DNA from: an uncultured Flavobacteriaceae bacterium
GTDB lineage: Bacteria; Bacteroidota; Bacteroidia; Flavobacteriales; Flavobacteriaceae
Assembly: GCA_963832255.1 (NCBI GenBank)
Contig: CAWHTM010000008.1
Location: 9,300-73,299, forward strand
Length of the DNA stretch: 64,000 nt
Direction of reading: 5' to 3'
In this document: positions 1 through 64,000 of the stretch, piece after piece
How the letters are laid out: the number at the start of each line of letters is the position of its first letter
Position numbering within the stretch: position 1 is the first letter of the stretch
Position numbers and translations under genes: made by a program
Notes under the pieces: generated by a model
What the model saw: only the letters and a program-made list of their open reading frames with translations
Told to the model about the DNA's origin: nothing
Databases searched by the model: none

Positions 1-2065
1 TAAGCAATTCATTAAAACGAAGTTCCACGGGTTGGGTAAACACGAAATTTACGCCGGGAACTACTGAAATTTTTTCTTGGATTTTTTCTATGAGTTCTTC
101 CTTACTATCTGCAGAAGTCCATTTGCTCTTATCTTTTTCAAGAATAATGTAACTATCGGCAATGTCCATTGGCATTGGGTCTGTTGGTATTTCAGCAACA
201 CCAATCCTTGAAACTACCGTTTTTACTTCCGGAAATTCATTGATTAAATTTTGAAGTTTTTTTGAAGCCTCAATGGATTCGGTAAGACTGCTCCCCGGTT
301 TTATCAAAGCCTGAAACGCAATATCGCCCTCATCAAATTTAGGTATGAATTCGCCACCCATATTGCTGAAAATAAACCCTGCAATTAGTAATAGAGCAAC
401 TGCGCCAATCACGACACCAGCTCGAAAGCGCAGTGCGAAATTGAGCAAAGGAAGGTAAGCTCGATTTAGGCCCGCCATTATTTTATCACTGAACCTATCT
501 ATCTTGTTTTCAAATTTTGCAAACCAACTATTCTGATTTTTAGTAGGTTTAAGGAACATTGCAGAAATCATTGGGACGTAAGTAAGACAAAGGATAATTG
601 CTCCTAAAACGGCAAATCCAAAAGTAAATGCCATTGGACGGAACATTTTTCCTTCTACACCCGTCAAAAATAGAATTGGTGTAAATACAATAAGGATAAT
701 AAGTTGTCCGAAAAACGCCGAATTCATCATCGTACTGGCAGATTCATAAGCAATTTCGTCCATTTCAGCCTGCTCAATGACCTTTGTTGATTTTTTCATC
801 CGTTGATGAATGTGAAACACCATTCCTTCTACAATGATTACTGCACCATCTACGATGATTCCAAAGTCGATTGCACCCAATGACATTAAGTTTGCCCATA
901 CACCGAATTGTTTCATCAAAATAAATGCGAAGAGCAATGATAAAGGAATAACCGAAGCTGTAATTAATCCGCCACGGAAACTTCCCAAAAGCAAGACCAA
1001 AACAAAAATCACAATGAGGGAACCTTCTATGAGGTTTTTTTCAACGGTGCTTGTGGTTCTTCCTATCAATTCACTTCGGCTTAAAAATGTATCTATGTAA
1101 ACGCCTTCGGGTAGGGATTTTTGTATTTCTACAATGCGCTTCTCCACATTTTCGACTACGTTGCCTGGGCTTTCGCCTTTCAGCATTAAAATTTGTCCAC
1201 CAACAGTTTCGTGTCCATCTTGGGTAAACGCACCATAACGCACCTGATTACCAAAGCCTACTTTTTCGGCGACATCCCGGATTAAAACAGGACTTCCATT
1301 TTGAGTCGTCACAACTGTGTTTTCCAAATCCTCGATACTTCGTGCCAAACCTTCTCCACGAATGAAATTTGCTTGGTGGTTTTTTTCAATATAAGCACCA
1401 CCAGTATTGGCATTGTTTGCTTTAAGGGCTTCAAAGACCTGATTCATTGTAATACCGAAACTTTTCAGCTTATTAGGGTTTATGGCAACTTCATACTGCT
1501 TTACATAACCACCAAAAGCATTTACCTCGACGACTCCAGGTACTAATGCCATTTGACGTTTTACAATCCAATCCTGAATGGTACGAAGCTCCATAGCATC
1601 GTATTTATCTTCGTAGCCCTCTTTTAATTTTAAGGTGTATTGGTAGATTTCGCCAAGCCCTGTAGTTATTGGTGCCATAAATGGCGTGCCGAAGCCTTCG
1701 GGGATTTCTCCAGCAACTTCGGTTAATTTCTCTTGTACCAATTGCCGGGGAAGATAAGTGCCTGCCTCATCCTTAAAGACAATTGTAACTACGGACAGCC
1801 CAAAACGGGATACTGAACGCAGTTCGATAACGTCAGGAAGATTGGCCATTGCCAATTCTACGGGATAGGTAACAAATTGCTCAATATCTTCTGTCCCCAA
1901 ATTTGGGGCCACGGTTATTACCTGTACTTGATTGTTTGTTATGTCGGGTACAGAACCCAAGTTTATAGTGGCCATAGACCAAATGCCGGTACCAACCAAT
2001 GTCACTATAAATAAGCCAATAATAAATTTATTATTAATGGAAAATGAAATGATTTTGTTAATCAT
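1..2065 (-). CDS. czcA: CusA/CzcA family heavy-metal efflux RND transporter (5' part; runs off the window)
   Basis: Manual translation from ATG 2065: MINKIISFSINNKFIIGL...SVPDITNNQVQVITVAPNLGTEDIEQFVTYPVELAMANLP...RSVSRFGLSVV; also MSLGAIDFGIIVDGAVIIVE and GVEGKMFRPMA, typical HME-RND motifs. Absent from the ORF track because no stop codon lies in the window. Confidence 0.93.
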   Translation of the reverse strand, partial: MINKIISFSINNKFIIGLFIVTLVGTGIWSMATINLGSVPDITNNQVQVITVAPNLGTEDIEQFVTYPVELAMANLPDVIELRSVSRFGLSVVTIVFKDEAGTYLPRQLVQEKLTEVAGEIPEGFGTPFMAPITTGLGEIYQYTLKLKEGYEDKYDAMELRTIQDWIVKRQMALVPGVVEVNAFGGYVKQYEVAINPNKLKSFGITMNQVFEALKANNANTGGAYIEKNHQANFIRGEGLARSIEDLENTVVTTQNGSPVLIRDVAEKVGFGNQVRYGAFTQDGHETVGGQILMLKGESPGNVVENVEKRIVEIQKSLPEGVYIDTFLSRSELIGRTTSTVEKNLIEGSLIVIFVLVLLLGSFRGGLITASVIPLSLLFAFILMKQFGVWANLMSLGAIDFGIIVDGAVIIVEGMVFHIHQRMKKSTKVIEQAEMDEIAYESASTMMNSAFFGQLIILIVFTPILFLTGVEGKMFRPMAFTFGFAVLGAIILCLTYVPMISAMFLKPTKNQNSWFAKFENKIDRFSDKIMAGLNRAYLPLLNFALRFRAGVVIGAVALLLIAGFIFSNMGGEFIPKFDEGDIAFQALIKPGSSLTESIEASKKLQNLINEFPEVKTVVSRIGVAEIPTDPMPMDIADSYIILEKDKSKWTSADSKEELIEKIQEKISVVPGVNFVFTQPVELRFNELL

Positions 2066-2183
2066 AGAAAATGTATTAATTCAGTTTAAAACTTACGTTA
2101 CGAATAAATGCAACGCATTTATATAGCAATGCCTATCTTGAGAAGCATCACGTTAGGATATAGCTATCCTTAAAAAAACTGAA

Positions 2184-2576
2184 TTATACTTGAGGGGGTT
2201 GGAAAAGGGATTCCAGATATCTGGAATTGAAGTTGACTGTATATAAATTAAACTGCTCTTTATCTTCAAACTTAAATCGATTGATAAGAGGTGTTGCGGT
2301 GTTTGCTATAAAAACTACAGGATGACAACATTGATGATGAGAATGGACAGGTACGTTATCCTTATCTGAATTATTATGATGCCCTTCGCTTTTTGCATCG
2401 TTTGCGATGTAATCTTCTACTATATATTCAAAGAAAGAGTCGCCATAAACTTTATGGTCTTGATAATGGGAAATTAAGTTTGAAATTTCTTCAATTGGTC
2501 CACATAAGTCCATATCTACGCTGATTCCTTGAAAAAAGAGTAAAATAGACATTGATATAGAAAAGAATATTTTCAT
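2184..2576 (-). CDS. 130-aa His/Cys-rich leader protein upstream of czcA (hydrophobic N-terminus, C-terminal FQPP)
   Basis: ORF track; N-terminal hydrophobic segment, HSHHQCCH cluster, ends SLFQPPQV; TATCTTTG -7 element at 2586-2593. Confidence 0.75.
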   Translation of the reverse strand: MKIFFSISMSILLFFQGISVDMDLCGPIEEISNLISHYQDHKVYGDSFFEYIVEDYIANDAKSEGHHNNSDKDNVPVHSHHQCCHPVVFIANTATPLINRFKFEDKEQFNLYTVNFNSRYLESLFQPPQV

Positions 2577-2585
2577 AAAGTTTTA

Positions 2586-2620
2586 CAAAGATACAAATTA
2601 ATCGATGCACAGGTTGTGCA
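2586..2620 (-). promoter_or_regulatory. Bacteroidota -7 promoter element plus palindrome TGCAC-AGGTT-GTGCA (candidate operator)
   Basis: Minus-strand TATCTTTG at 2586-2593 matches TAnnTTTG; palindrome at 2606-2620. Confidence 0.5.
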
Positions 2621-2823
2621 AAGAAGAATGCCAACACTTTGATATGAATGTGTAATGAACTCAAACTTGAAAATGTAGTTGTAATAATTTAAATAAGATG
2701 ACGATATTGTGATACATTTCTATTTAGCTCATATCATAGTAGAAGTATCCTTAAATTAAATGAGGTTGATTGCTTGTAAGGCATTAAATCCAGTTTGAGG
2801 TACTGGACAAACCTTTATTTATT

Positions 2824-3660
2824 TTATGCCATAGCATAGACTTCATCAAACAGCTTTTTATCTAACCGCTCTTGTTGGCCAAAGCTTTTCTTTAAGACAT
2901 TATGAAGTACCGAGTTGAAGGCATTGTAACCCAACCATAGATTTGGTTCTTCATTGAGCAACAAGGCTTCATAGTTTAAAATTTCTATGACCTCACGAGA
3001 CTTTTTTGAAGGGTCGCTGTTCTTGTCGCTACACTCGTATCTGAACAATTTCGTTCTGTCGAGAATTGCCTTCACAAATTCTTGTGTATCGATGATTTTA
3101 AATTCTTTCATCTTGTCGAATTTCTTGGTAATGGTATAGAATTCATTATCCAAAAATTTATCGAATAGATTATTCAATCTCGGCATAATCAAGTGCGTAT
3201 TGTTCTTACTATGTTTGATGGAAAACTCGATTTCTGCCTGAGAAACGTGTAGTCCGTTTGAACATACTTCTCTATAAAACCCGAAGTGTCCAGAAGTTTT
3301 TTCACTTCCGTCATACGAGTTTTTGAACCGAAGCATCGGTAATATCAAGTCCTTATCGTTCTTCACGGTAAACTGGCTTTTGTCGTCGATAATAAAGTCA
3401 GTTATGAACGACCTATCATTTTTGTTGATGGTGCGTTTGTGGAAGTTCAGTTGTGCGTCGGTCAGCATTTCTTCAGCTTTCTTGAAGAACAGTTGATTCG
3501 GAATGTGGCCATAGCTGTTCGAGACCACATTTACGATTTTGCCATTCGAGATTATGGCATTTTCAAGCCCTCTTCGGGATTCCATCTGTGTTAGACTTTT
3601 TAAGGATTTCATTTCTGATGGAACAAAGATTTCATCCTGTTGTAAATTTTGTAAATACAT
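2824..3660 (-). CDS. DUF932 domain-containing protein
   Basis: Motifs NVVSNSYGHIPN, NSYDGS and REVCSNG. Likely start is MYLQNL at 3660; the ORF track extends it to 3771, overlapping the 53-aa ORF. Confidence 0.82.
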   Translation of the reverse strand: MYLQNLQQDEIFVPSEMKSLKSLTQMESRRGLENAIISNGKIVNVVSNSYGHIPNQLFFKKAEEMLTDAQLNFHKRTINKNDRSFITDFIIDDKSQFTVKNDKDLILPMLRFKNSYDGSEKTSGHFGFYREVCSNGLHVSQAEIEFSIKHSKNNTHLIMPRLNNLFDKFLDNEFYTITKKFDKMKEFKIIDTQEFVKAILDRTKLFRYECSDKNSDPSKKSREVIEILNYEALLLNEEPNLWLGYNAFNSVLHNVLKKSFGQQERLDKKLFDEVYAMA

Positions 3661-3676
3661 AGCTTTTGAATTTAGA

Positions 3677-3838
3677 TTAAACATTTTCTGATAATACTCG
3701 GCAATAGTTGGGATGCTTATCCCTGTAATAAGCCAAGTGACTTTCGCCACTATCAATGTCATAATTTTCACTACTCGACTGATAATGCATTTCAGCTTCC
3801 TGTAGCGAAATTTTAGGTTTTTTGGATACTCGTTTCAT
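3677..3838 (-). CDS. 53-aa hypothetical protein (MKRVSKKPKISLQEAEMHYQSSSENYDIDSGESHLAYYRDKHPNYCRVLSENV)
   Basis: Manual translation ATG 3838 to TAA 3677; sits at nearly the same distance from hairpin repeat copy 1 as the parB ATG does from copy 2. Confidence 0.6.
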   Translation of the reverse strand: MKRVSKKPKISLQEAEMHYQSSSENYDIDSGESHLAYYRDKHPNYCRVLSENV

Positions 3839-3847
3839 AATGATATA

Positions 3848-4001
3848 TTTTGATTAAACAATATTTGAGCAGTACCCAAACGGAAGCTAAAATCTCAGCT
3901 CAAAAGGAAACGGAATAAATAAGCGTAGGATGTCGCGTGGGCTTTATGCCGTAGTCTTTTGATGGGTGTATTTTACGAGTTTACCTTTGCGCTAACTATT
4001 G
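3848..4001. repeat. Hairpin repeat copy 1 (candidate ssDNA promoter)
   Basis: Near-identical to 5898-6050 (offset 2050 nt); long imperfect inverted repeat; TTTG-N20-TACCTTTG on the + strand at 3958-3989. Confidence 0.85.
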
Positions 4002-4046
4002 ATTGATAACCCCCTTTTTCTAAGCATCACTTTTATGAATCATCAT

Positions 4047-4086
4047 AAAAAAGAAGAAGGGCCAGCACGAATGCCAACCCTTCTTC
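4047..4086 (-). terminator. Intrinsic terminator downstream of parB
   Basis: Minus strand reads GAAGAAGGGTTGGCA-TTCG-TGCTGGCCCTTCTTC followed by a T-run. Confidence 0.75.
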
Positions 4087-4098
4087 AAACAACAAAAG

Positions 4099-5886
4099 CT
4101 AATCGTTGAATTCCTGAATTTTCTTTTCAAGAACCGTGATGCGCTCTTTCAAACGTGCTTCACGCTTGTCTCTCTTTTCGGCATATTCTTTTTCAATGCC
4201 GGCAATCTTGGATTTGTAATACCCTTGCATTGCATTGTAGAATGAAATGTTCGTCAGATTGTTGACGTGATTGTTTTCGCCAAAATGCACTTGCTTCGTG
4301 AGCATATACCGTATCAATTTGTGGAAGATTTCCTTTTTGAACTTCTTTTTGAAATTCTCGACCATTTCAACTTTGGTCATTTTTGAAGTGTCGCCCAAGA
4401 ACTTTGAAAAATACTTTTGTTGGCTCATATAGTCCACATTGTTCTCAAATAGCGATATCGAGAATGCGACCATTTCGTCGGTCGAAAGTGTCTTCTTCGT
4501 ATCGATGTACTTGGTCTCACGAATCATTTCTGCAACTTCTTCAAACTGCTTGTTGTTCTCTATTTGCTTCTTACGGATTTCCCTTTCGTTGATTTTTACG
4601 ATTTGTTCTACGGGTGTACAATCTGCCATTTTTCTGTTGGCCAATGGTGCCGAATATTCCGTAGAATCGTTCTTTGATTTTTCAACAATCTTTACAAAGA
4701 TTTCCTTGTGTTGGAATGAATCTGGATGGAACACGATGCCGTTTTTAAATCCATCTTCTTTTGCTGAATTGAATTTTTCCAAGGCTGCTTTATAACTCTG
4801 CAATGCCTCATCCAATTCTGTCTTTAATTCATCTTCAGAATAATCGTAATGCTGAAACTCTTTCTGAATAGCTTCGATTGTTGGCTCAATCGGATTCTCT
4901 ATAATTTCAACATCGTCCAATAGATAGACTTTCAATCCGTTTTTTTCCAATTGTGATATAATGAGCTGATTGTTCTCGTCATCTGCCCAATACTGTCGTA
5001 TTTCAGGGATTAAAAGGATATTCTCTTTCTTGGATTTTTCAATCAGGTTTAAGAACGATTTACTTTTCTTCGTTTCAAAACAGGCTGCTTTTGTACAGAC
5101 CATTTTACCTTCGCCGAACAAATTGCCTTGATTTGCAGCATTGAAAGGACATTCAATACAAGACCCAGCTTTTGGGACCAATTTTTTGTCGGCTACATCA
5201 AAAGATGCTTTTTCCAAATCGAAGGTCTGGTCTTTAATCATTCTGTTTAACTGATGCGCATTGAAATCCTCGCCCATTGTTTCCAACATCATTTGCTGTT
5301 CCTCTGGTTCAAATAGCGCTACACCAACACCCAATGATATGGTCATTTCGCCATTGCGTACAAATTGCTTGAAACCGTCAATCAATCCAGCCAGTTTAAG
5401 TCGTTGTCTGATGAAGTTATCTGTCCTACCCAATCGCTTTGCAATCTCTGTCGCCGAATACTTCTCGCTTAGGTAAGCAATAGCATCGGCTTCTTCGGTC
5501 GGTTCAACATTCTGTCTTTGCAGGTTTTCGATGATTTGCACTTCAAGCACATCATTGTTCTCATAAGTTCTAACTATACAGGGTACGGTTTTCTTTCCTG
5601 CCAGCTTGCTTGCACGATATCGGCGTTCGCCCATCACGATGACGTAATGGCCATTTAGTTGTCTTACCGTGATTGGTTGCAACACACCGTGCTTTTCGAT
5701 ACTCTCAGAAAGCTGCTTTAACGCATCCTCGTTAAAGGTCTTTCTCGGCTGTTCAAGGTCAGGTTTGATTTTACCCAATGGTAAGTTCTGAATTTGAAGT
5801 GCTTTGGATTTTTTTCCGTTTACTTCTTTCTTGGCAGCTACTTTTGTTCTGCTGCGCTTCTTTGTGGTACTCGCTTTTGTTGTCAT
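4099..5886 (-). CDS. ParB/RepB/Spo0J family protein with long C-terminal extension (mobile-element type)
   Basis: QPRKTF, GVLQPITVR, GERRYRA and IIENLQR motifs followed by an HTH; ATG at 5886 (ORF track starts at TTG 5895). Confidence 0.9.
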   Translation of the reverse strand: MTTKASTTKKRSRTKVAAKKEVNGKKSKALQIQNLPLGKIKPDLEQPRKTFNEDALKQLSESIEKHGVLQPITVRQLNGHYVIVMGERRYRASKLAGKKTVPCIVRTYENNDVLEVQIIENLQRQNVEPTEEADAIAYLSEKYSATEIAKRLGRTDNFIRQRLKLAGLIDGFKQFVRNGEMTISLGVGVALFEPEEQQMMLETMGEDFNAHQLNRMIKDQTFDLEKASFDVADKKLVPKAGSCIECPFNAANQGNLFGEGKMVCTKAACFETKKSKSFLNLIEKSKKENILLIPEIRQYWADDENNQLIISQLEKNGLKVYLLDDVEIIENPIEPTIEAIQKEFQHYDYSEDELKTELDEALQSYKAALEKFNSAKEDGFKNGIVFHPDSFQHKEIFVKIVEKSKNDSTEYSAPLANRKMADCTPVEQIVKINEREIRKKQIENNKQFEEVAEMIRETKYIDTKKTLSTDEMVAFSISLFENNVDYMSQQKYFSKFLGDTSKMTKVEMVENFKKKFKKEIFHKLIRYMLTKQVHFGENNHVNNLTNISFYNAMQGYYKSKIAGIEKEYAEKRDKREARLKERITVLEKKIQEFND

Positions 5887-5897
5887 AATACTCAAAT

Positions 5898-6050
5898 TTT
5901 TGATTAAACAATATTTGAGCAGAAACCAAACGGAAGATAAAATCTTGGCTCAAAAGGAAACGGAATAAATACGCATAGGAAGATGCGTTGGCTTTATGCC
6001 GTAGTCTTTTGATGGAAGTATTTTACGAGTTTACCTTGCGTGTATATTGT
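5898..6050. repeat. Hairpin repeat copy 2 (candidate ssDNA promoter)
   Basis: Nested pairings ACAATAT/ATATTGT, TAAAAT/ATTTTA, TCAAAAG/CTTTTGA, ACGG/CCGT, ATAAA/TTTAT and ACGCAT/ATGCGT, all centred near 5980. Confidence 0.85.
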
Positions 6051-6187
6051 ATGATAATAAACCCCTCTAACGAAGAACAGAGGTTGAGATAACCTAAAAT
6101 TTATTATTCCTCAATACAGAAAATAGTCTTTGGCATCAAATGAAAGGATATAATATTAAAGTCAATTCGGTTCTGAAAAAAGACAAA

Positions 6188-6208
6188 ATGTTGTACCTAT
6201 GTTGTACC
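6188..6208. repeat. Tandem direct repeat ATGTTGTACC x2 (candidate integrase arm-type sites)
   Basis: Two exact 10-mers with 11-bp period, ~190 bp inside the att junction. Confidence 0.55.
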
Positions 6209-6250
6209 CAAGGTCAAAAATCGTGAAGAAAATCCGCATTTTTAAAATGA

Positions 6251-6278
6251 AAAAGCCGAAGATTTCTCTTCGGCTTTT
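6251..6278 (-). terminator. Terminator hairpin downstream of tRNA-Leu
   Basis: AAAAGCCGAAGA-TTTC-TCTTCGGCTTTT. Confidence 0.8.
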
Positions 6279-6279
6279 G

Positions 6280-6361
6280 TGCGGATGACAGGAATCGAAC
6301 CTGCACACCTCGCGGCATCAGATCCTAAGTCTGACGTGTCTACCAGTTCCACCACATCCGC
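6280..6361 (-). tRNA. tRNA-Leu(TAG), intact, apparently element-encoded
   Basis: Reverse complement GCGGATGTGGTGGAACTGGTAGACACGTCAGACTTAGGATCTGATGCCGCGAGGTGTGCAGGTTCGATTCCTGTCATCCGCA: 7-bp acceptor stem, anticodon TAG, long variable arm, GGTTCGATTCC T-arm. Confidence 0.95.
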
Positions 6362-6395
6362 ATTTTAAATATTTTAACACTTTTTCTTAGGTTAA

Positions 6396-6435
6396 ATCCT
6401 AAGTCTGGCGTGTCTACCAATTCCACCACGCCCGC
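6396..6435 (-). pseudogene. 5' half of a second (host) tRNA-Leu(TAG), broken just after the anticodon loop; att junction
   Basis: Reverse complement GCGGGCGTGGTGGAATTGGTAGACACGCCAGACTTAGGAT then unrelated AT-rich sequence; 4 differences from the intact copy over 40 nt. Confidence 0.88.
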
Positions 6436-6477
6436 ATTTCAATAAACGTTACGTCGTAATTACTTTGTAACGGGGTG

Positions 6478-6506
6478 CAAATATAATACTTATTTCTAAT
6501 TGCAAA
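6478..6506 (-). promoter_or_regulatory. Host tRNA promoter (-33 TTTG / -7 TATATTTG)
   Basis: Minus-strand TTTG (6503-6506), 17-nt spacer, TATATTTG (6478-6485), upstream of the tRNA 5' half. Confidence 0.65.
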
Positions 6507-6565
6507 ATAATTTTTCAATAAAAAATGCCTTTTAGAATTTGTATTTTTGATTTAAATAAAAGTTG

Positions 6566-7957
6566 ATGATGAAAGATCCAAAAGAATACATTTCAGAACA
6601 TAAGGATAGGTTTATAAATGAACTTATCGAACTCCTTAAAATCCCAAGTATCAGTGCAGACTCTGCCTACTCCAAGCATACGCACAAAACGGCGTCTATG
6701 GTTGCAGAAAGTCTCCGTAAGGCTGGTTGTGATGCGGTAGAAATATGCGAGACACCGGGTTATCCCATTGTTTATGCAGATAAGATTATTGATAAAAATC
6801 TTCCTACCGTATTAGTCTACGGCCACTATGATGTACAACCACCAGATCCTGTAAATCTTTGGGACTCCCCACCGTTTGAGCCAGTAATTAAAAAAACTGA
6901 TAAACATCCAGATGGAGCTATTTATGCTCGCGGAGCTTGTGATGATAAGGGCCAGATGTATATGCACGTGAAGGCACTGGAGTATATGGTAGAAAATGGT
7001 AAACTACCTTGCAATGTTAAGTTTATGATAGAAGGAGAGGAAGAAGTGGGAAGCGCCAACCTAGCTTGGTATGTAGAACGTAATCAAAAGAAGCTGGCAA
7101 ACGATGTGATTTTAATATCCGATACAGGTATGATTGCAAATGATATCCCCTCTATCACAACAGGTTTGCGTGGACTAAGCTACGTAGAAGTAGAAGTAAC
7201 CGGGCCTAATCGCGATCTACATTCAGGACTTTATGGTGGTGCCGTAGCAAACCCTATTAATGTGCTTACAAAAATGATTGCTTCTCTACACGATGAGAAT
7301 AACCATATTACGATTAAAGGTTTCTATGATAAAGTAGAAGAGCTCACTAAAGCCGAAAGAGAGAAAATGGCAGAAGCGCCGTTTTCCCTAGAAAAATACA
7401 AGGAAGCCCTTGACATTGAAGCAGTATATGGCGAGGCAGGGTATAGTACCAACGAACGCAACTCCATTCGCCCTACGCTGGATGTAAATGGCATATGGGG
7501 TGGCTATACTGGCGAAGGTGCCAAGACGGTCATTGCGAGCAAAGCATACGCAAAAATATCTATGCGCTTAGTACCTAATCAAGATTGGAAAGAAATAACG
7601 GAACTATTCAGAACTCATTTTGAAGGCTTAGCCCCAAAAGGTGTAAAAGTAAAGGTTACCCCTCATCACGGAGGTCAAGGGTATGTAACACCTATAGACA
7701 ATACGGCTTACCAAGCCGCAGAAAAGGCTTATGAAAAAACATTTGGAAAAACACCAATACCCCAACGTAGCGGAGGAAGTATTCCTATAGTCTCACTTTT
7801 TGAAAAAGAATTAAAAAGTAAAACTATCCTAATGGGCTTTGGATTAGATAGCGATGCCATACACTCCCCTAATGAGCATTTTGGGATTTGGAATTACCTA
7901 AAAGGAATAGAAACGATTACTTACTTCTATGAGTACTTTACTGAAATGAATAAATAA
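6566..7957 (+). CDS. M20 family dipeptidase (ArgE/DapE-like)
   Basis: YGHYDVQP, RGACDDKG, EGEEEVGS, DLHSG and IHSPNE motifs. Confidence 0.92.
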   Translation: MMKDPKEYISEHKDRFINELIELLKIPSISADSAYSKHTHKTASMVAESLRKAGCDAVEICETPGYPIVYADKIIDKNLPTVLVYGHYDVQPPDPVNLWDSPPFEPVIKKTDKHPDGAIYARGACDDKGQMYMHVKALEYMVENGKLPCNVKFMIEGEEEVGSANLAWYVERNQKKLANDVILISDTGMIANDIPSITTGLRGLSYVEVEVTGPNRDLHSGLYGGAVANPINVLTKMIASLHDENNHITIKGFYDKVEELTKAEREKMAEAPFSLEKYKEALDIEAVYGEAGYSTNERNSIRPTLDVNGIWGGYTGEGAKTVIASKAYAKISMRLVPNQDWKEITELFRTHFEGLAPKGVKVKVTPHHGGQGYVTPIDNTAYQAAEKAYEKTFGKTPIPQRSGGSIPIVSLFEKELKSKTILMGFGLDSDAIHSPNEHFGIWNYLKGIETITYFYEYFTEMNK

Positions 7958-8090
7958 TAAAGGTCTTAACACTGCAGCCGGCCACTTTTAAAAACATTTT
8001 GAGGAGAGGCTGGCTGTTTTAATGGAATCTATATGCTTAAATTTAAAATTGGCATAAAGTTTGGGCTTAAATTTTTCTAAATAAAAATCA

Positions 8091-8765
8091 ATGAAAAAAC
8101 TATACATTTCTTTTTCTATTTTCTTAATGCTCATCATTACTGTCGATGCACAAACCACAACAGTTACAAACGATTATAGAAGAGATAAGAATGCTGAATA
8201 TGATCTCAGCGACTTTATAGGATCGAAATACCTAGAAGACGACTTTCAAGTAGGAAGTATAGAAGATGAGCTAACGAATATCTCTAAGAATGTATTCTTA
8301 AGATATGATGTGTATAGTGATATTTTTGAAAGAAAAGACTCGCAAGCTACGAGCGCATTCACTTATTTGGAAAAGACGTATGGGGTAAATGTGTTTTATG
8401 ATGACAGGACTTTTATATATACGAACTATATAAATGATCTCGGAAATCAGGTTATAGGATATTTGGAGGTGTTAGGCAAGTATGAAGATCTGACATTTTA
8501 TATGGATTTTGAAAAAACGTTGAGAATGCCTCAAAAATCTCCAAGCCCACAGACACCAGATCGTGCAGGAAAGATTGGTAATAAAGAGTTTTTTGTTCTT
8601 AAAAGTCCTCAGGGCACGAAGGTAATTGATATTTCAAGAAAAGATGTTCACGATCTGTTTCCTCAAGAAGTAAGAGGCCAGGTCAAATCATATGTAAAGA
8701 AAAATAAGTTAAAATTTAGAGACGGTGAGGATATGAAAAATCTTTTAGGCTATTTAAATAAATAG
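8091..8765 (+). CDS. Secreted hypothetical protein
   Basis: Signal-peptide-like N-terminus; C-terminal VKSYVKKNKLK motif common in Flavobacterial hypotheticals. Confidence 0.7.
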   Translation: MKKLYISFSIFLMLIITVDAQTTTVTNDYRRDKNAEYDLSDFIGSKYLEDDFQVGSIEDELTNISKNVFLRYDVYSDIFERKDSQATSAFTYLEKTYGVNVFYDDRTFIYTNYINDLGNQVIGYLEVLGKYEDLTFYMDFEKTLRMPQKSPSPQTPDRAGKIGNKEFFVLKSPQGTKVIDISRKDVHDLFPQEVRGQVKSYVKKNKLKFRDGEDMKNLLGYLNK

Positions 8766-8770
8766 AAACT

Positions 8771-9997
8771 TTAAAACTGGAAGAAATAACCAACTTTAAA
8801 TTGTGTTGCATTAACTCGTAATTTCTCAGTTAACGCAAAAACTTTTGATCCAGAGATATAACTCAAGGCGACATTAACACCTTGATTTTTAAATATCTTA
8901 TAATTGATTCCTGCTTCAAAATGAAGACCGAGAGTTTCTCTCTCAAGAGCGGCAGTTTCAAAATTTCGATCAACAGATTCCGAATCATTACTTTGGCCGG
9001 TGAGTGTATCATCAACGATAATCTGGTAGGAAAGACCTCCACCTAAATAGGGTACCAATTTAGAGGTGTGTGTATTTGTTACGTTTAGAAAACTTTGTAA
9101 TTTAAAATCGAGTGTGCTAAGATCATAGGTGTAGGTAGTTCTTATATTTTCTCCTAGATTACTTGGCGATAGTGTTAAAGATTCCAAAGAGCCATAGTCA
9201 TTGTATTCTATACCAAATCTGAACATAACTAACCCTGCCCTAGACTTAGGGATATAGTTAAATGCGATACCGGCATTTGAGCCAGAGGATTTCTCGGCGT
9301 TTATGAAAATGTCATCTTTGGTTATAGAAGATGAATTGTAACCTCCGTAAATCGCCACAGAGATTTGCGCATTGTACTTCTTATTGTCATAAATCTCAAG
9401 AGGTGCATTTTTACATTCTGAATAATATTTAAATAATTGTGTTAACGAGTTGTAAGAAAGCTTGGTTAACTCTATTTTTCTTGTGATATTCATACAATCA
9501 TTGAAGGCTCTTTGTAAGTCTTCTTGATATACATTACGCGTAGATTGCACAGTGCTATAAACCATTTTTACCTCTTTTTCTAACGTATTGAGAGATGAGG
9601 TATCTTCATTATAAATATAGAATTTTTCATCTAGCTTCATCAAGAACACATCCTCCACTCGGGCAAGTAATTCAAAGAGCTTATTGCTTTCTTTTATGAC
9701 CGTAAACGTGTTATTTTCAGTAATTTCAAGCTCTCTTTCAAATGCATTGATATTTAAAAATTTACGATTACTTACTTTTAATAAAATGCTTTTTATTTGA
9801 CTGGTCTCGTAATTTGAGGGCGTTGTGTTTTTATAAGATTTGAAGAATATTTTATCAGATGATAAATTTATAAATGAGGTGAGCACTAAGCCTTCTAAGG
9901 AAGTTCCGTTAGAAAGGGTAATAGTCGCATCCTCATATTTCTGTCCGAATATTGGAGTAACTAACAACAAGCAAATAGCAAAGAAAAATAATCTCAT
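8771..9997 (-). CDS. Outer-membrane beta-barrel domain protein
   Basis: Signal peptide; C-terminal alternating beta-strands (LVPYLGGGLSY, FKVGYFFQF with terminal Phe). Confidence 0.7.
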   Translation of the reverse strand: MRLFFFAICLLLVTPIFGQKYEDATITLSNGTSLEGLVLTSFINLSSDKIFFKSYKNTTPSNYETSQIKSILLKVSNRKFLNINAFERELEITENNTFTVIKESNKLFELLARVEDVFLMKLDEKFYIYNEDTSSLNTLEKEVKMVYSTVQSTRNVYQEDLQRAFNDCMNITRKIELTKLSYNSLTQLFKYYSECKNAPLEIYDNKKYNAQISVAIYGGYNSSSITKDDIFINAEKSSGSNAGIAFNYIPKSRAGLVMFRFGIEYNDYGSLESLTLSPSNLGENIRTTYTYDLSTLDFKLQSFLNVTNTHTSKLVPYLGGGLSYQIIVDDTLTGQSNDSESVDRNFETAALERETLGLHFEAGINYKIFKNQGVNVALSYISGSKVFALTEKLRVNATQFKVGYFFQF

Positions 9998-10329
9998 AAT
10001 TTATTTTTGGCAAAAGTAAGATTGGCAAAGTCTACCCATCGATTTTTAGCTGTGTAGAATTAACTCTAAAAAACTCAAATGTAGATATTTCTGGATTATC
10101 AGAGATAGAATAGTGTTTTTGACTAATTAGATTAGTAATGTTGTGAAAGTCTGACATTTTCATCTCCTTACGTTATGGTCCGTTTAGTCAATCAACATAT
10201 ATGTTTGCTGTTAAATGATATCAATGCGATTCGATTTATGCAAAATGTCCCTTAAGATTATTTAATTGACTATAAATCAGCACTATATTCAGTATATTTA
10301 GGAATACTAATCATTTTAAAACTATTGAA

Positions 10330-12087
10330 ATGAGTACTATTTTCCGTTTTTGGAGAGCGTTAAGAAGGCGTAATGTTCATAAGGGGGTTATCTCTTACGT
10401 AGTTTTTTCTTGGGTGCTACTTCAGGTAATCTCAGTTCTTGGTTCATTGGTCATATTACCTATCTGGCTGGGTAAAGCCGTTCTTATAACTTTGTTAGTT
10501 TTGTTTCCATTTTGGGTAGCTTTTTCTTGGCTATACGATGTAACTTCAGAAGGCATAAGGCTTACATCCCGTCGAGACAATCCTTCACCAGAGAGAAATG
10601 AGCATATCAACAAGCGACTTAATTCTTTTATTCTTATTTTTCTCATACTGGCTATACTTCTTCTTTTTGTAGATCGGTTCAGGCTTACTTCACAAAATGA
10701 AGGCAACGAGTTTGCTCTAAATACAGAAATGGAAAATAGTATTGCCGTGCTACCCTTCAATGATATTTCTTTACTACAAGATCAAAAATACTTTGCAGAT
10801 GGTCTTTCCGAAGAATTGATACAGACCCTATCAAAAATAATTGGAATGAGGGTAACTTCTCGAACCTCTGCGTTTTCTTTTGGAGGGAAAACTACCGATA
10901 TTCCTACTATAGCCAAAATGCTTAATGTAAACTATATTTTAGAAGGAAGTGTGCGCACCTTTGATAGTATGGTTCGGGTAAATGTGCAACTCATAGATGC
11001 AAAAAGGGATGTCTCTACTTGGTCTGAAACTTGGGATAAGCCCCTAAAGAATATTTTTCAAATCCAAAATGAGATAAGTACAAATGTGGCAGAACGTCTT
11101 GCCTTGCATATCACAGATAGTCCTCCAGATCAAATACGTAAAGCAAATCCTGAGGCATACCGACTCTATCTAGAGGGAGTATACGTAATGCGGAGTACTT
11201 TTGACATAGAAGGAGACCAGAAAGCTGAGAAACTTTTTAAACAATCGCTCGCAATTGATTCAACCTATGCGCCCGCTTGGGAACATCTCGCACACACCAT
11301 AAACTTTCAAACTGATCACGGACTATATCCGGTAGAAGTGGCCTACCCACGTATCAAAGAGGCCGCCTTAAATACAATAAAATACGATAGTCTCTATGCT
11401 CCTGCATATGCGCTATTAGGCACGATCGCAATTTCTTATGAAAAGGACTATCAAAAAGCGCAAGACTATGTAACTAAAGGTCTTAAAATATCACCTAATG
11501 ACATTGAGGTACTTAATAGAGCGGCAGAGGTCGCCCTCATACTTAATGAGCCTGAAAAGGCTGTTATGTATAATGAAAAAATTGCCCAGTTAAGCCCTCT
11601 TGAGGAATTCTCATTTTATGCACTAGGAATGACCTATTACTACGCTGGAAAATATCCAGAAGCAGAAAAGACCTTGCACAAAGCGCTTGAATTTACACCA
11701 GATGCAGACATCACTTATCAATTACTAACCGCTTCATTATTAATGCAAAATCGTCCTGAAGAAGCTTTAAACGCGGCAAAACAGGAAAAAAGCGAACCTC
11801 TTCGTTATCAATCTCTCGCTATTTCATATCACGCTTTAGGTGATAAAGAGAGGGCCAGTGAGAACCTCAATAAATTAATTTCTAAGTTTGAAAAAGACGC
11901 GAGCTATGATATAGCTGCCGTTTATGCACAAATGGGAGATATAGAAAAGGCGTATGTATTTTTGGAAAAAGCCATAAGTTATAATGATTTTGGTTTGTCA
12001 ACACTTAATGTTGAGCCTTACTTTGACCCGATCGTTCTTGATCCTCGATGGCCAATACTGATGAAAAGGTTAGGTCTTACCTACTAA
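10330..12087 (+). CDS. Membrane protein with TolB-like N-terminal domain and TPR repeats
   Basis: Three N-terminal TM segments, SIAVLPF...YFADGLSEELI...SRTSAF...YILEGSVR motif, then TPRs. Confidence 0.8.
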   Translation: MSTIFRFWRALRRRNVHKGVISYVVFSWVLLQVISVLGSLVILPIWLGKAVLITLLVLFPFWVAFSWLYDVTSEGIRLTSRRDNPSPERNEHINKRLNSFILIFLILAILLLFVDRFRLTSQNEGNEFALNTEMENSIAVLPFNDISLLQDQKYFADGLSEELIQTLSKIIGMRVTSRTSAFSFGGKTTDIPTIAKMLNVNYILEGSVRTFDSMVRVNVQLIDAKRDVSTWSETWDKPLKNIFQIQNEISTNVAERLALHITDSPPDQIRKANPEAYRLYLEGVYVMRSTFDIEGDQKAEKLFKQSLAIDSTYAPAWEHLAHTINFQTDHGLYPVEVAYPRIKEAALNTIKYDSLYAPAYALLGTIAISYEKDYQKAQDYVTKGLKISPNDIEVLNRAAEVALILNEPEKAVMYNEKIAQLSPLEEFSFYALGMTYYYAGKYPEAEKTLHKALEFTPDADITYQLLTASLLMQNRPEEALNAAKQEKSEPLRYQSLAISYHALGDKERASENLNKLISKFEKDASYDIAAVYAQMGDIEKAYVFLEKAISYNDFGLSTLNVEPYFDPIVLDPRWPILMKRLGLTY

Positions 12088-12099
12088 AAAAAAAACTAC

Positions 12100-12161
12100 T
12101 CTACACTTGTAGAATTAAAATTTTATTCTACATTTGTAGAGTAAATTCTAATACTGTAGAA
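12100..12161. promoter_or_regulatory. BlaI/MecI/CopY operators
   Basis: TCTACACTTGTAGA (12100-12113), TCTACATTTGTAGA (12127-12140) and a degenerate third (12146-12161); core TACAnnTGTA. Confidence 0.8.
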
Positions 12162-12163
12162 CA

Positions 12164-12532
12164 ATGACCACCCTTTCGACTTCAGAAGAGCAGTTAATGC
12201 AAGTCCTCTGGCAAAAGGAAAAAGCCTTTATGAAAGATCTCATAGAGTCCTATCCAGATCCTAAGCCCGCTACGACTACCATCGCAACACTCCTCAAACG
12301 TATGCAGGATAAAAAATTTGTAGACTATAAACAGCTAGGACGGAGTAGAGAATATTTTCCCCTTGTCAAAAAAACAGATTATTTCTCAAAACACGTAAAT
12401 GGTCTCATCAAAAACTTTTTTAATGACAGCGCAGGGCAATTTGCATCCTTCTTTACCAGGGAGACCAATCTTTCTCAGGAAGAATTAGAAGAACTTAAGG
12501 AAATTATAGAAAGCCAATTAACCTCTAAATAA
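12164..12532 (+). CDS. BlaI/MecI/CopY family transcriptional repressor
   Basis: LSTSEEQLMQVLW...TTIATLLKRM winged helix; adjacent M56 gene. Confidence 0.92.
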   Translation: MTTLSTSEEQLMQVLWQKEKAFMKDLIESYPDPKPATTTIATLLKRMQDKKFVDYKQLGRSREYFPLVKKTDYFSKHVNGLIKNFFNDSAGQFASFFTRETNLSQEELEELKEIIESQLTSK

Positions 12533-14587
12533 TGATAACCCTCCTCTATCTTATAAAAAGCACCCTGTGTCTAGCTGTTCTACTTGGCTTTTATAAGCTT
12601 GCTTTAGAAAACAAGGCGATGCACCAGTTCAAACGTTATTACTTGCTCGCGAGTTTAGTATTTGCTTTTACCATCCCCCTTATCACTTTTACGTATACCG
12701 TAGAGGCCGAGCCTATAACAACGGCGATCCCGCAGGATTACTCCTATACCACTTCTCCTGTAGAACCTACACAAGTAAGTGTAAGCCCAGAAAAATCACT
12801 ACTACCTCAACTTCTTTGGATTATTTATACGCTAGGAGTGATCATTTTTGGTGTGCGTTTTATTCTAAATTTATTTCGCTTAAAGCGAAAAATTGAAACA
12901 TCAGAGCAATACAGAGAAAAAGACATTACCCTAGCCTTGCTTTCTCAAAGCGTCATACCTCACTCCTTCTTAAAATGGATTTTTCTTAATAAAACGGAAT
13001 ACCTTTCAAATAATATCGCTCCAGAAGTCCTTGCACACGAGGCAACGCACGTACGACAAAAACACTCTTGGGATATTATTTTTATAGAACTTCTTCAAGT
13101 TTTTTTCTGGTTCAATCCTCTTATCTGGGTTTCTAAAATAGCCGTTAAACTTAATCACGAATTCCTTGCAGACCAAGGAGCGATAGCGCATAACAGTCAT
13201 ATTGCAATATATCAAAAAATACTCTTGAGCTATGCGAGCAGTACTCATCACACCGCTCTCGAGAGTCCGTTCAATTATTCATTAACCAAAAAACGAATCA
13301 TTATGTTATCACAATCATTTAGTACAAAGAAAGTAATTACAAGAGCCTTATTGCTCGTACCGGTCTTAGCACTCTGCGCCTTAGTTTTTAATCAGGCTAT
13401 TGTTGCGCAGGAGAAAGAACCATTGACCGCTCGGAATTTAGATATTAAAATTATCGGAGAGAATATTTATGAAATCAACGGAGTAAGGACTGAAGGAACA
13501 GGTGTGTATGAAGTGGCATCTTTATTCAATAAAGACCTCACATTTAAAGAGCGTGAAGATTATATTAATGTTCATATCATCCACCCAGATTCTGTGAGTA
13601 ATGACGAGATTGACTTTCTAAAAAAAGCACTTAAGCCATATGGCTATTATAGATTTAAGCTTTGGGAAAACACCATAATTTCAGATAATCAAGAACCTGA
13701 TCAGTTAGTTATAACATCTACAACTCCATCAAACAGAGACCTAGAAAATTGGCAAGACACTTCCTTTTATGGAGTCCGTATAGATGGCAGAACAATAGAC
13801 AATAAAGATCTTTTAAAATATGACGCTTCAGATTTTGGATTTTATGTTCAGACCTGGCTTCCAAAAAAAGCTGTATACGATGCCCAACATCACGTACAAG
13901 TTGATCTTATGACTGTTGCTCATTACGATAAAATAAAGCCGGATCTCAATACAACCTTGGAAAAAATCAAAAGCCAATATTCAAGCACTTCTATAAACCA
14001 ACATTCATACGGACAAAAGTTTGTTTCTGGCGCTGCCCAAAATGACAAAAAAGCACTCGTCATAGAAATCAAAAATGATCAAATCACCATTAATGGCAAA
14101 CAATCGTCCCTGTCAAAATTAAAAGATGACATTAACCAGATTACTGCAAATTGGACAGCGTCAGATTATAAAAATTTTGCACAATCTTTTATATTTAAAG
14201 GAAACACCACATCGTTCCTTCGCCTCGCCGAAGAGGAATTTAAGAAAACAAAAATAGCTCAGCTTAATACGCATTTAGAACTAGTTCCTCCACCACCGCC
14301 GCCATCGCCAAGCACTCCTCCTGGACCTATAGCCCCACCACCTCCTCCACCGCCGGTTCAGCCCTGTGAAGCATTTAGAAAAAATGAATGATATGGGGGG
14401 ATTATTTTATTTCGAAAAAAAGAGGATTACCTATAAGCAAGTACTAGAGCTTATAGATCTGAACAAAAATCTTAACATAGAAACGCCATATCCATACACT
14501 AATCCCCCAAAAACATACGTATCTAAAGTCTCTGCTCCAGTAAATGATACTGATCCTGAAAAGACCAAGACAAAAACATTCAGATAA
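12532..14587 (+). CDS. M56 (BlaR1-like) metallopeptidase sensor, with an apparent frameshift near 14355
   Basis: HEATH zinc motif, FWFNP, HEFLAD. ORF 12532-14391 stops after the Pro tract; ORF 14366-14587 continues with the usual Flavobacterial C-terminal segment. Confidence 0.85.
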
Positions 14588-14698
14588 AACGAAAAAGCAC
14601 TCAGAAGGGACAAAAAGCCAGGAGTAGAACCCCTTGCAATATTTGCGGTTTCACAACATATGAGAAATTAAAATTTTCGCGAAAGCGAGCGTAAAGAA

Positions 14699-15853
14699 CT
14701 AAGATCCAGTCTTAATGGCAGCGTCCTGAGCCTTTGTAAGTTGGAAACTGGACATTCTCGTTTCCGACCTGTTGCGCTGGTCTCTCTTTTCTAGCTGACT
14801 CTTTACAAAATCAGTTTGAATCTGGTGGATCTCACTAGTCATTTTGGCCATCTTCATCTGTCTAAAATAGAGAAAAACGATGAGTACTATACCCACTCCA
14901 AACATTACATATATGATGTTTTGATATTGAGACTGCTGTTCCAAGTAGGAAAGTTCCTGCTCCTTGCGGCTTAGTTCAAAATTGAGTTTGAGTTTTTCAA
15001 CGGTATTTAGTGTCTGAGCTGTTTTGAGACTGTCATTATGGATAGAAAATCGCTCGTAGTGGGACAATGCTGTCTTATAATCATTTCTAAAAATAGCGAC
15101 ATTGTATAACAACTCAGAAGCCTCGGCAATGTTCTTTACATCGCTATCCTCTTGAGCAATTTTGAGACCTATTTCTCCCTGAGATCGGGCATCAGTTACT
15201 TTCCCTTGAGCTAATAAGGTATTTCCATAATAAATATGGGGTTCTGATAAGGCAAACCCTCTAGCACGCATTGTTAACAAGGCATTTTCTAAAAAATATT
15301 GAGACTGTTCTAAATCACCTATTTTTAAGTAAGCCTCGCCCAGATTAATTTGATCAATGAGTATGCCCATCGTATCCTGACGTTCTTCAGAAAGAGCAAT
15401 TGCCTTCTTATAATACGATATGGCCTGCTTATAATCCTTCTTACTAAAATATAGGGCTGCGATACTACTATTTATGATACTGAGATTATTCTTATCATTA
15501 AAGTCCACATAAAATAACCTAGCCTTCAAATAATACCTTAGTGATTCGTCTTGATCTCCTAGGGTGGCATACACTTTTCCAAAATTTGTGAGTGCTCTTG
15601 CTTCCCTTTCCTTATCGCCACTATCCAGTGCGAGTTGATAGGCCTTATCATTATAGTAATAGGCACTATCCTGATGAAGATTGGTATTATAAAAACCAAC
15701 TCCTAAATCTGAGTAAAGATCAGTAAGTTCTGCAGCATTGGAAATGTAGGAAACACGTGCTCGTAAGCTATCTATTTGAGCGGTCTGAGAAGACAAGTTG
15801 TATGATATTAAAAAGATGCCTGTATAACATAAACTTTTAACTGTAAGGGACAT
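14699..15853 (-). CDS. TPR-repeat protein with C-terminal TM helix
   Basis: Signal peptide, TPRs, coiled coil, TM segment; no kinase or HTH output domain. Confidence 0.75.
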   Translation of the reverse strand: MSLTVKSLCYTGIFLISYNLSSQTAQIDSLRARVSYISNAAELTDLYSDLGVGFYNTNLHQDSAYYYNDKAYQLALDSGDKEREARALTNFGKVYATLGDQDESLRYYLKARLFYVDFNDKNNLSIINSSIAALYFSKKDYKQAISYYKKAIALSEERQDTMGILIDQINLGEAYLKIGDLEQSQYFLENALLTMRARGFALSEPHIYYGNTLLAQGKVTDARSQGEIGLKIAQEDSDVKNIAEASELLYNVAIFRNDYKTALSHYERFSIHNDSLKTAQTLNTVEKLKLNFELSRKEQELSYLEQQSQYQNIIYVMFGVGIVLIVFLYFRQMKMAKMTSEIHQIQTDFVKSQLEKRDQRNRSETRMSSFQLTKAQDAAIKTGS

Positions 15854-16071
15854 TTCTATTGATTTGGGACGGCAAATATAGATAAATGTAGATAACTCAC
15901 AATAAGTAATTTAAAGGATTTTATAAATGTCAAAATTTCAACTCTAAAGGGATATGACATTCCTAAATGTTCCCTATTTGAATTAGAAATAGGGATTAGA
16001 AACTTGAGAAATACCCCTCATAAAAATCCTTTCATCCCGCAGAGTTCTGTAATTTTACACAAAATTGTACG

Positions 16072-17337
16072 ATGCAGGAATTAGGTCATTTTATTTACGA
16101 TTATCTAATACATTGGGGTTTCTCACCTACAATAGCAAAATATGTAAATGTCTTTTCCCTAGGTATTATTTTGCTAGTGCTCGTTATTGTAGTTGACGTG
16201 CTTTTTAGAAAGATATTGAGAAGCGTAGCCTATAGAATTTCAAAAAGATCCAAAACTAATTTTGATGACCTTCTTATCAAAAATCGCGCTCCGAGACGTG
16301 TAGCTCATATTCTACCCTTGTATATCCTTTTGGTATTCTTACCTATAGTACTCATAGACTTTCCTGAGACTCACCGCATCTTTTCATTACTGCTCACTGT
16401 TGTAGGTATCATCTTAGCGCTACGTATTATACGCGCGTTCCTGCACACGCTACGTGATTATTTTAAAACAGTACCAGGCCTCAGAGATAAGCCCATTGAT
16501 AGTTACATTCAGGTATTTATGATTTTTGCCTGGGTCTTTATGCTCTTCTTTGCTGTGAGCTTGTTATTTAAAGTACCTATTGCTAAGGCTGTAGGGACCT
16601 TTGGAGCAGCCTCAGCAATTATTTTATTGATATTCAAGGACACTATTTTAGGATTTGTCGCAAGTATTCAGGTGTCTATTAATGATATGGTACGTATAGG
16701 AGATTGGGTCACCTTTGATAAATTTGGTGCCGATGGAGATGTTACGGAAATTAACCTTGCTACAGTAAAGGTCCAGAATTTTGATATGACCATTACCACC
16801 ATTCCTACCTACGCCCTGATATCTGATTCTTTCAAAAACTGGCGCGGGATGACAGACAGTCCTGGACGCCGTATTAAAAGATCACTTCTTATAAAACAGG
16901 ATAGCATCAAGTTTCTATCAGAACAGGATATAGATAGACTTCAGAAAATTACCCTTGTCTCTAGCTATTTAGGTACTATGGAAAAAAAGCTAGAAGATCT
17001 CAATAAAAGAAATAATGTAGACAAGACCTTATTACTCAATGGTAGTAACCTGACTAATATAGGCGTTTTTAGAAAATATATGGAGACCTACATTCAGAAT
17101 AACAGCGCCATACATAAAGAAATGTTACTTATGTGTCGCCAACTTGCTCCTACAGCACAAGGTATCCCACTTGAAGTGTACTGTTTTAGCAAAGACAAAA
17201 GGTGGGAAAACTACGAGTACATTATGGCAGATATTTTTGACCATTTTCTAGCTGCAGTACCTTATTTTGATTTAGAACTTTTTGAACTTCCTAGTAGCAA
17301 TAAAACAGAGGGGTTTATAGATGTCTCTGGATTATGA
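16072..17337 (+). CDS. MscS family mechanosensitive channel (YbdG-like)
   Basis: FKDTILGFVASIQ, GDW, VKVQNFD and NWRGM...GRRIKRS motifs. Confidence 0.9.
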   Translation: MQELGHFIYDYLIHWGFSPTIAKYVNVFSLGIILLVLVIVVDVLFRKILRSVAYRISKRSKTNFDDLLIKNRAPRRVAHILPLYILLVFLPIVLIDFPETHRIFSLLLTVVGIILALRIIRAFLHTLRDYFKTVPGLRDKPIDSYIQVFMIFAWVFMLFFAVSLLFKVPIAKAVGTFGAASAIILLIFKDTILGFVASIQVSINDMVRIGDWVTFDKFGADGDVTEINLATVKVQNFDMTITTIPTYALISDSFKNWRGMTDSPGRRIKRSLLIKQDSIKFLSEQDIDRLQKITLVSSYLGTMEKKLEDLNKRNNVDKTLLLNGSNLTNIGVFRKYMETYIQNNSAIHKEMLLMCRQLAPTAQGIPLEVYCFSKDKRWENYEYIMADIFDHFLAAVPYFDLELFELPSSNKTEGFIDVSGL

Positions 17338-17415
17338 TTAAAGGTTTTCGCTTCCGCGAAAATAGAAAACCACTACCTCATTGAGATAGCGGCTTTTATA
17401 ATTTGATCCGAGATT

Positions 17416-18930
17416 TTATTCTCCTTGCCCTAATGAGAAACCACGTTTTCCATCAAACTCATAAAGATTTTCGGTCTTGATTACTTCAAACCCTTCTTCA
17501 TTGAGTGTTGCAAGAAGTGCAATTATTTGTTCATATTGAACTTCTTTATAAATTGGTTCCTGTCTATCAATTTTAGCATCTATTTCAACAAATCTACAAC
17601 GCCAGTGATCCGTGCAGTAAGTCTCTTTTAATCCTTCAGGGAACACCTTAACCCCTCGATTCGTAATCATCTTAAGTTTTATTTTAAAACTTTTTATTGC
17701 CTTAAGCTTTTCTCCTATCTCGTTAGGGTCAGAACCTGGCCAGTTAATAAAGACATCAACACCAAGTAAGGTCTGCTTCTGAGTTTTCCTAACATAAGGA
17801 GGAATTGTTATGGTACCTTTTCCATCAGATAAGTTGCTCGACTTTAAGTTCCTAGGATTAGCGCCAAGTCTAGCAATAACGTGATCTGCAAATTCTTGAG
17901 TTGATACCATTTCTGTACTAATGCCTTCTCTGTAGATATCGGCAGTGTGATACCCTTGTTCAAGTGTTGTAAGCAAAGCGTTCTTTACAGTATCAGCTAT
18001 CTCACGTTGACCTATATGCGCGAGCATCAGCACTGCTGCATTTATCAGTCCTGAAGGATTAGCAATACCTTTTCCAGAAATATCAGGAGCTGATCCGTGT
18101 ATTGCCTCAAACATAGCGACATTAGTTCCAATATTTGCAGATCCCGCTAACCCTACAGATCCAGCAATCTCTGCGGCAATGTCTGATATAATATCTCCAT
18201 ATAGATTAGACGTTACTACAACATCGTAGCGTTCTGGGTACGCAGCGAGTCTTGCGGAGCCTATATCTATGATTTCTGCAGTATTCTCAATTTCTGGATA
18301 TTCAGCAGCAATTTCATCAAAAACTCTATGGAATAAGCCGTCAGTAAGCTTCATAATATTATCCTTAACCATACAGGTAACCTTTTTCCTCCCGTAGGCT
18401 TTTGCATACTCAAAGGCATAACGCACTATTTTCTCACATCCAGGGCGAGTGATAAGCTTAAGACATTGTACTACATCTTGAGTTTGTTGGTGCTCAATAC
18501 CTGCATAGAGATCCTCTTCATTTTCTCTTATGATTACTACATCCATCTCTGGAAAATGAGTTTCAACATACGGATGTAGTGCCGCAACTGGACGTACGTT
18601 TGCAAATAAACCTAGTGATTTGCGCAGTGTTACATTTAGGCTTTTGTATCCTTTTCCTTGAGGGGTCGTAATAGGAGCTTTCAGGATAATTTTATTTTTG
18701 TTTATCGCATCCCAAGCTTGTTTATCGATTCCAGCCGAATTCCCTGACAAGTAGACCTTTTCACCTACGTGGATGGTCTCTACTTCAATGTTTGCTCCAG
18801 CCTCTTTGAGAATAGATAAAGTAGCCTTCATAATCTCAGGACCGATTCCATCCCCGTAGGCAACGGCAATCTTCACAGGCGAAGCGCTTATTTTTAAATC
18901 ACTCTGTACTTGTAATTTCTGATGTAGCAT
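17416..18930 (-). CDS. icd: NADP-dependent isocitrate dehydrogenase (form with C-terminal extension)
   Basis: GDGIGPEI, KAPITTPQG, RENEEDLY, NLYGDIISD, EAIHGSAPDI; C-terminal MITNRG...DHWRCRF. Confidence 0.92.
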   Translation of the reverse strand: MLHQKLQVQSDLKISASPVKIAVAYGDGIGPEIMKATLSILKEAGANIEVETIHVGEKVYLSGNSAGIDKQAWDAINKNKIILKAPITTPQGKGYKSLNVTLRKSLGLFANVRPVAALHPYVETHFPEMDVVIIRENEEDLYAGIEHQQTQDVVQCLKLITRPGCEKIVRYAFEYAKAYGRKKVTCMVKDNIMKLTDGLFHRVFDEIAAEYPEIENTAEIIDIGSARLAAYPERYDVVVTSNLYGDIISDIAAEIAGSVGLAGSANIGTNVAMFEAIHGSAPDISGKGIANPSGLINAAVLMLAHIGQREIADTVKNALLTTLEQGYHTADIYREGISTEMVSTQEFADHVIARLGANPRNLKSSNLSDGKGTITIPPYVRKTQKQTLLGVDVFINWPGSDPNEIGEKLKAIKSFKIKLKMITNRGVKVFPEGLKETYCTDHWRCRFVEIDAKIDRQEPIYKEVQYEQIIALLATLNEEGFEVIKTENLYEFDGKRGFSLGQGE

Positions 18931-19221
18931 AACGTAATGTTTAAATGTTTCTACAAATATTAGAATTGATAATGATAAATTTTTATTTATATTTTATATA
19001 AAAAGCATTAATATAATTTATGTATTAAAAACATTTTGATGTAGATCTTACGCGAATAGTGCCAAGTAATTCATCTCAAAAATCATTTGACATTCATCAT
19101 TATTTGTAACAAATAGAATTTTTTTTCGTTATTATCTCGTTAGTACTAGGAATGCGAATAATCCGCAATCAATCAATCAATCAAAAGGCCATGGCCCTAC
19201 AACCAACCTAACAAACTCATT

Positions 19222-20325
19222 ATGATTCAATCATTTTTTATTCTCTGCTCTGGAGCAGACAGGGATGTCTTAGATACTTGCTCGCGGGGAGAAAAAAACA
19301 AATATGCAGGAATCGGTGCAACCGTATTTTTTACAGCTGTTCTGGCAACTATAGCAGCAACTTATGCTCTTTATACCGTTTTTGACAATGTGTATAGAGC
19401 AATCCTTTTTGGTCTCCTCTGGGGGTTGGTCATATTTAATCTAGATAGATTTATAGTCTCAACGTTAAAAAAACGGGACCAGTGGTGGAAAGAATTTGGG
19501 ATGGCCGTCCCAAGACTTATACTTGCCATAATTATTGCAGTGGTGATTTCTAAACCTTTAGAGCTCAAAATTTTTGAAAAGGAAATCAATAGAGTAATGC
19601 TTTCCCAAAAAAATGAGTTTACCGTTCAAAATCAAGGCGAGATACTGGCTCAATACACACCAGAAATAAATAAACTCGACGCCCAGATAGATGAGGCAAA
19701 GGAAGAAATTATAACTAAAGAAACAGAGGTAAATAACCTCTATGCAATTTATATCGCAGAGGCAGAAGGAACCGCGGGTACAGAACTTTTAGGTAAAGGA
19801 CCTGTCTATCAAGAAAAAAGGGATAAACACGACGCTGCCTTAACGGAGCTTACTGCGCTTAAAACAGCCAATCAAGAAAAAATCGCTCTCGCTGAAGCAG
19901 AAAAAATAAAATTAAGAGATCAATTTAATACCGCGGTAAGCACTAGCCAGCCCATAATCAATAATTTTGACGGTCTTATGGCCCGTATAGATGCTATGAA
20001 AGAATTGCCTTGGCTGCCGTCCTTTTTCATATTCCTTCTCTTTCTTGCTATAGAGACCGCTCCTATATTTTCAAAACTTATCTCTCCTATGGGAGAATAT
20101 GATATAAAACTGGCAGATCACGATCTAACCATAAAAGAATGGAGTGCCCAGAAGGCTGTCCAGCGTAAGATTCTTACGGAAACAGATCATATTGTAAATG
20201 ATAGGGTCTATACCGATATAGCGCAAGATGAGGAACTCTATAATTATAAAAAGAAGATGGCCAAAGAGATTTTAAAACGCCAGCAAGATGCTTTTTATAG
20301 AAGACAAACGAAGATTTTAGGATAA
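19222..20325 (+). CDS. DUF4407 domain membrane protein
   Basis: IFNLDRFIVS and ISKPLELKIF motifs, coiled coil, GKGP motif. Confidence 0.8.
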   Translation: MIQSFFILCSGADRDVLDTCSRGEKNKYAGIGATVFFTAVLATIAATYALYTVFDNVYRAILFGLLWGLVIFNLDRFIVSTLKKRDQWWKEFGMAVPRLILAIIIAVVISKPLELKIFEKEINRVMLSQKNEFTVQNQGEILAQYTPEINKLDAQIDEAKEEIITKETEVNNLYAIYIAEAEGTAGTELLGKGPVYQEKRDKHDAALTELTALKTANQEKIALAEAEKIKLRDQFNTAVSTSQPIINNFDGLMARIDAMKELPWLPSFFIFLLFLAIETAPIFSKLISPMGEYDIKLADHDLTIKEWSAQKAVQRKILTETDHIVNDRVYTDIAQDEELYNYKKKMAKEILKRQQDAFYRRQTKILG

Positions 20326-20339
20326 CTTATTTTTTTCTA

Positions 20340-20376
20340 AAAGAACTACCCTTTCAAACGAAAGGGTAGTTCTTTT
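20340..20376. terminator. Bidirectional intrinsic terminator
   Basis: AAGAACTACCCTTTC-AAAC-GAAAGGGTAGTTCTT between convergent genes. Confidence 0.85.
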
Positions 20377-20385
20377 AATTCACTT

Positions 20386-21639
20386 TTAAAATTTTCTGTC
20401 AGGACTAAAAGCGCTTATATCCATACGCACCTTCCCTCCATCTATAATTTCTTGTATTAGCTTCCCAGTACTAGGACCTAAACTCCATCCCATCATTGCG
20501 TGTCCCGTTGCGATAGTAAGGTTCTTACACTTCCTGCTTTTACCTATATACGGCATTCCATCTGGAGAAACGGGACGCAATCCGCAAGCGGCACTTTCTT
20601 TTTCATCCTCTGACAGATGGATATCTGGGAAGTATTTTTGAACCCCGTCTGCTATTGCATTTACCCTATTCTTATTAATGGTATGATTGATACCCGCTAT
20701 TTCCATTGTTCCTGCAAATCGGGTAAAACCGTTCATTGGGGTTATCGCTATTTTCGCTTCTGCTAGAATAGAAGGATAGGTAATCCCCGTCTCCTTCTTG
20801 CTCTGGATCCGGTAGCCTTTCCCTGCTTGTAATAAAATATTGAGATCTAGCTTTCGCGAAAGCGTACTTGTCCAACTCCCCGCGGCCATTATGATCTCAT
20901 CTCCGGTGAGCGTTCCATTTTCTGTAATGACTGAAGTTATAGTTTGATTCTTTACTTCAAAGTCCAGCACTTTTTCACCCTGTCTAATTATAACACCATT
21001 TGCGAGTAGGTAATGCTTCATCTCCTGCATAAACTCCCCGGGTGTGGTATGGTGATCACATTTAAAATAAGTTCCTCCCACGATATTCATCGCTACATCT
21101 GGCATCATTTTTTTTATTTCTGCCGTATCAATCGTTCGTGCTTCAAGGCCGGCCTCTACAGCCGTTTCTACTAACTCATTCTCGTGGTGAAGTGTTTTTT
21201 CGGTAGTGCACAGCATCAAAAGCCCTTTTTTCTCGAGCTGGAAATTAAAGCCCTCCTCCATTTTTATCTCGGTGTATAGGTCTCTTCCCAAAACAGCAAT
21301 ATCCTTCATCACGGGCACAGATTTTTTAACGTGGGCCTTGGTGCAAGAGTTATTAAACGCAAGGGACCACTTTAAAAAATCGAGATCAAGCCTAGGTTTA
21401 ATATACAGCGGACTTTTATCTGAAAACATCCATTTTATACCCTGCTTCATCACACCGGGTGCTGCTAAGGGAATTAAGTGACTGGGAGATAGATACCCAG
21501 CGTTTACGTAACTCGTACCACCGTCCATTTTAGACTGATCTACAATGGTCACTTTATGACCCGATTTCTGAAGGAAATAAGCACAGCATACCCCTATGAT
21601 CCCTCCTCCTACTATGATAATTTCTTTTTGAACTGCCAC
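20386..21639 (-). CDS. FAD-dependent D-amino acid dehydrogenase (probably acting on D-hydroxyproline)
   Basis: GGGIIG Rossmann motif, GKGY, GLRP..PDG, GHAMMGWSLGP; directly downstream of the epimerase. Confidence 0.85.
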   Translation of the reverse strand: MAVQKEIIIVGGGIIGVCCAYFLQKSGHKVTIVDQSKMDGGTSYVNAGYLSPSHLIPLAAPGVMKQGIKWMFSDKSPLYIKPRLDLDFLKWSLAFNNSCTKAHVKKSVPVMKDIAVLGRDLYTEIKMEEGFNFQLEKKGLLMLCTTEKTLHHENELVETAVEAGLEARTIDTAEIKKMMPDVAMNIVGGTYFKCDHHTTPGEFMQEMKHYLLANGVIIRQGEKVLDFEVKNQTITSVITENGTLTGDEIIMAAGSWTSTLSRKLDLNILLQAGKGYRIQSKKETGITYPSILAEAKIAITPMNGFTRFAGTMEIAGINHTINKNRVNAIADGVQKYFPDIHLSEDEKESAACGLRPVSPDGMPYIGKSRKCKNLTIATGHAMMGWSLGPSTGKLIQEIIDGGKVRMDISAFSPDRKF

Positions 21640-21670
21640 TTTATCGATCTAAGAAATGAATACTATAATA

Positions 21671-22675
21671 TCAGATAACACTAAAGCCAAAGGCATAAGG
21701 ATCTGCATCATCTATGGTGATGGTATTATGTCCATAGATACGAGCCCATCCTTTTATACTCGGGATTATCGCTTTATGATTACCCAGAGTAACTTCCTTC
21801 TCTACCTTTCCTGTAAATGTTGACCCTATAAAACTCTCGTGCACAAACTCTTCTCCTACCGCTAGTTTCCCTTTTGCGTGCAATTGTGCTAGTCTAGCAC
21901 TCGTGCCAGTGCCACAAGGACTTCGATCAATGGCTTTATCGCCATAAAAAACAGCATTACGACCATCCGATGTACTCTCTAAAGGTATTCCTGTCCACAG
22001 CAAATGAGTTACATCCCTGATCGTCTCATTTTCTGGGTGTATGAATTGGTTAGGGTATTTCTTATTTATCCTGTCACGTACCACTTGGCTCATTGTAATT
22101 ATCTCGCTTGCGCGAAAATCTTGTACTCCAGAAAAATGTTTCTGAGGATCAACGATAGCATAAAAATTGCCGCCGTATGCAACATCAAATGAGATCTCCC
22201 CAAGTCCAGGACAATCTACGGTAAGATTTTCAGCAGCAAGATATGAGGCAACATTCGTGAGTTTTACCCAATCTACCTTATCACCCGTCTTTTTATATGC
22301 GATCTCTACCAAACCTGCAGGGGCTTCCATTCTTATTTTTCCTGGAGTTTTGGGAATTACAATACCTTCCTCAATGGCAATTGTGATGGTTCCTATGGTA
22401 CCGTGCCCACACATAGGGAGACATCCAGACGTTTCTATAAATAATATTGAAAAATCATTTTCTGGATGGTGTGGTGGGTAGAGAATACTACCACTCATCA
22501 TATCGTGACCGCGCGGCTCAAACATAAGACCTCTGCGTATCCAGTCATATTCTTTTAAAAAATGCTGGCGTTTCTCACTCATTGTATTTCCCTTGAGATC
22601 TGGACCGCCTTGTGCAACCAGCCGTACAGGGTTACCGCAGGTATGCGCATCTATGCAAGTAAACGTGTTTTTCAA
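21671..22675 (-). CDS. 4-hydroxyproline epimerase (proline racemase family)
   Basis: DAHTCGNP, EPRGH, MCGHG and DRSPCGTG (two catalytic Cys). Confidence 0.9.
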   Translation of the reverse strand: MKNTFTCIDAHTCGNPVRLVAQGGPDLKGNTMSEKRQHFLKEYDWIRRGLMFEPRGHDMMSGSILYPPHHPENDFSILFIETSGCLPMCGHGTIGTITIAIEEGIVIPKTPGKIRMEAPAGLVEIAYKKTGDKVDWVKLTNVASYLAAENLTVDCPGLGEISFDVAYGGNFYAIVDPQKHFSGVQDFRASEIITMSQVVRDRINKKYPNQFIHPENETIRDVTHLLWTGIPLESTSDGRNAVFYGDKAIDRSPCGTGTSARLAQLHAKGKLAVGEEFVHESFIGSTFTGKVEKEVTLGNHKAIIPSIKGWARIYGHNTITIDDADPYAFGFSVI

Positions 22676-22729
22676 TGAGTCTAGTTATAAATTCTATGAC
22701 TAATTTAATGCATAATTTTATATAAACAC

Positions 22730-24520
22730 TTACTCTACTATTTCCATTTTCTTAAGCAAGAAACTGGCATTCATATTTTTACAAATGCCTTTTTTAAAGG
22801 TGTAGTCAAAGTAAAGCTCGTCATCCTCTATTCTAGCATCAAAATAATAGTTTTCTACATTCTCAAGATCATCTGCTGCCTCACATAGACTTAAGTCGTG
22901 CGTAGCGATTATTCCTGTTGCTCCAGAGGCTACTAATTTATCTACAAACTTACGGGAACCAATAGCTTTATCTGTACTATTGGTACCCTTCAAAATCTCA
23001 TCTAAAATAATGAAGTAGCGCCCCATCTTAATCTCATCTACTATAAATTTAAGTCGTTTGAGCTCCGAGAAAAAATAGCTTTCATCATCTGTAAGGCTAT
23101 CGGTAGTGCGCATACTCGTGATAAGTTTGATAGGATTATAAGACGCGCTTCTTGCACATACGGGTAATCCCATATTACCCATCACTATCTGCAGCGCCAC
23201 GGTGCGCAGGAACGTACTCTTACCCGCCATATTTGCCCCTGTAATAATAAAAAACTGTTCATTTTCTATTTTAATAGTGTTACGTATGGCAATTGTAGGA
23301 TCCAACAATGGGTGCGCCGCGCCTTCAGCTTCAAGCGTGGTTATCCCGTTTGAAATCACCGGATAAGTATGCTCAGGATGATTGAAATCATAATTGCCTA
23401 AACTATTGTACGCATCAAAAAAGGCAATCACTTCAAACCAGACCTCAACATCATTTTTGTAGGTCTCAATCCATTTTTCTATTCCTGAAACGATGGCAAG
23501 ATCCCTCAGAAAAAATCCATTGGTTAGAAACCCAACGATAATATTATTACGCTGATCAAAGCTGTCCAGAAGTCGAGCAAATCTCTTTAAAGTCGTAGAA
23601 CTTGACTGTGAGGGAGATACTACTTTTGTACGCTTTCGCGAAAGCAAAACACTAGTCATATCTTGTTCCTCAATCTCGGCGAGTAGCTTGTGATACTGTT
23701 CAAAGGTGCTTTCTATCTTGCCTGTCTGTGCAGAAAGCGCATTGATTTTTTTTACAAAACGTCCCGTAATTAAAAGTCCGAGCCCAAAAATACCACCCAC
23801 CCAATATCCCGAAAGAATATTTAAAAAATACGCCGAAACCACAAGGATTGATATCCCAGAAAAAACATAGGAAAGCACTTTTGCTTTGGAAGGAATAAAT
23901 GGCTTGTAATCCTTGAGCCAACTCACAACTAGCTCGCCTGTGACCTCTGCTTTAACAAGACTTGCGATTGCTGTAAAACGCTGCCTCCATTCCGGTAGCG
24001 TACCAAGTTCTTTAACTGCTTCTTGCTTCTCAATGATATTCTCAATATCGTTTGCTGTAAATAAATGAGCAAGAAGTGCCCCTCCACTTTTTAAGGAAGT
24101 CCTATTTGTATATTGAAAGAATGAGCCCCTACCAAAAAGATCTATATCCTGACTGTAAAAATCCTGCTCTTGCGTAAAATTTTTGCCATCTGGCAAATCA
24201 TAAAAATCCCTCTTCAGAACCCGAAGTTCTGTCTCATTAGCATCTATAAGAGCCTGTAACAAATCACGTTTGTATTGCAATTTACTATGTCTTGTAATCA
24301 GGAACAGAAAAGCTGCAATCCCTAACAAGACGATTGCTAAAATAATTTGATAATTACTCCTTCCCAAATAGATGCCAACTCCAATTCCTATAAAAACTAA
24401 AAGTCTTATGCTGCTGGAGATGTTTAATGCTGATTTTATAGAAGACCGCTCTTTACTATATTGAGCTTTATGTTCTGTATAATATTTTTCTGGATGTTGC
24501 ATTAGCAGTCTGTCTGTCAT
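22730..24520 (-). CDS. MutS-related membrane-anchored ATPase (MutS domain V)
   Basis: TGANMAGKSTFLR, SYFFSEL, LDEILKGTN and ATHD motifs; N-terminal TM helices. Confidence 0.88.
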   Translation of the reverse strand: MTDRLLMQHPEKYYTEHKAQYSKERSSIKSALNISSSIRLLVFIGIGVGIYLGRSNYQIILAIVLLGIAAFLFLITRHSKLQYKRDLLQALIDANETELRVLKRDFYDLPDGKNFTQEQDFYSQDIDLFGRGSFFQYTNRTSLKSGGALLAHLFTANDIENIIEKQEAVKELGTLPEWRQRFTAIASLVKAEVTGELVVSWLKDYKPFIPSKAKVLSYVFSGISILVVSAYFLNILSGYWVGGIFGLGLLITGRFVKKINALSAQTGKIESTFEQYHKLLAEIEEQDMTSVLLSRKRTKVVSPSQSSSTTLKRFARLLDSFDQRNNIIVGFLTNGFFLRDLAIVSGIEKWIETYKNDVEVWFEVIAFFDAYNSLGNYDFNHPEHTYPVISNGITTLEAEGAAHPLLDPTIAIRNTIKIENEQFFIITGANMAGKSTFLRTVALQIVMGNMGLPVCARSASYNPIKLITSMRTTDSLTDDESYFFSELKRLKFIVDEIKMGRYFIILDEILKGTNSTDKAIGSRKFVDKLVASGATGIIATHDLSLCEAADDLENVENYYFDARIEDDELYFDYTFKKGICKNMNASFLLKKMEIVE

Positions 24521-24531
24521 TTAGAACTCGA

Positions 24532-24888
24532 TTACAAAGAATCTAGTTCTGCTTTTAGTTTTTTAGTGAGCTTACTTACCACAAGATCGTATGAGTGATC
24601 TACAAGTTCTACTAGTAACTCTGGTGGTATTTCTTGAATTAAAACTGTGTTCCAATGTACTTTGCTCATATGATATCCAGCCGCAATTGCTCCCTCATAG
24701 TCCTCTCGAAGTTCTAGGGCTCTCTCTGGATCACATTTGAGATTTACTTGTGGAGGGACCTTGCTCAGCGGGATCAAGGAGAACATCTTACCCATTACTT
24801 TAAATACCAAGGTATCAAAATCAAAAGGAAATTCTTCGGTAACTCCCTTCTTTGCGATACAATATTCTCTCAATACTTCAACATTCAT
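24532..24888 (-). CDS. MmcQ/YjbR family DNA-binding protein
   Basis: FKVMGKMF, NLKCDP and GYHMSKVHWN motifs. Confidence 0.9.
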   Translation of the reverse strand: MNVEVLREYCIAKKGVTEEFPFDFDTLVFKVMGKMFSLIPLSKVPPQVNLKCDPERALELREDYEGAIAAGYHMSKVHWNTVLIQEIPPELLVELVDHSYDLVVSKLTKKLKAELDSL

Positions 24889-25373
24889 CGCACTGTGACT
24901 TTTGCATTCCTAAGCTCATCTCTTTCTGGAGTTTCAAACCAAGTCTCCATAAATTCAAAATCCTTATCAGACACTTCGAAGGTAAATGTCTCACCCTTCT
25001 CCTGGTTGCGCTGCGCTACTTGTCTTTTTCTCGTTTGAGAGTCGATATTTAAATAGTGAAGTTGGTAAGGGATTTTATGATCTTTTGCAAAGCGATAAAA
25101 ATGTTCTCTGCGTTTTTTCTTAGCAAACCCCAAGTCTAAAACCGTAGGAACATTTATTTCATTGAGCTGAAGAACGAGCGATTGTATCATTGTATCAGAC
25201 CTTCTAATGCGATCTAAAAACCAGTCTACTCCGTCTTCATCTGTCTTATCATCTAAAAAAAGTGTCTTATTCCAATCGTCTATAGAAAATAAAATCCCTC
25301 CTACTTCCTTCTTGAGATTGAGGCTATAGGTAGTCTTGCCTGCACCGGTATTCCCTGTAATGAGATGCATCAT
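24885..25373 (-). CDS. AAA-family/P-loop kinase-like protein
   Basis: GNTGAGKTT Walker A; VLDLGF. Confidence 0.8.
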   Translation of the reverse strand: MMHLITGNTGAGKTTYSLNLKKEVGGILFSIDDWNKTLFLDDKTDEDGVDWFLDRIRRSDTMIQSLVLQLNEINVPTVLDLGFAKKKRREHFYRFAKDHKIPYQLHYLNIDSQTRKRQVAQRNQEKGETFTFEVSDKDFEFMETWFETPERDELRNAKVTVR

Positions 25374-25990
25374 TATGCTTCTATTTTCTTAGAAACCTCA
25401 GCCATTGGGATTTCAAGAGCGCTATAATCTAGTTGCCATCCTATGGTTTCAACCAATTTTTGCATAAGCTGTACGGTCTCCATTGCCTGCTTTTTAGCTT
25501 CGTCATAAAGTCCACTCTGAGGGATTTTATCCCGTATGTGTTGCTTTGCCTCTCTGTTTATCTCCGTAAGGTCTGTACTGGTAAAAGGGTTTGCCCACCC
25601 TTCTTTCTTGTCGTAATACTTAAAATCTGTTTCTACAGAAAGTAACTCTGGCTCTGGAAAGTTAAAAAGTTTTATGATTTTCCTTTTATCATCTGCTTCC
25701 ATTTTAATCTTAGTGAGATCAAATCCTATATGGGCCTTTGCGTCTATTAACACGATAGCCTTTTTTGAACCTAGCAAGAGATTCATCCATTTGTTTTTAA
25801 GGCTCTCGTAATGGTATATTTCTGCAAAGTCACCCTCTACGGTAATAAACTTACATACCGTACGTATGCGCTCCATTAACACTACAGATTGTGACTGAGC
25901 GTTAACACTATTAGATTTTTTAGAAAACCAAGAATAAATTATGTAAGCTAGTACTGCTCCTACAGCAAGCCCGATAAATAGTAATTCCAT
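25373..25990 (-). CDS. DUF4230 domain protein
   Basis: N-terminal TM helix; AKAHIGFDLTK and PEPELLS pattern. Confidence 0.78.
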   Translation of the reverse strand: MELLFIGLAVGAVLAYIIYSWFSKKSNSVNAQSQSVVLMERIRTVCKFITVEGDFAEIYHYESLKNKWMNLLLGSKKAIVLIDAKAHIGFDLTKIKMEADDKRKIIKLFNFPEPELLSVETDFKYYDKKEGWANPFTSTDLTEINREAKQHIRDKIPQSGLYDEAKKQAMETVQLMQKLVETIGWQLDYSALEIPMAEVSKKIEA

Positions 25991-26137
25991 ATAGGTAAAG
26001 ATACTTAAAACTGCTTTTTGATAGATGGATAGTTTTTTGAAACGCTGGCTCCCTAGTTGTAAGAACCATTAAAAAAATAAAGGATTACTTTGAGACGTCA
26101 AATTTTCGCGAAAGCGATCTCAAAACAATCCTCGCCT

Positions 26138-26896
26138 TTATGAATTATCAACCACCACTACCTCGTATAAAACTGGTTTACTGGGTGCCGCATCGTTTTC
26201 AAAAGATGCCACTTGAAGATTGAGCAGATAGGTGCCATCTATCACCTTATGAGGCACAAAAATCAGTTCTGTTATAGTCGCACTGAGACGCGGTTTATCG
26301 TTAATATTCCAGAAAGCTTTATGGGCAAGGAGCTCACCGTCATCCTTCTCTTTATCTACACTGGGGAGATCGATAAGCAGGTGCTGTACTCCTATCTTAC
26401 GCAAATACGTCATCGCGTCTTCCTCTATATAAGGCCAGTTAGTGTGCGACCACTCTTTTCTCAACTTGTCCCTACCGTTAGGCAACGTACGTATGACCAG
26501 TGCCTCAGGCTTATTGGATGATAGTGCAAGTTTGAGTTGGCTCTTTGAGATCACAAGGTCTTCACCACTAGGTTCGGGTACTATGGTCACCAACTCTGAA
26601 ATGAAAAAAAACTTTTTAAGATTCTTGTGAATACTGTGTATTTTTTCTGTGATATGGCCAGCCGTCTCCGTATGTGTCCCGTGAGCGTGTGGGTTAAAGA
26701 TAATGGTCGTAAAATTTACATCTCCCCCCTGTGACACATTGCCTATCCACTTCCCATCTCTTACCGTTTCAAATTTGGGTTTATCGATGTACCAAGCTAG
26801 GGGATGATCATTCTCACTGATGGGAATACTGATGTCTATGGGTTGCGCCAGATCTAGATTATAGATTTTATCTTTATGGTAGACAGTTGCTTTCAA
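26138..26896 (-). CDS. Cyclase family metal-dependent hydrolase (kynurenine formamidase-like)
   Basis: HAHGTHTE, DLPSVD and AH motifs. Confidence 0.85.
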   Translation of the reverse strand: MKATVYHKDKIYNLDLAQPIDISIPISENDHPLAWYIDKPKFETVRDGKWIGNVSQGGDVNFTTIIFNPHAHGTHTETAGHITEKIHSIHKNLKKFFFISELVTIVPEPSGEDLVISKSQLKLALSSNKPEALVIRTLPNGRDKLRKEWSHTNWPYIEEDAMTYLRKIGVQHLLIDLPSVDKEKDDGELLAHKAFWNINDKPRLSATITELIFVPHKVIDGTYLLNLQVASFENDAAPSKPVLYEVVVVDNS

Positions 26897-26955
26897 AAAT
26901 GTTATGTTTTCTTAAATATACAAAGTCTATGAATCTTACACAGTATCTGTAGTTG

Positions 26956-28089
26956 CTATTTAAGGTTGAGTAAAAATAAATCTGAGGCGATCCCATCAGA
27001 GAGAAACTTTCCTTTTTTTGTGACATATATTCTATCTCCATCCTGAAAAAGTAAATGTTCTTCTAGATGTTTTACTGCCTGTTTGAGGAAGTATTCTTTA
27101 AATTTTAAGCCAAAAAGCGATGCTATCTTATCTAAAGAGACGCCATACTGTGTGCGCAAGCGTGTCATCACAAACTCATTATATTGGTCTGTTACCGTAA
27201 GCTCTTCTATCTCTCGTGGTAGCTCTCCTACAGAGATGGCTTTTATATAGTTGGGGTTGTTATTTATATTCCACGAGCGGCGTTTACCGTCATAACTATG
27301 TGCGCTAGGGCCTATGCCTATATACGTTTCTCCTTGCCAGTAAGCGGTGTTATTGCGGGAATGAAATCCTTTCAAGGCAAAATTAGAAAACTCGTAGTTC
27401 TCATATCCCGCCTCTTCCATACGTCTTACGAGAATCTCGTGATGTTGCTGTGCAACTTCATCTTCTACGGGAGGAATTATTCCTTTTTTTATAAAATTCT
27501 CTAAAGCAGTTTTTGGCTCCACGGTAAGTGCATAAGCAGATATGTGAGGCACCCCTAATGCTAAAGCCTTGTCAATATTTTTCTCCCATCGCTCATTGCT
27601 CATTCCAGGGATGCCGTAAATGAGATCCAGCGAACTATTAGGAAATCGCTTTCGCGAAAATGTTAAACATTCCACCGCCTCCGTTGCATTGTGGGCTCGG
27701 TTCATCATCTTGAGGTCTTCTTCAAAAAATGACTGCACCCCTATGCTCAATCGGTTGATTTTAGAAGCAGAAAGAGCCTCTATTTTTTCTTTAGTAAGAT
27801 CATCTGGGTTTGCTTCGAGCGTAATCTCAGGATGCTTTTCAATCGTGTACAATGAATAGCATTTTTCAATCAAAGAATCAACCTCAGCAGCCTCTAAAAC
27901 AGAAGGCGTACCTCCACCAAAATATATATTTGAAACCTCCTCGCCCTCAAACTCTGTAGCACGCATTTCTAACTCTGTCGCTAAGGCCTCAAGCATTTCC
28001 TCCTTTTTACCCATAGTGGTAGAAAAGTGAAAATCACAGTAATGACAAGCCTGCTTGCAGAAAGGAATATGAATATAAATGCTCGCCAT
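26956..28089 (-). CDS. hemW: Radical SAM heme chaperone HemW
   Basis: YIHIPFCKQACHYCDF, YFGGGTPS, YEFSNFA. Confidence 0.9.
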   Translation of the reverse strand: MASIYIHIPFCKQACHYCDFHFSTTMGKKEEMLEALATELEMRATEFEGEEVSNIYFGGGTPSVLEAAEVDSLIEKCYSLYTIEKHPEITLEANPDDLTKEKIEALSASKINRLSIGVQSFFEEDLKMMNRAHNATEAVECLTFSRKRFPNSSLDLIYGIPGMSNERWEKNIDKALALGVPHISAYALTVEPKTALENFIKKGIIPPVEDEVAQQHHEILVRRMEEAGYENYEFSNFALKGFHSRNNTAYWQGETYIGIGPSAHSYDGKRRSWNINNNPNYIKAISVGELPREIEELTVTDQYNEFVMTRLRTQYGVSLDKIASLFGLKFKEYFLKQAVKHLEEHLLFQDGDRIYVTKKGKFLSDGIASDLFLLNLK

Positions 28090-28621
28090 TAGTAGGATTC
28101 TTGAGATGATGGTAAAGTTAAAACTCAGATCGCATCTGCCCGCCTATTTCCTCGGATTTCTCAAGTCTAGGTATTTCTTTTGCTCCGTATTTTAATTAGA
28201 AATTGCTTTTGACGTCTAGCCAACGCAAAAAATATCTCAAAGAGTACCTCTGAGTACAACGCTTAAAAGTAAAATAGGTGGTAACACAAATAAGGCTTTC
28301 TCAAAAATTTCCTTACTGTGGCATATTTGTTTTAATGCAGCTTTTTTTTGACGTAGTTATCTTGGCTCAGAAAATCAGCAAGCCAGAAATAGATTAGGAG
28401 AGCGGGAAATGTAAATATGTTTCTTTCGCGAAAGCGTGATGATACAACAACATAACCATTGAGTATTCTAATACTCTACCGTGTTTGGGCTACGAAACCG
28501 TAGTAATCGTGAATAGGAAATTTTAAAAAATTGGTTGATCCAGCTATGACAAGAAGATTTTTCTTAAATCCCGTGTTTGAGAACACTCATCGTAAGGACC
28601 TCTGCAACGAAAGCGTTTCTA

Positions 28622-29359
28622 TTATCTCGCTTTATGCGTTCTTGTCAGAACATATCGTATGTCATATACTTCTACTGAGAACGTAGATCTTATAAGAACT
28701 CTCCCTCCGTTTGCCTCCCAAGTACCAAGCGTATATGCGTTAAAAGAACTTAAATAATAGTGTTCCTGGCCTACCCCTCTAGTAAGCACGAAATCACGTG
28801 TATAAATTTCTCCTACACTTCCTCCTATATCAATACCTAGAGTTACCCTGGTATCATTATTAGTACGTGGCCGCAATTTAAACTCGATTACGACATTAAG
28901 ACCATCGCCATCTCTTCCCGTGATTTGACCTGTGGACTCATCGTAAAAAGTAACCACATCAATAGGCTTTTGGGATTCAATTTTGCTTCCAGCATTATTG
29001 GGAAGATAATATATTGTATTTGCCGCAACGACTCCCGGTGAGGCAGAAGTAAATTGTGTGTCATTATAAACCGCCCATCCTGTGTAATCGTTCACACTAT
29101 TTGCGGCGATTAATCGCTGCCAGCTACCATTATCATAATAGTTAAAAGCCATTTCATCTGTATTATACAATAATAAACCAGATGCTGGGCTAACAATTAG
29201 ATCCCGTTCTGCCGTAGTTAATCGAGGTGTTAACATCCCACCAGTAGTGGAGGTAATATCAAGAATTGACGAAGGATCGGGAGTAGTTGTATTTATACCT
29301 ACTTGTGAACATAGCTGACAAGTGATAGAGAAAAACAAAAGGGTAACAATATATTTCAT
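28622..29359 (-). CDS. Secreted hypothetical protein with QVGINTTTP..SILDI..GML.PRL motif
   Basis: Signal peptide followed by the common Flavobacterial N-terminal motif. Confidence 0.72.
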   Translation of the reverse strand: MKYIVTLLFFSITCQLCSQVGINTTTPDPSSILDITSTTGGMLTPRLTTAERDLIVSPASGLLLYNTDEMAFNYYDNGSWQRLIAANSVNDYTGWAVYNDTQFTSASPGVVAANTIYYLPNNAGSKIESQKPIDVVTFYDESTGQITGRDGDGLNVVIEFKLRPRTNNDTRVTLGIDIGGSVGEIYTRDFVLTRGVGQEHYYLSSFNAYTLGTWEANGGRVLIRSTFSVEVYDIRYVLTRTHKAR

Positions 29360-29892
29360 AAAAAAAAGATGATTTGGGGGGGGAATCCACTTTTTATAGG
29401 CGACTAAAATAAGCTATAATTTTATCAAAACTTACCTTAAGAGGTGATAAATTGACTTTTTAACTATTTTTCATTTAAAAACCCCTATTACTTGTAAGAT
29501 TATTCTTTCAATCTAAAGAACAAGTTTCTATTCGCAACACAAAAAGAGCCTATATATCGTAAAAAGCTATCGATTGGTTTTCAACGGAATAAGAATCCAT
29601 AGGGTCGATTATCAATCCCTGGCTCAGGAACAGAAGGTGATAAAGCAACACATTTTCTTGATAAAGAAGCTTAATTCCCTATTAAGCTATTAGGTGCAAT
29701 GTCAGGAATTGCAGTTGAAAGGTTACCAACACCGATAAAACCGCTTTCGCGGAAGCGGTAAAACTACGCTAAAAGGGTAAATTTTAATACCGTGTATTTA
29801 CAGTGCTAAACACAAATTGTCATTTTAGTGTATTTAAATTTAGACGGAAACAACGTTGGGGAAATGTCTAGGGAATAGAAGACCAAAAAGAT

Positions 29893-30999
29893 TTAAAAGT
29901 CAAATTTAATCTGCACATCAATTGGCTTTTCCTCTGGGGTTTTTTCCTTTTTCTTATCCTCTGTATTCAAGTTAGAAAGGGAAATCCCCAGCAGTCTAAC
30001 ACTGTTTTCCATTTTCTCTTGGTACAGTAAATCCTTTGCCGTTTCGAGAATTACATCTTTTGATCGCACGTAATAATCTAGCGTTTTAGAACGTGTTTTG
30101 AGGGTGAAGTCAGAGTACTTAATTTTGAGTGTGATGCTTTTTCCTGCGACTTCGCTTTTTGCTAATCGACGGGCGACCTCCTCTGCGATCTGGTCGAGCT
30201 TTTCCAGCATAAAGATCTCAGAAGTTATATTTTCTCTAAAAGTTCTTTCGGCGGCTAGTGATTTTCTAATACGATTAGGTTTTACCTGGCTATGCTGGAT
30301 ACCGCGTACAATGTCATAATAATACACACCACTTTTACCGAAATTCTCAGAGAGCCATTCCCTAGATTTTTTTTTAAGATCCATTCCGGTAAAAATCCCT
30401 TTGAGGTACATTTTTTCGGCTGTCTTTTTTCCGATACCGTAGAATTTTCTGATGTCGAGTTTTTCAAGAAATTCAATGACTTCTTCTGGCGGAATGGTTT
30501 TCTGACCGTTAGGTTTATTGATGTCACTGGCGACTTTTGCAATAAATTTATTAATGCTTATCCCAGCGCTCGCATTGAGCCCTGTTTCCTCAAGGATACG
30601 CTGTCGCACCCAAGAAGCGATAACGGTAGCGCTGGGCATCCCAACCTTATTTTCGGTTACGTCGAGATAGGCCTCATCTAAGGAAAGCGGTTCCACAAGG
30701 TCTGTAAATTCGTAAAAGACCGCCCGTATTTGATCTGAAACCTCGCGGTAACGGTCAAAGTTGGTTCGCACAAAAATAAGTTCTGGGCAGAGCTTTCGCG
30801 CAAGCGCACCCGCCATCGCAGATTTTACTCCAAAGGTACGTGCTTCATAACTTGCCGCACTCACTACCCCGCGCTCTCCACCTCCACCTACGGCAATAGG
30901 TTTGCCTCGTAGATCTGGGTTGTCTAGCTGCTCAACAGACGCATAAAATGCATCCATATCTACGTGTATGATTTTGCGTATGGGAAGAAGTGGTTCGAT
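29893..30999 (-). CDS. dinB: DNA polymerase IV
   Basis: RKIIHVDMDAFYASVE, SYEAR, SLDEAYLD. The frame is open upstream of the ORF-track start (30957); the start codon is uncertain. Confidence 0.93.
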   Translation of the reverse strand: MEPLLPIRKIIHVDMDAFYASVEQLDNPDLRGKPIAVGGGGERGVVSAASYEARTFGVKSAMAGALARKLCPELIFVRTNFDRYREVSDQIRAVFYEFTDLVEPLSLDEAYLDVTENKVGMPSATVIASWVRQRILEETGLNASAGISINKFIAKVASDINKPNGQKTIPPEEVIEFLEKLDIRKFYGIGKKTAEKMYLKGIFTGMDLKKKSREWLSENFGKSGVYYYDIVRGIQHSQVKPNRIRKSLAAERTFRENITSEIFMLEKLDQIAEEVARRLAKSEVAGKSITLKIKYSDFTLKTRSKTLDYYVRSKDVILETAKDLLYQEKMENSVRLLGISLSNLNTEDKKKEKTPEEKPIDVQIKFDF

Positions 31000-31085
31000 A
31001 CTACAAAAATAGTACGTTTAAGGATAGCAATAAGCAGCTTTTGACATTTGAAGCGTAGGATCGTATGATTCGTATAATGAGTTGA

Positions 31086-31784
31086 TTAGTGTTTAAGAAA
31101 GTTTAGTACGTTAGCTTTATAGAGCTTACCTATGGGAATTTGATGATTTTTTATTGTCACCCTATTCCCTTCAATACTATGTATATGCTTTTTTGCAAGA
31201 ATAAAAGATTTGTGAACTTGAATAAACTTTTGGGAGGAAAGAGATTCTAAAATGTCAGAAAGTTTTTGCCTAACGAGTATGTGACCTTCGCTCAGCATTA
31301 CTTGGCAGTAGTTTCCATCGGCTTTGATAAAAAGGATATCATCTACTTTAACCTGACGGTGCTTTTTGTCGCTATATAAAAATATATGCTGCTGTTCTTT
31401 AATGTGTGGTGATATAAGACCATTCGGATCGCTTTTAAAATCAATGGCTTTATTAATTGCTTTCAAGAATCTTTCAAAGCTGAATGGTTTTAATAAATAA
31501 TCTATAATATTTAACTCAAATCCCTCAAGAGCGTATTCTTTATAAGCAGTTGTAACAATTACTTTGGGAGGTTGAGGAAGTATTCTCAAAAATTCAAAGC
31601 CTTTCAATTTAGGCATATTGAGATCCAAAAAAATCAAATCTACCTGATGACTTCTTAAATAATCTAAAGCTTCTAACGCGTCATAACAATGCTTTGCTAA
31701 TGTCATATTGGGTAATAAATCACAATAGCCTTTTATAATGGTATGAGCAATATGTTCATCATCTATGATTAGATATGTGGTCAT
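31086..31784 (-). CDS. LytTR family response regulator
   Basis: IIDDE, FLDLNMP, DYLLKP; LytTR-domain FIQVHKSF. Confidence 0.92.
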   Translation of the reverse strand: MTTYLIIDDEHIAHTIIKGYCDLLPNMTLAKHCYDALEALDYLRSHQVDLIFLDLNMPKLKGFEFLRILPQPPKVIVTTAYKEYALEGFELNIIDYLLKPFSFERFLKAINKAIDFKSDPNGLISPHIKEQQHIFLYSDKKHRQVKVDDILFIKADGNYCQVMLSEGHILVRQKLSDILESLSSQKFIQVHKSFILAKKHIHSIEGNRVTIKNHQIPIGKLYKANVLNFLKH

Positions 31785-32599
31785 AACTGCAATTCTAATG
31801 TTACTATATAGGTAGTGTCTGACTTTATAATTTCTAATTTATGCCTTTTGGGATAAGCTAATACTAGTCTTCTCTTTAAATTTTTCAATCCAAGGCCTCC
31901 ACTTTCTAGTGATGCACTTTCATCAAAATTATTTTCTATTTCAAAAAATAAACATTTGGTAGAGGCTTTTAAAATAGCTTTTACGTAAGCCTTTTCTCCC
32001 AACTTCTCCACTCCGTGCTTAAAGGCATTCTCAAATAAAATAATTAATAAAAGGGGTGCAATCCTTATGTTTTCATCTTCTAAATGCACGTTAAACTGAA
32101 CAGCTATTTCCTTATGATACCGTATCCTGTTTAAGTCACTATAATTTTCTAAATAAGATACTTCTTCTTTTAAAAGAACGGCTTCTTTTTCACTTTCATA
32201 GATACTATAACGCATTAGCTCTGATAATTTCAAAATAAGAGCCTTAGACTTCTGGGCATCTTTATCTACCATTCCATATAAATTGTTGAGCATATTAAAA
32301 AAGAAATGCGGATTTACTTGGCTTTGTAAATGAAGTAGCTCGTTCTTTTTAGTTTCGTTTTTTAGGGTTAATAGCGTTTTTAATTGCACAACAAGCCATA
32401 GCAAACCTGTAACTAACACCACAGAATAATAAATGATAACACTAAGCCCTACAACTGAGGGATAATCCCGAAGAAAAACTACAGAATCCTTTCCCAGTAT
32501 TATAAATTCATAACCCATAATACCTACAGGAATAAGTATAGTTATGAAAATAAAAGTCTTAACTACCAGCCAGTTTTTCTGTTTTAAAATAGATTTCAT
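31781..32599 (-). CDS. LytS/YehU-type sensor histidine kinase
   Basis: QVNPHFFFNMLNN, ENAFKHG and GLGLKNL motifs; two TM helices. Confidence 0.9.
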   Translation of the reverse strand: MKSILKQKNWLVVKTFIFITILIPVGIMGYEFIILGKDSVVFLRDYPSVVGLSVIIYYSVVLVTGLLWLVVQLKTLLTLKNETKKNELLHLQSQVNPHFFFNMLNNLYGMVDKDAQKSKALILKLSELMRYSIYESEKEAVLLKEEVSYLENYSDLNRIRYHKEIAVQFNVHLEDENIRIAPLLLIILFENAFKHGVEKLGEKAYVKAILKASTKCLFFEIENNFDESASLESGGLGLKNLKRRLVLAYPKRHKLEIIKSDTTYIVTLELQL

Positions 32600-32811
32600 A
32601 TAGTAAAAATAGCTCAAAAGAAACAAGATGCTTCATAATAGTGATGAGTGTATACTAGCCCGTGCTATACCTCTCAAATACTGTGACCAAGCCATTATTT
32701 TTAATAGATTCTAATTTCACCACATCAATAGCCATGTATATCACATAAAATGTAATAGGACTTCTGCTACCTATATTTTTGAGCCATTATCAATTAAAAA
32801 TAATCAGCTCT

Positions 32812-33984
32812 ATGAAAGAAAGAATCATTCGCTACTTAAAAAATATAGTTGGGACACTACTCCTGTTGTTACTAGTAGGTGTTATCGTTATCATCTCTTT
32901 AAATGGAAGTTTTGAATATGGAAACAACCCTCAAAATATAAATCTTGATAAGGAAGGTCCGTATGCCTTTTACGAGACAGATACCACTTTAACAATAAAC
33001 TACATAAGGGGCAATAAGACTGATGGTTTTTATCTTGATAAAACAGAGCATCCTGATACTGATGATATTTCTGCGAGTTGTTATTTTCCGTTAGAAAATT
33101 CAAGTTTTGATTTTACTATAACACCAGAAATCAAAACTCCAAGATCTACCTATGCTGATAATCAACCTATAGTTGCCATTTCAGATATTGAAAGCGGTTT
33201 TAAGACTTTTCGGGATTTTTTAATTGCAAACAAGGTAATAGACGCACATCTCAATTGGATTTTTAGCAAAGGACATCTTGTTTTGGTAGGTGATTTTGTT
33301 GATAGAGGATTCTCAACCACTCAAGTGCTTTGGTTTATTTATAAACTAGAACAAGAGGCAGAAAAGCAAGGAGGTAACGTACACTTTATACTAGGAAATC
33401 ACGAACTCTATAATATGCAGGGGAAGTATCAGTCGGCTTCATATAAATATTATGGTGTCGCCTCAATATTAGGAAAACAACATCACGAATTATATAATAA
33501 AAAGTCTTTTTTAGGAAAATGGCTGGCCTCTAAAAATACGATAGAGCTTATCAATGGATATCTATTTGCACACGGTGGCATTCACCCAGAAATCGCCGAT
33601 TTTGACATCTCGATAGATCAAATAAACGATATCAACAGAAAAAATTATTACCAAGCGTACTTTCCCAAGCCAGTAGAAACTGTTGAACAATTAATTATAT
33701 CAAACAAGAAAGGCATTTGCTGGTACAGAGGGTATTTTAAAGATAAGCTATCAATGGCAGAAGTAGAAAAGGGCATAGCTAAGTTTAATGCTAAGGCCAT
33801 AGTTGTTGGTCATACCCTACAAAGATCAGTTACAAAACACTACAATGGAAGCGTCTTTGCGATTGATGTCAAACACCCTAAAGACTATAATAAAAACTGG
33901 CCCAATAAAAGTTCGGAAGGTTTACTCATTTCCAAAAATCGGTGTTATCGTATCACAGAAACTGGAAATAGAATAGAATTATAA
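32812..33984 (+). CDS. Metallophosphoesterase (calcineurin-like)
   Basis: SDIE, GDFVDRG, GNHE, HGG and VGHT motifs. Confidence 0.87.
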   Translation: MKERIIRYLKNIVGTLLLLLLVGVIVIISLNGSFEYGNNPQNINLDKEGPYAFYETDTTLTINYIRGNKTDGFYLDKTEHPDTDDISASCYFPLENSSFDFTITPEIKTPRSTYADNQPIVAISDIESGFKTFRDFLIANKVIDAHLNWIFSKGHLVLVGDFVDRGFSTTQVLWFIYKLEQEAEKQGGNVHFILGNHELYNMQGKYQSASYKYYGVASILGKQHHELYNKKSFLGKWLASKNTIELINGYLFAHGGIHPEIADFDISIDQINDINRKNYYQAYFPKPVETVEQLIISNKKGICWYRGYFKDKLSMAEVEKGIAKFNAKAIVVGHTLQRSVTKHYNGSVFAIDVKHPKDYNKNWPNKSSEGLLISKNRCYRITETGNRIEL

Positions 33985-33988
33985 TACT

Positions 33989-34675
33989 ATGAAAACTAAA
34001 ATCTTTAATTTTTTAACGCAGCCTTACATAGTTATTTTAACGATGTCAATCGCTCCCGTATTTGGGCTTATAGACCGAAATCTTGTCTTTTTCTTCGGTC
34101 TCGGAGTTGCACTAATCATTTTATGGTCAAGCAATTTTGATTGGTCGAGATTTGGAATGGGGCAAAAGATGACCCATAAAACGGTGCTGAGAAGTCTAAT
34201 CATAGCAGTCGCTATTTTCTTAACATTTAATGACGTAATTGATCCTATTATTCAATACTACATTGGCGATGTTGATTTATCCTCTTTAGAGGATATAAAG
34301 GGCAATTTAGTAGGATATAGTATACTAATGATTGTTATGTGGGTTTTTGCAGCTTTTGGAGAAGAGTTTCTTTTTCGGGGATACTATATGAAAGCGTTAG
34401 CAGAACTATTGGGAAATTTTAAACGCTCTTGGCTATTATCTGCGATAATCACTTCAATATATTTTGGAATATCTCACGCCTATCAAGGATTAGCTGGTAT
34501 ACTATCTGTCTTCCTATGGTCCTTCGTACTTTCACTCATCTTCATTAAAGAGAGAAACAATTTACTTTTACTTGTCCTGATTCACGGTTTTAATGACACT
34601 ATAGGTTTGACATTACTGTACTTAGGTAAAGACCTTCATATATCAGAATGGCTTCAATATCTGCCTCAGAGATAG
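33989..34675 (+). CDS. CPBP (CAAX protease/Abi) family intramembrane metalloprotease
   Basis: EEFLFRG, FGISH and HGFND motifs. Confidence 0.88.
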   Translation: MKTKIFNFLTQPYIVILTMSIAPVFGLIDRNLVFFFGLGVALIILWSSNFDWSRFGMGQKMTHKTVLRSLIIAVAIFLTFNDVIDPIIQYYIGDVDLSSLEDIKGNLVGYSILMIVMWVFAAFGEEFLFRGYYMKALAELLGNFKRSWLLSAIITSIYFGISHAYQGLAGILSVFLWSFVLSLIFIKERNNLLLLVLIHGFNDTIGLTLLYLGKDLHISEWLQYLPQR

Positions 34676-34744
34676 AGACTTTACCGAAAATGAAAGCTAA
34701 AATTGAAAGCGGTTTTAATGCTTTAAAAACTATAACTTTGAGAT

Positions 34745-35413
34745 ATGAGCAAAACCGCAATCGTACTTGGCGCCACAGGTCTCACAGGAGGGATTCTAAC
34801 GGAACTTCTTCTTGATGATTCCGCTTTCGCAAAAATTAAAATCCTCACGCGCCGCCCCACCCAATTTAAACACCCTAAAGTAGAAGAAATCATTTGTGAT
34901 CTGCTAGCGGTAGAAACCTTTAAGGAGCACTTTAGAGGGGACGTAGTCTTCTGTTGTATAGGCACCACAAAGGCAAAAACCCCAGACCGCGAGAAATACC
35001 ACGCCATAGACTATGGAATTCCTATCCATACGGCGCAGCTAGCAAAAGAAAACAAGATTAACACGTATATCGTTATATCGTCAGTGGGCACAAGCGCAAA
35101 AAGCCCATTCTTTTATGTGCGGACAAAAGGCGAAATGGAACGTGATCTTTTAAAAATAGATGTGGAGCATACGTTTATTATGAAACCTGCTTTTATAAAT
35201 GGTCGTCCAGATGAAGAGCGAAAAGGAGAGAAAACACTCAAAGCGATGATGGCCGTGATGGATTTTCTAATGATAGGACCCCTTAAAAAATATAAATCTA
35301 CCCAAGCAAAAGACATTGCCCAAGCTATGGTGCAACTTGCAAAAAATCCTATCGAACATCACGCTATAGAAAACCGGGAAATCAAGTCCTTGAGCAATGC
35401 CTACAGCGTTTAA
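34745..35413 (+). CDS. NAD(P)H-binding epimerase-like protein
   Basis: LGATGLTG, CCIGTT and YVRTKGEME motifs. Confidence 0.85.
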   Translation: MSKTAIVLGATGLTGGILTELLLDDSAFAKIKILTRRPTQFKHPKVEEIICDLLAVETFKEHFRGDVVFCCIGTTKAKTPDREKYHAIDYGIPIHTAQLAKENKINTYIVISSVGTSAKSPFFYVRTKGEMERDLLKIDVEHTFIMKPAFINGRPDEERKGEKTLKAMMAVMDFLMIGPLKKYKSTQAKDIAQAMVQLAKNPIEHHAIENREIKSLSNAYSV

Positions 35414-35765
35414 TCATATTACCGTCCCTTCAAAAAATCTAGAGCGGTCTATAACCTTTTATACCCGTCTTGGAATGGAACTTATTGAGCACGAAGAAGG
35501 ACATCACGCACATTTTGAAAACAAGGAACACGAGGTTATTTTTACCGCCTATTACAATCAGAACCGACCAGACTATGACGTCCTCGTCTATTTTGAATTG
35601 GACCATCTGGACACATTAGAAATACGCTTTCGCGAAAATATCCTAGAATCAGAAATAGCAAATTGGGAAGGAAAAGAGCTCCACCTTACTGATCCCGATG
35701 GAAATCACGTAGTTTTATACGAAAAGGACTCAGGAGATGTAGTGCCCCCGTGGCAAATTAATTAA
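35397..35765 (+). CDS. VOC/glyoxalase family protein
   Basis: NHITV...SITFYTRLG and DPDGN motifs. Confidence 0.82.
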   Translation: MPTAFNHITVPSKNLERSITFYTRLGMELIEHEEGHHAHFENKEHEVIFTAYYNQNRPDYDVLVYFELDHLDTLEIRFRENILESEIANWEGKELHLTDPDGNHVVLYEKDSGDVVPPWQIN

Positions 35766-35799
35766 AAGAGCGTTCAGCCTTCGCAGAAATGACAAAAAA

Positions 35800-36280
35800 A
35801 TGGTAGAAATAGAACGTAAATTTCTAGTTACCTCAGAGGCTTTCAAAAATGAGGCCCACAAGAGCACGCGTGTCAAGCAAGGATATCTCAGCACAGATCC
35901 AGAGCGCACGGTACGGGTACGCATCAAAGGGGACAAAGGCTTTCTCACCATTAAAGGGAAAATCTAGTGAATCTGGCACTACACGCATTGAAGTAGAAGA
36001 AGAAATCACTATTGAAAAGGCAGAAATATTACTTAAACTCTGTCTTCCGGGTATCATCGATAAAACTCGTTATGAGATAGTTTCAGGAAAACACACCTGG
36101 GAAATAGACGAATTTTATGGAGAAAATGAAGGACTCATCATTGTAGAAATTGAACTTGCTTCTGAAGATGAGTATTTTAAAAAGCCTAATTGGTTGGGAC
36201 TTGAAGTTACCGGAGATCATAAATATTACAATTCGCAGTTGAGCCTCTATCCCTTTTCTACTTGGGAGGTAAAAGATTAA
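35800..36280 (+). CDS. CYTH domain protein with a +1 frameshift near 35960
   Basis: From ATG 35800: MVEIERKFLV...QGYLSTDPERTVRVRIKGDKGFLTIKG; the run GGGAAAATCT has one extra A; continues SSESGTTRIEVE...WEIDEF...EIEL...KYYN. Confidence 0.85.
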
Positions 36281-37008
36281 TCAGTACTATAAATAAGCTT
36301 CATTGTAATGGAAGCTGTTTTTTCTTTGGAGGCTGTATTAAACGTTCCACCCCAAGAATATTCTTCTTGAGAATTCTGACCCGTAATTTGAAATATTCCC
36401 ATCGTTGCAGATTGTAAATCTCCTAAACTTCCCCCTGCATTTTGAGCAATTGTTTCTGCTCTTACTCTTGCATCTTCAGTTGCTTTGGATATCATTTCTA
36501 TCTTCAGATCTGCTAGTTTTGTGAAATAATATCGAGGAGCGTACGAATTAAGAGAAATCCCTTGATCATATAGCTCTGTAGCTTCTCTTGCAATTTTTTC
36601 AATGTTATTCACATCCTTAGATTCGATTTGAACGGTCTGTCTTAGCTCGTGAGCGACAAATTGCACTCCTACGTAGGTACCATTGTCTGCATATAGATTT
36701 TTATTTTGCTCTCCTTTTTGTACCGCACTAAAAACCATATCATCTAGTGAAACCCCTTTGGCAACTAGGTAATTTTGAACCTTCTGTTGATCAACCTTTA
36801 ATAGAGAATATGCATTCTGTAAGTTGGGGCTTGCCGCTGTAAATTGTGCCTCCCATACGATGAGATCTGATGTAAAGTCTTTTGTTCCAAGACCAGTAAC
36901 CCTAATGGTGCCTTCAATTTTAGATCTGTCTACGTAAGCATTTCCTAAAAGAACGGCCGCGAGTACAATTGCGATCCCAAAAATAATGGCTGTGATATGT
37001 TTGCTCAT
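36277..37008 (-). CDS. SIMPL (DUF541) domain protein
   Basis: IRVTG, ATEDARVRAETIA and GIFQITG motifs. Confidence 0.85.
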   Translation of the reverse strand: MSKHITAIIFGIAIVLAAVLLGNAYVDRSKIEGTIRVTGLGTKDFTSDLIVWEAQFTAASPNLQNAYSLLKVDQQKVQNYLVAKGVSLDDMVFSAVQKGEQNKNLYADNGTYVGVQFVAHELRQTVQIESKDVNNIEKIAREATELYDQGISLNSYAPRYYFTKLADLKIEMISKATEDARVRAETIAQNAGGSLGDLQSATMGIFQITGQNSQEEYSWGGTFNTASKEKTASITMKLIYSTD

Positions 37009-37061
37009 ACTGTTGTTTTATTGGTAAACTTGGGTATCTACTTTAATATTGTTTCTTAAGG

Positions 37062-37382
37062 CTATTTTGATAGTACATCAAATGAATACTCCCTTTCGAC
37101 CTTGCATATCCTCACCGTATAGTTTTCATACCAATCAGACTTTCCCATACGCTGTGCACCTTGATGCTCTGCTTGGGATTTCCAGCGGGCGATGTCTACT
37201 AGGGTTTTCCAGTAGGAAACGGTGATACCCACATTATCAGTTTCATTTCTTGCGCCTTCTATACCCAGATAGCCAGGCATTTTCTGAGCCAGCTCCTCCA
37301 TTAACTCGGCAGCTTGTTTATACCCTCTGGTAGAGCTCGTTTGCTTAGAGGTAAAAATGACGGCGTAGTAAGGTGGTTGCAT
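37062..37382 (-). CDS. Antibiotic biosynthesis monooxygenase (ABM) family protein
   Basis: PPYYAVIF, PGYLG, ITVSYW, W..H..AQ..G motifs. Confidence 0.87.
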   Translation of the reverse strand: MQPPYYAVIFTSKQTSSTRGYKQAAELMEELAQKMPGYLGIEGARNETDNVGITVSYWKTLVDIARWKSQAEHQGAQRMGKSDWYENYTVRICKVEREYSFDVLSK

Positions 37383-37481
37383 ATTTTGAAATAATTCCCC
37401 TAAACTAAGGAAACCTTTACAATGGATTATTGAAAAGGTTTAAAATTTTCGCGAAAGCGTAAAAACAACATATTGAGAAGG

Positions 37482-38987
37482 CTACTCTACTGTGACAGAT
37501 TTAAAATCCTGTATCGCTTTGTTAGGTTCCATAATGGTGTATCCTTCCCAAAAAGTGGGATCGTATGAAGGTAAATAGGTTGCTTTTACGTCTTTACTAT
37601 CACTCGTAGATTTATAGGTGACTTCATCAATTACTTGAGAATTGTAGACTACAAACTCTTTTTTTGTATGGATTGTCGCGGCAAAATCGAGCTCCATATC
37701 CACCTCATTTTGTTTGCGGCGACCTTTTACGTTTTTGTTTTTTTCAATAATCGTAAGGGGTCGATCTAGTCCAAACGTTACTCCCTTCTCAATCTCCATA
37801 TATCTTAAACTGTAGCCACCATCTTCATCTTTAGAAAAAATGCTCTTACCTCTATACCTATGAGCTTTATAACTTATTCCAAATAATCCGAAACTTGAAA
37901 TATTTCTAACATTTTCAAAGTCAAGGCGCATCACGGCAAAGTCCTCTATATTGACGTAAAAGGTACCTTTAAAGTCTTTTCTACCCTTAGGTTCAAAATG
38001 TATAATATACGCTGGTGTGCCATCAATGGTTGTAAAACCCTCCTTTGAAAATCTATAGCGATTGGACTTATCAAGAATATCTAATTTTGAATCAGGCAGG
38101 AAGAATAGCCCTTCGTACATTTCTTTTACATTATTTTTTACACTTTCTGTTACGTCTGTATCTGGAGCATTTTCATCTGTATCTAGATCTATTTTTATGC
38201 CCTTCTCAACATCTCCAGTATCCTCTTCATTAGGGTCTACCGTTGTACCTAGGAGTCCCGATTTGATTTTGAAGTAGGAGTCTTCTTTGACATTCTTCTT
38301 GATTATAGACTCTAGACGCTTGCCAAATTCTTCTATGTTTGCTCCTTCTTTACTCTTATCATATAATTGAGCAGCTTTATCTGTAAAAAACTTTTGGTCC
38401 TGGTAGGTTCCAGATAACGTTCCTAAAGCTTCTGTAAACACATCGCTCTGACGAGGTATAAAACTCAGTATACTATCCATTAACTGCTGATTAAATTCTG
38501 GAATACTTGTTTTTTCTACTTCCACCTTCATTTCATCCATCGTGTTAGAAAGGGATGTACGGAAGAATATTTTCTTTTGAGTGTAGGAAGATGGATAGTT
38601 TTTTAAAATGTTTTCTTTGATACGATCAATGATCTCCTCTGCCTCTAAGGGATTATTCGTTAGAAACACGTTAGATAGCTCTGTTGTGCTTGGACTTAAC
38701 GTAATTATAGTGTCCGCTGGTTTTTTAATTGGTAGGATTAGGGATTCATACCCTATGGAGGATATTTCTATCGTATTTGTAAATGTGTTTACATCCTCTA
38801 ACGAGATGGAGAATACGCCCTCTGCATTACTTATAGTTCCCTTATTTTCTGCAAGTTTTAAGGTCGCAAAAGGGATGGGTTCTTTAGATTTGACATCTAT
38901 CAGTTGAGCCGTGTAAGACTGCGCTTGTAAACCAATACCAGCTAACACTAGAAATAACGTAAGCGTAAAATAATTGTGTGATCTCAT
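37482..38987 (-). CDS. Carboxypeptidase-like regulatory domain protein
   Basis: Signal peptide; EPIPFAT...GTISNAEGVF...ISSIGY. Confidence 0.78.
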   Translation of the reverse strand: MRSHNYFTLTLFLVLAGIGLQAQSYTAQLIDVKSKEPIPFATLKLAENKGTISNAEGVFSISLEDVNTFTNTIEISSIGYESLILPIKKPADTIITLSPSTTELSNVFLTNNPLEAEEIIDRIKENILKNYPSSYTQKKIFFRTSLSNTMDEMKVEVEKTSIPEFNQQLMDSILSFIPRQSDVFTEALGTLSGTYQDQKFFTDKAAQLYDKSKEGANIEEFGKRLESIIKKNVKEDSYFKIKSGLLGTTVDPNEEDTGDVEKGIKIDLDTDENAPDTDVTESVKNNVKEMYEGLFFLPDSKLDILDKSNRYRFSKEGFTTIDGTPAYIIHFEPKGRKDFKGTFYVNIEDFAVMRLDFENVRNISSFGLFGISYKAHRYRGKSIFSKDEDGGYSLRYMEIEKGVTFGLDRPLTIIEKNKNVKGRRKQNEVDMELDFAATIHTKKEFVVYNSQVIDEVTYKSTSDSKDVKATYLPSYDPTFWEGYTIMEPNKAIQDFKSVTVE

Positions 38988-39112
38988 AACTATAAAGGTG
39001 TACGATGAATGTTATATAAGCAGCTTCTTTTACCATCTCTTTACAAAAAGAATATGGCCGCTACTTTAAAGACGTTTATTACGTAGAAAAGGTTGCCTCT
39101 ATATAAAATTTT

Positions 39113-39289
39113 TCAATATTTATCCGTGTTTGTCACAGAAGCCTGTGCTGCTTTCATCTTCTCTTTAAGAATATTAAGTCTTTGTGCCGAGGCATCTTTT
39201 TTCTCTCGCTCCTTTTTTTTCTTGCGATCCATAAGCTTAGAATGCTTAGCCTTGTTCTTCGTGTTTTTAGCAGATCCTCTCTTAGCCAT
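39113..39289 (-). CDS. 58-aa Lys-rich small protein (MAKRGSAKNTKNKAKHSKLMDRKKKKEREKKDASAQRLNILKEKMKAAQASVTNTDKY)
   Basis: Manual translation; starts 18 nt after the SH3 gene stop in an A-rich context; shorter than any ORF in the track. Confidence 0.65.
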   Translation of the reverse strand: MAKRGSAKNTKNKAKHSKLMDRKKKKEREKKDASAQRLNILKEKMKAAQASVTNTDKY

Positions 39290-39307
39290 TATTTTAAAAT
39301 CTTAGAT

Positions 39308-39985
39308 TTAATACGTGAGTGTATCCAGTTGCTTTATATAAAGATCATAAACCCAACCGCGCTCACCATTCTCCCGTTGCATAAACTTCCACTTACTAAC
39401 GATGGTGTCTCTGCGTATGAGCTGTATGCGCTCTCCCATTTTTGGGAAAGAACTTATGATTTCTGAATTTATAGTGGGCTCCATTCTTATATTTACTTCA
39501 TCACCCGTAACTATAGCGTTACCGAAGAGGACTTCCTCCTCCTCTACTTTTTCTTCTGTAACCACAAGAGTTTCTTCCTCTTGGGTTGGTTCTTTTTTTC
39601 TGTCAAAATATCCGTACGCTAGTACGCTAATTGCGACAATGGTAAATAGCGCAATGTACATATAGGATTTCTTACGTTTCTTAGGCTTAGGGTCTATTGC
39701 CTTTCTAATCTTTTCCAATTTTAACGCCTCCATTTCCTTGCGGCGTTTTTCTAAGGCATCTATCCTTTTTTCTTCTTCTATTTTTTGAAACTTATCAAAA
39801 AGACGTTGTTGCTCCACTTTCCAGCTGTCCTCGTCATAATATTTTCCAGTTGCATCCTCATAATAACCTGTAAAAAGTGCCTCACCTTGTAGTTGTTTCT
39901 CATAGATTTTCCCTTCAGCATTGGTGATAAAGCTGTCCTCATTTTTTGCTCTTGAAGTAATGATCCTTTTTAATATTTCTGACAT
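39308..39985 (-). CDS. Membrane-anchored protein with C-terminal bacterial SH3 domain
   Basis: TM helix then VNIRMEP...W...GWV. Confidence 0.72.
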   Translation of the reverse strand: MSEILKRIITSRAKNEDSFITNAEGKIYEKQLQGEALFTGYYEDATGKYYDEDSWKVEQQRLFDKFQKIEEEKRIDALEKRRKEMEALKLEKIRKAIDPKPKKRKKSYMYIALFTIVAISVLAYGYFDRKKEPTQEEETLVVTEEKVEEEEVLFGNAIVTGDEVNIRMEPTINSEIISSFPKMGERIQLIRRDTIVSKWKFMQRENGERGWVYDLYIKQLDTLTY

Positions 39986-40018
39986 AAAGTGGTATGATTG
40001 CTTTTACAAAGTTCAATA

Positions 40019-40616
40019 TTACGAGTTCTTATGGACATCTAGTGTGAATAACATCTCTTTTAAGCTTTCTACAGGCTCATCTGAGTTCCAAATACCTCCT
40101 AGGAAACCTACTCCTTTAAAACCTAATTTTAATGCGCCTGGTGTTGTTTCTGGGTTGATTCCGCCCATTCTTATAATAGTTTGGCAGTATTATTTACGTC
40201 AAATTCCTTGCCTTGCATTCCTTCTTGAGAAATGGCGGTACATACGGGACTGAGTAGGTACTAATCAAAAATTGCTTGCTGAGTTTTTAGTCCTCCAGCT
40301 CGTGATATGAAGATGGGATGGTTCTTCCTGCTTTCGCGAAAATGTGAACGTAATCACATTATTCATTTTCAAGTCCTCTCCACCTTGCTTCCTCTAAATA
40401 ATTCCTTTTACATCATACTCGTCAGATAATTCTTTATGAACATTAGGGTCACGATAGTTCTATGAACGTGCTCCTCTATCCTCTCGATATATTTTACGTA
40501 ATCATTAAAACTATATTCCAGTTTTCTTAGGTGATACTATTCTAAGACAGCTTAAAAAACTCACCTATAATATCTAGTTCCTCTTTAATAAACTCAGGCG
40601 TGAGGATGACAAACAG
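40019..40616 (-). pseudogene. Decayed thiamine-phosphate synthase (ThiE/TenI-like)
   Basis: Fragments in different frames: YHLRK, SSYHE, LLSPV, MGGINPETTPGALKLGFKGVGFLGGIWNS; multiple stops and indels. Confidence 0.75.
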
Positions 40617-40913
40617 CTAAGCAGATGTTATTACCTGCACGATATCACTCTTCCGCAGAACTCCAGACTGACGCCAGACTTGCTTTCCCTGCTTAAAGAG
40701 TATCATTGTAGGAACACCTCTTACTTGATATTGCGCTGCAAGGGGCTGATTCTTGTCTACATCTATTTTTACAATCTTTATAGCCTCGCCTAGTTCCTCC
40801 TTAACGTCCGAGAGAATAGGAGCAAGTGCTTTGCAGGGACCGCACCAAGTGGCATAAAAATCTACAAGTACTGGGGTTTCTGAATGTATGATTTTTGAAA
40901 ATGAAGATTTCAT
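40617..40913 (-). CDS. trxA: Thioredoxin
   Basis: DFYATWCGPCK and VPT motifs. Confidence 0.93.
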   Translation of the reverse strand: MKSSFSKIIHSETPVLVDFYATWCGPCKALAPILSDVKEELGEAIKIVKIDVDKNQPLAAQYQVRGVPTMILFKQGKQVWRQSGVLRKSDIVQVITSA

Positions 40914-41092
40914 CGTTTTAAGTTTTTAGGTCTCACTCCATAAAGATATTTATTAAACGATAAATAATTGTACGTAAGGTACGGTATATTCTTCACAGCT
41001 ATTTTTAAGAATATTGCGTTAACTTTAAGCATACTTAGTGTGAATGAATAGTTTACCCATCATTTACTATCTTTAAACTCAACCTTTTTCAA

Positions 41093-41632
41093 ATGGCTTA
41101 CTTGCTCGACATCCTTATTTCTATAGATCAGCTAGGTAATGTTATAGCGGGTGGAAATCCAGATAATACCATAAGCGCTAGGGTAGGTTTTTATGTACAT
41201 CACTTTCCAGAATCAAAAAAAGTTGCTGGATATTGGAAAACGTTGGAGTGGATTATTGATACTACCTTCTGGCCTGTAGATGGAAAAAATCACTGCCACG
41301 AGGCTTATCACAATGACGCAGGAGAATTTTATGACACGGGAACTAAGGATTGGGCGATCTTACTTCTCTTACTCCTTATAGTCCCCACCTGCTTACTATT
41401 TTCTATAATCCTCTATTCGTTGTATGTCCTGGGCATAGTCTCTCCTAAACAAATTGATCGAGCTGAAAACATAGACACCCGTCTAACTGGAATACACGCT
41501 AGTATTTATGGTACTTTAAAAGAAATTAAAGAGCATCCAGTGTACGCTACAGAAAATATGATTGAGAAAGCTAAGATAAACGTAGAATTGGCCAAGGAAT
41601 TAAAGACTTATATAGAAAACAAAAAGAAATAA
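41093..41632 (+). CDS. Hypothetical membrane protein
   Basis: SIDQLGNV..G.PD.TIS N-terminal motif; one long hydrophobic segment. Confidence 0.65.
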   Translation: MAYLLDILISIDQLGNVIAGGNPDNTISARVGFYVHHFPESKKVAGYWKTLEWIIDTTFWPVDGKNHCHEAYHNDAGEFYDTGTKDWAILLLLLLIVPTCLLFSIILYSLYVLGIVSPKQIDRAENIDTRLTGIHASIYGTLKEIKEHPVYATENMIEKAKINVELAKELKTYIENKKK

Positions 41633-41710
41633 CGTATTTCTCAAAAGTATATCCCTAAACATAAATCTCAAAACCTGTAGATGGCGCGAGTCTTCAAAAA
41701 TGTAATAATT

Positions 41711-41757
41711 ACGCTTTCGCGAAAACGTTAAAGGTTTTAAAATTTTCGCGAAAGCGT
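41711..41757. repeat. Inverted pair of the dispersed TTTCGCGAAA motif between convergent genes
   Basis: ACGCTTTCGCGAAAA ... TTTTCGCGAAAGCGT. Confidence 0.8.
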
Positions 41758-41767
41758 ACTTGTCAAA

Positions 41768-43717
41768 TTAATTGGTTTTGATAACTATAAATTCAGAACG
41801 TCGGTTGAGCTGATGTTCTTCTTCAGTACACTTTACACCATTAGAACATTTATTTACGAGTTGTGTCTCTCCGTAACCTTTTCCGCTGATTCTTGATTTA
41901 CTGATACCTTGCTCGACTATGTAGGCAACAGTAGATTTTGCACGCTTATCTGAAAGACTTAGATTATAGCTGTCCTTACCTCTACTGTCCGTATGTGATC
42001 GCGTATCGATTATCATATCCGGGTATTGTTTCATTACAGAAATAACTTTTTCTAGCTCGAGAGCTGCATCAGGACGGATATTGTATCTGTCAAAATCAAA
42101 GTAAATAGGATTGAGGTCTAAGAGTATTGTTAAGTCATCTCCCACTTCAATAGGTCTATTTTCCAATGTGAGATTGAGATCATTTATAAGGGTGGTAGAT
42201 TCTGCTGCTGTGCGTACCCCTTTTTCATCGGTAGAATAATCTTCTTTACTTCCTCTTACAAAATATTGTTTTTCACAATCAGAATTAAAACTATAGGTAC
42301 CCGTAGTATCTGTTACTAGCTGTTCTATGATTGTATTAGTATCATCTAGTAGAAAAACACTAGCCTCTGCAATAGGGTCTCCAGAACTGTCATCTAGAAC
42401 ACGACCTTTCAGTACGATATCGCAAGGAATTTCTTCCCTCATAAATCTGTAAATGTCATCACTCCCTAACCCTCTCTTTCTGTTTGAGGCAAAATATCCA
42501 ACATTAGTATCATCATTAACCGTAAACGTAAAATCATCATAAGAGCTATTGATAGGCTCTCCTAAGTTCTCAACACGTTCAGAATCATTAGGATCCTGTT
42601 TGGGTGTCGTCACGTACATATCGAGACCGCCTAATCCCGGATGACCGTCTGATGCAAAAAATAAATTTCCATTCTTGCTCATAAAAGGAAATGTCTCCCG
42701 ACCTTCTGTATTGACAGGCCTTCCTAAATTATAAGGCGTTCCTACAACTCCTGTACTGTCTATAGAGACATACCATATATCTGAAAGCCCTACAGTACCT
42801 GGCATATCTGACGCAAAAAATAATTTTGTATCATCGGCATTTAGGGTAGGGTGTGCCGTAGAGTATTCGTCACTATTAAAAGGCATTTCTACAGCCTCCG
42901 TCCAGTTCCCATTAACTTTCTGAGATTTGTAAATCTTGAGTTTATTGGTCCCAGACTTAGATTTTCTATAGTTTCCTTGGGTGTAATTATTTCTGGTAAA
43001 ATAGACGGTGTTTCCATCTTTAGAAAAGGTGGTAGTACTTTCGTGAAATTTTGAATTGAGCTTACGATCAAATTCCTGAGGTTGTGAAAAACTCCCAGAC
43101 TCATTTCCTATTTTGGAGCTATACAGATCTAAAAACGGTTGATTGTTCCACTTGTGAATTTTTTTGGTTGCCCCTCCAGTATCTCTCGAAGAAGCAAAGA
43201 TCAATGTTCCCTCATATTCCGTGGGTGCAAAATCAGAATAGCGCGAGTTAATACTTCTAATATCTTCTAAAACATAGCTGCTTTTCTTATACTCGATAAC
43301 CCTTAAATAATTAGGCGACTCTTCAAAAAGTTCTGCTCTAAGATCTCCACCATTAAGTTCATTGAACGTAGACATCATATCATCTGCCTTGTCATAATTC
43401 TTTAGCGCTCTTAATGTTTGGGAGAATCTAAAATAGTATTCTGGTCTTATTTCATCACCATAATTTACTACCAGTTTATCATACCATTGCTCTGCTTCAC
43501 CGTACATAGCGTTAAAGTAGTAGCTATCTGCGATTTTCTGAAAAAGATCTGCAGATCTGTATCCTTTTTCTGCAACATCTAGATAAATTTTTCTAGCGTC
43601 GACAAAAGCATACTGATTAAATTTTTTATCAGCTCTGTCAAGTTTGCCTTCTTGCGCTATAAGAGTTAAGGATGTCATCAAGAAAAATGACAACCCAAGA
43701 ATTAATTTTTTAATCAT
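41768..43717 (-). CDS. PorE-like OmpA family protein (TPR, PD40 propeller, carboxypeptidase-regulatory and OmpA domains)
   Basis: FASDMPG and FASDGHPGLGGLD PD40 motifs; IYFDFD, SHTDSRG, LS..RA and NRRSEF OmpA motifs. Confidence 0.9.
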   Translation of the reverse strand: MIKKLILGLSFFLMTSLTLIAQEGKLDRADKKFNQYAFVDARKIYLDVAEKGYRSADLFQKIADSYYFNAMYGEAEQWYDKLVVNYGDEIRPEYYFRFSQTLRALKNYDKADDMMSTFNELNGGDLRAELFEESPNYLRVIEYKKSSYVLEDIRSINSRYSDFAPTEYEGTLIFASSRDTGGATKKIHKWNNQPFLDLYSSKIGNESGSFSQPQEFDRKLNSKFHESTTTFSKDGNTVYFTRNNYTQGNYRKSKSGTNKLKIYKSQKVNGNWTEAVEMPFNSDEYSTAHPTLNADDTKLFFASDMPGTVGLSDIWYVSIDSTGVVGTPYNLGRPVNTEGRETFPFMSKNGNLFFASDGHPGLGGLDMYVTTPKQDPNDSERVENLGEPINSSYDDFTFTVNDDTNVGYFASNRKRGLGSDDIYRFMREEIPCDIVLKGRVLDDSSGDPIAEASVFLLDDTNTIIEQLVTDTTGTYSFNSDCEKQYFVRGSKEDYSTDEKGVRTAAESTTLINDLNLTLENRPIEVGDDLTILLDLNPIYFDFDRYNIRPDAALELEKVISVMKQYPDMIIDTRSHTDSRGKDSYNLSLSDKRAKSTVAYIVEQGISKSRISGKGYGETQLVNKCSNGVKCTEEEHQLNRRSEFIVIKTN

Positions 43718-43765
43718 TTTATATTTTTTTTGAGGATGAGCTTTTGACAACGTTACCCCTTAATT

Positions 43766-44713
43766 TTAAAAGAATCTTGGTGTTAGCATTCTATCATACT
43801 CATTAAACAATTCAAATCTAAGAAATACTTCAAAACTTCCGTCATTATACAACTGATCTCCTAAGTCTGTACTCTCACGATCATATGCCAGTCCAATGAG
43901 CATACTGTCTGACACCTGGAAACCTACTAAACCACTAAGAGCTGCGCTCCATCTGTAAGCTGCACCTAGGTGTAACTTTTCCATAACAAGGAAGTTTGCC
44001 GTAATGTCAACCTGGAGTGGCGCACCACTTACCGCTTTTACAAGGGTACTAGGCTTAAACTTAAGACTTTCAGATATATCAAATGTATAACCCATAATTC
44101 CGTAATAGTGAATACGCTCTTCTGCAACAAAACTTGCAGCGTTATCGTTATTGCTTTCGCCAAAATGTTCTGTTTCTATTAAATTAGGTGCGCTCAAACC
44201 TACATAGAATTTATTCGTATGGTAGTAAAGTCCAGCCCCTATCACTGGAGAAAACTTATTATCAATATTCTCAGAAAATCTCGGGTCAGTGGGATCAAAT
44301 AAATTCAATTTTGTAAAATCCACATCTAAAATATGTCCTCCACCTTTTAACCCAAAACTTAACTTCCCTTCGTCAGAAGTATTTATAGTATAACTAAAAT
44401 CCACTCCTATATACGTTTCTTCTGCCGGTCCAAGAGCATCGTTTACCAGCGACAAACCTAAGCCTACTTTTCCTTCTCCTATAGGAGAATGTATACTTAG
44501 ACTCTGAGTTCTAGGTGCACCTTCGAGACCTACCCACTGGCTTCTATGCAACCCTACGATACTCGTGACCCCCCTATTACCTGCATAGGCCGGGTTTATG
44601 GCAACAGTATTATACATATACTGAGTATACTGCGGATCTTGTTGAGCAAGAATATCATAAGTTGTACTTAAGGTGAGTACAACGATTAAAACAATATTTA
44701 AAAATCTTTTCAT
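43766..44713 (-). CDS. T9SS PorP/SprF family membrane protein
   Basis: QQDPQYTQYMYN...NPAYAG...RSQWVG.EGAP; ends TPRFF. Confidence 0.92.
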   Translation of the reverse strand: MKRFLNIVLIVVLTLSTTYDILAQQDPQYTQYMYNTVAINPAYAGNRGVTSIVGLHRSQWVGLEGAPRTQSLSIHSPIGEGKVGLGLSLVNDALGPAEETYIGVDFSYTINTSDEGKLSFGLKGGGHILDVDFTKLNLFDPTDPRFSENIDNKFSPVIGAGLYYHTNKFYVGLSAPNLIETEHFGESNNDNAASFVAEERIHYYGIMGYTFDISESLKFKPSTLVKAVSGAPLQVDITANFLVMEKLHLGAAYRWSAALSGLVGFQVSDSMLIGLAYDRESTDLGDQLYNDGSFEVFLRFELFNEYDRMLTPRFF

Positions 44714-44771
44714 ATTTAGATGTTTGTAGAATTTCACAGATACGCTCTCACCTACCTGTGATTTTTCTTTT

Positions 44772-47700
44772 TTATCTGTGAATATATAAGTAACCACTAT
44801 CGTTGAATTGAGTTCCCTCTGCATTTCTGTATTCAAGAACCCAGTAATAAGTTCCTACGGGTAAGAAGTCATCTTGGCTTATAGTAGACCTTCCTTCAGA
44901 AAGTCCCTTAAAGGTTTTTCCATTTATACCATAACCCTCTGCACTGTAAACTTCTACACCCCATCGGTTAAATATCCTCAACGTGTTATCAGGGAAGTTT
45001 TCAATCCCATCGATTCTGAATCGATCATTTATTGAATCTTCACCTATTGATATACCATTACTTATGACCAATTCATTGTCAAAAACAATCAACTCAGTAA
45101 CCGTTGGATCTTGAACATCTCCATCAACAGTTATATCTGTAGGATCTGTAGGATCATCAGAAATATCAATTACTTCGTCGCCACTGCTATTTGTTCCTGT
45201 AGCCAATGCGCTATTTGTAACGCTTCCGTTATCAATGTCAGCTTGAGTAATCGTATAGAAGGCTGTAAATTCTGCACTTTCTCCAGGTAAGAGCGTTATA
45301 GCGTCCCCTATAACATCTACTAGTGGATCTGTAACTATCACGTTAAAAATTGTAACGTTTCCTGTATTTGTAACTGTAAATGTATATCGAATACGATCTC
45401 CAGCATCTGTTACTCCATTCACATTAAAGTCTACATATTCACCTATCTTGATTAAATCAAGTCTCTCTACTTGAGTAATTATAGTTACCGTTGGATCTTC
45501 AAAATCTCCATCCCCGTCAGTATCAGTGTTTGTAGGATCATTTGGATCATCAGACACGTCTATCACATCATTTCCTGAAGGATCTTGACCGGTCGCCGTA
45601 GCTATATTGACCACTCCACCAGCATCCACGTCTTCTTGAGTTATACTGTATACTCCACTAAAGGTAGTTGAATCAGTTGCGCCAACAGCTAAGTCTATAG
45701 GACCACCATTTACAACCAGCAAGGGATCTGTAATGGTAATATTCGTTATTGCTACATTACCATTATTTGTGACTGTAAATACATAAGTTATAGTATCACC
45801 AGCACCTATTACCCCATCTCCGTTAGTATCAATAAGAGGCGATGCCACTTTGACTAAATCAAGATTCGGGCTGCTAGGTAACGCATATCCATTATTTTCT
45901 TCGAAGACAATTCCTCCTTCAGGAACAGTAACCGTTGTAGGATCAGTTCCCTCTGTTTGGATTGCACCCACAGGTAGGGTTGTCTCATCAATATCAACCG
46001 TTGCGTTCTGATTACCAGCTACCGTAGCCGAATAATCTCCATTTGCATCTGTCACTACCGTTTGAACTGTACCATCTGTATCGGTAATCACTACGGATAC
46101 ACCAGCAAGGTCAGGCTCACCAACATCCTGTGTTCCGTTGCCATTTAAGTCGTTATAAACGTGACCCTCAATCGTTCCAGCTTGATTAGGCTCTTGATAT
46201 CCATTATTCTCCTCAAAGACTGTGTTACCTACAACTACGTTCACCACAGTTGGGTCCGTACCCTCAGTTTGTACAGCCCCAACAGGTAGCGTAGTTTCAT
46301 CGATATCAACAATCGCATCACCAGCCACAATGGAAACACTATAATCTCCGTTAACGTTTGTCGTTACCGTCTGGACATTACCATTTGCATCTGTTATTAG
46401 TACCTCCACTCCAGCAAGGTCAGGCTCACCAGCATCTTGAGTTCCGTTTCCGTTCAGATCATTGTATATGTGACCTTCAATCGTTCCATTGCTCGGCGTG
46501 TTATATCCGTTGTTCTCTTCAATAACATTGTTTCCAGCTATCGCTGTCACCGTTGTGGGATCAGTTCCCTCTGTTTGGTTTGCTCCTATAGGAAGTGTTG
46601 CATCATCAACGTCAATACTAGTATCACCAGCGGGAACAGAAACGATATAGTTACCATTCATATCTGTAATCACTGTTTGAATAGTTCCGTTAACATCAGT
46701 AACAATTACTGATATACCCTGCAATCCAGGCTCACCAGCATCTTGTATTCCGTTACCATTAATATCATCGTACACGACACCCGTAATAGTACCGTTGCTC
46801 GGTGTATTAAATCCATTATTTTCCTCAAATGTTGTCTCCGAAACTAGTACCGTTACCGTAGTGGGATCTGTCCCTTCTGTCTGAACAGCTCCGATAGGAA
46901 GTGTAGCTTCGTCAATATCGACCACGGTATCTCCAGCTACAACAGTAGCCATGTAGTTACCATCCACATCTGTAACGACAGTCTGAATAGTTCCGCTAGC
47001 ATCTGTAATAACAACTGTCACCCCTTCTATTCCAGGCTCTCCCGCATCTTGTATTCCGTTACCATTCACATCATCATACACAACTCCAGCGATGGCTCCA
47101 TCAGTAGGGACATTATATCCATTGTTCTCCTCAAAGTTTATCCCACCTGCGATAACGGTTATCGTAGTAGGGTCTGTCCCTTCGGTTTGAACGCTTCCAG
47201 ATGGCAATGTTGTTTCATCGATATCTACTATGGTAGTTCCTGAAGGAACCTGAGCATTATAATCGCCATTTGAGTCAGTCACAACAGTTTGAGTATCACC
47301 ATTACTATCTGTGATCATTACCAACACTCCTGCAAGATCATTCTCACCAGCATCTTGAATACCATTACCATTTATATCCTCGTAAATATGACCTGTAATT
47401 TCAGCATCCATAGCTGGATCATCGTTATCGATAATAGTTCCAGTAGCCGTCTCTCCACCAATGGTTATGGTAAAGGTCTCATCCTGTTCATCGATCGCAT
47501 CCTCCAGTCCAGGGAAGGTAACCTCAAAATCAGTTACTCCAGCCGGTACCGTGATGGTCATCGTTACAGGATCATACGTCACTCCATTGGTGAACAATGG
47601 GGTACCATCGTAATCAGTACCTAGGGTAGCGGTTACATCGGTGATGTCAAATGCATAGGTCTCGTCCATCGCACTCTCACCGCTCATCGTTACTCCAAAA

Positions 47701-50700
47701 GTAAGAGCATCTCCCTCCTGCTCCGTAGCATCTGTGATATCGGCCACGACAACTTCATCATTGTCTGTGATCGTACCCGTGGCGGTCTGTGTGCCGATGG
47801 TGATCGTATAATCCTCATCTTGTTCATCCAACAGATCGTCCGTCGTCGGGGTGGTCACCGTAAAGCTCGTCACTCCAGCGGGTACAGTTACCGTCATCGT
47901 TACAGGGTCGTACGTCACACCATTACTAAAGGTCGGTGGGAAGGTATAATCCGTAGCCTGATCTGTCGTGTTATCTGTGATACTGAATGGGAAGGTCTCG
48001 TCCATTGCACTCGCAACATTCAATGTCACCGTGTGCACTAGGTCCGTACCCTCAAGTTCTGTTTCATCTGTGATATTCAGAATAATGACCCCCTCGTCAT
48101 CAATAATGGTTCCCGTGGCGGTCACACCATCGATGGTCACCGTAAAGGTCTCATTATCCTCGGCCAATAGATCATCAATACCAGGGAAGGTGACCGTAAA
48201 GTCTTCCACTCCCGCAGGTATCGTAATGGTCATCGTCACAGGATCGTACGTCACACCATCACTGAAGATAGGCGTACCGTCATAATCATCACCCTGTGTA
48301 GCGGTGATGTCCGTGATGTCAAAAGGATATACTTGGTCCATATCGCTCACACCGCTCATATCCACTGTGAAGACAAGATCGTCTCCTTCGTTTGCAGTGA
48401 CATCAGCAATAGCTACAACGGTTACTTCATCGTTATCGATAATAGTTCCAGTAGCCGTCTCTCCACCAATGGTTATGGTAAAGGTCTCATCCTGTTCATC
48501 GATCGCATCCTCCAGTCCAGGGAAGGTAACCTCAAAATCAGTTACTCCAGCCGGTACCGTGATGGTCATCGTTACAGGATCATACGTCACTCCATTGGTA
48601 AACACTGGGGTACCATCGTAATCAGTACCTAGGGTAGCGGTTACATCGGTGATGTCAAATGCATAGGTCTCGTCCATCGCACTCTCACCGCTCATCGTTA
48701 CGGCAAAGATCAGATCGTCGCCCTCCTGCTCCGTGGCATCTGTGATATCGGCCACGACAACTTCGTCGTTATCCGTGATCGTACCCGTGGCAGTCTGCGT
48801 GCCAATGGAGATCGTGTAACTCTCATCTTCTTCATCCAACAGATCATCCGTCGTAGGGGTGGTCACCGTAAAGCTCGTCACTCCGGCAGGTACCGTTACC
48901 GTCATCATTACTTGGTCATAGGCCACACCATCACTGAAGGTCGGTGGAAAGGTATAATCCGCAGCCTGATCTGTCGTGTTATCTGTGATACTGAATGGGA
49001 AGGTCTCGTCCATTGCACTCGCAACATTCAATGTCACCGTGTGCACTAGGTCCGTACCCTCAAGCTCTGTCTCATCTGTGATGTTCAGAATAATGACCCC
49101 CTCGTCATCAATAATGGTTCCCGTGGCAGTTACACCATCGATGGTCACCGTAAAGGTCTCATTATCCTCGGCCAATAGATCATCAACACCAGGGAAAGTG
49201 ACCGTAAAGTCTTCCACTCCCGCAGGTATCGTAATTGTCATCGTTACAGGGTCGTACGTCACGCCATCACTGAAGATAGGCGTACCGTCATAATCATCAC
49301 CCTGTGTAGCGGTGATGTCCGTGATGTCAAAAGGATATACTTGGTCCATATCGCTCACACCGCTCATATCCACTGTGAAGACAAGATCGTCTCCTTCGTT
49401 TGCAGTGACATCGGCAATAGCTACAACGGTTACTTCATCGTTATCGATAATAGTTCCAGTAGCCGTCTCTCCACCAATGGTTATGGTAAAGGTCTCATCC
49501 TGTTCATCGATCGCATCCTCCAGTCCGGGGAAGGTAACCTCAAAATCAGTTACTCCAGCCGGTACCGTGATGGTCATCGCTACAGGATCATACGTCACTC
49601 CATTGGTGAACAATGGGGTACCATCGTAATCAGTACCTAAAGTAGCCGTCAAGTCGGTAATGTCAAATGCATAGGTCTCGTCCATCGCACTCTCACCGCT
49701 CATCGTTACGGCAAAGATCAGATCATCGCCCTCCTGCTCCGTGGCATCCGTGATATCGGCCACGACAACTTCGTCGTTATCCGTGATCGTACCCGTGGCA
49801 GTCTGCGTGCCAATGGAGATCGTGTAACTCTCATCTTCTTCATCCAACAGATCATCCGTCGTAGGGGTGGTCACCGTAAAGCTCGTCACTCCGGCAGGTA
49901 CCGTTACCGTCATCATTACTTGGTCATAGGCCACACCATCACTGAAGGTCGGTGGGAAGGTATAATCCGCAGCCTGATCTGTCGTGTTATCTGTGATACT
50001 GAATGGGAAGGTCTCGTCCATTGCACTCGCAACATTCAATGTCACCGTGTGCACTAGGTCCGTACCCTCAAGTTCTGTTTCATCTGTGATATTCAGAATA
50101 ATGACCCCCTCGTCATCAATAATGGTTCCCGTGGCGGTCACACCATCGATGGTCACCGTAAAGGTCTCATTATCCTCGGCCAATAGATCATCAACACCAG
50201 GGAAGGTGACCGTAAAGTCTTCCACTCCCGCAGGTATCGTAATTGTCATCGTTACAGGGTCGTACGTCACGCCATCACTGAAGATAGGCGTACCGTCATA
50301 ATCATCACCCTGTGTAGCGGTGATGTCCGTGATGTCAAAAGGATATACTTGGTCCATATCGCTCACACCGCTCATATCCACTGTGAAGACAAGATCGTCT
50401 CCTTCGTTTGCAGTGACATCGGCAATAGCTACAACGGTTACTTCATCGTTATCGATAATAGTTCCAGTAGCCGTCTCTCCACCAATGGTTATGGTAAAGG
50501 TCTCATCCTGTTCATCGATCGCATCCTCCAGTCCAGGGAAGGTAACCTCAAAATCGGTCACCCCGGCTGGTACCGTGATGGTCATCGCTACAGGATCATA
50601 CGTCACTCCATTGGTAAACACTGGGGTACCATCGTAATCAGTACCTAGGGTAGCGGTTACATCGGTGATGTCAAATGCATAGGTCTCGTCCATCGCACTC

Positions 50701-53700
50701 TCTCCGCTCATCGTTACGGCAAAGATCAGATCATCGCCCTCCTGCTCCGTGGCATCCGTGATATCGGCCACGACAACTTCGTCGTTATCCGTGATCGTAC
50801 CCGTGGCAGTCTGCGTGCCGATGGAGATCGTGTAATCTCTCATCTTCTTCATCCAACAGATCGTCCGTCGTCGGGGTGGTCACCGTAAAGCTCGTCACTC
50901 CGGCAGGTACCGTTACCGTCATCGTTACTTCGTCATAGGTCACACCATCACTAAAGGTCGGTGGGAAGGTGTAATCCGCAGCCTGATCTGTCGTGTTATC
51001 TGTGATACTGAATGGATATTCTTTCGCGAAAGCGGCCTCGCCACTCAACACTACAGTATGAACGAGATCAGTTCCTTCAAGCTCCGTCGCATCGGTTATA
51101 TCTGCAATAACAATATCATCGTCATTTACTATAGTTCCTGTTGCTGAAACGCCACCTATAGATATAGTATATGTCTCATCACTCTCCTCTATGGCATCCT
51201 CAACTCCTGGGAACGTAACCTCAAAAGAAGTTATCCCGGATGGAATTGTTATGGTTCCATCCCCATTATTTATAACTCCATTTGAAAAGATTGGAGTAGC
51301 ATTATAATCGTCTCCAGCTGTTGCTGTGATATCTGTAACATCAAAATTAAAGATCTGAGCTTCAATACTTGCCTCACTCAACGTAACCAAATGAGTTAAG
51401 TCATCACCTTCATTTTCTGTAGCATCCGTAATTGAATCTATTGCTACATCATCATCTAATATTGTTCCTGTAGCATCAATACCACCTATGGATACTGTAA
51501 AAGTTTCAGTTGGCTCATCTTCAGTGTCTTCTATTCCTAGGAATGTCACTTCAAAGTCAGTAACTCCAGCTGGAATTGTTATTGTTCCTGAAACCTGATC
51601 AAAACTTACACCATTTGAAAACACAGGTGTTCCATCATAATCTGCACCTGCTGTAGTTGATATATCGGTTACATCAAATGGATACATTTCATCCATAGCG
51701 CTCTCACCACTCATCGTAACCACAAAAGTTAGATCATCACCCTCTTGCTCCGTAGCATCCGAAATGGTTGCAACTGTAACTTCGTCATTATCGAATATTG
51801 TTCCTGTTGCTGAAATTCCTCCTACCGAAATGTCGTAAATTTCATTTTCTTCATCTAAAGAGTCATCTACTGTGGACGTAATTACTGTAAAACTAGTTAC
51901 CCCAGCTGGTACGGTGATCATCATTGTGACTGGATCATAGGTCACCCCATCAGTAAAACTAGGAGGGAATGTGTAGTCTGTTGCCTGATCTGTTGTAACA
52001 TCTGTAATTGAGAATATAAACATTTCATCAGTTGCACTCGCAGCGCTAAGAATAACCAAATGTTCCAGCGTCATTCCTTCAGGAGAAATAGCATCTTCAA
52101 CCGCAATGACTACGGTGCCTTCATTATCTATAATAGTACCGGTAGCTATTTCTGCTCCTACGGTAATATCGTAAACTTCATTTCCTTCTGAAATTGCGTC
52201 ATCGATCGTTTCCGTTGTAATCGTAAATATTTCTATACCTGCAGGTACCGTAATGGTCATCGTGACAGGATCATACGTAACACCGCCACTAAATGTGGGT
52301 GGGAAGTTATAATCTGCAGCCCCTTCTGTGGTATCATCAATTATACTGAAAGGATATATTTCATCCGTTGCACTCGCACCACTCATTGTGACGGTATGTA
52401 CAAGATCTAATCCCTCTTCCTCGGCGGCATTTGTAATATTTTGAACCGTTACTTCATCATTATCTATAATAGTTCCAGTTGCTGAAATTCCGTCAATTGA
52501 AACTTCGTAGGTTTCATCATTCTCATCTATAAGGTCATCTATACCCGAGAAGGTTACCTCAAAAACACTTACACCAGCAGGAATTGTAATCATTCCTGAA
52601 ATCTGGTCAAAAGTAACTCCATTGGTGAAGGTAGGATTCCCATCGTAATCAAATCCTGAGGATGCAGTAACATCGGTTACGTTGAATGAATACATTTCAT
52701 CCGAATCACTAGGACCGCTCATCGTTACCGTGTGTACCAGATCGGTCCCCTCCAGCTCAGAGGCATCCGTGATCGTTGCGACCGTCACTATATCATCATT
52801 GGTGATCGTTCCGGTGGCCACCGTGCCGTCCAGGTTGATCGTAAAGGTCTCATCATCCTCCTGGATCGCATCCTCGATCCCCGGGAAGGTCACCGTGAAG
52901 TCCTCCACACCGGCAGGTATCGTGATGGTCATCGTTACCGGATCGTACGTCACGCCATTGGTGAAGACCGGCGTACCGTCATAATCATCGCCCTGTGTGG
53001 CAGTGATGTCCGTGATATCAAAAGCGTACACCTGGTCCATATCACTGGTGCCGCTCATATCTACCGTAAAGACGAGATCATCGCCCTCGGCAGCGGTCAC
53101 ATCGCCGATCGAAACAACCGTTACGTCATCGTCGTTCGTGATGGTCCCCGTGGCTGATTCAGTTCCTATAGTTAAGGTAAAGGTCTCATCATCCTCCTGG
53201 ATCGCATCTTCCGTACTCGGGAAGGTAACGTCAAAAGCCGTTACGCCCGCAGGTACCGTGATGTTGCCACTTACGGGATCATAGGTCACCCCGTTCGTAA
53301 AGACCGGTGTGCCATCGTAATCCGTACCCAAGGTAGCAGTGATGTCCGTAAGGTCCAATGGATATTCTTCATCCATTGCGCTCTCACCGCTCATCGTTAC
53401 ATTGAACACCAGGTCGTCCCCTTCCTCAGAAGTGGCATCCGTGATGTCCTGTACCGTTACTTCATCATTATCCTCTATCGTTCCAGTGGCGGTCTCCGTG
53501 CCGATACTGATCGTGTACTCTTCGTTATCTTCATCCAACAGATCATCTGTCGTCGGGGTGGTCACCGTAAAGCCCGTTACCCCGGCAGGTACCGTGATCG
53601 TACCATCGCCATTGTCCATCACCCCATTACTGAAGGTCGGCGGGAAGGTATAATCGGTAGCCTGGTCCGTCGTGTTATCCGTGAGGGTGAACGGATAGGT

Positions 53701-56700
53701 CTCGTCCATATCGCTCGCACCGCTCATCGTTACCGTATGTACCAGATCGGTCCCCTCCAGTTCAGAGGCATCCGTGATCGTCGCGACCGTCACTATATCA
53801 TCATTGGTGATCGTTCCGGTGGCCACCGTGCCGTCCAGGTTGATCGTAAAGGTCTCATCATCCTCCTGGATCGCATCCTCGATCCCTGGGAAGGTCACCG
53901 TGAAGTCCTCCACACCGGCAGGTATCGTGACGGTCATCGTTACCGGATCGTAGGTCACTCCATTGGTGAAGACCGGAGTACCGTCATAATCATCGCCCTG
54001 TGTGGCAGTGATGTCCGTGATATCAAAAGGTATACCTGGTCCATATCACTTGTACCGCTCATATCTACCGTAAAGACGAGATCATCGCCCTCGGCAGCGG
54101 TCACATCGCCGATCGAAACAACCGTTACGTCATCGTCGTTCGTGATGGTCCCTGTGGCTGATTCAGTTCCTATAGTTAAGGTAAAGGTCTCATCATCCTC
54201 CTGGATCGCATCTTCCGTACTCGGGAAGGTAACGTCAAAAGCAGTTACGCCCGCAGGTACCGTGATGTTGCCACTTACGGGATCATAGGTCACCCCGTTC
54301 GTAAAGACCGGTGTGCCATCGTAATCCGTACCCAAGGTAGCAGTGATGTCCGTAAGGTCCAATGGATATTCTTCATCCATTGCGCTCTCACCGCTCATCG
54401 TTACATTGAACACCAGGTCGTCCCCTTCCTCAGAAGTGGCATCCGTGATGTCCTGTACCGTTACTTCATCATTATCCTCTATCGTTCCAGTGGCAGTCTC
54501 CGTGCCGATACTGATCGTGTACTGTTCGTTATCTTCATCCAACAGATCATCTGTCGTCGGGGTGTTCACCGTAAAGCCCGTTACCCCGGCAGGTACCGTG
54601 ATCGTACCATCGCCATTGTCCATCACCCCATTACTGAAGGTCGGCGGGAAGGTATAATCGGTAGCCTGGTCCGTCGTGTTATCCGTGAGGGTGAACGGAT
54701 AGGTCTCGTCCATATCGCTCGCACCGCTCATCGTTACCGTGTGTACCAGATCGGTCCCCTCCAGTTCAGAGGCATCCGTGATCGTTGCGACCGTCACTAT
54801 ATCATCATTGGTGATCGTTCCGGTGGCCACCGTGCCGTCCAGGTTGATCGTAAAGGTCTCATCATCCTCCTGTATCGCATCCTCGATCCCTGGGAAGGTC
54901 ACCGTGAAGTCCTCCACACCGGCAGGTATCGTGACGGTCATCGTTACCGGATCGTAGGTCACTCCATTGGTGAAGACCGGCGTACCGTCATAATCATCGC
55001 CCTGTGTGGCAGTGATGTCCGTGATATCAAAAGCGTACACCTGGTCCATATCACTGGTGCCGCTCATATCTACCGTAAAGACGAGATCATCGCCCTCGGC
55101 AGCGGTCACATCGCCGATCGAAACAACCGTTACGTCATCGTCGTTCGTGATGGTCCCTGTGGCTGATTCAGTTCCTATAGTTAAGGTAAAGGTCTCATCA
55201 TCCTCCTGGATCGCATCTTCCGTACTCGGGAAGGTAACATCAAAAGCCGTTACGCCCGCAGGTACCGTGATGTTGCCACTTACGGGATCATAGGTCACCC
55301 CGTTCGTAAAGACCGGTGTGCCATCGTAATCCGTACCCAAGGTAGCAGTGATGTCCGTAAGGTCCAATGGATATTCTTCATCCATTGCGCTCTCACCGCT
55401 CATCGTTACATTGAAAACCAGGTCGTCCCCTTCCTCAGAAGTGGCATCCGTGATGTCCTGTACCGTTACTTCATCATTATCCTCTATCGTTCCAGTGGCG
55501 GTCTCCGTGCCGATACTGATCGTATACTCTTCGTTATCTTCATCCAACAGATCATCTGTCGTCGGGGTGTTCACCGTAAAGCCCGTTACCCCGGCAGGTA
55601 CCGTGATCGTACCATCGCCATTGTCCATCACCCCATTACTGAAGGTCGGCGGGAAGGTATAATCGGTAGCCTGGTCCGTCGTGTTATCCGTGAGGGTGAA
55701 CGGATAGGTCTCGTCCATATCGCTCGCACCGCTCATCGTTACCGTGTGTACCAGATCGGTCCCCTCCAGTTCAGAGGCATCCGTGATCGTCGCGACCGTC
55801 ACTATATCATCATTGGTGATCGTTCCGGTGGCCACCGTGCCGTCCAGGTTGATCGTAAAGGTCTCATCATCCTCCTGTATCGCATCCTCGATCCCCGGGA
55901 AGGTCACCGTGAAGTCCTCCACACCAGCAGGTATCGTGACGGTCATCGTTACCGGATCGTACGTCACACCATTGGTGAAGACCGGAGTACCGTCATAATC
56001 ATCGCCCTGTGTGGCAGTGATGTCCGTGATATCAAAAGCGTACACCTGGTCCATATCACTGGTGCCGCTCATATCTACCGTAAAGACGAGATCATCGCCC
56101 TCGGCAGCGGTCACATCGCCGATCGAAACTACAGTAACAGTATCGTTATCAATAATCGTAGCAGTACCGGTTTGTGTCGCCACAGTGATACTATAGGTCT
56201 CATCGTTCTCGTCCAATAAATCATCTATCGTAGGATAGGTAACCGTAAATGTAGTCACACCAGCAGGTACTGTAATCGTACCATCACCATTTAAGACAAC
56301 CCCATCACTAAAAGTAGGAGCATTGGTGTAATCGCCAGGGGCGGTCGCCGTTCCATCTGCCAATACAAATGGATAGATCGTTGGTTGTGTCGTCGCAGCG
56401 CTCAGGGTCACTACTTGTGATAGCGGGGATCCCTCTTCAGCAGTACCGTCGGCCACCGTGGCTACCGTTGGATCCGCAGGATCGGTAATCGTTCCTGTTC
56501 CGGACACACCACCTACCGTTAAGGTAGTGGTCTCGCTTCCTTCATCTAAAGCATCTGTTTCTGTAGGATAGGTAACCGTAAATGTAGTCACACCAGCAGG
56601 TACCGTAATCGTACCATCACCATTTAAGACAACCCCATCACTAAAAGTAGGAGCATTGGTGTAATCGCCAGGGGCGATCGCCGTTCCATCTGCCAATACA

Positions 56701-59700
56701 AATGGATAGATCGTTGGTTGTGTCGTCGCAGCGCTCAGGGTCACTACTTGTGATAGCGGGGATCCCTCTTCAGCAGTACCGTCGGCCACCGTGGCTACCG
56801 TAGGATCTGCAGGATCGGTGATCGTTCCTGTTCCGGACACACCACCTACCGTTAAGGTAGTGGTCTCACTTCCTTCATCTAAAGCATCTGTTTCTGTAGG
56901 GTAGGTAACCGTAAACGTAGTCACACCGGCAGGTACGGTGATCGTACCATCACCATTTAAGACAACCCCATCACTAAAAGTAGGAGCATTGGTGTAATCG
57001 CCAGGGGCGATCGCCGTTCCATCTGCCAATACAAATGGATAGATCGTTGGTTGTGTCGTCGCAGCGCTCAAGGTCACTACTTGCGACAATGGAGATCCCT
57101 CTTCAGCAGTACCATCACGGACAATTGCTACAGTAGGATCTGCAGGATCAGTAATTGTTCCTGTTGCTGATTGTGAACCAATAGCTAGATCGTAAAATTC
57201 ACTTTCTTCGTCTAAGGCGTCGGCCAACGATGGAACTGTAACACTAAAATCTGTCACCCCAGCAGGAACAGTTATTGTATTTCCAGCAGCATTGATCGTT
57301 ACTCCGTTGTCAAATTGAGCATTGGTGGGGAATGTATAATCTGTATCTTCCGTAGTATTATTAGTAATTGAAAATGAATACGTTTCGACAGAATCACTTT
57401 CGGTAACTTCTACATTATGAACAAGTGCAACACCTTCTACGGCTGTGTCTGAACTTACAGTTAAAACTAATGGGACGTCATTGTCAATTATTGTGACCGT
57501 ACCGCTAGCATTAGAATTTGTAGTAGTTCCGCTTGTCACGACACCATTTACCGTAAATATTTCATCATCTTCAACTATCGCATCATCATTGATTGTCACA
57601 GAAACATTTAGAGTGGTTTCCCCAGCAGGTATTGTAACGGTTGTGGTCAACTCTGTAAAATCTGCGGCTCCCGCGGTTCCGGTGGTCGTAGTAATATTTA
57701 TAACGGTATCAGTGCTGCTTGGATTACTTATAGTTACTGGCACGGTCGCTGTGTCACCATTTTCAATTATAGAAACACTTCCTATAGTAAACACTGCTGT
57801 ATCGTTATCTGTAATAATAACCGTCCCAGAAGGATCTGTATTTTGCGTATTATTTGATGTGACAATGCCAGATACTGTAAAATCTTCTGCGCCTTCCACA
57901 ATATTATCATCAATTGTAGGTATAGTGAATGAGACACTTGTGGATCCTGCAGGTATTGTTACTGTTGTCATTGTAGGAGCTCCATAGTCTCCTGCTGTCG
58001 CAGTATTTGGAACAAGGGTTATGCTAACCACTGTATCTACTGAACTTGCAGAATCTAGAGAAACTGTAATAGAGGCAGCGTCTCCTTCATCTACAGTGTC
58101 GTCGCTTATGGTAATAATAGGCTGTCTGAAACCATTATTTTGCTCAAATGTATTATTTCCTGAAGTAACAACAACGTCATTAGTTGGGTCTGTAGTTCCC
58201 GCTGTAGGTAAGGCTCCCAGTGGTAAATCTGCGTTTTGGATATCGACATCTGTTGGTCCAGGAATTACGTTTGCATTAAAATCTCCATCAACGTTTGTTA
58301 CTACTATTTGGGTATCACCATTTGAATTTGTTATTAATACATTAACGCCCTGTAAACTTGGCTCACCAACATCTTGAGTACCATTATTATTGAGGTCATT
58401 ATATACACTTCCGCTAATAGATCCACTAGGGATTGGAGTTACCGTAGGGTCATCTTCGTTATCATCTACAGGTGGTGTGTCATTAATTCCATCATCAGAG
58501 AGGTCCGTAATGGCATCACCATTATCATCAAAACCATTTGTGGTTGCTTGGTTGGTAATGCTACCGGCAGCAACATCAGGTATAGTGACTGTATACGTTG
58601 CTGTGTAGATAATTGAATCTCCTGGTCTCAAATCGTTAGTTGATCCACCGCCATCTTCATCTGTCCCTCCAGAACTGTACGTTGGCACTGGATCTGTTCC
58701 TGTCCCTGTAAAAGTCGCAGGATTCTCGTTTACTGTAATATTAAATGCAAAGGAATTTCCTGTATTGGTTACTGTATACGTGTACACTAGTGTTCCAGCA
58801 GCTACATTATATACTCCTGTTTTTACAAGCTCTAAGCTTGTAGCACATCCTAGACTTACGGTATCATCTTGGAAATCATAGATTCCATTTCCATCTGAAT
58901 CTCTAGGAGCGGTATATCCTTCACCACTTTCTCCAGAAGTAACCAATCCATTTCCATCGACTGTAGCTGGAGAAGTATTCCCGAGTTCTCCGTCTTCGTC
59001 CGCTTTCGCGAAAGCGTCAATAAAACCAGCTTCCACAGTATCATTACATCCATCGTTATCAGAATCTGTATCCAAATAATCTGGAATAGTATCACCGTCG
59101 GTATCAATAGCATTGATAAAAACGTGACTTGGGTCATCATATAAATTTATACGACACTCATCAAATCTTAATGAATAATAACGGTCGACTTGTGCATTTG
59201 TTCTTTTATTAGCCCCTATAGTGAAGTTAAATGTATTTGTCTCTGTCTTTTGGAAAAATACTCTCCAAGGATTTCCTAAATCTATAGGCTCGACAGGTGC
59301 ACTACCACTACCATCTGCAATAAATTGAACGATCCCTCCGTCAAGTTGCTGAGCAATCACTCTGGTTGGATTTCCTATGGAATATCCTGAAATATTTTGC
59401 ACTCTATAGAACTCTCGTACAGAACTAGTTTCTGGTCCACCAGCTGAACCACTATCTATATCTTGTATAAAACCACCGATACGATTTACTTGTGCGTCAA
59501 CATTTCCTCCATCTTCCACTAATCTAAAGTTAAAAACAGCTGTTCTATCTCCAGTTGTGTTAGAGTTATAACGTATCCTTGGTTGAAACGCTTCTGGTTG
59601 TGCTGTTCCCTCATCAACGTTTGCAACACGAGCACCACTACTTATAGAAGTAAGAGTTACGATGGCGTCTACGACACCTCCGTTTGCATCAAAACCAACA

Positions 59701-62700
59701 TTTTCGAATCTCCAAATTGAATTTACAAATCCTTCTCCTCCAGTTCCTGAGCCAGCTTGATACGTTCGTGTAGTAAATGAATATGAGGTACCTGTACACC
59801 CTGCGCCGGTGCCCGCGTCTCCTTCATAAAATCCATAACCTTCTGTAATGTCACTTATACCATCATTATCGTCATCACGGTCTTCATTATTATTTACACC
59901 ATCTCCATCTGAATCTGCGTTTGTCGTCCTATCTCTAAAATCTACATTCCCACCATCATTAAGATCTCCATTTCCATTAGGTCCATCGGTGTCTGGTAAA
60001 TTTGCTGTATTATTAATTGTTCCGTTAGGATCTGCATAATTAGGACGTCCTGCAATTTGCGCATCTGTCTCATCTACAGCATCATCTAGGCCATCTCCAT
60101 CAGTATCGTTTCCAGTGAGTGCTAATTCCCGCCTCTACCGTATCGTTCCCATTAGTATCGTTATCCGAATTTAAATCCAGATAATCTGGTTGATCTACTA
60201 TATCTGTATTTACAGGAAATAACCCTAATTCTTCACCTTGCGCATTGACATAACTCGTAGGTAATCCGCTTGCCGTCACATTAGGGATTCCATCATTTGC
60301 GGTGCTTCCGTCAGACCCATCGTCTAATGGTGGTGTGTATCCTAAGGTTGATTGTGCTTCGTTATTATCTGGAATACCGTCGCCATCGGAGTCTAAGTCT
60401 AAATGATTTGGAATTCCGTCATTATCTGGATCTAAGTTAGCACATACTCCATCTGCATTGAGCGTACAGAAATCTGCGTCTTTATAATTTGGAATACCAT
60501 CTAATCATCATCTGCTGAGGGATCAATACCACCAGACTCTACGGTATCTAAAATACCATCATTATCATCATCTATATCTACTTGATCAAATACACCATCT
60601 GAGTCAGTGTCCATATCCATAAATGTATCACAGGCATCTGCAATACCGTCCCCGTCTGCGTCTGGCCCAGCGGTGATGACAGCACTATTTGTCGCTTGTG
60701 GACTTCCTGTATTCGTAGGTACACCGTTCGGTCCATCTACGCTTCCTTCATCATCATCTGCAAGGTTATTTGAACTGGTTAGGTCTGAATTTGTAAACGG
60801 TCCATCACCCTCTACAGCATCTGGACAACCGTCATTATCGCTATCTGTATCTAAGTAGTCTGAAAAACCATCACCATCAGAATCACAGGGAACCCCGGCT
60901 ATTGATACCGTAGGCCCTGGATCTGAAAAAACAGCATCATTAAAAGAATATCCAGGTGTTCCTGTGCGCTTTCTTACCGTAAATAGGACATTTGTTGCTT
61001 CTAAGAGATCAATTCTAGCCCAGTTTTCTTGTGCATCTGTTCCATCGTCAGGAATGGTATTTGAAAAACGTACTACATCTCCTACTTCACCAAAGAAGGT
61101 TGTAGTAGTTTGAAGTACATTAATATTAGATGTAGGCGCACCAGATAATGTGTAGGTTCCTACAGCACTTGTGTTAAATTCTACCCCTTCATTATCGTTA
61201 TCAATATCAATGAAGGTTAATTTTACGGGCACCTCTATGGGTGTTCCATCGGAAGTTCTTGTAAAGTCCATCCTAAACTCGACAGCTCCATCTGCAAGAT
61301 CTACACCGCCAATTGGAAACAATACTATAGGAAAATAATCTCCTGCTGCACTCAATACTCCCTGAATATTGACATCGATATCGTCAGGATCACTATTTCT
61401 TACAACCGTAAGCGTTAAATCTACAGACTGACCCTGATAGACCGCTGCATTAGTATAGGTTGCAAAATCGCCAACATCGCCAGGCAGTGGCGAAGAGGTG
61501 TCTGTCGTAACATTATCTGCTCCTATAGAAATTGCGATAGGAGTTTGTGGCAAATCTGTACATTCATCTACGTCTAAAATACCGTCATTATCATCATCAT
61601 CATCGCAACCGTCTGGAACTGTATCCCCATCATTATCTACAAAATCATTAAATCCAGGACAAATATCATCTGCATCTATTACCCCATCGCCATCAGAATC
61701 CGTGATGACAGCAATTGTTGCTGTTGCAGATTCACAGTTAGTCGGTGTTGCAGCCTCACAAATTCTATACGTTATCATATAGATACCGCTGGGAGTTCCA
61801 GCTGGCACTGTAATAGTTCCATTAGGGTTTATAGAAGCACCGGTTAACCCTCCATTGTCTTCTATAGTAGCGGTTACTTCATTATTGGCAAAAGGATTTC
61901 CATCAAGAGTATCATTTAAAAAAACAGAATCTGTTCTCCTATCAAATACCCCATTCACTGGTGTTCCCGTAAAGTCGTCATCATTTGCAAGAATTTCACT
62001 CGCAACAAATTGAACCCCTCCGTCATTATCTACAATTCCTCCTCCAGGGAATGCATCCATTCCTCCGTCTGCATTCCCCGTATTTTGCGGATTTAATGTC
62101 CAGTCTGTAGAAGTAGCATCATTAGGTAATAATACGTATCCATACACAATCTGATTAGGATTTACTCCTAGGTCTGCAAGCGTAATTACAGTCCCTCGTA
62201 CTTGCTGCGGCCCACCATTTTCTGCTGGTCTTAAATCTACATCTGCATCTTGCTTTTGAAAAATTAGATAATTAACCTCTTTTAAATTTGCAGTACCCCA
62301 AGTAGCAGCGTTACCTGCAATATTTACAATACCGCCAAAAGCTGTGGGATTCCCTGCTGCATCGATATTTGTAACAATGGCGATCCTAAATGGATCATTT
62401 CCATTACGTTCAAAAATTGGAAAACCTGCATTAGCGGGAGTTGCTGTTCTAAAACCACGAGCGTTTACATAATCAAAACGTTCAATATTATTACTTTGGG
62501 CAGAGCCTTGATTCACGAAGGTATTATCTGATCCAATATTTAATTTAAAACCCCTAAAAGACTCTTCGACTGATGGCGTATAAGACGGCCTGAGTACTCT
62601 TGTATTTCCTGTTGCAGATTCTGTTTCGAACCACAGAATTTGCCTGTTAGTATTCCCGTTTACTGCACCGTTTCTTCTAACAAAAAAATCTGTAACAAGT

Positions 62701-62999
62701 CCAGTTATATTCCAAGTCACTCCTCCCGCGACAAGATTTGTTCCTAATACAAAGTCGTTATCTGTGGTTGTAGTAGAAGAAAATTCTAAATCAAATATAG
62801 TCCCAGCAGGGTAATTAGCATTAGAGCCGTTTCCTGGAATACTATAATTATTAGAAGCATCATTTACATCTATATAACCAGCCGTAGGTAAGGCAGTTAT
62901 AGGTTGCTGTGAAAAAACAGCGGAAGATGAAATAACAAGAAGAAGAGAAAAAATAAACTGGAACCCAGTAATATTAAAAGTAATTTTTTTCATATACAT
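44772..62999 (-). CDS. Giant (~6,070 aa) T9SS type-B CTD surface protein/adhesin, interrupted by four 1-nt indels
   Basis: Signal peptide, DxDxDG Ca-binding repeats, Calx-beta-like repeats, SdrD-B-like repeats, DUF11-like domains, C-terminal IFNRWG...GTYYW..GYLYI. Frame breaks near 60503, 60126, 54030 and 50837. Confidence 0.85.
47420..50990. repeat. Intragenic tandem array, 1008-bp unit (three ~112-aa domains), ~3.5 copies
   Basis: Near-identical shadow ORFs recur at 47968, 48976 and 49984. Confidence 0.9.
52715..56130. repeat. Intragenic tandem array, 1005-bp unit, ~3.4 copies
   Basis: Shadow ORFs at 53339, 54343 and 55348 (spacings 1004 and 1005; the 1004 marks the indel). Confidence 0.9.
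56230..57150. repeat. Intragenic tandem array, 333-bp unit, ~3 copies
   Basis: GGTAACCGTA recurs at 56238, 56571 and 56904. Confidence 0.88.
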
Positions 63000-63282
63000 A
63001 ATACGTTATTCAAAGAATTTAAGACAAATCTTCAAAAGGGGGTTATTCACAAATAATGTAAAAATACAACAGTTCAAAGATAAGAATTAATATAATGATC
63101 AACATCTATGATGTAATCGATAAAATACAGTTTTTATACGTTTAACTGTCAAATATCAAGGTTTTATCTTTTTTATTTGCCAGAATTATACGATTTTATT
63201 AGTATATACGAAAATACGCTGTTTCTGGTTTCTAATTTATATTCATAAAGAATCGGGTAAGAAATTGTTGAAAACTTCTATT

Positions 63283-63840
63283 TTACATCCAGACCACCTT
63301 AGATTCAAAATCAGTTCGTTTTCTCTCCACATCCTCTTGTATCTCATAGTTTCCGAGGAAGAAAAAACCAAGACATTTCTCTCCATTTTCAAGATTTAAA
63401 AACTCATCCATTTCTGAGATATAGGAGGGAGAACTCCAGTAACCACCAAGGTTTAATTCTGTAGCCTTCAACCAGAGGTTTTGAACGGCCATTGCTGTTG
63501 CAGCAATTTCTTCCCATTCTGGAACCCTTTCTTTAGGATCGCGCTGCATACAGATGGCAATTACCGCGGCAGATACAGTAGTCTTATGCTGTATTTTACC
63601 TTGTTTAAATTTAGAAAATTTTTCTACCGGTGTTACTTTCTCATAAATTTCAGAAAGAAATAGCCCTAACCCATCTTTACTCCCTCCCTCAAAAACCTTA
63701 AAACGCCAAGGTTCTGTCTTTTTATGGGATGGAGCATAATTTGCCACTTCTAGTAATTTTTTGATCGTCTCTCTGTCAATAGGCTTCTCATTAAACTGGT
63801 CCGGGTAGATAGATTTTCTCTTTTTAAAAATATCATTCAT
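63283..63840 (-). CDS. Nitroreductase family protein
   Basis: RKSIY, APSHKKTEPWRF, AVQNLWL and GGYWSS motifs. Confidence 0.9.
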   Translation of the reverse strand: MNDIFKKRKSIYPDQFNEKPIDRETIKKLLEVANYAPSHKKTEPWRFKVFEGGSKDGLGLFLSEIYEKVTPVEKFSKFKQGKIQHKTTVSAAVIAICMQRDPKERVPEWEEIAATAMAVQNLWLKATELNLGGYWSSPSYISEMDEFLNLENGEKCLGFFFLGNYEIQEDVERKRTDFESKVVWM

Positions 63841-64000
63841 TGCATTATGTTTTAAATACTTTAAATTAGACTTTCTAAGGTACTTTAAAATTAAAAATGA
63901 AACCTAGGTTGATTGTAAAAAATAAATGCGTCCCATATCACGAGACGCATTCACTTTTTTCCGATATATTATTGATACCGATGAAATATATATTTTCTAT

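Follow-up and report, generated by a model that had tools for sequence, protein, structure and literature searches.

Two near-identical hairpin repeats in the analyzed stretch of DNA from an uncultured Flavobacteriaceae bacterium (64,000 nucleotides, here termed the window) probably represent single-stranded DNA (ssDNA) promoters which employ the host sigma factor to express the leading genes carried by integrative and conjugative elements (ICEs), including parB, DUF932, ssb, and radC. It is proposed that the strand predicted to be transferred during conjugation would fold into a hairpin, the 3′ arm of which would offer a host-type −7 box within a mismatch bubble to the housekeeping RNA polymerase of the recipient. 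The polymerase would then read along the 5′ arm and onward into the leading-region genes for as long as the hairpin has not been unfolded by synthesis of the second strand. Transcripts are expected to begin near positions 3866 and 5916, expression in recipients would be transient, and the RNA produced may also prime second-strand synthesis. We infer the use of the folded hairpin by RNA polymerase from the features presented below, and every computable check supported this interpretation, which had been put forward in a preliminary description of the sequence.

Organization of the window repeats and adjacent genes

The following features surround the two repeats:

2824 to 3660, minus strand: DUF932 gene (assigned by Pfam), with its ATG at 3660 and a frame open from 3771
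3677 to 3838, minus strand: 53-aa open reading frame (ORF), the length of which is kept at 52 to 57 aa behind related hairpins
3839 to 3866, minus strand: predicted A/T-rich 5′ leader of approximately 28 nt, with a start at about 3866 deduced from the box geometry and the consensus position described in PMC7366714
3848 to 4001, plus strand: first hairpin (copy 1), a predicted ssDNA promoter serving the 53-aa ORF and DUF932
3901 to 3919, plus strand: left arm of the copy 1 core, pairing with 3943 to 3961, with conserved A.G and A.A mismatches
3943 to 3961, plus strand: right arm of the copy 1 core, ending in the −33-like TTTG at 3958 to 3961
3982 to 3989, plus strand: −7 box of copy 1, TACCTTTG, on the 3′ arm (predicted non-template), N20 after TTTG
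4053 to 4086, minus strand: intrinsic-terminator-like hairpin 3′ of parB, which would keep read-through from reaching copy 1
4099 to 5886, minus strand: long ParB-like gene (595 aa; ParB_N and HTH_ParB by Pfam)
5898 to 6050, plus strand: second hairpin (copy 2), a predicted ssDNA promoter serving parB
5951 to 5969 paired with 5993 to 6011, plus strand: core of copy 2, with TTTG at 6008 to 6011
6032 to 6039, plus strand: −7 box variant of copy 2, TACCTTGC, N20 after the TTTG at 6008 to 6011
6064 to 6083, minus strand: weak hairpin resembling a terminator, upstream of copy 2
6251 to 6278: stronger terminator-like hairpin after the tRNA
6279 to 6361, minus strand: tRNA-Leu(TAG), likely integration site

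Alignment of positions 3848 to 3987 with 5898 to 6037 revealed 90.7% identity across 140 nt, and the minus-strand ATGs at 3838 (53-aa ORF) and 5886 (parB) are located 9 to 11 nt from the repeat edges, as the preliminary description had claimed. The motif TTTG-N20-TACCTT(T)G, likewise reported there, can be read directly on the plus strand of both repeats. In duplex DNA this box would point away from the genes, and the coding strand ahead of both window genes indeed lacks a conventional −7 box, while the same scan identified one on the coding strand of the tRNA used as a control.

When folded as DNA, the plus strand of copy 1 reached −17.9 kcal/mol (z −1.9; 8 of 200 shuffles equally good) and that of copy 2 reached −19.7 kcal/mol (z −3.3; 0 of 200), the corresponding minus-strand values being −14.1 (z −1.0) and −17.3 kcal/mol (z −3.4). 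The expected pairing of the −33 box was evident in both copies (TTTG pairing probability of approximately 0.98). The claimed position of the −7 box within a mismatch bubble holds across the family described below but is not clean in the two window folds: the unpaired probability of the box bases ranges from 0.14 to 0.76 in copy 1, and in the best fold of copy 2 the box is base-paired through an alternative register. Such alternative registers around the box in both copies, together with weak outer stems, count against the ssDNA-promoter reading.

The window DUF932 product shares 25% identity over 159 aa with that of the F leading region, both belonging to a common Pfam family, and the ParB-like protein shares 23% over 201 aa with F YfjB/HerB, a likeness confined to the N-terminal part. 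The 53-aa ORF matched neither Pfam nor PADLOC, and none of the seven neighboring proteins submitted to PADLOC yielded a match. A copy of the 3′ half of the tRNA-Leu gene is present on contig C12 (21602 to 21661), adjoining an integrase-like gene (20152 to 21366); the window repeats are located at one end of a mobile element. The relaxase, coupling protein, and TraG of this island are all missing from the assembly of this genome, which is 85% complete.

A family of related hairpins in Bacteroidota

Related repeats were identified in 61 of 400 genomes of the family, and 138 loci were found in 6 of 64 parts of GTDB, which extrapolates to a total of approximately 1,300, nearly all in Bacteroidota. 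The 137 distinct matches were grouped into 37 clusters at 65% identity. A covariance model, R1, which captured the 16-pair core only, recovered the same four copies in the source genome and detected the element in at least 6 of 150 genomes of the phylum, a lower bound because the filters were strict. Neither the phage collection nor the enterobacterial plasmids contained a match, and the plasmid collection contained a single Aquimarina record with partial matches. Six RNA runs showed small shares, and the four that were aligned consisted of contigs of relatives, from which strand, start, and level are not readable and which weigh neither for nor against the proposal. A long hairpin ahead of ssb on C13 falls outside this family and presents no clear box; an att repeat was sought for the C13 ICE and none was found.

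Conservation of the fold

The arms covary in the 37 divergent clusters. The median fold z score was −3.8, and the plus strand was the more stable in 35 of the 37, an energy advantage that may derive largely from the shared core. In a swap control from which this core was excluded, 26 of the 37 clusters paired best with their own arm (mean −20.8 versus −10.4 kcal/mol). Among 26 window-like copies, 12 of the 32 named pairs were altered on both sides, and 93.5% of cells were paired, compared to 41 to 47% when the arms were slid. A chance origin was rejected on the basis of the shuffle, swap, and slide controls. A long stem-loop in one strand, kept by covariation, is apparent across the family, with weaker support in the window's own copies; in cluster L056, which is nearest to the window and has 57 members, own-arm pairing did not exceed pairing with other arms (z 0.2), which argues against the proposed reading.

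The apical core is near-invariant across orders, and changes within it are compensatory and occur in pairs; in cluster L049 another paired sequence stands in place of the core, and the outer stem and the box are retained. The −33 TTTG is part of this larger apical duplex, which, at approximately −37 to −55, probably contacts a protein, for example as an UP-like element or as the site of a factor. A strand-neutral wobble count across the outer stems gave a null result (152 G.T versus 145 A.C), and a stricter count, chosen afterwards, gave 15 versus 6 (P = 0.08), with 15 A.G versus 2 C.T. Apical GNA mini-hairpins were present in 26 of 116 cases on the plus strand and 2 on the minus strand (shuffles, mean 10.4, maximum 21), those with tandem GA numbering 6 versus 0.

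A host-type −7 box at a conserved distance in the folded form

A −7 box with a score of at least 13 was found on the plus strand of the 3′ arm in 23 of 37 clusters, compared to 0 on the mirror arm, 0 on the minus strand of the 3′ arm, and 2 on the plus strand of the left arm. Shuffled sequences (n = 300) gave a mean of 2.7 and a maximum of 8, and 6.3% of random host windows contained such a box. Positions A2, T5, and T6 of the box were invariant in 26 of 26, positions 3 and 4 being variable, and the mean unpaired probability of positions 2 to 6 was 0.64, versus 0.22 and 0.24 for the flanks (n = 23). The absence of a strict box from 14 of the 37 clusters counts against an ssDNA promoter.

For 17 of the 27 scored boxes, the distance between TTTG and the box was measured along both arms. 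It spans 19 to 40 nt along the 3′ arm (standard deviation, 6.7) and 17 to 25 nt along the template arm (mean, 20.7; standard deviation, 1.8); this narrow template-arm and wide 3′-arm spacing indicates that spacing is preserved in the folded form. The fold thus presents host boxes in the direction of the gene downstream, with loss of the −33 element in one subfamily. Of the two boxes, the −33 TTTG is the weaker; it is replaced by TTTC or TTCC in that subfamily, where the −7 box ends in TTTC.

Mobile-element context and predicted polarity of transfer

The copies are tied to ICE relaxases, as had been anticipated: a DUF5712/MobB relaxase was encoded by 48 of 57 genomes with the repeat and by 8 of 60 without it. 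Orientation relative to the relaxase was also fixed, with the predicted side and strand observed in all 47 loci (of 66) in which a relaxase lies within 60 kb, although these represent related, nonindependent ICEs; the same side and strand were observed in 20 of 20 cases within the pattern loci, and the median distance between hairpin and relaxase was 6.5 kb. In the 11 cases with a PF03432 relaxase on the same contig within approximately 70 kb, the relaxase always occupied the opposite strand, and in 9 it was on the expected side. With respect to oriT, an inverted repeat followed by ACCCTCTTGCT is located upstream of a BfmA-like gene in 26 of 28 cases, placing an oriT-like motif on the hairpin strand as predicted. 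An inverted repeat with a following motif is the layout of a MOBP oriT (PMC3772185), and the putative nic position was assigned by likeness (CTCTTG versus ATCCTG). The position of the relaxase and this MOBP-like layout suggest that the hairpin strand would be the transferred strand.

The genes downstream of family hairpins encode SSB, DUF932, ParB, and RadC proteins, and a site upstream of such leading-region families near oriT was apparent with the exception of 23 of 70 loci. The expected link to mobile elements accordingly stood in part: a marker was located within 10 kb in 47 of the 70 loci and none in the other 23, which weighs against the ssDNA-promoter reading. In 10 marker-less genomes that were tested, a PF03432 relaxase was missing from the hairpin contig in 8 and altogether in 4. 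A 249-aa neighbor in the marker-less group matched Bacteroidota clusters without a name in the ESM Atlas, with a weak lead toward DUF6266. It is tentatively suggested that the hairpin is a portable, phylum-wide module of a factor-dependent class, in which the mismatched duplex at approximately −37 to −55 would be recognized by a protein dedicated to it, of host or element origin (an activator or an SSB-excluding factor), and the spacing would be set by the template arm, with as many as 20 additional bases looped out of the opposite arm. The module may also have been recruited by nonconjugative Bacteroidota cassettes (DUF6943/DUF6876 beside a DUF6266-like gene) that would likewise pass through an ssDNA stage.

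Alternative explanations

A role mainly as a single-strand origin, at which RNA polymerase, or a primase acting at the core, makes a short primer and expression is secondary, would impose identical strand and fold requirements. RNA-polymerase-dependent signals of this type are described for F, rolling-circle plasmids, and ICEBs1 (PMC4595007), in approximately 15 of the 37 clusters a U-rich transcript would be started, the first long ORF lying 95 to 150 nt from the core, and the GNA mini-hairpins on some apices are motifs known at ssDNA priming sites (PMC13037366). We nevertheless consider this role unlikely, given that in the window-type family the first ATG lies 64 to 67 nt from the core ahead of at least five different genes, that 23 of the 30 clusters with sufficient flank have a minus-strand ORF start no more than 200 nt away, and that in the window each of two transcription units has its own copy, the copies being separated by 2 kb and by a terminator. 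A duplex promoter of the ordinary kind, directed rightward and antisense to the upstream gene with the hairpin acting as a protein-bound cruciform or silencing structure, is very unlikely. It would leave parB and DUF932 without a promoter, has no need for pairing with a distant left arm with which the box-bearing arm covaries, does not account for spacing fixed on the left arm only, and would find a plus-strand ORF start to the right of the hairpin in just 13 of 37 clusters. TTTG-N20-TACCTTTG does constitute a full duplex consensus on the plus strand of the window, and the −33 element is perhaps dispensable according to PMC7366714, which cites its going unidentified in Flavobacterium johnsoniae RNA-seq; together with its loss in one subfamily, this means that rightward transcription of duplex DNA could also start from a −7 box on its own, and such a promoter may coexist with the ssDNA promoter.

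That the element acts as RNA, either as an attenuator in a minus-strand mRNA leader or as a plus-strand small RNA, has a similarly slim probability. Long covarying hairpins ahead of genes are typical of cis-regulatory RNAs, the EGeRS1 repeats of pLS20 precede establishment genes and are argued in PMC8708921 not to be ssDNA promoters, the neutral wobble test favored neither strand, and 9 of 37 clusters have plus-strand boxes on the left side of the hairpin, versus 13.9% of random windows. Minus-strand boxes upstream of the hairpin are, on the other hand, found in 4 of 37 clusters versus 19.6% of random windows, read-through would be blocked by the terminator-like sites, and a plus-strand terminator was found downstream of neither window copy. 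Rfam yielded nothing relevant for the window at gathering or E-value thresholds; the check for an existing motif, recommended at the outset, matched only the tRNA across the window and 17 related loci. An RNA role would also leave the conserved, unpaired −7 box at its fixed template-arm spacing unexplained. Least probable of all, and in our estimation extremely so, is zygotic induction by repressor loss, with the core as an operator at a hidden duplex promoter in the manner of p576/EGeRS2. This mechanism is already known (PMC8708921) and a binding site would be expected to be near-invariant across orders, as the core is, yet a coding-strand promoter was not found, and the compensatory core changes, as well as the replacement in L049, count against it.

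Relationship to known systems

The proposed ssDNA promoters resemble Frpo1/Frpo2 (ssp1a/b) and ssp2 of F and the ssi1 to ssi3 and class 2/3 promoters of IncI1 plasmids in forming a long imperfect hairpin on the template strand, in their location upstream of leading-region genes pointing toward oriT, and in their repetition before separate operons with SSB, ParB-like, and DUF932 genes downstream, as described in PMC9849209, PMC12672017, PMC11541004, and PMC13478746. The F leading region itself contains ssb, a ParB-like gene, and DUF932, and in F the hairpins that precede ssb and the DUF932 operon form on the template strand, although our scans did not locate their −35/−10 boxes. The family described here differs in its use of −7/−33 rather than −10/−35 boxes, in its size and composition (approximately 150 to 190 nt and A/T-rich, versus a GC-rich fold of approximately 300 nt), in residing in chromosomal ICEs whose relaxases are of the DUF5712 or PF03432 type, in its near-invariant apical duplex, and in that its promoter activity is predicted. 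Membership of the Frpo/ssi sequence family was rejected, as a blastn comparison of both copies with positions 52 to 68 kb of F returned only 10- to 15-nt matches (E ≥ 3.4); the 13-mer of the core was not found in 10 searchable supplements of PMC11541004.

In the literature consulted, ssDNA promoters have so far been shown for enterobacterial plasmids, and earlier surveys, which found candidates through Frpo likeness or −35/−10 boxes, would overlook Bacteroidota. Induction of leading genes is reported to have dropped in a distant host, for which tuning to the host sigma factor was suggested (PMC12672017). A Bacteroidota ssDNA promoter of this kind was not found in the published literature, and the part of the Minerva preprint (10.64898/2026.09.22.753630) consulted mentions neither Frpo nor conjugation. 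If correct, the proposal would imply a convergent, host-tuned design, in which an unrelated sequence family employs the −7/−33 consensus, and would supply a straightforward means of recognizing the transferred strand and establishment genes in Bacteroidota ICEs, as well as a short element suited to transient expression following mating. For the study of how sigma reads a fold-back template, the natural variants, with one-arm loops and the box in a bubble, would constitute a ready set.

The sso1 of ICEBs1 and the sso of rolling-circle plasmids are similar in that orientation-specific folded ssDNA is used by host enzymes, in the former case on an ICE (PMC4595007), whereas the present elements consist of a single long stem whose promoter box keeps a fixed distance to start codons, and often each operon has its own. 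EGeRS1 and EGeRS2 of pLS20-family plasmids likewise represent a repeated regulatory module before establishment genes; as described in PMC8708921, however, EGeRS1 spans 400 to 600 bp and folds without a promoter, the transferred strand being the non-template strand, and EGeRS2 acts as a duplex promoter under repression. The present family has the box inside the fold, and its predicted transferred strand would serve as the template; assignment to an EGeRS-type regulator was rejected on the grounds of this predicted strand and because no coding-strand duplex promoter was found. The box, its variable nn, the spacing of approximately 20 nt, and the predicted leader of approximately 28 to 30 nt (median for Bacteroides thetaiotaomicron, 32 nt) agree with the TTTG (−33)/TAnnTTTG (−7) signature of the Bacteroidota primary sigma factor (PMC7366714). 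Unlike in an ordinary Bacteroidota promoter, the box is on the noncoding strand and would reach the gene through the fold only.

Two hairpins ahead of minus-strand genes

The preliminary description reported two near-identical + strand repeats, each ending approximately 10 nt before a minus-strand ATG and each carrying TTTG-N20-box, and all three points were borne out: alignment of 3848-3987 with 5898-6037 gave 90.7% identity over 140 nt, and the ATG lies 9-11 nt from the edge of each repeat. Copy 1 (3848-4001) precedes a 53-aa ORF and then a DUF932 gene, both on the minus strand, and copy 2 (5898-6050) precedes the minus-strand gene for a 595-aa ParB_N/HTH protein. The small ORF, conserved at 52-57 aa and without a Pfam or PADLOC match, represents a candidate early protein.

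Boxes and small ORF of the window copies
3958-3989, + strand: copy 1 boxes, TTTG-N20-TACCTTTG, read from sequence
6008-6039, + strand: copy 2 boxes, TTTG-N20-TACCTTGC, read from sequence
3677-3838, minus strand: 53-aa ORF directly behind the hairpin

Folded as DNA, the + strand yielded -17.9 kcal/mol (z -1.9) for copy 1 and -19.7 kcal/mol (z -3.3) for copy 2, and the minus strand -14.1 and -17.3 kcal/mol, respectively. The proposed pairing of the -33 box stood, as the apical stem including TTTG is firmly paired in the window copies (p ~0.98), but the proposed -7 bubble was not uniformly reproduced: the outer stem is not firm, the copy 1 box bases are 0.14-0.76 unpaired, and the best fold of copy 2 pairs the box in another register.

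Distribution and conserved pairing of the hairpin family

Matches to the hairpin were found by blastn in 61 of 400 family genomes, and a search of 6 of the 64 GTDB parts with an exact gapped pattern returned 138 loci (approximately 1,300 estimated overall). Their titles place them in Flavobacteriales, Chitinophagales, Sphingobacteriales, Cytophagales and marine Bacteroidales; the five MAGs that carry other labels (L059, L119, L132, L135 and L157) are taken for putative misbinning. A model of the core, the nearly invariant apical duplex (copy 1, 3901-3919 with 3943-3961), matched 6 of 150 phylum genomes. The phage collection gave no match to the hairpin and the plasmid search one partial match.

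When 137 distinct matches were grouped at 65% identity into 37 clusters (z from 20 shuffles each), 35 had the more stable fold on the + strand (median z -3.8). With the core removed, 26 of the 37 left arms had their own right arm as best partner (mean -20.8 versus -10.4 kcal/mol); the cluster nearest the window failed (z 0.2). In a set of 26 window-like copies, two-sided changes occur in 12 of the 32 named pairs, and 93.5% of cells are paired, against 41-47% when slid; 0 of 500 shuffles scored as high as the real pairing. This test overstates covariation because the copies are kin and one of them supplied the structure. Paired changes also occur in the core, in copies found by the model instead of the pattern. 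At locus L049 (3782-3941), an unrelated sequence that still pairs stands in place of the apical core, with outer stem and box kept.

As regards which strand folds, a neutral count of G.T versus A.C in the outer stems was null (152 to 145), while a stricter wobble count, selected post hoc, stood at 15 to 6 (p=0.08), with A.G at 15 versus C.T at 2. GNA triloops occupy 26 of 116 apices on the + strand and 2 on the minus strand (shuffles: mean 10.4, maximum 21), six of the former with tandem GA. GNA-type mini-hairpins are described as more stable as DNA than as RNA in PMC13037366. The wobble and GNA counts, drawn from related sequences, lend modest support to a + strand DNA fold.

The -7 box and its spacing

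Under one fixed score (at least 13 of 14), 23 of 37 clusters had the -7 box on the + strand 3' arm, the predicted non-template arm, and none had it on the mirror arm; the remaining two pairings of arm and strand gave 0 and 2 clusters. The average over shuffles was 2.7 clusters (maximum 8), and 6.3% of random host windows held such a box. The score is meaningful in this host because a box lies upstream of 73 of 186 divergent genes versus 22 in the control. In the 26 window-like copies, box A2, T5 and T6 are invariant and positions 3-4 vary; A2 and T6 correspond to the pair of bases that are flipped out in -10 elements read by housekeeping sigma. Positions 2-6 of the 23 boxes are 0.64 unpaired, versus 0.22 upstream and 0.24 downstream. 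The claimed -33/-7 consensus is not kept throughout, the strict box being missing in 14 of 37 clusters and one subfamily reading TTTC/TTCC at the -33 position, with TTTC as the end of its box; PMC7366714 reports that the -33 element was not found in F. johnsoniae.

The strongest result concerns spacing. Boxes scoring at least 12, picked without reference to structure, were present in 27 clusters, of which 17 with confident closing pairs were kept and 10 dropped. From the paired TTTG to the box, the distance along the 3' arm is 19-40 nt (sd 6.7, n=17), whereas along the template arm it is 17-25 nt (mean 20.7, sd 1.8, n=17). A promoter read in its folded form would account for spacing that is kept on the arm facing the boxes.

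The hairpin is probably a host-sigma ssDNA promoter, which would become active once the strand has entered the recipient and fall silent when the second strand has been made. A main role as a priming signal, comparable to that in PMC4595007, is unlikely, and it is improbable that the box serves as a rightward duplex promoter, which could coexist with an ssDNA promoter. There is likewise little likelihood of an RNA element; the Rfam search that had been suggested, run on the window and 17 related loci, matched tRNA only. An EGeRS2-type duplex promoter under repression, as outlined in PMC8708921, is very improbable. No coding-strand -7 box precedes either window gene (the tRNA control has one), such boxes occur in 4 of 37 clusters versus 19.6% at random, and terminator-like sites lie upstream of both window copies.

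For the preferred ssDNA promoter, a leader of 28-30 nt is predicted because window-type copies have the first ATG 64-67 nt from the core, and this distance recurs in front of several different genes. Downstream families comprise SSB, DUF932, ParB, RadC and PRTRC proteins; the F leading region likewise has ssb, a ParB-like gene and DUF932, with weak protein likeness (ParB-like, 23% over 201 aa; DUF932, 25% over 159 aa), and F YfjB/HerB is zygotically induced according to 10.64898/2026.07.07.736705. Judged by sequence, the hairpin is not a member of Frpo/ssi but would work like them; scans for Frpo's own boxes, meant for a geometry comparison, did not locate them. No description of a Bacteroidota ssDNA promoter was found in literature coverage that excluded most subscription papers and some supplements; term searches found no "Bacteroid" in the main text of PMC11541004, PMC12672017 and PMC13478746, nor, with the abstract included, in that of 10.64898/2026.01.09.698686.

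Relaxase polarity and a candidate nick site

The DUF5712 relaxase was present in 48 of the 57 genomes that carry the repeat (a set that leaves out four genomes with weak partial matches) versus 8 of the 60 that do not. Counting one per locus, it lay within 60 kb on the same contig in 47 of 66 loci (median 6.5 kb); the remaining 19 had none in range, several being near contig ends. The anticipated fixed orientation was upheld, with the relaxase on the downstream side and opposite strand in 47 of 47 such loci; among pattern loci that show a relaxase nearby, 20 of 20 have it on the expected side and strand. PF03432 relaxases on the same contig within approximately 70 kb followed the strand rule in 11 of 11 and the side in 9 of 11. 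These polarity counts derive from kindred ICEs and are not independent.

In 26 of 28 DUF5712-type ICE loci, a short inverted repeat followed by ACCCTCTTGCT lies on the hairpin strand upstream of a gene resembling that of BfmA, the accessory protein of cLV25.

Candidate nick site in the source genome
Contig C13 ~70960-71040 (locus L003 ~12960-13040), hairpin strand: oriT-like motif upstream of the BfmA-like gene

This motif is a candidate nick site for the DUF5712-type relaxase; MOBP oriT has the same layout, with core ATCCTG, in PMC3772185, and cLV25 is listed as MobP in PMC5704250. A cut here would make the transferred 5' end lead through ssb, cargo, DUF932, hairpin, parB and hairpin, with the relaxase last, and would make the hairpin strand the template strand, like the description for F in PMC9849209 and PMC11541004.

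The proposed tie to mobile elements, evident from the relaxase association, was incomplete, as 23 of 70 pattern loci had no mobile marker within 10 kb; a PF03432 relaxase was on the hairpin's contig in 2 of 10 tested marker-less genomes. One marker-less group (L066, L085, L092, L095, L097, L111, L112, L119, L121, L124 and L126), mostly Chitinophagaceae-like by title, combines DUF6943 or DUF6876 with the hairpin, frequently a short ORF, and an unnamed gene of 249 aa in convergent orientation; in the 5 genomes tested, the contig that bears the hairpin has no relaxase.

Two elements in the source genome

The source genome holds exactly four hairpin copies, the second pair lying on contig C13 inside a complete-looking ICE ordered hairpin, parB, hairpin, DUF932, cargo, ssb, DUF6876, intergenic gap and BfmA-like gene, followed by DUF5712/MobB relaxase, coupling protein, tra genes, RteC and integrase. 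The window's island seems to span contigs C12 and C8 (the window's contig), with copper and CzcA-type metal resistance cargo between its ends.

Proposed ends of the window's island
Window 6279-6361: tRNA-Leu
C12 21602-21661: tRNA-Leu 3'-half copy, adjacent to a gene judged integrase-like by its sequence

A tRNA-Leu 5'-half copy also lies at 6390-6437, just upstream of the intact tRNA. Because the 85%-complete assembly has no second relaxase, coupling protein or TraG, leaving the island without transfer genes in this assembly, it may be a remnant that lacks transfer functions, or the contig gap may interrupt it.

In the C13 ICE, a different long hairpin of approximately 340 nt (C13 69230-69770; L003 ~11230-11770) lies upstream of ssb, at -82 kcal/mol on the predicted transferred strand versus -64 on the other; no obvious -7 box was seen in it, and it may represent a second class. 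Related segments of approximately 200 nt flank the cargo, after DUF932 (C13 59240-59690) and before ssb (68830-69270).

Other repeats

Dispersed palindromic repeats with a TTTCGCGAAA core occur at window 27647-27671, 37430-37474 and 41697-41769, elsewhere in the genome and within the C13 relaxase gene. On the minus strand, 44772-59519 holds three adjacent overlapping long ORFs (2026, 1057 and 1854 aa) built of repeats of 306-336 nt; they may be pieces of a single giant surface protein broken up by frameshifts.
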